From positions 4,942 through 28,941 of the forward strand of contig JACDZG010000011.1 in NCBI GenBank assembly GCA_013426805.1: a stretch of DNA of 24,000 nucleotides. The letters run 5' to 3'. The notes below the pieces were generated by a model. It searched no databases. It had not been told where the DNA came from and saw only the letters and a list, made by a program, of their open reading frames with translations. Of this stretch, positions 1-24,000 are shown piece by piece. The stretch comes from Chromatiaceae bacterium (GTDB lineage: Bacteria; Pseudomonadota; Gammaproteobacteria; Chromatiales; Chromatiaceae). Numbering within the stretch: the first letter of the stretch is position 1; each line of letters opens with the position of its first letter. The position numbers and the translations under genes were made by a program.

Positions 1-819
1 GAGCTCTTGCTTCAAGCCCTGAATAACGATGCCATCTATCTAGGGCCTTACAGACGACTGCCGTCCCGGGATTTTCGGCTGAGAGACGCGCCTTCCGCGC
101 CCGACTGGGGAAGTGGACTTGCCGCCTGGTATGCGTTGGCAGGCGCCGCCGATCCCTCGCTTGTGCAGCGGGTGAACGACTGGCTGTCCGGATCCAGCAC
201 CGGCTTTCGCACCGACTATTCCGTGGCAGTCCATCGAAATAAGATTGTCCCGATGGAAAGCTCGCTTTGGCAAGACCTCATGTCGGGCGATCTCGGCGCC
301 ATCGCGGACTCGATTCGCGAGCGACTTGAACAATTGCCGGAGGATGCGAATAAGCTTGAGCTTTGCGATGTCCGGACGGGCGTTTCGCTGGCACCCCAGG
401 ACCTTGGGGTGGGTATGTCGCAGCTCATTCCGGTCGTGGTCGCGGCGTTGCGACACGCCGCGGGAATCGTCGCCATCGAGGAGCCCGAGTCGAACCTCCA
501 CCCGGCCTTCCAGGTCGTCCTAGCCGACTTGTTCATCAGCCAGGCAAAGAGCAATCCCGACGCTCTGTTCCTGATCGAAACACATAGCGAGCACCTGATG
601 CTGCGCTGCCTGCGCCGGATCAGAGAAACGGCGAAGGGCGTCTTGCCGGAGGGAGTCCAGGCGGTGGTGCCGGATGACATCGCGGTGCATTTTGTCGAGT
701 CGACGGGAAGCGGGCCGCAGATTCGCCGCATCGAAATCGACGAGGATGGGGATTTCATTGACGAATGGCCCGGCGGTTTTTTTGAGGAGTCGTTCCATGA
801 AAAGTTTGCGGGGCGCTAA
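1..819 (+). CDS. AAA_15/AAA_21 (ABC-type) ATPase, C-terminal part with DUF3696-like tail; 5' end lies outside the window
   Basis: Frame 1 is open from base 1 (track ORF 7..819). It has Walker B/D-loop IVAIEEPESNLHP, H-loop LIETHSEHL, a GVGMSQLIPVV signature-like segment, and the C-terminal DEDGDFIDEWPGGFFEESF tail that I recognise from DUF3696-type ATPases. There is no Walker A in the window, so the N-terminus is missing. Confidence 0.75.
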   Translation, partial: ELLLQALNNDAIYLGPYRRLPSRDFRLRDAPSAPDWGSGLAAWYALAGAADPSLVQRVNDWLSGSSTGFRTDYSVAVHRNKIVPMESSLWQDLMSGDLGAIADSIRERLEQLPEDANKLELCDVRTGVSLAPQDLGVGMSQLIPVVVAALRHAAGIVAIEEPESNLHPAFQVVLADLFISQAKSNPDALFLIETHSEHLMLRCLRRIRETAKGVLPEGVQAVVPDDIAVHFVESTGSGPQIRRIEIDEDGDFIDEWPGGFFEESFHEKFAGR

Positions 820-821
820 GC

Positions 822-1832
822 ATGCTAGTTCCATTCGTCGTAGATCCTGAAAGTCTCGTACCGGAACCTTCGCAATCCAACGCGGACGCGTTGGATAGCC
901 ATATCGCGTTTCTGGAAACCTGGCAGCGCATTGGTCTATTGATATATGAAGAACCAACTTTTGAAGGGAGCCAGCTATGGCATAAGATTCATAAATTGCC
1001 CCAGTCCATCAGGTCGCTTTGGATGGAATTCCTGAAGCATAAATACGCCCTGATGGCCCCGACTCACAGAGGTTGGAGCGGGCATGTTTCTTACATCGCC
1101 CTGGAGCAGATCGTTGGCGAGGTTTCTGTTGCATTGGTTGATGAGACGATTGCTCTTGGGGAACTCAATCTCCCAGAAACCGACCTGCCAAAGGTCGTTG
1201 GAGGGCAAGGCGGTGTTGAGGTTTGCCTGCTGCGACGCGCAGGTCGCTCCCAAGTCTTCCAGGACGCAATAAAGCGTTCGGGAACACATATTCCTGGCGG
1301 TCAAGGGTACGAAACGACTTGGGCCGAGCGCTTTTATCGTTTGGCGACTGCCCCGATTAAGCATGTCGTTGTCGTTGACCGCTACGCGGTATGCCGGCAT
1401 CTAAACTGCCGACATGAGCATTATCTTTCGGGTATCGAGCGGTTCGTTCGCTTGCTGGACAGAGATGCCACTGGCCCGCGCCATCTCACCCTGTTTTCCG
1501 CCTTTGCCGAGGAGTGCCGAGAGGACATGCTGCCTGAGATAGAAGACTCACTCCGATGCATATTGCAGAGACTGTCCCGAAGGAACGTGAAGCGATTGAA
1601 GCTAGTGATGACAAAGAATTTCATATTTGGCCAAGACGCTCACGATCGCTTCGTCCGATTCGGCGACCATATTTGGGACTTGGGGATCGGCCTCGAAATT
1701 TTTGAGGGCTCGGCTTCTCCTGCGCGTTGCTCGGCGACGTTCAAGGCTCGAATCTGGGCGGATGACTACAGAGAGATTGAGCGGGCAATCGAATGTCATC
1801 CGAAAACGCTTGCGCGTAACATAGTCGCATAG
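822..1832 (+). CDS. hypothetical protein; C-terminal half resembles the MIT_C (MITD1 C-terminal, phospholipase-D-like fold) domain; partner of the upstream ATPase
   Basis: The ATG lies 2 nt after the ATPase stop (TAAGCATG). VVVVDRYAVCRH...IERFVRLL and HDRFVRFGDHIWDLGIGLEIF resemble, from memory, MITD1 IIEDPYIRHTHQ...FLRFCEML and [22 protein letters not shown]. The N-terminal ~170 aa are unassigned. Confidence 0.55.
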   Translation: MLVPFVVDPESLVPEPSQSNADALDSHIAFLETWQRIGLLIYEEPTFEGSQLWHKIHKLPQSIRSLWMEFLKHKYALMAPTHRGWSGHVSYIALEQIVGEVSVALVDETIALGELNLPETDLPKVVGGQGGVEVCLLRRAGRSQVFQDAIKRSGTHIPGGQGYETTWAERFYRLATAPIKHVVVVDRYAVCRHLNCRHEHYLSGIERFVRLLDRDATGPRHLTLFSAFAEECREDMLPEIEDSLRCILQRLSRRNVKRLKLVMTKNFIFGQDAHDRFVRFGDHIWDLGIGLEIFEGSASPARCSATFKARIWADDYREIERAIECHPKTLARNIVA

Positions 1833-1898
1833 AATGGTTGCGCCAATAAGCTATTAAGTCCTTCTGATCGCAAATATGCAAGAGCGAGGTTCGCAAGC

Positions 1899-2822
1899 AT
1901 GACCAGCGAAGCGGTGGTGGAAATTCATACGATCACAGTCAATGGCCTGCCTAAATTTGTGTCGGATTTTGATGGTCTTCGCTGCGCCATTGAGGGGCTG
2001 CGTGGAGGGATGAAATATCGTTATGGCTCCAGCGAAATACGGAACTGGGTCTTGGCAATGATGGCTGGCTGGTGCGGCAAAGAATGCTACAAGACATACC
2101 GCCTTAGTAAGTTCCTGCCTCTTGTACGGGCTAGGAGGTTCCCTTTGATAAATGGAAAGCTGCCTTGCCGCCATGATCTCGGGTCGCCGAAGCCTGATCG
2201 TACAACGATTGGCTACGGGCGTTGCAATATTCCCAACAAGCCGGTCTTTTACTGTTCGCTTTACGAAGACACGGCACTTGCCGAGTTAGATGCGCAACTG
2301 GGCGAAACGTTCGCAGTCGCTACATACGAGTTGCGCGAAAGTTTTTTAGTTTTTCCTTTAGGAGAGATAGATTACTTTCGTAGGACTGGGCAAACCTATA
2401 TTGGCCCAGCGCAGGGAGATGTCGTTGATCACTACCGGGAAATGCAGGCTAAAGAAAACTGGGATGGGATTCGCCTGTTGGACGCATTTCTTGCTGAACA
2501 GTTCCTTGAGCGCGCGACAAGCTCGGCTGATTACCGAGTGACGTCCGCGTTCTGCGATATCCTATTGGATGATTTTGGGGATAGGGGCGATGTGGATGCA
2601 ATTATGTATCCAAGCGTCGCTTTTCGTGCTGGCCTTAATTTTGCGGTTACTACGGAGGCGGAGCGAGTGAAGCTGCGGTTATTGCCGAAAGAGACAAGGA
2701 TCGTTCAAATTACGGAGGTGCTGGGATTCGGTATGTACAAGACAGAAGACCTATTCATTCTTGCAAGGGAGACGGAGCAAGGTGGACTGGAATGGGACAA
2801 GTGCGCCAGGCAAGATGCGTAG
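1899..2822 (+). CDS. RES-domain protein (NAD+-targeting toxin family), long form, no adjacent Xre/COG5642-type antitoxin
   Basis: GRCNIPNKPVFYCSLYEDTALAEL matches the RES Arg and Glu region (GRxN..g.pvlY.s....A..E). DAIMYPSVAFRAGLNFAV matches the Ser region (dgi.yPSv...g.N.v). G+C is visibly lower, with many A/T-ending codons compared with the core genes. Confidence 0.7.
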   Translation: MTSEAVVEIHTITVNGLPKFVSDFDGLRCAIEGLRGGMKYRYGSSEIRNWVLAMMAGWCGKECYKTYRLSKFLPLVRARRFPLINGKLPCRHDLGSPKPDRTTIGYGRCNIPNKPVFYCSLYEDTALAELDAQLGETFAVATYELRESFLVFPLGEIDYFRRTGQTYIGPAQGDVVDHYREMQAKENWDGIRLLDAFLAEQFLERATSSADYRVTSAFCDILLDDFGDRGDVDAIMYPSVAFRAGLNFAVTTEAERVKLRLLPKETRIVQITEVLGFGMYKTEDLFILARETEQGGLEWDKCARQDA

Positions 2823-2849
2823 CGGAAACGGGGGAGCGCGTAGGTTGGG

Positions 2850-2859
2850 GTTGAGGAAC
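2850..2859. repeat. left copy of the 10-bp target-site duplication GTTGAGGAAC flanking the IS4-family element
   Basis: An identical decamer occurs at 4317..4326, immediately outside the right inverted repeat. Confidence 0.7.
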
Positions 2860-4316
2860 CAGCCCTTTTAACGTGCAGCCAACATGCTGTAAGATATAGC
2901 TAATTTAATTTTTTTCGCGGACCCCATTGATCATGTTTGGTGAGATCCTCCAGAAATTTGCCGAGAAAAGTCCAGTCACCGTCATGGTGCGCGCCCTCTT
3001 GGAGCAGTTGCTCAACGCTGAAAAACTGGACCGCTGGTTCGAGGAGACACGCTGCAAGCAGTATACGCGCGACATCCTGTTTTCCTCTCTGGTCGGACTC
3101 CTGCTGCAAGTCGTCTGCAAGACGCGATCAAGCGTGCATGCGGCCTACCGCCATGCCGAGACTGGCACCTCCATCGTCGCCGTATACAAGAAATTGAAAG
3201 GGATCGAGCTGACCACTTCCCAAGGCTTGGTTCGTTACATTGCCGGGGAGTGCCGTGTCATGATCGAAACGATGCACGGTGAGCGTCCGGCGCTGCTGCC
3301 GGGGTACCGCGTGAAGTATCTGGATGGCAATTGTCTGGCGGCCACCGAGCATCGTTTGAAGCCGTTGCGCGACACGGCGGCGGGCCCCTTGCCCGGCAAG
3401 TCGCTGGTGGTGTTCGATGCCCAATTGGGCATCGCCGCGGATGTCTTTCCGTGCGCCGATGGACATGCCCAGGAGCGGGCCCTGCTGGGTAACGTGATTC
3501 CTACGGTGCAAGCGAAGGACGTGTGGGTCGCCGACCGGAATTTTTGTGTGACGCACTTCCTGTTCGGGATTCATCGCCAACAGGCGTATTTCATCATTCG
3601 GGAACATGCGGGGATTACGCCTAAGCCATTGGAAAAAATAAGATTTATTGGTCACAGCAAGAGCGGTGAAGTGTATGAGCAAGACATCCAGTTGACCGCT
3701 GCCGATGGCGCGCAACTGGTCCTGCGTCGCATCACCGTCATGCTCAACAAGAAGACCCGCAATGGCGATACGCGTCTGGTTCTGTTGACGACGCTGCCGG
3801 TCGCCGTTGCCGATGCTACCATCATTGCCGAGATCTACCGGACGCGATGGCGAATCGAAACCGCCTTTCCGAAGCTGACCTGCTATCTGAATTCCGAGAT
3901 CGATACGTTGGGTTATCCGCAAGCGGCACTATTCGGATTCTGCCTGGGATTGGTCGCTTTCAATCTCTATGCCGTCATCATGGCCGCGCTACGTGCCACT
4001 CATCCCACCCTGGACATCGATCAAACGATCTCGGAATACTACATGACGGGCGAGATTGCCGCGACCATGACCGGAATGAACCTGTTCGTTCCCGAGCACG
4101 AATGGCAACCGTTCGCCCACGCCACGCCGGATCAGTTTTGCGTGGCGCTGCTGTGGCTCGCCAGCTGCATTGATCTGCGTATCTTCTCGAAGACGACGCG
4201 AGGTCCGAAGAAACCGCCAACCGCGCGCACTAAATTCAAAGGGAAACCACATGTCTCGACCGCAAAGTTGCTCGCCGCCGCCGTGGTAGACCGAAAGTGA
4301 CACGTTAAAAGGGCTG
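2860..4316 (+). mobile_element. IS4-family insertion sequence (1457 bp) with perfect 16-bp terminal inverted repeats
   Basis: IRL is CAGCCCTTTTAACGTG (2860..2875) and IRR is CACGTTAAAAGGGCTG (4301..4316), its exact reverse complement. There is a single DDE transposase ORF and a flanking 10-bp direct repeat. Ends beginning 5'-CA and a 9-12 bp duplication are typical of IS4. Confidence 0.85.
2927..4300 (+). CDS. IS4-family DDE transposase
   Basis: DDE regions are YLDGNCL and VWVADRNFC, with the C1/YREK signature YRTRWRIETAFPKL. The stop codon abuts IRR. Confidence 0.9.
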   Translation: MIMFGEILQKFAEKSPVTVMVRALLEQLLNAEKLDRWFEETRCKQYTRDILFSSLVGLLLQVVCKTRSSVHAAYRHAETGTSIVAVYKKLKGIELTTSQGLVRYIAGECRVMIETMHGERPALLPGYRVKYLDGNCLAATEHRLKPLRDTAAGPLPGKSLVVFDAQLGIAADVFPCADGHAQERALLGNVIPTVQAKDVWVADRNFCVTHFLFGIHRQQAYFIIREHAGITPKPLEKIRFIGHSKSGEVYEQDIQLTAADGAQLVLRRITVMLNKKTRNGDTRLVLLTTLPVAVADATIIAEIYRTRWRIETAFPKLTCYLNSEIDTLGYPQAALFGFCLGLVAFNLYAVIMAALRATHPTLDIDQTISEYYMTGEIAATMTGMNLFVPEHEWQPFAHATPDQFCVALLWLASCIDLRIFSKTTRGPKKPPTARTKFKGKPHVSTAKLLAAAVVDRK

Positions 4317-4326
4317 GTTGAGGAAC
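4317..4326. repeat. right copy of the 10-bp target-site duplication GTTGAGGAAC
   Basis: Identical to 2850..2859. Confidence 0.7.
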
Positions 4327-4370
4327 GAACCCGAATAACACCAAAACCGCCATAAAAGAGAGGGATACAG

Positions 4371-4616
4371 ATGCAAGCCATCGAGTTGGTTGCTCACATT
4401 AACCCCGAGCATGAGCTTCACCTAAAGCTGCCGGACCACATCGAAACCGGTCCGGCACGGGTGATAATCTTGTTTGAAGCAGGCAAGACACCCAGCCTTC
4501 GCGGGAACCTCGATGATTTTCTTGACGCCCTTCCGATCAACCAGGTCGGCGGCATCGGCCACGATGAGATCATGCGCCGGATCGACGAAGAGCGCGCTTG
4601 TTGGGGCGACACCTGA
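4371..4616 (+). CDS. type II antitoxin (VapB-like, family not recognised) of the downstream PIN toxin
   Basis: 81-aa ORF with RBS GAGAGGGA upstream. Its stop overlaps the ATG of the PIN gene (ATGA-type overlap at 4614..4618). Confidence 0.6.
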   Translation: MQAIELVAHINPEHELHLKLPDHIETGPARVIILFEAGKTPSLRGNLDDFLDALPINQVGGIGHDEIMRRIDEERACWGDT

Positions 4617-5029
4617 TGGCCCGAGTTTATCCAGACGCCTGCATGGTCATCGACTTGGTGGAGGGCACTGCTGAGCAGCAGAACAAATTGAAGCTGGCCC
4701 TTAAGGGTCAGGATATCGTCAGTAGTGAGCTGATTCGGTTGGAAAGTCTGATCGGCGCTTTGCGCAGTAAGCACGGCGCTTATCTCGAAACCTATCGGAA
4801 GTTCTTCCTGGGTTGCACGATCATTCCGATGGACCGCGCGGTGTTTGAGCTGGCAACCGACCTGCGGGTTCAGTACGCCATCAAGACTCCCGACGCCCTT
4901 CATCTTGCGGCAGCGCTGCATGGCGGCTGCGCTGAGTTCTGGACCAATGACAAGCGTTTGGCCGTAGCGGGCGGAAATCACATCAGTATCGTGACCTGGA
5001 GCCACCTCGGCACATCAACGGGGCCGTAG
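4616..5029 (+). CDS. vapC: PIN-domain toxin VapC
   Basis: The four acidic PIN positions are present in order: VYPDACMVIDL, SSELIRLES, TPDALHLAAA, WTNDKRL. Start chosen at the ATG overlapping the antitoxin stop (track ORF begins at 4598 in the same frame). Confidence 0.8.
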   Translation: MARVYPDACMVIDLVEGTAEQQNKLKLALKGQDIVSSELIRLESLIGALRSKHGAYLETYRKFFLGCTIIPMDRAVFELATDLRVQYAIKTPDALHLAAALHGGCAEFWTNDKRLAVAGGNHISIVTWSHLGTSTGP

Positions 5030-5158
5030 CTTAGGGTGAGAAGCGAGTGCCGAACGCTTTTGACGCCTTGCGTGGCTTCCCCATGCCCCGGCGTTGCGTG
5101 GCTAATCCAGCCGCTGGAGCGGCCAAGACTGCATTCCCACGCAGGGCATGGGAATGAG
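5021..5158. repeat. copy 1 of a ~140-bp structured REP/MITE-like repeat
   Basis: Aligns with 7685..7830 in the same orientation. Shared blocks include GGGCCGTAGCTT(A/G)GGGTGAGAAGCGA and a 33-nt identical run GCCGCTGGAGCGGCCAAGACTGCATTCCCACGC. Contains hairpins GCCGC-TGGA-GCGGC and CATTCCCA-N9-TGGGAATG. Confidence 0.85.
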
Positions 5159-5181
5159 AAGACGGGAAGACGAGGTGAACA

Positions 5182-5415
5182 ATGACAGACATGATTGAAG
5201 CTTGGTACGACGGGAAGGTCTTTCGTCCGACCGGACCGATCGCCCTGGCCCCCAATACCCGCGTGCGCATCACCATCGAGAGCCTGCAGCCCGCCGAGCG
5301 GGAGGCCCCGTCTTTCCTGCGCACGGCGCGCGCGCTTGAGCTGGAAGGCCCCCCCGACTGGTCAGAGAACGTCGACGCGTATCTGTATGGTGGGGAGCGA
5401 CCCCATGTCGACTGA
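5182..5415 (+). CDS. DUF104/AF2212-like antitoxin
   Basis: N-terminus MTDMIEAWYDGKVFRPTGPIALAPNTRVRITIE is the classic DUF104 pattern (I.A.Y.nGvf.P...v.L.eg..V.itI). It overlaps the downstream PIN gene by 11 nt. Confidence 0.75.
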   Translation: MTDMIEAWYDGKVFRPTGPIALAPNTRVRITIESLQPAEREAPSFLRTARALELEGPPDWSENVDAYLYGGERPHVD

Positions 5416-5830
5416 CGTGTTTCTGGACACCGCCTATGCGATTGCTCTTTCCTCGGCAAAGGATCAGTTTCATGTGCGTGCCATCGCGCTCGCCGAGCAG
5501 ATGGAGGCGGCGAGAACTCCACTCGTGACAACCCGTGCGGTTCTTTTGGAAATCGGCAACGCCTTATCCAAGCTACGCTATCGGCAGGCGGCGGTGAAAC
5601 TCCTGGACTCACTCGAAGCGGACCCGACGGTGGAGATCGTCCCGCTTTCCGAGGGGCTCTACGCCCGCGCCGCGAAACTCTACCGGGAGCGCACCGATAA
5701 GGAGTGGGGTCTCACAGACTGCATCTCAATTATTGTCATGCAGGATCGTGGGCTGACCGACGCACTCACCACCGACGGGCATTTTCAACAGGCGGGATTT
5801 CGGGCCTTGCTGCGCGAGGGCTTCTCGTGA
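5405..5830 (+). CDS. vapC: PIN-domain toxin VapC
   Basis: PIN acidic positions are VFLDTAYAI, VLLEIGNAL, LTDCISIIVM, TTDGHF. Start chosen at the ATG at 5405 (track ORF 5195..5830, same frame). Confidence 0.8.
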   Translation: MSTDVFLDTAYAIALSSAKDQFHVRAIALAEQMEAARTPLVTTRAVLLEIGNALSKLRYRQAAVKLLDSLEADPTVEIVPLSEGLYARAAKLYRERTDKEWGLTDCISIIVMQDRGLTDALTTDGHFQQAGFRALLREGFS

Positions 5831-6012
5831 CCATCAATAAAGGGGAGATCGACGCCATCGGCCAAGTGCATTCACTGGAGTCACTCATCCGCCTGCCGCC
5901 CGGTCGCTCCCTGCTCACATTGCTGGATGACCAAGCGAATGAGCCAGCCCTGTTGGCAGAGACGTCGCTGGCCAAAGATCGGGATGCGGCGACCACTGGA
6001 GACACACCATGA
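5827..6012 (+). CDS. possible 61-aa protein bridging vapC and the ATPase (GTG start)
   Basis: The GTG at 5827 overlaps the vapC stop (GTGA) and its stop overlaps the ATPase ATG (ATGA at 6009..6012). No family recognised. Could be non-coding spacer in an open GC-rich frame. Confidence 0.3.
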   Translation: MTINKGEIDAIGQVHSLESLIRLPPGRSLLTLLDDQANEPALLAETSLAKDRDAATTGDTP

Positions 6013-7085
6013 TCGAAAGCGTCGAGCTCAAAAATTTCGGCCCCATTGTGGACTTCGCCTGGCGCGATCTCTCGCCGATCAATCTGGTCATCGGGCGTAA
6101 CGGCACCGGCAAGACCTTCCTGCTCAAGGCGCTGTATTGTGCGCTCCGGGCACTGGAAGAAAAACGCGGCGACGAGCCGATGAGCTCCGGGGAGATCCTG
6201 GAGAAGAAGCTCTTTTGGACCTTTCAATATGACAACCTCGGGGATTTGGTGCGAAGCGGCTCCGCTGCCGACCTGTCCGCGAAGGTCATGCTGCGGTGGC
6301 CGATGTTTCCGCTCGAGCCGGCAAAGCCGCTCGCCTTTTCGATCCCCCAGAACGCCAAGCGGGGCGATGTCCGTTTCAAGAATCAGGCGATCAGAACCCC
6401 TAACTACACTTCGATTTTCATTCCCGCTAAAGAGGTTCTCTCTTTGCACAATGTGATCCAGCGGACGCGCCGGGACCTGCGCTTGTTCGGCTTCGACGAT
6501 ACCTATCTGGATCTTGTCGACGCCTTGAGCTATCAACCAGACGTCCTCGACTATCCGCAAGGCGTAGCGCAGCCGATGTCAGCGCTTCACCAGCGGGTTG
6601 GTGGCCGTGCCGATTACGATCTCGTCATGACGCCATCTCAGGGCATTCCGATTCCTCAAAGCGTCTGGCGCTTCCGCGTCGGCGATCGGGAGCACGCAAT
6701 CGGTCTGGCGGCCGAGGGTGCCCGCAAGCTCGCAGTCTTGGATCGTCTTCTGCGTAACCGCCAGCTACGCAGAGGGTCGATTCTGTTTGTCGATGAGCCC
6801 GAGTCGACGCTGCATCCGGAGGCGATCACCGCTTTTCTCGATGTGCTTTATTCATTGGTCGAGGCGTTCGGCCAGGATATTCAGATCTTCCTCGCAAGCC
6901 ACTCCTATTTTGTCGTCAAGAAACTGTATCTGATCGCCCAGGAGAAGGGAATCTCGATTCCCGTGGCCATGGCCGAAGGGGACCACTGGGAGACCGCCGA
7001 TCTGAAGGACGGCATGCCTTCCAATCCCATTATCGATGAGTCTATCCGGCTTTACAAAGAAGAAGTGGACCTGGTGTTGAAATGA
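6009..7085 (+). CDS. ABC/AAA_21-type (RecF/SMC-like) ATPase
   Basis: N-terminal IESVELKNFGPI, Walker A GRNGTGKT, signature-like LAAEGARKL, Walker B/D-loop ILFVDEPESTLHP, H-loop FLASHS. GGAG RBS lies 8 nt upstream. Confidence 0.85.
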   Translation: MIESVELKNFGPIVDFAWRDLSPINLVIGRNGTGKTFLLKALYCALRALEEKRGDEPMSSGEILEKKLFWTFQYDNLGDLVRSGSAADLSAKVMLRWPMFPLEPAKPLAFSIPQNAKRGDVRFKNQAIRTPNYTSIFIPAKEVLSLHNVIQRTRRDLRLFGFDDTYLDLVDALSYQPDVLDYPQGVAQPMSALHQRVGGRADYDLVMTPSQGIPIPQSVWRFRVGDREHAIGLAAEGARKLAVLDRLLRNRQLRRGSILFVDEPESTLHPEAITAFLDVLYSLVEAFGQDIQIFLASHSYFVVKKLYLIAQEKGISIPVAMAEGDHWETADLKDGMPSNPIIDESIRLYKEEVDLVLK

Positions 7086-7609
7086 ATGTTGGGGCGATTG
7101 TCGAGTCTGGCATGTCCTTCGGACCGTACCCTCAGGGGCACTGCTTCCATATCGAACGCAGCCGACTGTATGGGCGGATCGCGCACGGCGTCAAGATGGC
7201 TGAGATGATCGTGTTGCCTTGCGCCGCTGCCGATCCACCGCGCCTGTGGATCATCGAAGCGAAGTCGAGTACACCCCGTCCGGAGACGCAGCCGAGCTTC
7301 GACGACTTTATCTGCGAGATCCGCGGCAAGCTGATGAACGCCTTGACGCTCTTGATTGCGGCCTCGCTCGGACGACATGAGAACGGGCGCGACGCGCTTC
7401 CCGAGACCTTCAAGACGACCGATTTTGCTCGGGCCGACTTTCGGCTGGTGCTGGTCATCAACGGACACCAGGATGCTTGGTGCGTTCCCTTGCAGGATGC
7501 GTTGTCCAAAGCGCTGCACGCGACCGTGAGAACCTGGGCGCTCAAACGGACGTCGGTTGCGGTTATCAACGATGCCACGGCGCGACGATATGGACTGATT
7601 GATCTTTGA
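7082..7609 (+). CDS. small protein with a putative PD-(D/E)xK (restriction-endonuclease-like) core; partner of the ATPase
   Basis: ATGA overlap with the ATPase stop. A hydrophobic strand KMAEMIVL is followed ~12 aa later by LWIIEAKSS (ExK on a beta-strand-like segment), the usual spacing of PD-(D/E)xK motifs II/III. No other family recognised. Confidence 0.5.
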   Translation: MNVGAIVESGMSFGPYPQGHCFHIERSRLYGRIAHGVKMAEMIVLPCAAADPPRLWIIEAKSSTPRPETQPSFDDFICEIRGKLMNALTLLIAASLGRHENGRDALPETFKTTDFARADFRLVLVINGHQDAWCVPLQDALSKALHATVRTWALKRTSVAVINDATARRYGLIDL

Positions 7610-7684
7610 TCACCGATCAGGGCGGCGAGTCGAAGGTAACCCGATGTTGCGTACCATCGCATTAGCGATCTACGTTGGGGCCAA

Positions 7685-7830
7685 GGGCCGTAGCTTGGGG
7701 TGAGAAGCGAAATCCATACGCTTGTGCCGCTCCGTTGGGCTTCCCCGCGCCCCGACACTCCGGCGTCGCGTGGCTAATCGGGCCGCTGGAGCGGCCAAGA
7801 CTGCATTCCCACGCGGAGCGTGGGAACGAG
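7685..7830. repeat. copy 2 of the ~140-bp structured REP/MITE-like repeat
   Basis: See 5021..5158. The terminal hairpin here is TTCCCACGC-GGA-GCGTGGGAA. Translation gives the HAERGNE/PRGAWE-type pseudo-peptides typical of such repeats in GC-rich gammaproteobacteria. Confidence 0.85.
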
Positions 7831-7891
7831 ATGGTTCCGATTGCGATGATCGCACGCCGCCGGCGTGCACTACTTATCAGGAGACCAAGCA

Positions 7892-8080
7892 ATGCAAACC
7901 GCAAAACAACAAGCCGAATCAGTGCTGCGGCACCTGCCCGACAACTGCACCCTGGAGGATATCCAGTATCATCTCTATGTGCTTGAGAGGATCGGCAACG
8001 GTCGGAACGATATCGAGGACGGTCGCTCATTCACGGCTGACGAGGCGAAAGAGCGTCTGGCATCATGGCTGCCGAACTGA
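7892..8080 (+). CDS. putative type II antitoxin (partner of a ParE/RelE-type toxin)
   Basis: 62-aa ORF with AGGAG RBS ~8 nt upstream of the ATG at 7892 (track ORF starts at GTG 7865). It overlaps the start of a ParE/RelE-like reading frame by 16 nt. The C-terminal EDIQYHLYVLERI...DIEDGR...EAKERL pattern is seen in small antitoxins. Confidence 0.55.
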   Translation: MQTAKQQAESVLRHLPDNCTLEDIQYHLYVLERIGNGRNDIEDGRSFTADEAKERLASWLPN

Positions 8081-8223
8081 TCTGGGCGCTGGAGGCGCTC
8101 GACGATATCGATGCGATGGCCCGCTATATCGCCCGCGATTCGGCGGTCTACGCCCGGCGCGTCGTCTTGGAGATGCTCGAACTTGGTGAGTTATTCCTGA
8201 CGCAGCCGCTGAATCGATCATAA
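8065..8223 (+). pseudogene. truncated ParE/RelE-family toxin (52 codons, roughly the N-terminal half)
   Basis: MAAELIWALEALDDIDAMARYIARDSAVYARRVVLEMLELGELFLTQP matches the ParE/RelE N-terminal helices (i.w...A..dl..i..yia.d.p..A.r.v..i......L...P). The beta-sheet half carrying the catalytic residues is absent and the frame stops at 8221..8223. Confidence 0.6.
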
Positions 8224-8259
8224 CCCGACGATATTCAAGCTAAGTTTGCGGAGAGGTCC

Positions 8260-8331
8260 ATGCTCACAATCAGCATGTTTTACGGCATCATCGTCCGGAT
8301 GCTATTCATGGACCACAAGCAACACAATCTG
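8260..8331 (+). pseudogene. DUF4160-family gene stump (first 24 codons only)
   Basis: MLTISMFYGIIVRMLFMDHKQHNL matches the DUF4160 N-terminus (M..Is.FyGI.I.Myf.DH.pPH.H). GGAGAGG RBS upstream. Homology stops at the AT-rich element starting at 8333, and the open frame then runs into it and stops at 8383..8385. Confidence 0.6.
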
Positions 8332-8332
8332 C

Positions 8333-8447
8333 TAAGTACATCAATACAATTGTTTGTATTAAAAGTAATTCTCGTAATATGCTAAAACTATATTTATCAG
8401 CGGCTTATAATAATTGTGTATTACAAATAAATTTATTGATGTACTTA
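8333..8447. mobile_element. AT-rich 115-bp MITE-like element with terminal inverted repeats
   Basis: TAAGTACATCAATA (8333..8346) and TATTGATGTACTTA (8434..8447) are perfect 14-bp inverted repeats that extend imperfectly to ~28 bp. The interior is extremely A+T-rich in an otherwise G+C-rich context. A TA dinucleotide sits at both extremities. Confidence 0.5.
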
Positions 8448-8551
8448 TGTTTCCCGATGTGATCGCTGTCGTCCCGCAGCCGGGTCATCGGTTGGAGTTG
8501 ACCTTCGCCAACGGCGAGCGCCGCCAATTCGACATGACCCCTTACCTTGAC
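8447..8551 (+). pseudogene. DUF2442-family gene, 5' fragment (35 codons), interrupted by the IS200/IS605 element
   Basis: MFPDVIAVVPQPGHRLELTFANGERRQFDMTPYLD is a DUF2442-like N-terminus (v..v.p..d..L.l.F.dG......dl). It continues in frame at 10329. Confidence 0.7.
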
Positions 8552-8631
8552 CCGGTGCGCGGCAAGCCCCGCCGTTCAGGGCGGGGAAGGATAGCGCGGG
8601 GTGCGTATTCGGGACCGGGGCCGGTCCCGTC

Positions 8632-9045
8632 TTAGTGCGGGGTTTGCTGTTGTTCGATGTACTGGCGCACGATGGAAATCGGGGCACCACCGCAGGACGC
8701 GGCGAAGTAGGAGGGCGACCAGAGAACGCCCTTCCAGTAGCGCCGCTGGAGGTCCGGCCGCTCTTGGCGTAGCAACCGGCTGGACACGCCCTTGAGGCTG
8801 TTCACCAGGGCGGACACCGCCACCTTGGGCGGGTACTCGACCAGCAGGTGAACATGGTCGTCCTCGCCGTCCATCTCCACCAAGGTGGCCTCGAAGTCGG
8901 TGCAGACCTTGGCGAAGATAGCGCGCAGGCTGGCGATAGCCTCGCCGTCGAAGACCTTGCGGCGGTATTTCGCCACAAAGACCAAGTTGACGTGCATCGC
9001 AAAAACGCAGTGCCGCCCGTGCCGAATGTCGTTGTCGTTGCTCAT
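8632..9045 (-). CDS. tnpA: IS200/IS605 Y1 (HUH) transposase TnpA
   Basis: HUH motif DHVHLLV, catalytic Tyr region LWSPSYFAASCGG, length 137 aa from MSNDNDIRHGRH (track ORF extends 14 codons further upstream). Confidence 0.9.
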   Translation of the reverse strand: MSNDNDIRHGRHCVFAMHVNLVFVAKYRRKVFDGEAIASLRAIFAKVCTDFEATLVEMDGEDDHVHLLVEYPPKVAVSALVNSLKGVSSRLLRQERPDLQRRYWKGVLWSPSYFAASCGGAPISIVRQYIEQQQTPH

Positions 9046-9058
9046 AGACCAATATACT

Positions 9059-10294
9059 ATGGACATGCAGCGTCTCCAAGCCTTCAAGTTCGAGTTGATG
9101 CCCGACGGCGATCAGGCGCGCGACATGCGCCGCTTCGCCGGATCGTGCCGCTTTGTCTTCAACCGGGCGCTGGCGATACAACAGGCGTTGCACGAGCAGG
9201 GGGCGAAAAAGCTCGGGTATCCGGCGCTGTGCAAGTGCCTCACCGAGTGGCGCAACAGCCCGGAAACCGCATGGCTCGCAGAGGCCCCGGTGCATCCGTT
9301 GCAGCAGACCCTCAAGGACCTGGAGCGGGCCTATACCAACTTCTTCGCCAAGCGCGCCGACTTTCCCCGCTTCAAGAAGAAAGGCCGGTCCCGCGACAGC
9401 TTCCGCTACCCCGACCCGAAACAGATCAAGCTCGACCAGGCCAACGGGCGCCTGTTCCTGCCCAAGCTGGGTTGGCTGCGCTACCGCAACAGCCGCGATG
9501 TGCTCGGCACGGTGAAGAACATCACCGTCAGCCAGTCGGGCGGCAAGTGGTTCGCGTCGATCCAGACCGAGCGTGAGGCGGAGATCCCGGTTCACCAGGG
9601 CACGGCCGTCGGGATCGACCTGGGCATTGTTCGCTTCGCTACCTTGAGCGACGGCGCAGTGTTCGAGCCCCTGAGCAGTTTCAAACGTCAGGAACAGGCG
9701 TTGGCGAAGGCGCAGCGCGCCATGAGCCGCAAGACCAAGTTCGGGAAGAACTGGAAGAAGGCGAAAGCCCAGGTCCAGCGCATCCATACCAAGATCGCCA
9801 ACGCCCGGCGCGACTACCTGCACAAGACCACGACCACGATCAGCCAAAACCACGCGATGGTGTGCATCGAGGACTTGAAGGTTCGCAACATGTCGGCGTC
9901 GGCGGCCGGGACGATCGAAGCGCCGGGTACCAACGTTCGGGCCAAGTCCGGCCTGAACAAAGCCATTCTCGACCAGGGTTGGTTCGAGTTCCGCCGACAA
10001 CTGGACTACAAGACGGCGTGGAGCGGTGGGCACCTGGTCGCGGTGCCCCCACAGAACACCAGCCGAACCTGTCCGTGCTGCGGGCATCTCGCCAAGGAGA
10101 ACCGGCAGACTCAAGCCCGGTTCGCGTGCGTGGAATGCGGTTTCGAGGAAAACGCCGATTTAGTCGGCGCGATCAATGTTCTAAGGGCGGGACACGCCCG
10201 GTTAGCCTGCGGAGAGACTTCGCTCATTGGAGCGTCGGCCCAGGAACCCGCCGAAGCGACTATTCGCGAGCAAGCTTTGCGCGTAGCGCCGTAG
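9059..10294 (+). CDS. tnpB: TnpB (IS605 OrfB-type RNA-guided nuclease)
   Basis: N-terminus MQRLQAFKFELMP. RuvC motifs are VGIDLGIV, VCIEDLKV, NADLVGAINV. Zinc finger is CPCCGH...CVECGF. Start taken at ATG 9059 (the upstream part of track ORF 8885.. is antisense to tnpA). Confidence 0.9.
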   Translation: MDMQRLQAFKFELMPDGDQARDMRRFAGSCRFVFNRALAIQQALHEQGAKKLGYPALCKCLTEWRNSPETAWLAEAPVHPLQQTLKDLERAYTNFFAKRADFPRFKKKGRSRDSFRYPDPKQIKLDQANGRLFLPKLGWLRYRNSRDVLGTVKNITVSQSGGKWFASIQTEREAEIPVHQGTAVGIDLGIVRFATLSDGAVFEPLSSFKRQEQALAKAQRAMSRKTKFGKNWKKAKAQVQRIHTKIANARRDYLHKTTTTISQNHAMVCIEDLKVRNMSASAAGTIEAPGTNVRAKSGLNKAILDQGWFEFRRQLDYKTAWSGGHLVAVPPQNTSRTCPCCGHLAKENRQTQARFACVECGFEENADLVGAINVLRAGHARLACGETSLIGASAQEPAEATIREQALRVAP

Positions 10295-10344
10295 GAATCG
10301 CCGTCCTTCAGGTCGGCGAGGATGTCAATATCCGGTCTTCCAAC
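10130..10344 (+). ncRNA. predicted TnpB omega-RNA (scaffold overlapping the tnpB 3' end and RE, plus ~16-nt guide read from the flank)
   Basis: Inferred only from the established architecture of TnpB loci. The RE hairpin 10298..10319 and the element end at 10328 are visible. The 5' boundary is a guess. Confidence 0.3.
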
Positions 10345-10490
10345 GGCTCCGGAATCCCGGTTTTTTCGGCTTGGCCCGGGTAGCGTACGGTACCGTGACC
10401 TGGCCCGGTGAGATCGATATCGCCCCCGAAACCCTCTATGTCGAGGCGGTGCCGGAATGCGACGATGAAAAGGAGTCGATCTCACTGTGA
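10329..10490 (+). pseudogene. DUF2442-family gene, 3' fragment (53 codons plus stop)
   Basis: YPVFQRLRNPGFFGLARVAYGTVTWPGEIDIAPETLYVEAV... carries the DUF2442 C-terminal signature (vF.pL.dp..F..v.v...gtv.WP.g.DiaPe.LY). It is in frame with 8447..8551 once the IS is removed. Confidence 0.7.
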
Positions 10491-11467
10491 CTTCGCCATT
10501 TCAGGAACCGCTCATGGACACCCAGCCGCCCAACCCGGACTTTGCCGACCGCGCCCGCGCCGCCCTGCTCGCCCACGCCTGCGGCGACCGCTTCGGTGCG
10601 CCGCTGGAGTTCGTATCGGATCTCAGCGTGCGGACGCGCGCGGTCCACTTGGGCAATTGGACCGACGACACGCACATGTCGCTGTATCTCGGCGAGGCGC
10701 TGCTGGCCTATGGTCCCATCACGGACCAATCACCCTTTGCGGCTGATCGGTTCGGGACCCTGGTGGGTGAGGCTTTCGTGCGCTGGCTGCATGATCCACT
10801 GACTCCGACTACCGCACCCGGCAACACCTGCCTGACCGGTGCACGCCATTTCGAGCGTGACCGTGACTGGAAAACCAGCGGGATCCGATCGTCCGACGGT
10901 TGCGGGGCGGTGATGCGCATCGTTCCCATTGGACTCGCCTGGCGCGGGGAGGCGCTGCTGGAGGCGGCCCGGGTCTCGGCCCTGGTCACCCACGCGCATC
11001 CCAATGCGCTGGAAGCGGCGATGGCCGGGGCCTGGCTGGTCGGGCGGATTCTGGAGACCGGGGTCTGGGGCGCGGCCTGTGTGGAAGACGCGATCCGGCA
11101 TCTGGATGGACCCTGGAGTCAGGGCGGGAACCTGGCCGAGAGTCTGAGCGCCGCGCTGGACTGGGCGCAGCGGGGCAAGGAGTGGCTGGACGAGCCGGCG
11201 ATTCCACTGGGTGACGGCGGCTGGCGCTCGGGCAGCGCGTTGGGGCTCGCGGTGGCCGCGGCACTGCGCTGGCCCGACGACCTGGGGTTGGCGATCGAGA
11301 AGGCAGCGCGGATTCAGGGCGATTCGGACTCGGTGGCCTGCCTGACCGGCGCCCTGCTGGGGGCGGCCCTGGGGACAGCGGCGATCCCGCCGGCATGGCT
11401 CGCGACGCTGCCGCGGCGCGCCGAGATCGCCGGTCTGGCGGATCGGTTGGCGGCCATCAGGGCGTAG
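10487..11467 (+). CDS. ADP-ribosylglycohydrolase (ARH/DraG) family protein
   Basis: ARH motifs are ACGDRFGAPLEF, WTDDTHMSL and the C-terminal GDSDSVACLTGALLGA. The track start is a GTG overlapping the DUF2442 stop. An ATG at 10514 with AGGA 7 nt upstream is an equally good start. Confidence 0.8.
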   Translation: MTSPFQEPLMDTQPPNPDFADRARAALLAHACGDRFGAPLEFVSDLSVRTRAVHLGNWTDDTHMSLYLGEALLAYGPITDQSPFAADRFGTLVGEAFVRWLHDPLTPTTAPGNTCLTGARHFERDRDWKTSGIRSSDGCGAVMRIVPIGLAWRGEALLEAARVSALVTHAHPNALEAAMAGAWLVGRILETGVWGAACVEDAIRHLDGPWSQGGNLAESLSAALDWAQRGKEWLDEPAIPLGDGGWRSGSALGLAVAAALRWPDDLGLAIEKAARIQGDSDSVACLTGALLGAALGTAAIPPAWLATLPRRAEIAGLADRLAAIRA

Positions 11468-11575
11468 CTGCGGTCAGGACGATCGCATCAAACCAAGCGC
11501 TGAGTGCTGAGTGCGCTGTTAAGGTTTACCCTAACCAGCGGCTAACCCTGCCGTCGACTATGGACCCCGTTCGCC

Positions 11576-14500
11576 ATGCCCAGCACACCGGCCCCGTCAC
11601 CCGACCAAGACCCGTTTCTCTTCGACAGCGAGCAGATCCATGCGCTGGCCCCGCCCGGGCTGATTCGCAGCGCGCTGCGGCATTGCCAAGACAAACGCGT
11701 CACCGCGCTGGACTCGGACGGCGAGCGGCTGTGGGCGCGGGTCGAGGATGCGGAGACCGAAGCGCAGTTGGATCTGACCCTGGGCTATGACATCGATGGG
11801 AATCTCCGCTGCGAGTGTCAATGCGAAGCGGATCCGGACGGGCTCTGCGTGCATGGCCTGGCGGCCCTGTTTGCCCATAGTCAGGCGAGCGGCAGCGCCG
11901 GGGCGCTGACCGGGGCCGTGGCGGGCGCGATCGAGGAGCGTGCACTGCGCGGGCGCACCGAGGTGCAGGTGGAGCCGGTGTCGGGCGGCGATTGGCTCGG
12001 GACCTGGCGGGCGCGGTCCATCAATCCCACCGGGTATCTGCCCACCAGCTATCTGGTACACATCCGCTCGCTGACCCGCCGTGCCAACTGGTGCACCTGC
12101 CCGGACTTCGCCACCAATCAGCTCGGCACCTGCAAGCATGTGGAGGCGGTGCTCCATCGGCTGCGCAAACGCAAGGGCTTCAAGAAGGCCCGAGACGGGG
12201 CTCCGGACACCGCCTTCGTCTACCTGGATTGGGAGTGTGAGAACGCGCCGGCCGTGCGGTTGCAGCGCGCGGGTGAGACGAGCGTCGAGTTGGCGTCGCT
12301 GCTGAACGAACACTTCGACGCGGCTGGGGTCTTCCGGGGGCGGCTGCCGGACGGGCTGTTGCGGCTTGCCGATACCCTGGCTGGACGGCCCGATATCGAA
12401 ATGGGCGAGGACACCCTGGGCTTCGCCCGTCGACTGGCGGAGGACGCCGCCCGCCAGATCCGGGCGCAGGAGATCGGCGAGCGCATTCGCGCCGGCGGCG
12501 GGCGCCTGCCGGGTGTGCGGGCCACCCTCTATCCCTATCAGGTCGACGGGGTCGCCTTTCTGGCCGGACGCGGGCGTGCGCTGCTCGCTGACGACATGGG
12601 TCTGGGCAAGACGCTTCAGGCCATTGCCGCCGCGCATTGGCTGCACCAGCACGATCAGGTGGAGCGGGTACTGGTGATCTGTCCGGCCTCGCTCAAACGC
12701 CAATGGGCGCGCGAGATCGCCAAGTTCACCGGCGCCGAGGCGGAGGTGGTGCAGGGGCCGGTGGCGGGGCGCGCCGTCCAATACCGCAAAGGGACCGGCT
12801 TTTATGTCATCAACTATGAACTGGTGTTACGCGACCTGAGCCTGATCAATGAGACGCTGGGTCCCGATCTGGTGATCCTCGACGAGGCGCAGCGCATCAA
12901 AAACTGGCGCACCCGGATCGCCTCGGCGGTGAAGCAGATTCCCTCGCGCTATGCCTTTGTGCTCACGGGTACGCCCCTGGAGAACCGCCTGGAGGATCTC
13001 TACAGCCTGATGCAGGTGGTGGACCCGCGCGTACTCGGACCGCTGTGGCGCTATCTGGTCGATTTCCACATCACCGATGAACGCGGCAAGGTGCTGGGCT
13101 ACCGTAATCTCTCCGAACTGCGCCGCCGCCTGACCCCGGTGATGCTGCGTCGTGACCGCAGTCTGGTGCGCGATCAGCTTCCGGAACGGATTGAACAGCG
13201 GCTCGACTGCGCGCTGACCCCCAAGCAACAGGAAATCCACGACGAGGCCGTCAATGCCGCGGGCATCCTGGCGCAGATCATGAAGCGCCGGCCGCTGACC
13301 CCGTCCGAACAGAACCGCATGATGGCCGCGTTGCAACGGGCGCGCATGGCCTGTGATGCCGCCGGTCTGGTGGACAAGGAGACCGAGGGCTCGCCCAAAC
13401 TCGACGAGCTGGAGACGATTCTCGATGAACTGTGCCGACTGTCCGGGCTCAAGGCCGTGGTTTTCTCCCAGTGGGAACGCATGACCGAACTGGTGGAGCA
13501 GCGGGTGCGGCGCATGGGGCTGGGCTCGGTGCGGCTGCACGGCGGTGTCCCCAGCGCCAATCGCGGGGCGCTGATCGACCGTTTCCACGATGACGACGCG
13601 GTGCAGGTCTTCATCTCCACCGATGCCGGCGGTGTCGGCCTCAACCTGCAATGCGCCTCCGTGCTGGTGAATCTGGACATTCCCTGGAATCCGGCGGTCC
13701 TCGATCAGCGCATCGCCCGGATTCACCGGCTCGGTCAGCGCCAGCGGGTTCAGGTGATCCTGCTGGTGGCCCCGGACTCCTATGAGGAGCGGGTCCTGGG
13801 TCTGGTGCAGGGTAAGCGCGTGCTGTTCGACAATGTGGTGGACCCGGAAGCGACCGAGGACGTGGTCGATGTCTCCAAGCGGCTGGCCGAGGTCCTGGCC
13901 GGGGATCTGGCGGGTCCGGATGAGCGGGGAGCGACCGAGCACGCGGCCTCCGCCGAGCCTGAGCCTGAGCCTGCCGCGGACCTGCCCGCGGTCGAGCCGC
14001 CGGCCGCCCTCGCCGCGCCGGAGGACGAACCGAGCGTCGCGACGCCAAGCGACACGGCAGCATTACCCGAGCCGCCGCGCGGGTCACTCCCCACCGAAGC
14101 GGTGCGCGGCTGCATCATCGCGCTGCAAGACCGCTTCGGTACGCGGATCGAGCGCATCCTGGCCAGCCGCGGCGGGCTGCTGGTGGTGATGGACAGTACC
14201 GACGCGGAGGCCGACCAATTCGCCGAGGGGCTGTCGGATCAGCTCCCGATCGCGCTGATCGACCGCCGCACCCTGGCCGGGCTCCAACGGCTCGGGGCGG
14301 CCTCGCCGGCGGCGGAGGGCGAGATCCTGTTCGAGGCGGGGGCCGCACCGGTTCCCGTCGAGGGTCATCCCCTGGCCCGTCAGGCCCAGGCCAAGCTCGA
14401 GGGTGCTCGGGTGCTGCTGGCGCAGACCCAAGCCGGAGCCGCGCTCGGTGGGCCGGCGCTGGACCTGCTGCTCGGTGCCCTGCTGTGCGCCGCGGCGCTC

Positions 14501-14716
14501 CTGACCGGCCGGGCCCAACCGCCCAATCCCCGCGAAGCCGGCATCTGGCTTTATGGGGAGGCGCTGCCGACCGGTGCCATTGAGCCCGCCGATGCCGCCC
14601 TGGTGATGCGTGCCATTGCCCTGGCCCAGGCAGCGGAGGCCGTGCCCTTGGCTTTGCTGGAGGATTTGGCCGCGGATACCGAGCCATTCATACAACGGGT
14701 GCGAGGACGTGCGTAG
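11576..14716 (+). CDS. SNF2-family helicase with two N-terminal SWIM zinc fingers and a ~290-aa Ala/Pro/Leu-rich C-terminal extension
   Basis: SWIM motifs are CECQCEADPDGLCVHGLAAL and CTCPDFATNQLGTCKHVEAVL. SNF2 motifs are LADDMGLGKT (I), DEAQRIKN (II), LTGTPLENRLEDLYSLM (III), STDAGGVGLNLQ (V), WNPAVLDQRIARIHRLGQ (VI). Confidence 0.9.
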   Translation: MPSTPAPSPDQDPFLFDSEQIHALAPPGLIRSALRHCQDKRVTALDSDGERLWARVEDAETEAQLDLTLGYDIDGNLRCECQCEADPDGLCVHGLAALFAHSQASGSAGALTGAVAGAIEERALRGRTEVQVEPVSGGDWLGTWRARSINPTGYLPTSYLVHIRSLTRRANWCTCPDFATNQLGTCKHVEAVLHRLRKRKGFKKARDGAPDTAFVYLDWECENAPAVRLQRAGETSVELASLLNEHFDAAGVFRGRLPDGLLRLADTLAGRPDIEMGEDTLGFARRLAEDAARQIRAQEIGERIRAGGGRLPGVRATLYPYQVDGVAFLAGRGRALLADDMGLGKTLQAIAAAHWLHQHDQVERVLVICPASLKRQWAREIAKFTGAEAEVVQGPVAGRAVQYRKGTGFYVINYELVLRDLSLINETLGPDLVILDEAQRIKNWRTRIASAVKQIPSRYAFVLTGTPLENRLEDLYSLMQVVDPRVLGPLWRYLVDFHITDERGKVLGYRNLSELRRRLTPVMLRRDRSLVRDQLPERIEQRLDCALTPKQQEIHDEAVNAAGILAQIMKRRPLTPSEQNRMMAALQRARMACDAAGLVDKETEGSPKLDELETILDELCRLSGLKAVVFSQWERMTELVEQRVRRMGLGSVRLHGGVPSANRGALIDRFHDDDAVQVFISTDAGGVGLNLQCASVLVNLDIPWNPAVLDQRIARIHRLGQRQRVQVILLVAPDSYEERVLGLVQGKRVLFDNVVDPEATEDVVDVSKRLAEVLAGDLAGPDERGATEHAASAEPEPEPAADLPAVEPPAALAAPEDEPSVATPSDTAALPEPPRGSLPTEAVRGCIIALQDRFGTRIERILASRGGLLVVMDSTDAEADQFAEGLSDQLPIALIDRRTLAGLQRLGAASPAAEGEILFEAGAAPVPVEGHPLARQAQAKLEGARVLLAQTQAGAALGGPALDLLLGALLCAAALLTGRAQPPNPREAGIWLYGEALPTGAIEPADAALVMRAIALAQAAEAVPLALLEDLAADTEPFIQRVRGRA

Positions 14717-14769
14717 GGGCCTAGTGTCCCGCATGGCGGGGAGCGGCCCAGCGCCGCTGATGTTCGCGG

Positions 14770-16020
14770 TTAGGCCTGATCCGCAATCGTCCCCGCCCCC
14801 GGCGCCCGGCCGAAAACGGCAGCGTACTCCTGCGTATAAGGCGCGATGGATTGGTACACGTGATACGGGACGATCCGATCTTCCAATTGAGGAAATTTCT
14901 CGCGGACATGGGTGTAATTACGCAGGAGTTTCATCTCGATGATGGCACGGGCGAACTCCAGGCCCCGCGGACCGCGGTGCCGCTGCAGGAAAGCGATGAG
15001 TTGCCGGATCGGCTTCGGCGGCTTGGCCGGCCGCTTGGCGAGCATCTGGATGTAACGGGGCATGCCGCGGGTCCGGTCGCCGGCCGCGGATACTGGTTGG
15101 ACCTCCAAATCCGGCCGCAACAGGTCCAGCAATTCCACCCCGCGGGCAGTCCGCGCCAACACCCATTGCCAACCGAGCGGTGCACCCATGTAACCGATGG
15201 TGATGTCGGAGAGCGCATTCGGATAGTCGAAACAGGACAGACAGGCCGAGGGAAAAATGCCCTGGAGCTGGTCCATGGGGAAGTCGATATAGTTGACCCG
15301 CTCGATGTGCCCATCCTCATGACGCAGCCACAGGCTGAAGTCCTGCATGAACTCGTAGTGCACCACCGTGGCGGGCGAGCGGGAAATGGTGGCCAGGAAG
15401 AACTGCTGGTCCTCGTGGGTCACATTGTCGCTGCACGGAATGCCGATCAGGTCGAGACGCTCCAGCCCGAGTTGCGCTTGCGCCTGACGCAGCATCTGAA
15501 CCTGGCAACTGGTGCCGACGACGGCCAGACGGCGAATGCCGGCCGCGCGCACCTGATCCAGCAGGCCCAGATTGGGCGAGAAGCTCGGTTTGTTGCCGAC
15601 GCAGGCCCGCACCTCCGCTGTAGTGCGGGCAAGAATGGGGGTCGGTTGGAAGCGCGTGCCGGGGTTGGTGCCGGTCAGGATCACCGCCTCCACCTCGCCG
15701 CGCTCCAACAGCCGGGAGGCCAGGGTGGTGATCATGCCGCTCCACTGGGCCTCGGCCACCGGCCGGCGCATCCGCGCGATGGTTTGCTCCCGGAAGATAC
15801 CGAAGCGCATCTCATCACCCGGGTTGCGCAGCCGGCCATGCAGACGCTGCTCGATCTCGTCAGCCCGATTGCGCACGAACAGACAGGTTTCCGCCATCTG
15901 CGGACGCAGGAAGCTGTCGCACAGTCCGCAGTCGCTGCACAGACGCGGCCGGCCCTGCAGGCGCCGGTCGTGGCTCATCAGGCTGACGTCGTGCAGACCT
16001 TTTGAAGGGCCTTGATCCAT
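14770..16020 (-). CDS. bciB: FrhB/F420-hydrogenase-beta-like protein, probably ferredoxin-dependent 8-vinyl (divinyl) protochlorophyllide reductase BciB
   Basis: N-terminal Cys cluster CSDCGLC. FrhB-like core has WSGMITTLASRLLERGEVEAV and VVGTSCQVQMLR, with IGIPCSDN and CLSCFDY. It is adjacent to bch genes. Start placed at the Met with AGAGGA upstream (16020); the track ORF begins 15 codons earlier. Confidence 0.65.
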   Translation of the reverse strand: MDQGPSKGLHDVSLMSHDRRLQGRPRLCSDCGLCDSFLRPQMAETCLFVRNRADEIEQRLHGRLRNPGDEMRFGIFREQTIARMRRPVAEAQWSGMITTLASRLLERGEVEAVILTGTNPGTRFQPTPILARTTAEVRACVGNKPSFSPNLGLLDQVRAAGIRRLAVVGTSCQVQMLRQAQAQLGLERLDLIGIPCSDNVTHEDQQFFLATISRSPATVVHYEFMQDFSLWLRHEDGHIERVNYIDFPMDQLQGIFPSACLSCFDYPNALSDITIGYMGAPLGWQWVLARTARGVELLDLLRPDLEVQPVSAAGDRTRGMPRYIQMLAKRPAKPPKPIRQLIAFLQRHRGPRGLEFARAIIEMKLLRNYTHVREKFPQLEDRIVPYHVYQSIAPYTQEYAAVFGRAPGAGTIADQA

Positions 16021-16186
16021 TCCGGGGTCCTCTTGGGGTATCTTGGAGAGGTTATAGGGATGCACGATGCCGCATCGGCAACACGCGTCCGCGGGGAATC
16101 ATGGTTCCCCAATCGCCTTATCGTCAACGACCGGCCGCCGACGCTCCAGGCGCGGCCGTCCGGCCTTCAAGCGGGGACTGCATCCG

Positions 16187-17215
16187 ATGTGGAAGCCTGT
16201 CATGCTGGTCTTGGGCGTCGTGGTGGTCCTCCTGCTGGGGGCCGCGGCCCTGGGTCCCTTGCTGATTTCAACAGCATCCGTCCAACCGCAGGGCAGCGCC
16301 CGCGCCGCGGCGACGCCTGACAGCCACTTTATCCGCATTCCTTTTCCGGGGACCACCGGGATCGACGTCCACCACCTGGAGCGGTCCGGTGCGGCCGGGT
16401 CAGGCCGGCACGCCTTCCTGCTGCTCCACGGCTTCACCTTCAACAGCTTCACCTGGAATGCCGTGCTCGATCCCCTGGCCGCGTATGGGCGCACCATTGC
16501 CTACGATCAGCTCCCCTACGGACTCAGTGCCAAGCTGACCGCGGGCGACTGGACGGCGGCCGACCCCTATGCCAAGGAGTCGGCGATCACTCAGGTCTTC
16601 GCGGTGATGGATCAACTCGGGCTCGAACGTGCCATCCTGGTCGGGAATTCCTCGGGCGGCACCCTGGCCCTGGAAGCCGCGCTGGCACGGCCGGAGCGCG
16701 TCGCGGCATTGATTCTGGTCGCGCCCTGGGTCTATGCCCAGCGCCCGACCATCCCGGCCGCGGTGGCGGACCTGCCCCAATTGCAGCGATTGAGCCTCTT
16801 CATCGCACGCCAGTTGGGGGACCCGACGCTACTCGCATATTCCTATCACGACCCGGCCCGCATCTCTGCGGCGCGGCGCGAAGAAGCCAAGATCCATACC
16901 CGCATGGCCCACTGGGATCTGGCCTGGGGCGCACTGCTGCACCGCTCACTCTCGACCCCGGTGGACATCAGCGCCCGCCTGGAACAGGTCCGACAACCGG
17001 TCCTGGTGATCACCGGGGACCAGGACCAGCTGGTGCAGGAGGCGGATACCCGCCGGGTCGCGGCGACGCTCCCCAACGCGACCCTGGCGGTATTGCCTGA
17101 CTGTGGTCATGTGCCCCAAGAGGAATGTCCAGCCGCCTTCATGGGTGCGGTGAGCGCCTGGCTGAACGGGTTGGATCAGGCTCCAGCCCCGACTGACGCT
17201 GCCGTGATGCGCTGA
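16187..17215 (+). CDS. membrane-anchored alpha/beta-fold hydrolase
   Basis: N-terminal TM helix MWKPVMLVLGVVVVLLLGAAALGPLL. Has LLLHGFTFNSFTW, nucleophile elbow GNSSGG, and catalytic His region CGHVPQEE. The track ORF starts 40 Arg-rich codons upstream, which I consider non-coding. Confidence 0.75.
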   Translation: MWKPVMLVLGVVVVLLLGAAALGPLLISTASVQPQGSARAAATPDSHFIRIPFPGTTGIDVHHLERSGAAGSGRHAFLLLHGFTFNSFTWNAVLDPLAAYGRTIAYDQLPYGLSAKLTAGDWTAADPYAKESAITQVFAVMDQLGLERAILVGNSSGGTLALEAALARPERVAALILVAPWVYAQRPTIPAAVADLPQLQRLSLFIARQLGDPTLLAYSYHDPARISAARREEAKIHTRMAHWDLAWGALLHRSLSTPVDISARLEQVRQPVLVITGDQDQLVQEADTRRVAATLPNATLAVLPDCGHVPQEECPAAFMGAVSAWLNGLDQAPAPTDAAVMR

Positions 17216-17248
17216 CCCGGACACCGTCATGGTCGCGCGGGGGGCTGC

Positions 17249-17419
17249 CTAGACCACCGGCCCCCAGAAAGACAGCAAGGCATGGGCCAGGCCGGCGAGG
17301 ACGCCGAACCCGAGAACTGAACAGATCGCGCAAGCGACGAGAAAAGGCCGGATCGCGATCGCCGTGGAGGTGTTAGCCGCGTCGGTGCCGATCGAATCCG
17401 CCCGCTGGGTCTGAGTCAT
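17249..17419 (-). CDS. possible 56-aa membrane protein, divergent from bchI
   Basis: MTQTQRADSIGTDAANTSTAIAIRPFLVACAICSVLGFGVLAGLAHALLSFWGPVV has one or two hydrophobic helices. GGAG lies 6 nt upstream of the ATG. No family recognised. Confidence 0.35.
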   Translation of the reverse strand: MTQTQRADSIGTDAANTSTAIAIRPFLVACAICSVLGFGVLAGLAHALLSFWGPVV

Positions 17420-17484
17420 GGTGTGCTCCGGTCGCTGGTGTTGGGAAAGCAACGGGGCGGGCGATCGTGACACCTCGCCCCAAC

Positions 17485-17527
17485 TGTCGTGCTGGACTTA
17501 CAGTATAGTTGTCAGGATAAACTGACA
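17485..17527. promoter_or_regulatory. two tandem TGT-N12-ACA palindromes (PpsR/CrtJ-type operator) upstream of bchI
   Basis: TGTCGTGCTGGACTTACA (17485..17502) and TGTCAGGATAAACTGACA (17510..17527, perfect 6-bp arms) are separated by 7 bp. They lie ~110 bp upstream of the bchI ATG, in the divergent intergenic region. Confidence 0.55.
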
Positions 17528-17635
17528 CACGCCCTTTTTTTTTAGCACTTTCATGTGTCCCATCCACGGGCGCTTGAGGTTACCATGGGCGGCTCTTTCA
17601 ACCAGCGCACCTGACACCTAAGATCGAGACCTCCT

Positions 17636-18664
17636 ATGCCCGTCCCATTCCCGTTTTCCGCCATCGTCGGCCAGGAAGAGATGAAGCTTGCGCTCCTGAT
17701 CGGGGCGGTTGACTCCCGCATTGGCGGAGTCCTGGTGTTCGGCGACCGCGGTACCGGCAAGTCCACGGCCATCCGCGCGCTGGCCGCCCTGCTGCCGAAA
17801 ATGCGGGTGGTGGCCGATTGCCGCTATGGCTGCGATCCCGAGGCCGAGGTCGGTGTGCTCTGCGCGGAATGCCGCGTGCGTCATAACGGCACCCCGTTCA
17901 AGACCAAGCAAGTCCCGGTGCCGGTGGTGGATCTGCCGCTGGGTGCCACCGAGGACCGGGTGATCGGCGCGCTCGATCTGGAGATGGCGCTGACACGGGG
18001 CGAGAAGGCCTTCGAGCCCGGGTTGCTGGCCCGCGCCCATCGCGGCTTTCTCTATATCGACGAGGTGAACCTGCTGGAGGACCACCTGGTGGACGCGCTG
18101 CTGGATGTCGCCGCCTCCGGTGAGAATCTGGTAGAGCGCGAGGGTCTCTCGGTCCGTCACCCGGCGCGCTTCGTACTGATCGGCTCCGGTAATCCGGAAG
18201 AAGGCGAGCTGCGGCCGCAACTGCTGGACCGCTTCGGTCTCTCGGTCGAGGTACGGACCCCGCAAGACCTGGCGACGCGGGTGCAGGTGGTGCGTTTGCG
18301 TGATGAGTTCGAGCGCAATCCGGAAGCCTTCACCGAGAAGTGGAAGCGCAAGGACGCCAAGGTGCGCAAACGCATCACCGACGCGCAGGCCCTGCTGCCG
18401 GCGATCGAGGTCCCGGACCATACGCTGGAGCAGGCCTCGCGCCTGTGCATGGCGCTCGGCACCGACGGTCTGCGCGGCGAATTGACGCTGGTCCGTGCCG
18501 CGCGTGCTCTGGCGGCGCTGGACGGCGACACCTCCGTGGGCGTTCCCCAGCTGCGCAAGCTCGCGGCCCCGGCCCTGCGCCATCGGCTGCGCCGCGATCC
18601 TCTGGATGAGTCCGGCTCGACCGCCCGCGTCGATCGGGTGGTTCAGGATCTGTTCCCGGCATGA
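17636..18664 (+). CDS. bchI: magnesium chelatase ATPase subunit I
   Basis: PFPFSAIVGQEEMKLALL, Walker A GDRGTGKST, Walker B FLYIDEVNLL, and conserved GNPEEGELRPQLLDRFG. Confidence 0.95.
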   Translation: MPVPFPFSAIVGQEEMKLALLIGAVDSRIGGVLVFGDRGTGKSTAIRALAALLPKMRVVADCRYGCDPEAEVGVLCAECRVRHNGTPFKTKQVPVPVVDLPLGATEDRVIGALDLEMALTRGEKAFEPGLLARAHRGFLYIDEVNLLEDHLVDALLDVAASGENLVEREGLSVRHPARFVLIGSGNPEEGELRPQLLDRFGLSVEVRTPQDLATRVQVVRLRDEFERNPEAFTEKWKRKDAKVRKRITDAQALLPAIEVPDHTLEQASRLCMALGTDGLRGELTLVRAARALAALDGDTSVGVPQLRKLAAPALRHRLRRDPLDESGSTARVDRVVQDLFPA

Positions 18665-20571
18665 TGACGCCGGCGTCCGATCGCTCCCCGCAGCCCCCCC
18701 GGCCGGGTCCGGTCAGCGGCGGCCCCCCGCCGCCGGCTCGTCCGGACCCCTGGGAAGACGCGGCCCTGATCGCCGCGCTCTTCGCGGTCGATCCGGCCGG
18801 TTTGGGCGGTGTCTGCCTGCGCGCCCTCCCCGGTCCGGTGCGCGATCAATGGCTCGCCGACACCCGCGAACTGCTGCCGCCGGAGACGCCGCGCCGCAAG
18901 ATCCCGCTGCACGTCTCGGATGGCCGCTTGCTGGGGGGCCTGGATCTCACCGCGACCCTGCGCGCCGGCCGGCCGGTGGCGGAGCACGGACTGTTCGCCG
19001 AGGCCCATGGCGGCGTGCTGGAACTGGCGATGGCCGAGCGGGTGCGCGGCTCACCGGTCTCCTATCTCTGCTCCGCCCTGGACACCGGTGAGGTGGTTTT
19101 GGAACGCGACGGGATTGCCTTGCGCTCCCCGGCGCGGGTCGGCGTGATCGCCCTGGATGAGGGCAGCAACGAGGACGAGCAGGTGGCCGATGCCTTGCTC
19201 GATCGACTCGCCTTTCTGATCGACCTCAGCCCGATCGCCGTACGGGAGATGGGCGACGTGCCTTACTCGGTCGCGGACGTCACCGCGGCCCGCGGGCGTC
19301 TGTCCGCGGTCAGCATCAGCGCCGACCAGGTGAACGCCATCTGTGAAACGGCACTGGCGCTGGGCATCCCCTCGTTACGCACCTCGCTGCACACGATGCG
19401 GGCGGCGCGCGTCGCCGCCGCCCTGGATGGGGATCTGGTGGTCACCGATGCGCAGGTGAGCCTCGCCGCCCGGTTGGTGATGGCGCCGCGCGCGACCATG
19501 CTGCCGTATGCGCAACCGCCCGAATCCGAGCCCGAGCCGCCGCCCCCGGAGCCGCCCCCGCCCGACCAGGAGGGCGAGTCCGAGGCCAATCAGGAACAGC
19601 GCCAGGACCCCCTGGCGGATCAGGTCCTGGATGCCACCAAGGCGGCCATCCCCACCGATCTGCTGGACCGGCTGCGGTTGGGCCAACTGCGGCGCGCCAA
19701 GGTGCGCAGCACCGGCAAGTCCGGGCAGGTCCAGCAGGCCAATATGCGCGGCCGACCGGCCGGGGTGCGCCGCGGCGATTTGCGTCCAGGGGATCGGCTG
19801 AACCTGATCGAAACGCTGCGCGCCGCCGCCCCCTGGCAGCGGGTGCGCCGGGCGGAACGCGAGCGCGGTCAGGCGCAAACCCAGGTTCCGGCGACCGGGA
19901 CACCGGGCGGCGCGACCAGAGCCCGGCCACGGACACTGCCGGTGCCCAACCTGGCCCCGCGCGTCGAGGTGCGTAAGGACGACTTCCGCATCCAGCGCTA
20001 CAAACACCGTTCCGAAACCACGGCCATCTTCATCGTGGACGCCTCGGGCTCCTCGGCCTTGCATCGCCTGGGTGAGGCCAAGGGCGCGGTGGAACTGTTG
20101 CTCGCGGACTGCTATGTGCGCCGCGATCGGGTGGCCCTGGTCGCCTTCCGCGGCAAGACGGCGGAACTGCTGCTCCCGCCGACGCGTTCGCTGGTGCGGA
20201 CCAAGCGCTGCCTGGCGGATCTGCCGGGCGGCGGCGGAACCCCGCTGGCGTCCGGGATCGAGGCCGGGCTGGCCCTGGCCGATGCGGTCAAGCGCCGCGG
20301 CGGAACGCCGCTGCTGGTGCTGCTCACCGACGGGCGCGGCAACGTCGCCCGCAATGGTCAGGGCGGGCGCGCCCAAGCCGGCGAGGAGGCCCTGACCTGC
20401 GCGCGTCTGGTGCGGGCCGCCGGCGTAGCCGCCATGGTGGTCGACACCTCCCCGCACCCGCACCCCCAGGCCAAGGCCCTGGCGGAGGCCATGGACGCCA
20501 CCTATATGCCGCTGCCCCATGCGGACGCCGGGCGCCTGAACGCGGCAGTCAAGGCGAAGGCCGGGTTGTGA
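18661..20571 (+). CDS. bchD: magnesium chelatase subunit D
   Basis: ATGA overlap with bchI. It has a degenerate AAA-like N-domain, the Pro/Glu-rich linker PPESEPEPPPPEPPPPDQEGESE, and a C-terminal vWA domain with MIDAS FIVDASGSS. Confidence 0.95.
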   Translation: MMTPASDRSPQPPRPGPVSGGPPPPARPDPWEDAALIAALFAVDPAGLGGVCLRALPGPVRDQWLADTRELLPPETPRRKIPLHVSDGRLLGGLDLTATLRAGRPVAEHGLFAEAHGGVLELAMAERVRGSPVSYLCSALDTGEVVLERDGIALRSPARVGVIALDEGSNEDEQVADALLDRLAFLIDLSPIAVREMGDVPYSVADVTAARGRLSAVSISADQVNAICETALALGIPSLRTSLHTMRAARVAAALDGDLVVTDAQVSLAARLVMAPRATMLPYAQPPESEPEPPPPEPPPPDQEGESEANQEQRQDPLADQVLDATKAAIPTDLLDRLRLGQLRRAKVRSTGKSGQVQQANMRGRPAGVRRGDLRPGDRLNLIETLRAAAPWQRVRRAERERGQAQTQVPATGTPGGATRARPRTLPVPNLAPRVEVRKDDFRIQRYKHRSETTAIFIVDASGSSALHRLGEAKGAVELLLADCYVRRDRVALVAFRGKTAELLLPPTRSLVRTKRCLADLPGGGGTPLASGIEAGLALADAVKRRGGTPLLVLLTDGRGNVARNGQGGRAQAGEEALTCARLVRAAGVAAMVVDTSPHPHPQAKALAEAMDATYMPLPHADAGRLNAAVKAKAGL

Positions 20572-20683
20572 GGACCGCCGGCAGATCCAGCGGGTTCGCC
20601 GCGGCCGGCAGTCGGCACGAGCACCTGCCGCATTCCTGTCCGTTGGCCGTACACTGACATCCGCTTCAGGTTCCTGACTGATC

Positions 20684-21562
20684 ATGCACCGACGACTCGA
20701 CTGGGACCATGAGGGACGCGACTGGCCGAATCGGGACGCCAGCCGCTTCGTCAGCGCCGGCGGACTGCGCTGGCACGTGCAGCAACTGGGCCAGGGACCG
20801 GTGTTGGTCCTGGTCCACGGCACCGGCGCGGCCACGCACTCCTGGCGCACCCTCGCCCCGCTGCTCGCGCAGGACTTCCAAGTGGTGGCCGCGGATCTGC
20901 CGGGTCACGGGTTCACCCAAACGCCGGGCGACGGGGGGTTGTCGCTTCCCGGCATGGCAACCAGCCTCGCGGCCCTGCTCGATACCCTTGGTGTGACGCC
21001 CGAGTTGGTGCTTGGTCACTCCGCGGGAGCCGCCGTGCTCGCCCGACTCTGTCTCGATCAACGCATCGCCCCCCGCGCCCTGATCAGTCTCAATGGCGCG
21101 CTGCTGCCCCTGCGCGGTCTGGCGGGACAGTGGTTCGCCCCCGCCGCACGGTTCTTCGCCACCCATCCACTGGCGTCCCGATACTTCGCCTGGCGCGCCC
21201 GGGCGCCGGGCGCGGTCAAGCGACTGGTGGCCAGTACCGGTTCGCGCCTGGACGCCCAGGGGATGGAGTTCTACCGGCGCCTGGTCATCAACCCCGGACA
21301 TGTGGCCGCCGCCATCGGGATGATGGCCAACTGGGATTTGCAGCCGCTGGCGCGGGACCTGCCGCGCCTCGCGACGCCCTTGGTGATGCTGGTGGCCGCA
21401 GGCGACAGCACGGTCAGTCCGGCCGAAGCCCGCCGCGTCCGCGCGCTGCTCCCGACGGTCGAGGTCCAGACCATTCCCCGACTCGGGCACCTGGCTCATG
21501 AGGAAGCGCCGCAGACCGTGGCCTCGTTGATCCGCTCCATCGCTCAGCACTATCGCAAGTAA
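20684..21562 (+). CDS. bchO: alpha/beta hydrolase, BchO-type magnesium-chelatase accessory protein
   Basis: LVHGTGAATHSW, nucleophile elbow GHSAGA, C-terminal LGHLAHEE. Its position directly after bchI-bchD matches the bchIDO arrangement of purple bacteria. Confidence 0.7.
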   Translation: MHRRLDWDHEGRDWPNRDASRFVSAGGLRWHVQQLGQGPVLVLVHGTGAATHSWRTLAPLLAQDFQVVAADLPGHGFTQTPGDGGLSLPGMATSLAALLDTLGVTPELVLGHSAGAAVLARLCLDQRIAPRALISLNGALLPLRGLAGQWFAPAARFFATHPLASRYFAWRARAPGAVKRLVASTGSRLDAQGMEFYRRLVINPGHVAAAIGMMANWDLQPLARDLPRLATPLVMLVAAGDSTVSPAEARRVRALLPTVEVQTIPRLGHLAHEEAPQTVASLIRSIAQHYRK

Positions 21563-21720
21563 CGGGCGTCGCCAGCCGCACCGGTTGACGCGAATGGCAC
21601 TTGATCGGCGAATGAGTGCTGATAAGTCTCATTATCGATAACGAAATATCGACGTATGACAGGGTGATAGGCGATTATTCGGCAACTGGTGCGATTTTTG
21701 TTGCAACGCACAAAAACTTG

Positions 21721-21749
21721 TTGACAGCTATATCGCTAACTACTAATAT
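21721..21749 (+). promoter_or_regulatory. near-consensus sigma70 promoter (-35 TTGACA, 17-bp spacer, -10 TAATAT)
   Basis: TTGACA at 21721..21726, a 17-nt spacer, then TAATAT at 21744..21749. It lies in an AT-richer intergenic region. Confidence 0.45.
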
Positions 21750-21853
21750 GATAATGCTACTGCCGCTCCAAGACTGCTGTCGCGCTGGGGCGGGCACCTC
21801 GGCCGTTGCGGTTCGCCGCGGCTACACCCGTTATCAACAAAAGGCATGCTGTA

Positions 21854-21958
21854 ATGAAGTACTTGGCCAACCTGAAGGAACTGACTCTCTCGGAAATGCT
21901 GTCCATCGCCATCGTGTTCACCGTACCGTTGCTGATCGGCTACAGCATCCTGACCTGA
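21854..21958 (+). CDS. possible 34-aa hydrophobic peptide
   Basis: MKYLANLKELTLSEMLSIAIVFTVPLLIGYSILT has an amphipathic N-terminus plus one TM-length hydrophobic stretch. It lies ~100 nt downstream of the promoter-like element and is followed by a perfect 9-bp hairpin. The RBS is weak (AAAGG). Confidence 0.3.
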   Translation: MKYLANLKELTLSEMLSIAIVFTVPLLIGYSILT

Positions 21959-21978
21959 GGGCCGCCCCCGTGGGCACT

Positions 21979-22000
21979 CCGACCGTCGCCTGACGGTCGG
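21979..22000 (+). terminator. GC-rich hairpin CCGACCGTC-GCCT-GACGGTCGG downstream of the small ORF
   Basis: Perfect 9-bp stem with a 4-nt loop. There is no U-tract after it, so function as an intrinsic terminator is uncertain. Confidence 0.3.
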
Positions 22001-22334
22001 CCCGCACTCTCCCCTGCCCTGCCGGCCCCGACCCGCTCCTTGCCGTCTCCCTAGACCCTGCACCCCCGCCGCTTGCGGATCCTGTCCTTTGCCGGCACAT
22101 CAGCCCGCAGTTCCAGTCAACGCTTACCTGCCGCTTCCGTTCCTTCGTGAATGGTACCGTCCTTTGGTTGTCGCTCGGACACCGCTTGCGCATAGCGTCA
22201 TCAAGTAATTAAGCGTTTTCCTATTTAATAAAGTGACTATTCGCTTTATTACTTACGTTCAGCTGTTTCCGGCCCCTTTTCACTTGCCTCGACTGTATTG
22301 GTGAACGCTATTTCGCGCGCTCACTGCGCTTCTG

Positions 22335-22348
22335 TTGATCCAAGTCAA
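22335..22348. promoter_or_regulatory. weak FNR/CRP-family-like site TTGATCCAAGTCAA
   Basis: TTGAT-N4-GTCAA matches the TTGAT-N4-ATCAA consensus at 9 of 10 positions. It lies ~290 bp upstream of hynS. Confidence 0.3.
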
Positions 22349-22472
22349 TACGACAATTGATCAATGGATCTAGAATCCAGACTCAAGAGCAAGCAATGCC
22401 CCCACTTTTGAGGCAAAGAAAGCTGATTATAAAAGGTTTTTTAATTTCTCTAAGATAACTAGATCGACGCAA

Positions 22473-22486
22473 TTGATAATTATCAA
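22473..22486. promoter_or_regulatory. perfect FNR-type box TTGATAATTATCAA
   Basis: Exact match to TTGAT-N4-ATCAA. It lies ~150 bp upstream of the hynS ATG. Confidence 0.65.
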
Positions 22487-22504
22487 GCGACCTGAACAAG
22501 TCGC

Positions 22505-22518
22505 TTGCGAATTATCAA
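22505..22518. promoter_or_regulatory. second, imperfect FNR-type box TTGCGAATTATCAA
   Basis: The right half-site ATCAA is perfect and the left half-site matches 3 of 5. It has the same AATT spacer as the perfect box 32 bp upstream. An AGCGAC/GTCGCT inverted repeat lies between the two boxes. Confidence 0.45.
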
Positions 22519-22633
22519 TCAATGAGTCGGAGCCGCTCATTGATAGGCTGATGGAGCGTATCGGAACCTGCCGCAGGCAGGTCGACGTTCCGGCTCACAA
22601 TAAACATAACCGAATCATTTCGGAGGACATTCG

Positions 22634-23698
22634 ATGACCAGACAGTCGACCCTGGGCGCTTTACTGCGCAGCCAGGGGGTAAGCCGTCGCGCCTTTCTCA
22701 AGTTCTGCACCACCACCGCCTCGGTGATGGCCTTGCCGGCAGCGCTGATACCGGTCATGGCCGATGCCTTGGAGCAGGCTCAGCGCCAATCGGTGATCTG
22801 GTTGTCCTTTCAAGAGTGCACTGGCTGCACCGAGGCCCTGACCCGCTCGCATGCCCCGACCCTGGAGGGGCTGATCTTCGACTTCATCTCGCTGGACTAT
22901 CACCACACCCTTCAGGCCGCGTCCGGGCGCGCCGCCGAAGCGGCGCGGGAAGAGGCCATGCGGGAGCACGCGGGCAAGTATCTGCTGTTGGTCGACGGTT
23001 CCATCCCCACGGTGAAGGCGTATTCGACCATTGCCGGCATCAGCAATCTGGACATGCTCAGGAACTCGGCAGTCAACGCGGCAGCGCTTATCGCCGTCGG
23101 CACCTGCGCGGCCTACGGCGGTCTGCCCATGGCGGCCCCCAACCCCACCAGCGCCGTGCCGGTTTCCGACCTGATCACCGACAAGCCGATCATCAACGTC
23201 CCGGGCTGCCCGCCGCTGCCGCTGGCGATCACCGGGGTCATCGCCCACTACCTGACACTGGGCACCTTGCCCGCACTCGACGCGCTGGGCCGGCCGCTCG
23301 CCTTCTTCGGCGAAAACATCCACGACCGCTGTTACCGCCGCCCCTTCTACGACCGCGGACTCTTCGCCGAGACCTTCGACGATGTCGGCGCACGCAAGGG
23401 CTGGTGTCTCTACAAGCTGGGTTGCAAGGGGCCGGTGGCCTACAACGCCTGCGCCCATGTGAAATGGAATCAGGGGGTGAGCTTCCCGATTCAATCCGGC
23501 CACGGCTGCATCGGTTGCTCCGAGCCCGGCTTTTGGGACAGCGCCGGGATCTATGAATCCATCGCCGACGGCCAGTTCGGAACCGGACCGAAGCTCGCCT
23601 CGGCCGCCGTGGTGGGTGCCGTGGCCGGTGCCGGTGCCGCCCTGCTCGCCCGCGGCAAGAAGGAAAAGAAGGCGGCTGCCCACGCGGCCAACGAATAA
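22634..23698 (+). CDS. hynS: [NiFe]-hydrogenase small subunit, Tat-exported, Isp-type (group 1e-like)
   Basis: GGAGGA RBS. Twin-arginine signal SRRAFLKF. FeS-cluster Cys motifs are ECTGCTE, GTCAAYGG, VPGCPP, CLYKLGCKGP, GHGCIGCSEPGFWD. There is a C-terminal hydrophobic anchor plus a KKEKK tail. Confidence 0.9.
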   Translation: MTRQSTLGALLRSQGVSRRAFLKFCTTTASVMALPAALIPVMADALEQAQRQSVIWLSFQECTGCTEALTRSHAPTLEGLIFDFISLDYHHTLQAASGRAAEAAREEAMREHAGKYLLLVDGSIPTVKAYSTIAGISNLDMLRNSAVNAAALIAVGTCAAYGGLPMAAPNPTSAVPVSDLITDKPIINVPGCPPLPLAITGVIAHYLTLGTLPALDALGRPLAFFGENIHDRCYRRPFYDRGLFAETFDDVGARKGWCLYKLGCKGPVAYNACAHVKWNQGVSFPIQSGHGCIGCSEPGFWDSAGIYESIADGQFGTGPKLASAAVVGAVAGAGAALLARGKKEKKAAAHAANE

Positions 23699-23738
23699 CA
23701 AAACGATCCAAGCAAAGGATCAAGCGGAGGACCTCCCT

Positions 23739-24000
23739 ATGACACTGTTAGAGTTTGCACGTGGCCCAGCGATTCATTGGGCGCTGATCATCCTGGTCGC
23801 CGGCACCATCTGGCGCCTGCTCGGCGTCTTGGTACTGACGCGCGGGGGGGACCTGTCCCGACCGCGGGACGCGTTCGGCAACTACAAGGGCTATCGCACC
23901 GTATTCAGTCGCGCCTGGCCCAGCAGCGAGTTCAACGTCGCCACCCGCTACCAGACGATCGTCGCCTATCTCTTCCATTTCGCCACGCTGATCGTCGTCG
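23739..24000 (+). CDS. isp1: Isp1-like (DsrM/NarI-like) membrane di-haem b protein, 5' part; continues beyond the window
   Basis: GGAGGA RBS. MTLLEFARGPAIHWALIILVAGTIWRLLG resembles the N-terminus of DsrM/Isp1-type proteins. It sits directly after the small subunit, as in the hynS-isp1-isp2-hynL arrangement. Confidence 0.6.
   Translation, partial: MTLLEFARGPAIHWALIILVAGTIWRLLGVLVLTRGGDLSRPRDAFGNYKGYRTVFSRAWPSSEFNVATRYQTIVAYLFHFATLIVV

Follow-up and report, generated by a model that had tools for sequence, protein, structure and literature searches.

A candidate immune module of an ABC ATPase and a partner with an MIT_C-type PLD fold, akin to Menshen and HEC-03, in a Chromatiaceae bacterium

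The first 1,832 nucleotides of a 24,000-nucleotide stretch of Chromatiaceae bacterium DNA (contig JACDZG010000011.1, assembly GCA_013426805.1), which is called here the window, hold the 3' part of an ABC ATPase gene and a complete gene for a two-domain partner protein, whose C-terminal half resembles the MIT_C domain of the eukaryotic protein MITD1. The two genes form a real module with a probable function in defence. The reading that we favour, with some reserve, is that this DNA carries the last part of a two-gene immune module of the Menshen/HEC-03 kind, consisting of an ABC ATPase and an effector, and that this module works by the mechanism proposed below. The window begins inside the ATPase gene, and the activator, the promoter and the restriction-modification (R-M) context described here come from relatives, whose loci are numbered with the prefix L.

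The ATPase and its coupled partner

Reading frame 1 of the forward strand is open from the first base of the window until a TAA at 817-819, and the ATPase fragment (positions 1-819, forward strand) comprises the last 272 codons plus this stop. About 457 N-terminal residues lie outside the window, an estimate taken from the 729-residue gene of a near-identical contig of 9.9 kb from JGI sample 3300075153. The fragment is of the AAA_15/OLD-ABC type, and the truncated DUF3696-type ATPase of the original prediction is borne out by three Pfam models, which all match above their cut-offs: AAA_15 (48.3 bits, cut-off 32.1), AAA_21 (43.4 bits, cut-off 27) and DUF3696 (34.3 bits, cut-off 22, residues 224-265).

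The Q-loop position (37-54, forward strand), located with a regular expression on the family ATPases, reads YLGPYR, with arginine where ABC proteins have glutamine; most family ATPases read YLGPLR. The signature-motif position (406-423, forward strand) reads GVGMSQ, with GxG and not SGG. The Walker B motif and D-loop, IVAIEEPESNLHP, occupy residues 156-168 (466-504, forward strand) and have the form hhhhEQPExHLHP in most relatives, and ETHSEHL is found at residues 193-199. The Q-loop arginine, the GxG signature and the E-E/Q Walker B are all NsnB-like. The DUF3696 C-terminal tail (670-795, forward strand), delimited by Pfam and by tail comparison, contains DEDGDFIDEWPGGFFEESFHEKF, and WPGGFFEESF also lies within the tail of the fragment. 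Family ATPases have 500-735 residues and carry large variable inserts, and the DUF3696 tail is almost identical across all 16 of the 16 that were compared. This tail is probably the docking surface for the N-terminal domain of the partner, by analogy with the AF3 models of NsnB4-NsnC2, in which DUF3696 clamps the N-domain of NsnC (PMC12065111).

The partner gene (822-1832, forward strand) starts with an ATG at 822, after a spacer of two nucleotides, GC, at 820-821 of the same strand, and encodes the 336-residue protein that had been predicted, with the motifs quoted for it. Because the spacer is just 2 nt, the two genes are translationally coupled, and this coupling suggests that the proteins are made together and probably form a complex. 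The same 2-nt spacing recurs in every related locus having upstream DNA (L001, L004, L006, L008, L011, L013, L016, L018-L023 and L029).

The recurring spacing, 56 homologues and 488 further clusters support the partner as a real gene. The homologues have about 335 residues each and all start with MLVPF, and the 488 more distant clusters, defined at 50% identity, have the same layout of two domains in about 330 residues. A word-indexed search with the C-domain profile gave only fragments of the same family, and it was an exhaustive HMMER search that revealed the wider one. The pair is strictly linked in all of the more than 20 loci examined, including those of distant relatives, and the close family is sporadic, with 18 loci in 185,579 species. 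The partner of the window reaches no Pfam threshold, and no PADLOC model is matched by this protein, by 40 homologues or by 10 distant relatives, except that one distant relative matches the NsnC model with an E-value of 9e-4. A match of residues 97-132 to HIV protease (E 0.009) seems to be due to chance, as it covers a short GG-containing stretch and is gone when the family profile is used.

Domains of the partner

An AlphaFold2 model of the full partner (pLDDT 94.5, pTM 0.91) has two domains. The C-terminal, MIT_C-type PLD-fold domain (about residues 165-336; 1314-1829, forward strand) was recognised by profile, Pfam and Foldseek comparisons. Its first motif, VVVVDRY (residues 182-188; 1365-1385, forward strand), is the counterpart of IEDPY in MITD1 and includes D186; RFVRLL follows at residues 207-212. 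The second motif, HDRFVRFGDHIWDLGIGLEIF (residues 274-294; 1641-1703, forward strand), includes H274, R276, R279 and G290, and aligns to a 22-residue string of MITD1 that the original prediction had quoted correctly, as it is present in PDB entry 4a5z.

Among 177,635 PDB sequences, MITD1 is the sole match of a profile built from 40 homologues, and the match is located exactly on HDRxxRF...GxGL. MITD1 is also the top PDB match of the AlphaFold model in Foldseek (2ymb_D, E 1.3e-4, probability 1.0, 188 columns, 20% identity) and is followed by PLD3/4, PSS, Streptomyces PLD and F13. As modelled, the C-terminal half of the partner has the fold and the motifs of the C-terminal domain of MITD1, and the resemblance first proposed from the letters holds. 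The Pfam MIT_C model (PF16565) gives a divided answer: 13 of 40 homologues match it below threshold (best E 3.4e-5, with scores of about 15 bits against a gathering cut-off of 25 bits), and the partner of the window has no match at E-values up to 1.

Conservation of the HDR and DRY positions, on which the original prediction had staked the similarity, is high among 121 relatives. D186 and R276 are present in 121/121, H274 in 109 (90%) and R187 in 105; H274 is replaced by R, P or another residue in the other 12, and D275 is G in 16. The classical PLD motif HxK(x)4D(x)6GSxN is absent, as the partner reads HDRFVRFGD..., an HxR motif that lacks both GSxN and a conserved D four positions further on.

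MITD1 (PF16565; PDB 2YMB and 4A5Z) and the partner have in common the motifs [VE]D[RP]Y and HDRxxRF...GxGL[ED]xF. The partner differs in its prokaryotic context and in a different N-terminal domain, which stands in place of the MIT domain. The domain of MITD1 binds membranes and works in cytokinesis, and in the work cited by PMC11962514 its PLD fold is a membrane binder that mediates membrane association, with no catalysis reported there. The PLD-fold domain is dispensable for the antiviral activity of MITD1 in human cells (PMC11962514). TDP1 and the PLD3/4 exonucleases have the same fold, and Li et al. read the invariant D together with HxR as an active site (PMC12065111).

The N-terminal alpha/beta domain (about residues 1-160; 822-1301, forward strand), which has a conserved MLVPFxxD, gave a separate model with a pLDDT of 93.8. 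Foldseek comparison of this model with the PDB returned only insignificant TIM-barrel fragments. The order of its secondary-structure elements would fit the inactive, PIN-like domain of NsnC, called "inPIN"; Pfam PIN models have no match at E-values up to 10, and a PIN profile built from PIN genes in the loci found no further members. An active PIN nuclease (D8, D/E43, D/E107, D121) was considered and rejected as a general feature of the family, as acidity is kept only at position 8 (115/121 relatives, against 48 at position 43 and 57 at position 121).

Activator, promoter and genomic surroundings

In relatives, an RtcR-like CARF sigma-54 activator, which scores 663 bits against the PADLOC RtcR_PspF2 CARF_AAA_HTH model, lies upstream of the pair in 11 of about 16 informative loci. 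A -24/-12 promoter, TGGCAC-N5-xTGC, is found immediately after the stop codon of the activator (L001, L008, L011, L013, L016, L018, L020, L023, L029 and L031). For the locus of the window, the activator appears in the gene list of the near-identical contig, and the promoter is known from relatives. This contig has the full 729-residue ATPase and, upstream of it, the RtcR-like activator, which agrees with the earlier suggestion that the system has more components outside the window; the genes between activator and ATPase are toxin-antitoxin-like and not R-M.

Type I R-M embedding is the usual situation among relatives. The pair stands directly behind hsdR-hsdM-hsdS in at least ten loci (L001, L004, L006, L011, L013, L016, L018, L019, L020 and L021), just after hsdS and sometimes after a YhcG/DUF1016 gene. 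Neighbourhoods are defence islands with R-M systems, insertion sequences and toxin-antitoxin genes, and the window counts as a defence island too, having a HEC-02 system (409 and 210 bits) 4 kb downstream. Between loci, identity is 84-93% for HsdR/HsdM, 53-69% for the partner and 45-83% for the ATPase; partner and ATPase diverge faster than the flanking genes, as immune genes are expected to do. The conflict-system reading of the original prediction agrees with this divergence, with the R-M embedding and with the location in defence islands.

In the window, the pair is followed by a gene for a RES-domain protein of 307 residues (1899-2822, forward strand; Pfam RES 38.1 bits, cut-off 23.2), which starts 66 nt after the partner gene in the same orientation; the gap contains no terminator-like site. 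The near-identical contig also has RES after the pair, L029 has a truncated copy (52% identity), and the other loci all lack it. It was therefore ruled out as a conserved effector or component, being limited to the subclade of the window. A RES-Xre toxin-antitoxin pair is not seen here, as the gene upstream of RES is the 336-residue partner and no Xre-like ORF lies between them.

Relation to known defence systems

The closest described system is Menshen (Li et al., NAR 2025, PMC12065111), in which a DUF3696 ATPase is paired with a MIT_C-like PB-PLD1 effector. Like the ATPase of the pair, its NsnB ends in DUF3696 and departs from the usual ABC motifs in three places: Q to R, SGG to GxG, and in Walker B. 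NsnC, like the partner described here, is encoded immediately downstream and has two domains in about 330 residues, and the PB-PLD1 form has a MIT_C-like C-terminal domain with a conserved acidic residue and HDR; Menshen is also frequently associated with type I R-M. The differences are several. Menshen has a ParB-DUF262 plus ParBDB protein, NsnA, encoded immediately upstream of the ATPase, whereas PF03235/DUF262 is missing from the precomputed Pfam annotation of every neighbourhood of relatives examined, no DGQQR-type motif was found in 380 kb of loci, and the genes upstream of the pair are HsdS, YhcG, the RtcR-like activator or unknowns. The NsnB model has 345 positions, which contrasts with the longer, insert-bearing family ATPases; these score only about 150 bits against it, but do carry the NsnB-type motifs. 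Apart from the one distant relative named above, the partner family has no match to the NsnC model, and in most loci of the pair an RtcR-like sigma-54 activator heads the operon.

HEC-03 (Payne et al. 2024, 10.1101/2024.01.29.577857) is a validated two-gene defence system of ATPase and PIN protein, in which both genes are required and which is toxic on overexpression. Like the pair, it consists of an ABC ATPase and an effector with no separate sensor gene, and is embedded inside another defence system, although this is Hma and not type I R-M. Its effector is a VapC-like PIN protein, whereas the partner here has an alpha/beta N-domain and a PLD-fold C-domain and no HEC-03 model match. In the absence of a ParB/DUF262 NsnA, the pair therefore resembles either Menshen NsnB and NsnC without NsnA or HEC-03 with a different effector.

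PADLOC scores of the ATPase are to be read against a true family member of the same window, HEC-02A, which reaches 409 bits. The best matches of the fragment are PDC-M55A (125 bits), NsnB (84) and HEC-03B (67), and full-length relatives score about 140-160 bits against all three models; the values for the HEC-03 ATPase extend from 107 to 153 bits, no better than those for NsnB (154 bits) or PDC-M55A (153-160 bits). PDC-M55 is an untested PADLOC v2 candidate, for which our literature search found no paper; the ATPase score is far below the level of a true member, and the partner has no PADLOC match. PARIS (AriA-AriB), Septu (PtuA-PtuB), Gabija and PrrC follow the same general logic, in which an oligomer of OLD-type ABC ATPases restrains or activates a nuclease or toxin, and are often embedded in R-M loci. 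Their effector folds differ (Toprim, HNH and anticodon nuclease), and their model scores are much weaker, at 85 bits or less.

RtcR-headed superoperons with type II CoCoNuT (Bell et al., eLife 2024, PMC11090510) resemble the loci of relatives: in both, a 5' CARF-AAA-HTH activator is followed by ancillary defence genes in the same direction, type I R-M among them. The loci of relatives also have the -24/-12 promoter. PMC11090510 makes no mention of ABC ATPases or DUF3696. In contrast to those superoperons, the activator of relatives often abuts the pair directly, with no CoCoNuT shown, and the sigma-54 promoter can be pointed out in the sequence. Our literature search found no paper that links the ATPase-partner pair with the RtcR-like activator, the R-M context and the promoter. 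The novelty of the pair was at first overestimated: PB-PLD1 Menshen, described in 2025, and the validated two-gene HEC-03 were already known.

Proposed mechanism and alternatives

In the mechanism that we propose, the ATPase would be both sensor and switch, and its DUF3696 tail, which hardly varies, probably grips the conserved alpha/beta N-terminal domain of the partner. A phage cue would cause ATP binding or hydrolysis to release or activate the partner, whose MIT_C-type PLD domain, with D186, H274, R276 and R279, may then act as a phosphodiesterase. Its substrate would most likely be nucleic acid and less likely phospholipid, and the outcome would be growth arrest or abortive infection. Transcription of the operon in relatives would start at the sigma-54 promoter, under an RtcR-like CARF activator whose gene comes first. 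With such control, and with type I R-M usually in front of the pair, the module is probably an inducible second line of defence.

A further possibility, which we hold only tentatively, is that activator, promoter, long-insert DUF3696 ATPase and MIT_C-type phosphodiesterase make up a distinct, undescribed defence system induced by RNA damage. Transcriptional sensing by CARF and the inserts of the ATPase would then replace NsnA, the DNA sensor of Menshen.

The MIT_C-like domain could instead be a non-catalytic binder of membranes or ligands, so that the partner would be an adaptor and the toxicity would come from RES, which targets NAD+, in the window and from a variable third gene elsewhere. 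The membrane association of the PLD-like domain of MITD1 agrees with such a role, as do the replacement of H274 in about 10% of relatives and the stronger conservation of R276 and R279, a pattern typical of sites that bind phosphate or head groups. In the subclade of the window the pair is followed by RES, and a highly variable third gene abuts it tightly in many loci, with gaps of 0-11 nt in L001, L004, L011, L012 and L018; one of these genes has two transmembrane-like segments. However, the third genes come from 14 or more families with no relation to each other, some of them complete systems of another kind, for example a 1500-residue helicase-nuclease, and the pair stands alone in L013, L019, L020 and L023, because the next gene there is on the opposite strand. 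The invariant D and HxR constellation, read as an active site by Li et al., and the PLD-family nucleases PLD3/4 among the structural matches also speak for an effector, and we consider the adaptor role rather unlikely.

The position of the pair right after hsdS in ten loci, where it is co-inherited with highly conserved HsdR/HsdM, would also be expected of a PrrC-like guard that depends on type I R-M, silenced by the R-M complex and triggered by anti-restriction proteins of phages. Precedent for such an arrangement comes from PrrC and from further embedded ABC ATPases. The pair nevertheless occurs without R-M genes in the near-identical contig, L008, L023, L027, L029, L031 and the P0109 contig, and the subclade of the window is itself of the R-M-free kind, which makes a dependent guard unlikely.

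A stress or repair function in an RtcR regulon, in which a phosphodiesterase of the PLD family, guided by the ATPase, would process damaged RNA or DNA ends like TDP1 or PLD3, is suggested by the consistent RtcR-like activator and sigma-54 promoter, by the control of the RNA repair genes rtcBA by canonical RtcR (PMC7790460) and by the exonucleases PLD3/4 and TDP1 of the same fold, but is very improbable given the sporadic distribution of the close family, its neighbourhoods, its fast divergence relative to neighbouring genes, an ATPase family otherwise known only from defence systems, and the RtcR-headed superoperons of defence genes described by Bell et al. (PMC11090510).

Significance

The favoured reading, a two-gene immune module, would extend the logic of Menshen and HEC-03 to a form without a sensor gene. 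The partner defines a sizeable protein family, of 488 clusters, whose effector goes unrecognised by defence-finding tools such as PADLOC v2. Through the link to RtcR-like sigma-54 control, RNA damage would be able to induce a defence module built on an ABC ATPase. If the reading as a distinct system is true, the "non-catalytic" PLD fold of MITD1 would be the descendant of a bacterial immune effector. The family, which is carried by one cultured host, Massilia agrisoli, whose strain MAHUQ-52 has locus L020, is a tractable bacterial system for asking whether the MIT_C/MITD1 PLD fold is catalytic.

The ATPase-partner gene pair

The 3' end of a DUF3696-type ABC ATPase gene occupies window 1-819, where frame 1 of the + strand stays open up to a TAA stop at 817-819, and the encoded 272-aa fragment carries IVAIEEPESNLHP, ETHSEHL and a tail ending in DEWPGGFFEESFHEKFAGR. 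Its assignment in the original prediction holds, as the Pfam models AAA_15 (48.3 bits, cut-off 32.1), AAA_21 (43.4, cut-off 27) and DUF3696 (34.3, cut-off 22) all match above cut-off. The ATPase stop is followed by two bases, GC, and by the ATG at 822 of the partner gene, a 336-aa ORF that ends at 1832 and contains the motifs VVVVDRY, RFVRLL and HDRFVRFGDHIWDLGIGLEIF; the fragment, the 2-nt gap, the ORF and the quoted motifs had been described accurately in every detail.

The partner gene is real and conserved. Among 5.8 billion proteins, a search returned 56 homologues of about 335 aa, all annotated as hypothetical and all starting with MLVPF, one of which, encoded on a JGI contig of 9.9 kb, is 99% identical. 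In genomes the close family is rare, with 18 loci among 185,579 species, all of them beta- or gammaproteobacteria, which include Sulfuritalea, Thiobacillus, Accumulibacter, Contendobacter, Rhodanobacter, Thiodictyon and Massilia agrisoli. When the C-terminal half was used in an exhaustive HMMER search, 488 clusters (50% identity) were found at E ≤1e-3 and 270 at ≤1e-10, and because nearly all of the 488 are 310-360 aa long and have the matched domain at about 160-330, the two-domain layout is ancient and widespread. In a Gallionella MAG, an 841-aa ORF (L024:6676-9201) has a segment 40% identical to partner residues 80-264, lacks any ATPase motif and has a tail rich in glycine and hydrophobic residues; this ORF may represent a fusion, an artefact of a frameshift or another architecture.

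C-terminal domain of the partner

The window partner alone matches no Pfam, NCBIfam or PADLOC model, and PADLOC v2 has no model for its homologues or distant relatives either. The predicted resemblance to MIT_C, the PLD-fold C-terminal domain of the eukaryotic protein MITD1, was borne out by both profile and structure comparisons. A 40-homologue profile compared with all PDB sequences gave MITD1 (4a5z) as its single match, with the partner HDRFVRF..WD.G.GLEVF placed opposite the corresponding MITD1 motif. Pfam MIT_C matches 13 of the 40 homologues (best E 3.4e-5); the matches typically score 15 bits, below the cut-off of 25, and span positions 17-116 of the 142 in the profile. The AlphaFold2 model of the partner (pLDDT 94.5, pTM 0.91) has MITD1 (2ymb_D) as its best Foldseek match in the PDB (E 1.3e-4, prob 1.0), ahead of PLD3/PLD4, phosphatidylserine synthase, bacterial PLDs and vaccinia F13, and a viral structure library gave weak PLD-fold matches and nothing else.

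The DRY and HDR positions, whose lack of conservation had been named as an argument against this resemblance, are conserved among 121 full-length relatives, so that the argument does not apply: W167, D186 and R276 are invariant, followed by G290 (120/121), H274 and R279 (109/121 each), R187 (105/121) and D275 (85/121). The canonical HKD motif is absent from the partner, which has HxR instead and no GSxN. A likeness of partner residues 97-132 (window 1110-1217, ...GELNLPE...GGQGG...) to HIV-1 protease (phmmer E 0.009) vanished with the family profile and is probably due to chance.

The ATPase and its surroundings in the window

ATPase relatives share the motifs GPNSAGKS (Walker A), YLGPLR (Q-loop), GxGxSQ (signature) and ETHSE, and an almost invariant C-terminal tail, DE[ED]GDFIDEWPGGFFEESFxEKFxGR, while the Walker B/D-loop region reads hhhhEQPExHLHP in relatives and EEPESNLHP in the window ATPase. 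Their length varies from 548 to 735 aa (729 aa on the near-identical JGI contig), with large, variable inserts between Walker A, Q-loop and signature. The best PADLOC models for full-length relatives are PDC-M55A, NsnB and HEC-03B, each at about 150 bits. Since the genuine HEC-02 system located 4 kb downstream of the pair reaches 409 bits with HEC-02A (ABC ATPase, window 6009-7085, + strand) and 210 bits with HEC-02B (175-aa partner with an overlapping gene, window 7082-7609, + strand), the ATPase is a relative and not a member of these three families. The HEC-02 system is complete, which confirms the region as a defence island, and it is presumably the first system implied when the pair was originally called a second ATPase-plus-effector system. 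One related locus encodes, 5 kb downstream, a further, paralogous DUF3696-type ATPase of 656 aa (L016:15566-17536), which is 32% identical to the window fragment.

Directly after the pair, all on the + strand, the window encodes an unusually long RES-domain protein (1899-2822, 307 aa, RES domain at about 105-254), in which the R, E and S positions appear present by reading of the sequence (GRCN, ALAEL, YPSV); no gene for an Xre-type antitoxin precedes it. A RES gene after the pair is restricted to the subclade of the window, which comprises the window, the 99%-identical contig and L029. Next come an IS4-family transposase gene (2927-4300, NCBIfam 95 bits), which has no counterpart there among the listed genes of the 99%-identical contig, and, beyond HEC-02, an IS605 OrfB/TnpB-like gene (8885-10294), an ADP-ribosylglycohydrolase (10487-11467, 173 bits) and a 1046-aa SNF2 helicase (11576-14716), whose best PADLOC models are ZorD and DpdE at about 210-219 bits. 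RES toxins are NAD+/ADP-ribose-related, and the closeness of an ADP-ribosyl hydrolase to the RES gene is suggestive.

Conserved linkage and restriction-modification context

Wherever upstream DNA is available, the ATPase gene lies directly 5' of the partner gene and the 2-nt spacer is the same; in distant relatives of the partner, too, the gene immediately upstream encodes an AAA_15/DUF3696 ATPase. No DUF262/ParB gene was found in any neighbourhood by Pfam gene lists and a motif scan of the loci. The gene 3' of the partner varies strongly and belongs to at least 14 unrelated families, which include RES, a two-TM protein, DUF4268/NucS-like and DUF2971 proteins, and the next gene is on the opposite strand in L013, L019, L020 and L023; the conserved core therefore consists of two genes. 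In two loci (L008:11082-15593 and L012:1407-6188) the partner is directly followed by a 1500-1600-aa SF1 helicase (AAA_11/AAA_12) that ends in an MTES_1575/DUF559 (Vsr-like) nuclease. These two proteins share 91% identity and look similar to the helicase-nuclease fusions of some CoCoNuT types.

The pair lies 3' of hsdR-hsdM-hsdS in ten loci, sometimes with an intervening YhcG/DUF1016 gene. Among nine of these (L001, L004, L006, L011, L013, L016, L018, L020 and L021), from MAGs or genomes assigned to different genera, HsdR and HsdM are 84-93% identical, the partner 53-69% and the ATPase 45-83%, and HsdS, like the ATPase and the partner, is far more diverged than HsdR and HsdM. The fast divergence of the pair inside a conserved cassette is typical of immune specificity genes, and the R-M cassette looks like a horizontally mobile unit with hypervariable cargo at its 3' end. 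In L019 (5326-8339), a 494-aa protein with a TIR domain (TIR_2 72 bits) and a protein of 510 aa without Pfam match are encoded between the type I R-M genes and the pair.

RtcR-like activator and sigma-54 promoter

A sigma-54 activator of about 500 aa with an RtcR-like CARF N-domain, named RtcR_PspF2--CARF_AAA_HTH by PADLOC (663 bits), is encoded at the 5' end of the block of same-strand genes in 11 of about 16 informative loci (L001, L008, L011, L013, L016, L018, L023, L027, L029, L031 and the near-identical contig), and adjoins the ATPase gene directly in L008, L023, L027, L029 and L031. Right 3' of the activator stop codon there is a -24/-12 element (TGGCAC-N5-xTGC), as in TTGGCACGGCATGTGCTT, ATGGCACGTCTTGTGCTA and CTGGCACACTGCTTGCTT. 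A sigma-54 consensus scan of 17 sources found 11 sites at 10 of 11 matches, and the elements, at L001:1959, L008:8288, L011:1355, L013:~118, L016:2984, L018:3093, L020:2971, L023:5273, L029:726 and L031:4754, point into type I R-M or ATPase-partner genes. The L020 element is 5' of hsdR, with no activator within 3 kb. Such a repeated position, with a gap of at most 100 nt after the activator, is unlikely to be due to chance. The 16-mer TGGCACGGTCGTTGCA, a perfect sigma-54 consensus, has identical copies at L016:12253 and L027:4654 (- strand), the latter running divergent from the activator gene.

Bell et al. (PMC11090510) reported "superoperons" that are headed by RtcR and contain type I R-M and CoCoNuT systems, with no mention of ABC ATPases or DUF3696. 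Among the papers searched, none joins RtcR with Menshen or with ABC ATPase defence.

Proposed mechanism

The CARF activator would switch on sigma-54 transcription of the operon, and coupled translation would give rise to a complex of ATPase and partner, held together by the DUF3696 tail and the partner N-domain. A phage cue might then be sensed by the variable ATPase inserts, leading to an ATP-dependent release or activation, after which the PLD-type domain, probably dimeric as in MITD1 and single-HKD nucleases, would hydrolyse nucleic acid or lipid and cause growth arrest. In the main rival explanation, binding is the sole function of the MIT_C-like domain, as in MITD1, in which the PLD-like domain serves membrane association (as cited in PMC11962514) and is dispensable for the antiviral effect of MITD1 in human cells (PMC11962514); another gene, RES in the window, would then do the damage.

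Relation to Menshen and HEC-03

The reading of the pair as a conflict system of an ATPase and a MIT_C-like effector concerns a real feature and is supported by the analysis; the pair is a variant of the Menshen/HEC-03-type ABC ATPase-effector modules. Menshen comprises NsnA, a ParB-DUF262 sensor, NsnB (AAA_15 and DUF3696) and NsnC, an inactive PIN domain with a variable effector, and AF3 models place the NsnC N-domain sandwiched by two DUF3696 tails (Li et al. 2025, PMC12065111). NsnB has the same Q-loop, signature and Walker B deviations as the ATPase relatives, and the PB-PLD1 effector class of Menshen resembles MIT_C and has a conserved D/E as well as an HDR motif (PMC12065111), so a MIT_C-like effector with such an ATPase was already known. 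HEC-03 is a validated two-gene system of an ABC ATPase and a PIN protein, in which both genes are needed and which is toxic on overexpression (Payne et al. 2024, 10.1101/2024.01.29.577857). The pair resembles HEC-03 in its two genes and embedded organisation and Menshen in its PB-PLD1-like effector, and has a distinct long-insert ATPase and RtcR-like control. Because the census of Li et al. was seeded on NsnA (PMC12065111), NsnA-less pairs fall outside its coverage. There appears to be no earlier description of the NsnA-less architecture, of the family size or of the RtcR-like sigma-54 control.

The partners of the nearest ATPase relatives (L030:7194-7799 and L031:6899-7918) are BLAST-unrelated to the window partner and still carry VDP[WF][FY] and H[NY]R...GxGLD motifs (VDPF/VDPW; HYR/HNR...GTGLD), which are even closer to the EDPY/HDR of MITD1 than those of the window family. 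These motifs suggest that MIT_C-like effectors associated with DUF3696 ATPases form a much larger superfamily.

Follow-up and report, generated by a model that had tools for sequence, protein, structure and literature searches.

Gene content of the locus

Two co-directional genes lie close together on the forward strand of the window, the 24,000-nucleotide stretch of Chromatiaceae bacterium DNA analysed here. ORF A (6009..7085, + strand, ATG start) encodes a HEC-02 ABC ATPase of 358 aa; ORF B (7082..7609, + strand, ATG start) encodes the HEC-02 small partner of 175 aa, a putative PD-(D/E)xK-type nuclease effector. The two genes share the start/stop overlap ATGA (7082-7085, + strand), read directly in the sequence and indicative of translational coupling. 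Both reading frames and their overlap had been correctly given in a preliminary description of this DNA, and all the motifs quoted there were located. A probable Shine-Dalgarno-like motif, GGAG (5996..5999, + strand), precedes the ATG of A at 6009, with a gap of 9 nt.

In A, the Walker A motif GRNGTGKT (G29-T36; nt 6093-6116) is separated from the Walker B motif ILFVDEPE (I258-E265; nt 6780-6803) by a segment containing the signature-like E236-G237-x-x-K240; the H-loop, ASHS (A296-S299), is found at nt 6894-6905. In B, the motif AEMIVL contains E41 (nt 7202-7204), and IIEAKSS contains E59-A60-K61 (nt 7256-7264).

The left boundary previously proposed, 5827, has to be abandoned: a GTG in another frame, it does not start the ATPase, and opens a 61-aa ORF (5827..6012), a chimera crossing the rearrangement junction at ~5975-5982, for which neither a family match nor a frame-specific coding signal was found. 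A true start of A at 6009 is supported by the homologues, whose alignments begin at residue 1 in 74 of 80 loci. Scanning for promoters and terminators near the two genes returned none on the + strand, and an Rfam scan of the window found nothing.

That A and B are genuine genes, and did not arise by chance as ORFs of GC-rich DNA, is shown by their many homologues and by their low dN/dS ratios, 0.21 for A and 0.21 for B, when compared with the Thiodictyon orthologues. More than 2,500 homologues are found for A; for B, 335 are found by a word-indexed search, and an exhaustive search yields 1,113 clusters at 50% identity. Purifying selection acts on both genes.

Family assignment and predicted folds

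Both proteins match HEC-02 profile models of PADLOC-DB v2 over their full length: residues 1-356 of A align to positions 1-336 of 338 in PDLC04214, HEC-02A (E=3.5e-123), and residues 1-173 of B to positions 1-169 of 171 in PDLC04221, HEC-02B (E=5.1e-63); four more HEC-02B models of PADLOC also match B. The region 6009..7609 is on these grounds assigned to HEC-02 and is, in all likelihood, a two-gene anti-phage defence module, its defence function being attributed by homology. The preliminary description had presented the pair as a candidate undescribed module, indicating a profile search as one test able to disprove it: that very search places both proteins in HEC-02. An ABC ATPase coupled to a small protein with an E...ExK pattern, with a probable role in defence, is what stands of the original reading; its novelty does not, the pair being a fresh example of a catalogued system, and not a new kind of system.

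Pfam matches of A are AAA_21 and AAA_15; Walker A, Walker B and H-loop are invariant when 30-74 homologues are compared. The AF2 model (pLDDT 87, pTM 0.89) has its best Foldseek matches in the PDB in PtuA, an SMC head, Rad50, RecN and OLD (E~1e-12, TM~0.5): the predicted fold is the ABC and not the AAA+ one. A is thus a compact ATPase of the ABC family, of the kind seen in SMC, Rad50, PtuA and OLD, devoid of a coiled-coil, with clade-specific short loop insertions at residues 101-108, 207-216 and 286-288.

B is less easily placed. Pfam and NCBIfam searches gave no matches; PHROGs, searched at E<=1, gave noise only, as did Pfam at E<=10 for 30 members of the B family, none of which matches NERD (PF08378). 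PDB sequences searched with B-family profiles, including a broader one, gave no matches either. Among 124 representatives, 30-50% identical, E59 is kept in 100%, K61 in 99%, E25 in 98% and E41 in 93% of cases, with 98-100% for the triplet E59-A60-K61. K83, N86 and R98 are also conserved, as are E8 and F13 in a beta-rich N-terminal segment, which has invariant residues of its own (E8, S9, M11, F13, G14, P15). The (D/E/Q)xK phosphodiesterase signature is present as E59-A60-K61; this triplet, together with E25 and E41, makes up the candidate catalytic residues. In the AF2 model (pLDDT 91), E25 is on helix 24-33, E41 at the start of strand 42-44, and E59 and K61 on strand 54-61, after which come a long helix and one more strand: the predicted order of elements is that expected of the alpha-beta-beta-beta-alpha-beta core of restriction endonucleases. 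Comparison of B with solved nucleases, by structure and by sequence, gave nothing significant; its weak fold matches are mostly nucleases, namely BsmI, MUS81-EME1, endonuclease I, and PD-(D/E)XK-like and RecB-like proteins. With E25, E41 and E59-x-K61, B shows the acidic and Lys residues typical of PD-(D/E)xK (restriction-endonuclease-like) nucleases, and is a putative one. The nuclease-like core pointed out in the preliminary description has acidic and Lys residues conserved at 93-100% across the family; no HNH, PtuB, TOPRIM or AriB match was found, in line with the remark made there that B does not look like HNH or TOPRIM.

Comparison with the tested HEC-02 system

HEC-02, for "Hma-embedded candidate 02", has been described as an ABC ATPase accompanied by a NERD-like (D/E/Q)xK protein; the system tested, from Dickeya dianthicola NCPPB 3534 (WP_024108366 and WP_024108365), lowers phage EOP in E. 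coli, and both genes are needed (Payne et al., bioRxiv 10.1101/2024.01.29.577857). In the same study HEC-02B was superposed on a NERD model, and the two are reported to have a common (D/E/Q)xK catalytic signature. No later name or mechanism for HEC-02 was found in the literature.

The Dickeya proteins match the same PADLOC models as A and B (PDLC04214 at 4e-60, PDLC04221 at 9e-6). In each system two genes on one strand overlap by 4 nt (deduced from coordinates for Dickeya), a compact ABC ATPase of ~340-360 aa preceding a ~170-aa protein. A is 24% identical to the Dickeya ATPase over its full length (E=1e-21). For the small proteins, hhalign of the B family profile against Dickeya B gives 82% probability (E=1e-5, 155 columns), pairing E41 with D43 and E59-A60-K61 with E56-V-K58, and also aligning K83/N86; an acidic...ExK...K-L-x-N pattern is common to both. 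The window pair belongs, however, to a separate subfamily: B is undetectable from Dickeya B by BLASTP, and the first acidic position is E41 in one and D43 in the other. As to NERD (PF08378), the published superposition agrees with the E...ExK pattern of B and with the succession of secondary structures in its model, while a sequence-level match is missing for B, for 29 relatives and for the tested Dickeya protein.

Unlike the context in which HEC-02 was discovered, the window pair lies outside any Hma system. Nesting among hma helicase, methylase and ATPase genes was not found, the neighbours being VapBC-type TA, IS4 and IS200/605; the sole helicase of the window (11576..14716) has its best scores with ZorD or DpdE, and not with HmaA. 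According to the legend of Fig. S1 in Payne et al. (bioRxiv 10.1101/2024.01.29.577857), the cassettes are widespread irrespective of Hma. Embedding in Hma served as a guide to discovery and does not define HEC-02.

Other systems combine an ATPase with an effector. Septu, made of the ABC ATPase PtuA and of the HNH protein PtuB, resembles the window pair in having an ABC ATPase and a separate small nuclease (putative in the window), and PtuA is the best structural match of A (8eea, E=9e-13, TM~0.5). PtuA sequence models, in contrast, match A at its termini only (22.8 bits versus a cut-off of 500 in NCBIfam; partial, at E~1e-10, in PADLOC); A is shorter than PtuA, and B has neither an HNH motif nor a PtuB profile match. 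PARIS features an AAA_15/AAA_21-type ABC ATPase, AriA, with a small effector just downstream, AriB (TOPRIM/DUF4435); AriA models match half of A (E=1e-21 at residues 163-303, 3e-18 at residues 1-53), but HEC-02 models score >300 bits above AriA, and B has no TOPRIM/AriB match. HEC-01 (ABC ATPase and TOPRIM/DUF4276) and HEC-03 (DUF3696 ABC ATPase and PIN), sister architectures from the study of Payne et al., differ in their effectors, TOPRIM and PIN as opposed to the PD-(D/E)xK-like window protein, and their ATPase models match A only at E~1e-11. Septu, PARIS, Gabija and AbiL were all discarded as assignments: their ATPase matches are partial and far below those of HEC-02, and for B no match to any of their effectors was obtained.

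Distribution and genomic context

In all of 80 loci, drawn from more than 8 phyla, A immediately precedes B, which answers the call of the preliminary description for a check of the gene neighbourhood across genomes; the identical 4-nt overlap is shared by 71 of 79 homologous loci, again from many phyla. The pair is present in one of 72,556 plasmids and absent from phages. Its neighbours range from TA modules, HipBA in one genome and MazE/PIN in another, to a BREX system and to housekeeping genes: the two genes move together from one unrelated context to another.

The surroundings in the window are as the preliminary description had it: IS elements, a second ATPase system, and TA modules, among them two pairs of VapBC type and a fragment resembling ParE. 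The second ATPase system (1..2822) includes a DUF3696-type ATPase at 1..819, matching the model labelled HEC-03B and PDC-M55A, and 94% identical in amino acids to its counterpart in the five-gene arrangement described below. Upstream, the conserved HEC-02 block ends at the rearrangement junction (5975..5982), defined by blastn of the window and by a comparison of C-terminal peptides: to the right of it the window matches Thiodictyon DNA upstream of HEC-02A, to the left DNA located, in Thiodictyon, downstream of HEC-02B. Two copies of a ~140-nt direct repeat, 77-86% identical by repeat search and blastn, bracket a block composed of an AF2212-like/PIN TA and HEC-02; the left copy is at 5021..5159 (+ strand), the right one at 7685..7831 (+ strand), 76 nt past the stop codon of B.

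In the nearest relatives, Ca. Thiodictyon syntrophicum and a 74%-identical metagenome contig, five co-directional genes are contiguous, in the order DUF3696 ATPase, ~340-aa protein, ~230-aa protein, HEC-02A and HEC-02B. The third gene shares 4 nt with HEC-02A in Thiodictyon, and its last 11 codons persist in the window, fused upstream of A. The middle gene of the initial trio is only 39% identical between window and Thiodictyon, versus 92-93% DNA identity for the flanks, which indicates independent modules. DUF3696-trio proteins are absent, by tblastn, from the other 80 HEC-02 loci. Comparison with Thiodictyon shows the module to be shuffled in one piece between surroundings of defence genes and of TA genes.

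Alternative interpretations

The order of genes in Thiodictyon and in the metagenome contig, along with the 11-codon remnant and the DUF3696 ATPase retained in the window, might suggest that the pair forms the distal end of a larger five-gene system, split here by IS4 and TA insertions and possibly non-functional. This is extremely improbable: two genes suffice for the Dickeya cassette to work, the divergence of the middle gene indicates independent modules, and purifying selection persists on both HEC-02 genes. Membership in such a system was rejected, the trio being missing from all 80 other loci. A more general doubt concerns the role of the pair, which could be mainly a TA-like addiction or stabilisation module of a mobile or variable genomic island, with B as a toxic nuclease, A as its ATPase antitoxin, and phage defence as an incidental property. 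TA neighbours, here and in the genomes with HipBA and MazE/PIN, would fit, as would the mention of AbiEii/type IV TA toxin in the Pfam description of AAA_21, and the repeat-flanked block, rearranged with respect to Thiodictyon. Near absence from plasmids and absence from phages fit poorly, in contrast, with addiction; the pair is also found between housekeeping genes, and its distant homologue lowers phage plaquing, with both genes needed (bioRxiv 10.1101/2024.01.29.577857). An addiction module is accordingly considered improbable. The two roles are compatible, since abortive-infection systems are formally TA-like.

Other doubts concern B. It could be a non-catalytic adaptor or sensor, featuring an ExK motif by chance, with the effector step left to the ATPase or to a host factor: solved nucleases and Pfam NERD provide no significant match, the tested Dickeya B also misses NERD by sequence (its sole match is DUF6661, below threshold), and the N-terminal beta-rich segment has separate invariant residues (E8, S9, M11, F13). 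Against this, E25, E41, E59 and K61 are kept at 93-100% in proteins 30-50% identical overall; the order of elements in the AF2 model fits a restriction-endonuclease core, nucleases dominate the weak fold matches, and Payne et al. (bioRxiv 10.1101/2024.01.29.577857) report that catalytic residues coincide when HEC-02B is superposed on a NERD model. A non-catalytic B is thus very improbable. Somewhat less so, though still unlikely, is that the window subfamily, far from the sole tested representative, works differently, through a strongly derived PD-(D/E)xK variant with an N-terminal module that docks on the ATPase or senses the trigger; this is suggested by the lack of a significant solved structural neighbour, together with the invariant N-terminal residues. 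If so, the system might act by setting the effector free, in the manner of PARIS, to attack RNA or tRNA, and not by cleaving DNA.

Proposed mechanism and significance

For a two-gene defence module with a nuclease effector, PARIS offers the most plausible template, by analogy: as its published structures show, it works by scaffold-and-release. There is about an even chance that the ATPase is an infection sensor or regulator, which restrains the nuclease and then releases or activates it. A would sense infection, or regulate the module, binding B at roughly stoichiometric amounts, which coupled translation through ATGA would favour, and holding it inactive. A phage cue would lead to nucleotide binding or hydrolysis by A, with release or activation of B; active B would then cut nucleic acid and halt phage replication, possibly at a cost for the cell.

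As a discovery the locus carries little weight, since PADLOC-DB already includes the family, one member of which has been validated as anti-phage. It belongs, however, to a divergent and very widespread subfamily, counting >1,000 clusters at 50% identity, and could reasonably serve as a second model in studies of the mechanism, for which conservation yields E25, E41, E59-x-K61, K83, N86, R98 and the N-terminal E8/F13 as mutation targets. The unit-wise shuffling with respect to Thiodictyon fits the view of defence cassettes as modular and mobile.

Family assignment

When analyzed with Pfam, the 358-aa ATPase (A) gives only generic AAA_21/AAA_15 matches and its 175-aa partner (B) none; NCBIfam returned nothing useful for either. 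HEC-02 models of PADLOC-DB v2 cover both proteins in full: A aligns from residue 1 to 356 with positions 1-336 of the 338 in PDLC04214 (E=3.5e-123), and B from residue 1 to 173 with positions 1-169 of the 171 in PDLC04221 (E=5.1e-63). B additionally matches four HEC-02B models more weakly. The models for Septu PtuA, PARIS AriA, GajA, AbiLi and OLD were rejected: they match just the N- and C-terminal ATPase motifs of A, hundreds of bits lower. Because the PADLOC profiles assign the pair to HEC-02, the module is not undescribed, contrary to what the preliminary description had proposed; the functional logic recognized there, an ATPase joined to a small nuclease-like protein, was right.

HEC stands for "Hma-embedded candidate" (Payne et al., bioRxiv 10.1101/2024.01.29.577857). 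As outlined in the same preprint, HEC-02 is composed of an ABC ATPase and a NERD-like protein of the PD-(D/E)xK superfamily, with a (D/E/Q)xK signature; according to its legends to Fig. S3 and S6, the system lowered phage plaquing on E. coli, both genes being needed. A literature search for a later name or a mechanistic study of HEC-02 found none. The tested pair, from Dickeya dianthicola NCPPB 3534, is listed in Supplementary Table 2 of the preprint as WP_024108366 (342 aa) and WP_024108365 (169 aa); to go by their coordinates, these two genes likewise share a 4-nt overlap.

Along its full length, window A shares 24% identity with the Dickeya ATPase (E=1e-21), and BLASTP detects no match between window B and Dickeya B. 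By hhalign, a 30-sequence B profile matches Dickeya B weakly (E=8e-4), and a broader 64-sequence profile reaches 82% probability (E=1e-5, 155 columns); E41 pairs with D43 and E59/K61 with E56/K58, and K83/N86 fall on the K and N of "KLRNTL". The Dickeya proteins also match the two best models of the window, PDLC04214 (4e-60) and PDLC04221 (9e-6). Given the low identity of A, a B invisible to BLASTP and the shared PADLOC models, sequence comparison places the window pair in a divergent, experimentally uncharacterised HEC-02 subfamily, already modelled by PADLOC.

In the seed HEC-02 models of PADLOC-DB v2 (PDLC04145/PDLC04146), the A and B labels are interchanged: PDLC04146, labelled HEC-02B, is the ATPase model (Dickeya ATPase 8e-183, window ATPase 4e-29), and the one labelled HEC-02A, PDLC04145, models the small protein (Dickeya B 1e-85). 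Later models use the opposite labels, A for the ATPase (PDLC04213/04214) and B for the small protein (PDLC04218-04230).

Gene structure and predicted folds

Both ORFs were found on the + strand where originally located, A at 6009..7085 and B at 7082..7609, each with an ATG start; the ATGA start/stop overlap, read from the sequence, lies at 7082-7085 (+). All the motifs reported for them (GRNGTGKT, ILFVDEPE, ASHS, AEMIVL, IIEAKSS) are present. A GGAG motif (5996-5999, +) is located 9 nt ahead of the ATG of A. Position 5827, formerly the left limit of the module, is not an alternative ATPase start: the GTG found there is in another reading frame, overlaps the stop codon of the PIN gene upstream and opens a 61-aa ORF ending at 6012. 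In 74 of 80 loci the alignment of the homologue begins at residue 1, so the true start of A is 6009.

Residues invariant in A homologues comprise Walker A G29, G34 and K35, Walker B D262-E263-P264-E265, H298 of the H-loop, and a signature-like E236-G237-x-x-K240. The best PDB matches of the AF2 model (pLDDT 87, pTM 0.89) are Septu PtuA, SMC heads, Rad50, RecN, OLD and retron PtuA (E~1e-12, TM~0.5), so that an ABC fold, not an AAA+ fold, is confirmed, in agreement with Payne et al. Short loop insertions at 101-108, 207-216 and 286-288 make the ATPases of the window clade about 20 residues longer than the majority, which have 337 aa.

Across 124 representatives of B, which share 30-50% identity, conservation is 100% at F13 and E59, 99% at K61, 98% at E25 and A60, 96% at K83 and R98, 94% at E8 and 93% at E41. 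In the confident AF2 model (pLDDT 91, pTM 0.90), E25 opens helix 24-33 and E41 opens strand 42-44; E59/K61 are on strand 54-61, and a long helix (73-95, with K83 and N86) and strand 119-126 come next. Read from predicted secondary structure, with no superposition, the order of these elements fits the alpha-beta-beta-beta-alpha-beta restriction-endonuclease-like core. Foldseek against PDB gives at best E=0.09 (BsmI), MUS81-EME1 ranking lower; against BFVD, one unnamed match is found (E=5.6e-4), along with weak matches to endonuclease I, PD-(D/E)XK-like and RecB-like proteins. None of the 30 B family members scanned reaches the Pfam NERD profile; neither does the tested Dickeya B, whose sole match is DUF6661, below threshold. 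As sequence searches reach no NERD profile and the best PDB match is at E=0.09, the NERD assignment leans on the structural comparison presented in the preprint (bioRxiv 10.1101/2024.01.29.577857).

Conservation and distribution

A word-indexed search found 335 homologues of B, each annotated as hypothetical and lacking any Pfam domain; by exhaustive search the family comprises 1,113 clusters at 50% identity, and A has more than 2,500 homologues. The 80 sampled genome loci encoding B relatives span Desulfobacterota, Cyanobacteria, Gamma- and Betaproteobacteria, Verrucomicrobiota, Lentisphaerota, Acidobacteriota, Chloroflexota, Synergistota and Bacteroidota. An A homologue (43-54% identity) is found directly upstream of B, on the same strand, in all 80, and the exact 4-nt ATGA overlap in 71 of the 79 scorable loci. 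Both genes are under purifying selection, with dN/dS of 0.21 for A and 0.21 for B relative to the Thiodictyon orthologues. Among 72,556 plasmids a relative was found in just one, and the phage records searched contain none.

The pair adjoins HipBA in Nitrosomonas and MazE/PIN in Desulfosarcina, and lies between rpmA and thiS in Microcoleus. In a Desulfatiglandales MAG (L089, contig_4, 825-12245) it is included in a BREX-like locus: on one side lies a PglX-type methyltransferase (MmeI_Mtase/Eco57I/N6_Mtase, 1125 aa), on the other a 783-aa gene and then BrxL; this echoes the "embedding" theme of Payne et al. Upstream of PglX, the same locus contains a second pair, a 176-aa protein and an ATPase in AAA_15 and AAA_21 pieces, which may be frameshifted.

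Genomic localization and rearrangement

The window is a variable island, and its HEC-02 is outside any Hma system. The island opens with the 3' end of a DUF3696/AAA_15 ABC ATPase (1..819, +), PDC-M55A-like (PADLOC PDC-M55A 1e-36, NsnB 3e-24), followed, within 1..2822 (+), by a 336-aa gene and a 307-aa RES-domain gene. An IS4-type DDE transposase (457 aa; 2927..4300, +) and two PIN-type TA pairs precede HEC-02. Downstream are a ParE-like fragment (7865..8223, +), an IS200/IS605 unit, with tnpA (8632..9087, -; Y1 TnpA Pfam E=4e-43) and tnpB (~8885..10294, +; OrfB_IS605 and Cas12f1-like TNB), and, at 10487..14716 (+), an ADP-ribosylglycohydrolase (326 aa, Pfam E=1e-50) immediately followed by a 1046-aa SNF2/SWIM helicase.

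The DUF3696 trio corresponds to the second ATPase system already noticed in the preliminary description; its counterparts are at 3070-6931 of the Ca. Thiodictyon syntrophicum locus (L084) and 2895-6805 of another comparison locus (L086). In Thiodictyon, the nearest relative, the DUF3696 ATPase, a 363-aa gene, a 237-aa gene, HEC-02A and HEC-02B are contiguous. A larger system including both ATPases was considered and rejected: none of the 80 other HEC-02 loci contains the trio proteins, so that the two systems adjoin in this lineage only. Up to position 838 the window DNA is 92% identical to Thiodictyon; the similarity is lost exactly at the start of the partner gene, the 336-aa product being only 39% identical to its counterpart; the third gene is replaced, the RES-domain gene of the window corresponding to an unrelated 237-aa gene. 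From these alignments, partner or effector genes look swapped behind a conserved DUF3696 ATPase. The partner proteins match nothing in PADLOC or Pfam.

By blastn, window 5975-7615 corresponds to Thiodictyon HEC-02 plus 34 nt upstream (93%), and window 5163-5982, which takes in the AF2212-like/PIN module and the larger part of the 61-aa ORF, to sequence downstream of Thiodictyon HEC-02B. As the segments flanking ~5975-5982 map in swapped order, the block is a circular permutation of the Thiodictyon one (HEC-02 first, then TA; L084 6894-9257), with its junction at ~5975-5982. The 61-aa ORF (5827..6012, +) might be taken for a third coupled gene, given its GTGA overlap with the PIN gene and its ATGA overlap with HEC-02A; it is a chimera across the junction, its last 11 codons being the 3' end of the Thiodictyon 237-aa gene and the remainder matching DNA that follows the PIN module. 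Pfam and PADLOC give it no family match, and it shows no frame-specific constraint (dN/dS 0.34 in its own frame, 0.31 in another). On a Logan contig (L001), this ORF was annotated by a gene caller.

A ~140-nt direct repeat occurs on either side of the block formed by the AF2212-like/PIN TA module and HEC-02 (5021-5159 and 7685-7831, 77-86% identical); no further copies were found, and the repeat is absent from Thiodictyon and without Rfam match. It holds short GC-rich hairpins, such as GCCGCTGGAGCGGC and TTCCCACGC...TGGGAA. Such a repeat-bracketed, permuted block would result from tandem duplication with subsequent deletions, or from excision and re-insertion. It could have arisen by the first of these routes, through a circular intermediate, or from a REP- or attC-like element.

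Right after the right-hand repeat, within 7865..8223 (+), two ORFs of 71 and 52 aa overlap. The 52-aa ORF has a ParE-toxin match below threshold (E=1.4e-3), limited to the first half of the profile, and the two are probably a decayed ParDE-type TA pair. An AT-rich inverted repeat just outside the tnpA end (29-nt arms, 8333-8361 / 8419-8447, 86% complementary) may be an IS end hairpin. The SNF2 helicase has a weak SWIM zinc-finger match and scores best in PADLOC with ZorD (2.5e-65) and DpdE (1e-62), HmaA reaching only 1e-29; since the surroundings showed no further components of Zorya, Dpd or Hma, the helicase and the ADP-ribosylglycohydrolase may be a separate defence or repair gene pair. At 17636..20571 (+), a ChlI/MoxR-type AAA protein (342 aa) and, after a 4-nt overlap, a 636-aa AAA-lid and VWA protein look like a BchI/BchD-type Mg-chelatase pair. 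Together with a NiFe hydrogenase small subunit (22634..23698, +), they fit a chromosomal origin in a purple sulfur bacterium near Ca. Thiodictyon, to which shared segments are 92-93% identical in DNA.

Possible mechanism

This analysis shows that the pair belongs to HEC-02, that A has the ABC fold, that the two genes are coupled and under purifying selection, and that the candidate catalytic residues are conserved; phage defence requiring both genes is established, in the preprint, for a distant homologue only (bioRxiv 10.1101/2024.01.29.577857). The ATPase may be a sensor or regulator, produced by coupled translation in fixed proportion to the putative nuclease, which it would keep inactive; a phage cue would cause release or activation, as in PARIS or Septu, and the putative nuclease, once freed or activated, would degrade nucleic acid. 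We infer this scheme as a whole, at about even odds. The value of the pair is that of a second, divergent HEC-02 representative, in which infection sensing and the nuclease target may be studied.

Follow-up and report, generated by a model that had tools for sequence, protein, structure and literature searches.

A complete IS200/IS605-family element with divergent tnpA and tnpB within a DUF2442 gene in a Chromatiaceae-type genome

The interrupted gene and the ends of the element

In the 24,000-nt stretch of DNA analysed here (the window), a DUF2442 gene is divided by a complete IS200/IS605-family element of 1777 bp (63% G+C), which occupies positions 8552..10328 on the plus strand. The 5′ half of the gene (35 codons, 8447..8551, plus strand) matches positions 1–30 of the 72-position Pfam profile PF10387 with 25.1 bits, while the 3′ half (53 codons and a stop codon, 10329..10490, plus strand) matches positions 29–70 with 26 bits, each exceeding the gathering cut-off of 23.9 bits. 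The former terminates in ...CCTTACCTTGAC and the latter begins with TATCCGGTCTTCCAAC, and neither half contains a frameshift or an internal stop. Fusing 8551 to 10329 yields an open frame of 88 codons, in agreement with the original prediction that removal of 8552..10328 would leave an 88-aa DUF2442 protein. In a genome of the same genus (G009), the gene is uninterrupted, has 88 codons, is 95.5% identical, aligns without a gap over the junction between 8551 and 10329, and matches profile positions 1–71 of 72 (E 1e-15). Four further intact homologues are likewise colinear over this junction, without gap or repeat; the alignment of intact homologues, which had been proposed as a means of overturning the reading, therefore leaves it standing. 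The insertion of the element accounts for the split gene, and its precise excision could restore it.

Since the same genome holds no other full copy, the ends were defined from relatives, and both boundaries were set independently by the empty-site allele of G009 and by many copies in related genomes. The predicted termini were confirmed to the base, other copies having the same ends as the element at 8552/10328. Comparison with the empty site also shows that the insertion duplicated no host bases and removed none, as expected from the clean in-frame bisection that had been claimed. Terminal inverted repeats are absent, and subterminal imperfect palindromes are found at both ends (8567–8586 and 10298–10319), exactly where hairpins had been placed, 15 nt inside the left end and 9 nt inside the right. 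In the left end (8552..8586, plus strand), a linker of 15 nt, whose last four bases are the guide tetranucleotide GL, CAAG (8563–8566), precedes the imperfect palindrome, and the hairpin is kept in more than 50 relatives. The right end (10294..10328, plus strand) opens with an invariant GGAAT, a candidate GR, continues with a hairpin that is also kept in more than 50 relatives and whose stem shows compensatory changes (helix 7 of the RNA alignment described below), and closes with the 9-nt GGATGTCAA, which includes the anticipated terminal TCAA, the cleavage site, at 10325–10328. This right end, ...GAGGATGTCAA, is unchanged in 60 of 60 related loci, with unrelated DNA after each, and GAGGATGTCAA followed by unrelated DNA also occurs in 10 copies in relatives.

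The element is immediately preceded by TTGAC (8547..8551, plus strand), the TnpA target and left cleavage site (CL) and the putative TAM of TnpB. According to the empty-site comparison, TTGAC remains outside the element. In other copies, the left end begins with CCGGTGCGCG and is preceded by TTGAC, CTGAC or ATGAC, for which reason the target/TAM is read as (H)TGAC rather than TTAC; in 37 relatives, the left end is preceded by (H)TGAC. The original prediction had allowed either TTAC or TTGAC, and only the latter was retained. Were TTAC (8542–8545) the target, the true left end would lie 6 nt leftward and CTTGAC would belong to the element. TTAC is indeed the target of IS608, is present 6 nt upstream, and is used by close relatives such as the copy in G015. 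However, the colinear, gap-free empty allele of G009 retains six bases, CTGGAC, at this place, in copies that begin with the same left-end bases the DNA upstream of (H)TGAC is unrelated, and GL is CAAG, a TGAC-type guide, instead of AAAG. TTAC was consequently ruled out as the target, the chance of that reading being negligible. Among the relatives compared, CAAG accompanies TGAC in 37/39, AAAG accompanies TTAC in 11/12 and CAAA accompanies TGAT in 7/9; as a new observation, the comparison of 51 relatives thus shows that the guide tetranucleotide of the left end varies together with the target.

The organization of the ends closely resembles that of Helicobacter pylori IS608, in which subterminal imperfect palindromes are likewise present, left cleavage occurs 19 nt 5′ of the hairpin foot, TCAA lies 9–10 nt 3′ of the right hairpin, the target is specified by four guide bases located 5′ of the hairpin, and insertion takes place 3′ of the target without duplication (PMC3201880). 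In the element described here, putative 4-nt guides also precede the hairpins, TGAC plus 15 nt gives the same left spacing of 19 nt (PMC3201880), the right spacing is 9–10 nt, and insertion occurred 3′ of a specific 4–5-nt target without target-site duplication. The two elements differ in that IS608 combines TTAC with the GL AAAG, whereas TGAC/TTGAC is combined here with CAAG, and in the G+C-rich host genome of the present element.

The transposase, the nuclease and the predicted omega-RNA

The element carries tnpA on the minus strand (8632..9045), encoding a 137-aa Y1 HUH transposase (PF01797, E 3e-43, full profile), and a divergent tnpB, the start codons of the two genes being 13 bp apart. 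In IS608, by contrast, tnpA and tnpB are co-directional. The TnpA protein matches the IS608 TnpA structure 2a6m with an E value of 4e-23, and in the sequence alignment it keeps the HUH motif (H64-V-H66) as well as the catalytic tyrosine, Y129 being aligned with IS608 TnpA Y127, the catalytic residue of that enzyme (PMC3597680).

The tnpB gene (9059..10294, plus strand) encodes a protein of 411 aa with the Pfam domains OrfB_IS605, Cas12f-like TNB and HTH; Y1 transposase, TnpB domains and subterminal hairpins are thus all present, as an IS605-type identity had implied. In its size, architecture, RuvC triad and zinc finger, TnpB resembles that of Deinococcus radiodurans ISDra2 (structures 8bf8/8exa, E 3e-56). 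Aligned with residues D187, E271 and D367 are the ISDra2 TnpB motifs GVDVG, TEHL and RDEN, where the counterparts are presumably D191, E278 and D361, and CxxC motifs are located at 338 and 357. The D-E-D triad and zinc finger within an OrfB_IS605/TNB architecture mark the protein as a predicted RNA-guided nuclease of the TnpB (OMEGA) type. The protein contains 15 extra residues, which HMMER aligned between ISDra2 residues 287 and 288; this insert adjoins the loop 281–296, for which the ISDra2 structure has no model. The domestication of TnpB proteins has been documented (PMC10705468), and the guide of the present element is located within a host gene, which raises the alternative of a nuclease-independent, TldR-like regulator whose flank-derived guide would repress transcription instead of cutting DNA. 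Nevertheless, the intact triad and zinc finger, the position of tnpB within a transposon that is complete in having tnpA and its two ends, and a guide that differs at each insertion site make such a function very improbable.

The TAM of ISDra2 is TTGAT, while that of the present element would be TTGAC. At the positions that contact the TAM in ISDra2, S56, K76, F77, T123 and N124 are replaced by C58, V78, H79, P120 and K121, and four of the seven contact residues (V78, H79, P120 and K121) count as different; therefore, the ISDra2 TAM is not transferable by homology, and its transfer by residue identity was rejected. Among the relatives, residue 58 tracks target base −1 (C58 with C, A58 with T) and residue 79 tracks target base −3 (H79 with G, Q79 with T), while residue 121 is K or Q and Q82 and the target A at −2 are each invariant. 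The 51 relatives thus also show, as a second new observation, that TnpB residues at the ISDra2 TAM-contact positions track the target class. This tracking lends comparative support to TAM- and guide-dependent dsDNA cleavage, and TnpB may be active with a TTGAC TAM. A literature search for TnpB with TTGAC yielded a single case, a Deinococcus paralogue predicted to use a TTGAC TAM, for which no activity had been detected; the absence of editing activity of this other TnpB in one study (PMC12415229) counts against the favoured explanation.

The putative omega-RNA scaffold (~160 nt, 10166..10328, plus strand, with an approximate 5′ limit) overlaps the 3′ end of tnpB and the right end. RNAalifold analysis of 30 relatives yielded 31 base pairs, 17 of which show compensatory changes; the paired fraction is 95.8% of cells, as against 38–47% with slid partners, and none of 500 shuffles reached the observed value. 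Sequence comparison therefore strongly supports an RNA structure that is conserved, shows covariation and terminates at the right end. Covariation was adopted because single-sequence z-scores are uninformative in G+C-rich DNA, the folding energy being ordinary for the local G+C content (z −0.7 to −1.7). In the minimum free energy fold, guide bases 1–5 can pair with scaffold GGAUG, which, if real, could lower guide access. The ordinary energies and this pairing both count against the explanation favoured here. A scan of Rfam returned no family at gathering score. A weak match to HgcC (10183–10341) spans the 3′ end of tnpB together with the right end and takes in the conserved GAGGA.GUCA tail. 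The HgcC/sotRNA class comprises transcripts from the 3′ ends of IS1341-type tnpB genes, and its link to the 3′ ends of tnpB was reported in PMC4615843. However, the 25 bits of the match fall far below the gathering score of 50, and the RNA is thus not an HgcC member by the Rfam criterion.

As in ISDra2, in which the omega-RNA spans the tnpB 3′ end and right end, the guide derives from the right flank and the 5-nt TAM equals the TnpA target (PMC8612924, PMC10097598), the same arrangement may be proposed here, although with a longer scaffold. Under the established TnpB–omega-RNA model (PMC8612924, PMC10055086, PMC10097598), the predicted 16-nt guide would be TATCCGGTCTTCCAAC (10329..10344, plus strand), with which the DUF2442 3′ half begins; its expected position immediately after the right end agrees with the confirmed boundary at 10328. 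The 16-mer is unique in the genome, and the same 16 bases are present where the gene is intact in G009, G017 and G014. No second guide target was found in the genome, near matches being no commoner than with a reversed control.

Mosaic relatives, recency and the probable mode of transposition

These observations indicate, with a probability of about 90%, an autonomous IS200/IS605-family element, its ends of the IS605/IS608 type and its tnpA and tnpB divergent, which was inserted as single-stranded DNA directly 3′ of TTGAC in the DUF2442 gene of a Chromatiaceae-type genome. According to the established model, TnpA would excise the top strand precisely, re-forming TTGAC followed directly by TATCCGG... 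and restoring the DUF2442 frame. The TnpB–omega-RNA complex, its guide read through from the right flank, would recognize the TTGAC TAM together with a 16-nt match and would cut the vacated TTGAC site, after which the element would be put back by recombination with the sister copy.

Mobility is apparent at the level of the family, as related copies occupy different genomic sites: 11 of the 60 related genomes contain them, as do more than 558 public loci, with flanks differing each time; TnpB identity within this widespread clade is 69–93%. The right half of the element is 96–100% identical to TTAC-type copies in two congeners, which suggests recent spread. That the insertion itself is recent, as originally proposed, is weakly suggested by the open DUF2442 halves and by a divergence from the G009 allele (4.5%) similar to that of flanking DNA (4.5% over 2.6 kb), features that are consistent with the claim but leave the event undated. 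A search for other full copies in the same genome, a 7.6-Mb draft assembly of 349 contigs, found none beyond the one described; what it yielded was a relic of the right end, 44 nt long (C49:422-465), and a tnpB with 39% identity (C89). The single full copy counts against the favoured explanation with respect to recent mobility in this host. The element could be structurally intact and functionally inert, having inserted once and now neither transposing nor forming an active TnpB–omega-RNA complex in its host; the decayed right-end fragment on the same contig, the low identity of the other genomic tnpB and the abundance of decayed genes in the neighbourhood would fit such a relic. On the other hand, both reading frames are open with all catalytic residues kept, both ends exactly fit the family consensus, and the near-identity of the right half to the congener copies suggests recent spread; a relic is unlikely, and the autonomous element is preferred.

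The comparison of the 51 relatives additionally suggests, as a new observation, that these elements are mosaics. The element in the window would itself be recombinant, with a breakpoint near 9450 separating a TGAC-type left part from a right part like the TTAC-type congener copies. Target specificity might constitute an exchangeable module, in which the left-end guide and a few TnpB TAM-contact residues switch together, with free recombination of the RuvC half, the omega-RNA scaffold and the invariant right end. A TnpA tree, drawn up to see whether tnpA forms part of this module, requires five target-class changes, and the shortness of the protein leaves it poorly resolved. The module is a possibility only: this proposal is tentative and has somewhat less than an even chance of being correct.

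The element illustrates cleanly, but without anything unusual, a type of transposon that is already well understood and, as the mechanism is established, it adds an example and a test set rather than a new principle. It provides a fully delimited natural triplet of TnpB, putative TAM TTGAC and guide, for which the matching empty site is known. The dozens of close relatives using TGAC, TGAT or TTAC form a ready comparative panel for identifying the TnpB residues that determine TAM specificity and for asking how the latter is kept in step with the target choice that TnpA makes through DNA-encoded guides. If the tracking residues are causal, they would represent a natural two-residue code that switches the TnpB TAM among TTGAC, TTGAT and TTAC.

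An IS200/IS605-family element inside a DUF2442 gene

Positions 8447-10490 of the window comprise two pieces of a single small gene and the insert that separates them; the window corresponds to G000:C49:4942-28941 in a source genome of 7.6 Mb and 349 contigs. The 5' piece (8447-8551) covers positions 1-30 of the 72-position Pfam DUF2442 profile and the 3' piece (10329-10487) positions 29-70, each exceeding the gathering score alone. The insert (8552-10328; 1,777 bases) carries two divergent genes whose start codons are separated by 13 bp: tnpA, encoding a Y1 transposase on the minus strand (8632-9045; PF01797, E 3e-43), and tnpB on the plus strand (9059-10294), encoding a 411-aa protein with OrfB_IS605, Cas12f-like TNB and HTH_OrfB_IS605 domains. 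TnpA matches IS608 TnpA (2a6m; E 4e-23), with H64-V-H66 falling on the HUH motif and Y129 on the catalytic tyrosine, while TnpB aligns with ISDra2 TnpB (8bf8/8exa) over 386 residues (E 3e-56) and retains D187, E271, D367 and two CxxC pairs. It differs from ISDra2 TnpB by 15 extra residues between ISDra2 positions 287 and 288 (HMMER alignment), adjoining loop 281-296, which is unmodelled in the ISDra2 structure (PMC10097598). The original observation proved exact, and its interpretation correct in every respect open to checking; the element itself belongs to a transposon family that is very common and well understood, and is an ordinary example of it.

The orthologous locus in G009, a genome of the same genus, shares the downstream ADP-ribosylglycohydrolase gene and flank at 95.5 % identity over 2.6 kb, and its DUF2442 gene is uninterrupted (88 codons; Pfam profile positions 1-71 of 72, E 1e-15). 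The window halves joined at 8551/10329 align with this gene at 95.5 % identity without gaps, and intact homologues in four further relatives (G017, G015, G014 and G005) are 80-83 % identical and colinear across the junction. The gap-free alignment to intact alleles indicates that no host bases were duplicated or lost on insertion. The original prediction of an in-frame bisection, for which failure of intact homologues to align across the junction had been named as refuting, is upheld by all five.

Other copies of the element, sought in the source genome to define the ends, were not found there, and related sequence was detected in 11 of 60 relatives. There, similarity at the right end runs through ...GAGGATGTCAA and gives way to unrelated DNA in ten independent places, and four copies share the identical left start CCGGTGCGCG, preceded by ATGAC, TTGAC, TTTAC or CTGAC. 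A scan of public genomes yielded more than 558 TnpB relatives (69-83 % amino-acid identity) in Gamma- and Betaproteobacteria, of which 80 loci were kept; the GAGGATGTCAA right end is invariant, and followed by unrelated sequence, in all 60 loci in which it could be located. These shared ends place the first base of the element at 8552 and the last at 10328, as had been proposed.

The DUF2442 halves contain no stops or frameshifts and differ from the G009 allele at 12 of 267 nt, with three amino-acid changes, which is similar to the divergence of the flanking DNA. An insertion at the orthologous site was seen in none of the other genomes searched. These observations fit a lineage-specific insertion that is not ancient and are compatible with the earlier suggestion of a recent event, but 88 codons are too few to date it.

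Decayed neighbours and partial copies

Several small modules around the element are decayed. DUF4160, the partner gene upstream of DUF2442, is whole in G009 (89 aa, E 2e-23) but cut after codon 24 in the window (region 8260-8446), where approximately 219 bp, comprising its remainder and the spacer (1187-1405 of the G009 locus, L035), have been swapped for a 117-bp palindromic element of 23 % G+C. The latter has 13-nt terminal inverted repeats (AAGTACATCAATA) and a second, 80 % identical copy in the source genome (G000:C31:24835-24951), looks MITE-like, and supplies the base 5' of the DUF2442 start codon. Further upstream, a ParE-like frame (8065-8223) meets a stop after 52 codons and matches positions 1-43 of 89 of the Pfam ParE_toxin profile at E 0.0014, under the cut-off. 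At the corresponding locus of another relative, G010 (L036), matches to window 7751-8212 and to 10464 onwards lie approximately 930 bp apart, and the interval between them has no match to window 6000-13000, including the DUF4160/DUF2442 pair. The ParE/DUF4160/DUF2442 spot appears to exchange small modules between species.

The same contig holds a right-end relic of the same IS group (L002; C49:422-465, minus strand), 13 kb away and 4.5 kb before the window begins. This piece of 44-52 nt, identical over 44 nt, lacks the last 8 nt (GATGTCAA) and everything upstream, and its upstream bases agree with a variant found in the copies of the related genome G004. A second tnpB in the source genome (L005, G000:C89:24330-25418) is 39 % identical; its frame is open and encodes all three Pfam domains. 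Relatives also carry deletion derivatives of the same IS (loci L008/L026, L018 in G017, L009 in G035, and L011 and L020 in G004), some without part or all of tnpA; all that remains at G017:C1:154800-155576 is the left end, 113 nt of internal sequence and the final 360 nt, which include the omega-RNA region, and solo right-end pieces of approximately 200 nt are also present. The deletion derivatives could be non-autonomous, PATE-like elements still bearing the guide-RNA scaffold.

Target choice and TAM-contacting residues of TnpB

In IS608, cleavage sites are read not by the protein but by 4-nt guides that immediately precede the hairpins on their 5' sides; the left site lies 5' of its hairpin, 19 nt from the foot, and TCAA follows the right hairpin on the 3' side within 10 nt (PMC3201880). 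The element resembles IS608 at both ends: on the left, TGAC and 15 nt precede the hairpin at 8567-8586, giving the same spacing, and on the right, 9-10 nt ending in TCAA follow the hairpin at 10298-10319. Across the window element and 64 related left ends, the four bases 5' of the left hairpin predict the flanking motif, CAAG accompanying TGAC (37 of 39), AAAG TTAC (11 of 12) and CAAA TGAT (7 of 9). The window's own pair is CAAG at 8563-8566 with TTGAC at 8547-8551, and CAAG-type copies have T, C or A, but not G, directly 5' of TGAC. This rule, together with the missing G, defines the insertion target as HTGAC, here TTGAC. Of the two targets originally offered, TTGAC is thus favoured by the guide type and the flanks of copies, and TTAC, six bases upstream, is coincidental, the left guide being CAAG. 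Two left ends break the rule, L074 (CAAA beside TGAC, its TnpB being of the C58 type) and L029 (CAAG beside TTTAC); in these copies the guide may have mutated once the element was in place, a change that would prevent excision.

At the insertion point, TTGAC is absent from all five intact alleles compared, which read CTGGAC in G009 and CTCGGC or CTCCGC in the other four. The Leu codon there is CTT in the window and, synonymously, CTG in G009 (8547-8551 versus L035:1496-1500); only the allele that received the element therefore carries the target motif.

The ISDra2 TAM contacts Y52, S56, K76, F77, Q80, T123 and N124 (PMC10097598) map by HMMER alignment to Y54, C58, V78, H79, Q82, P120 and K121. 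Because four of the seven differ, transfer of the ISDra2 TAM by homology was ruled out. The contact positions sort with target class among 51 relatives (37 TGAC, 7 TTAC and 7 TGAT), the class having been set independently from the left end. Residue 58 is C in all elements with C at -1 and A in 7/7 TGAT elements; residue 79 is H in all elements with G at -3 and Q in 7/7 TTAC elements; residue 121 is K in the TGAC and TGAT classes and Q (once Y) in TTAC. Both Q82 and the -2 A that it would read are invariant, and residue 54 is Y in 49 of 51. Columns 79, 119 and 121 are the sole three of 411 that separate TTAC perfectly from the rest.

As judged from sequence trees, a simple clade effect is ruled out as the source of this association. 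The whole-TnpB tree requires at least seven changes of target class and the tree of residues 131 to the end requires eight, whereas that of residues 1-130 requires two, the minimum, with TTAC and TGAT each on one side of a branch (support 99); the TnpA tree, of a short protein and poorly resolved, requires five. These counts indicate that the elements are mosaic, with the left-end tip remaining matched to the part of TnpB that reads the TAM. The window element itself displays mosaicism, its identity to the TTAC-type copy in G015 being 64 % over element nt 1-100, 87-95 % over 101-600, 71-80 % over 601-900 and 96-100 % over 901-1777, which suggests a breakpoint near window 9450. Much of this pattern could arise without selection, from physical linkage between the left end and the 5' part of tnpB. 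The coupling of target class to TAM-contacting residues is suggestive of a TTGAC TAM, rather than proof of it.

The predicted guide RNA and the proposed cycle

Rfam returned a sub-threshold match to HgcC at 10183-10341 (25 bits versus 50), an RNA class linked earlier to tnpB 3' ends (PMC4615843). Comparison gave a far stronger signal: when the last 180 nt from 30 diverse relatives were aligned, RNAalifold predicted seven helices with 31 pairs, 17 of which show compensatory double changes. Standard pairs fill 95.8 % of cells, compared with 38-47 % after the partners are shifted by 1-3 columns, and none of 500 shuffles reached any observed pairing measure. The region partly overlaps the coding sequence for the TnpB C-terminus, but coding constraint is no explanation for double changes that preserve pairing. 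Since the right-end hairpin is among the covarying helices, it probably has two roles, one as a stem in the RNA and one as a signal that TnpA reads in single-stranded DNA. At its 5' end the scaffold begins at approximately 10166-10183. A 3-bp long-range helix, formed between GUC (positions -5 to -3) and a GGC further upstream and showing no compensatory changes, bears an unproven resemblance to the ISDra2 pseudoknot (PMC10097598).

By the established model (PMC8612924, PMC10097598), the predicted guide would be the 16 nt past the right end, TATCCGGTCTTCCAAC (10329-10344), a 16-mer occurring once in the genome; the fixed end at 10328 agrees with its originally proposed position. The 16 bases past the junction are the same in G009, G017 and G014, and 14-16 of the 16 guide bases are kept in all five intact alleles, which would match the guide yet be without the putative TAM.

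The anatomy, target rule, conserved RNA and intact catalytic residues of the element are observed; under the established model, TnpA would excise the top strand in the form of a single-stranded circle, and the donor would be resealed to TTGAC joined to TATCCGG..., restoring DUF2442. TnpB, with an RNA reading through the right end into the flank, would then recognise TTGAC and the 16-nt match and cut the resealed site, and the element would be put back by repair from a sister chromosome still bearing it (PMC10055086). The element is of value as a natural case with every boundary defined, and for the comparative panel that surrounds it.
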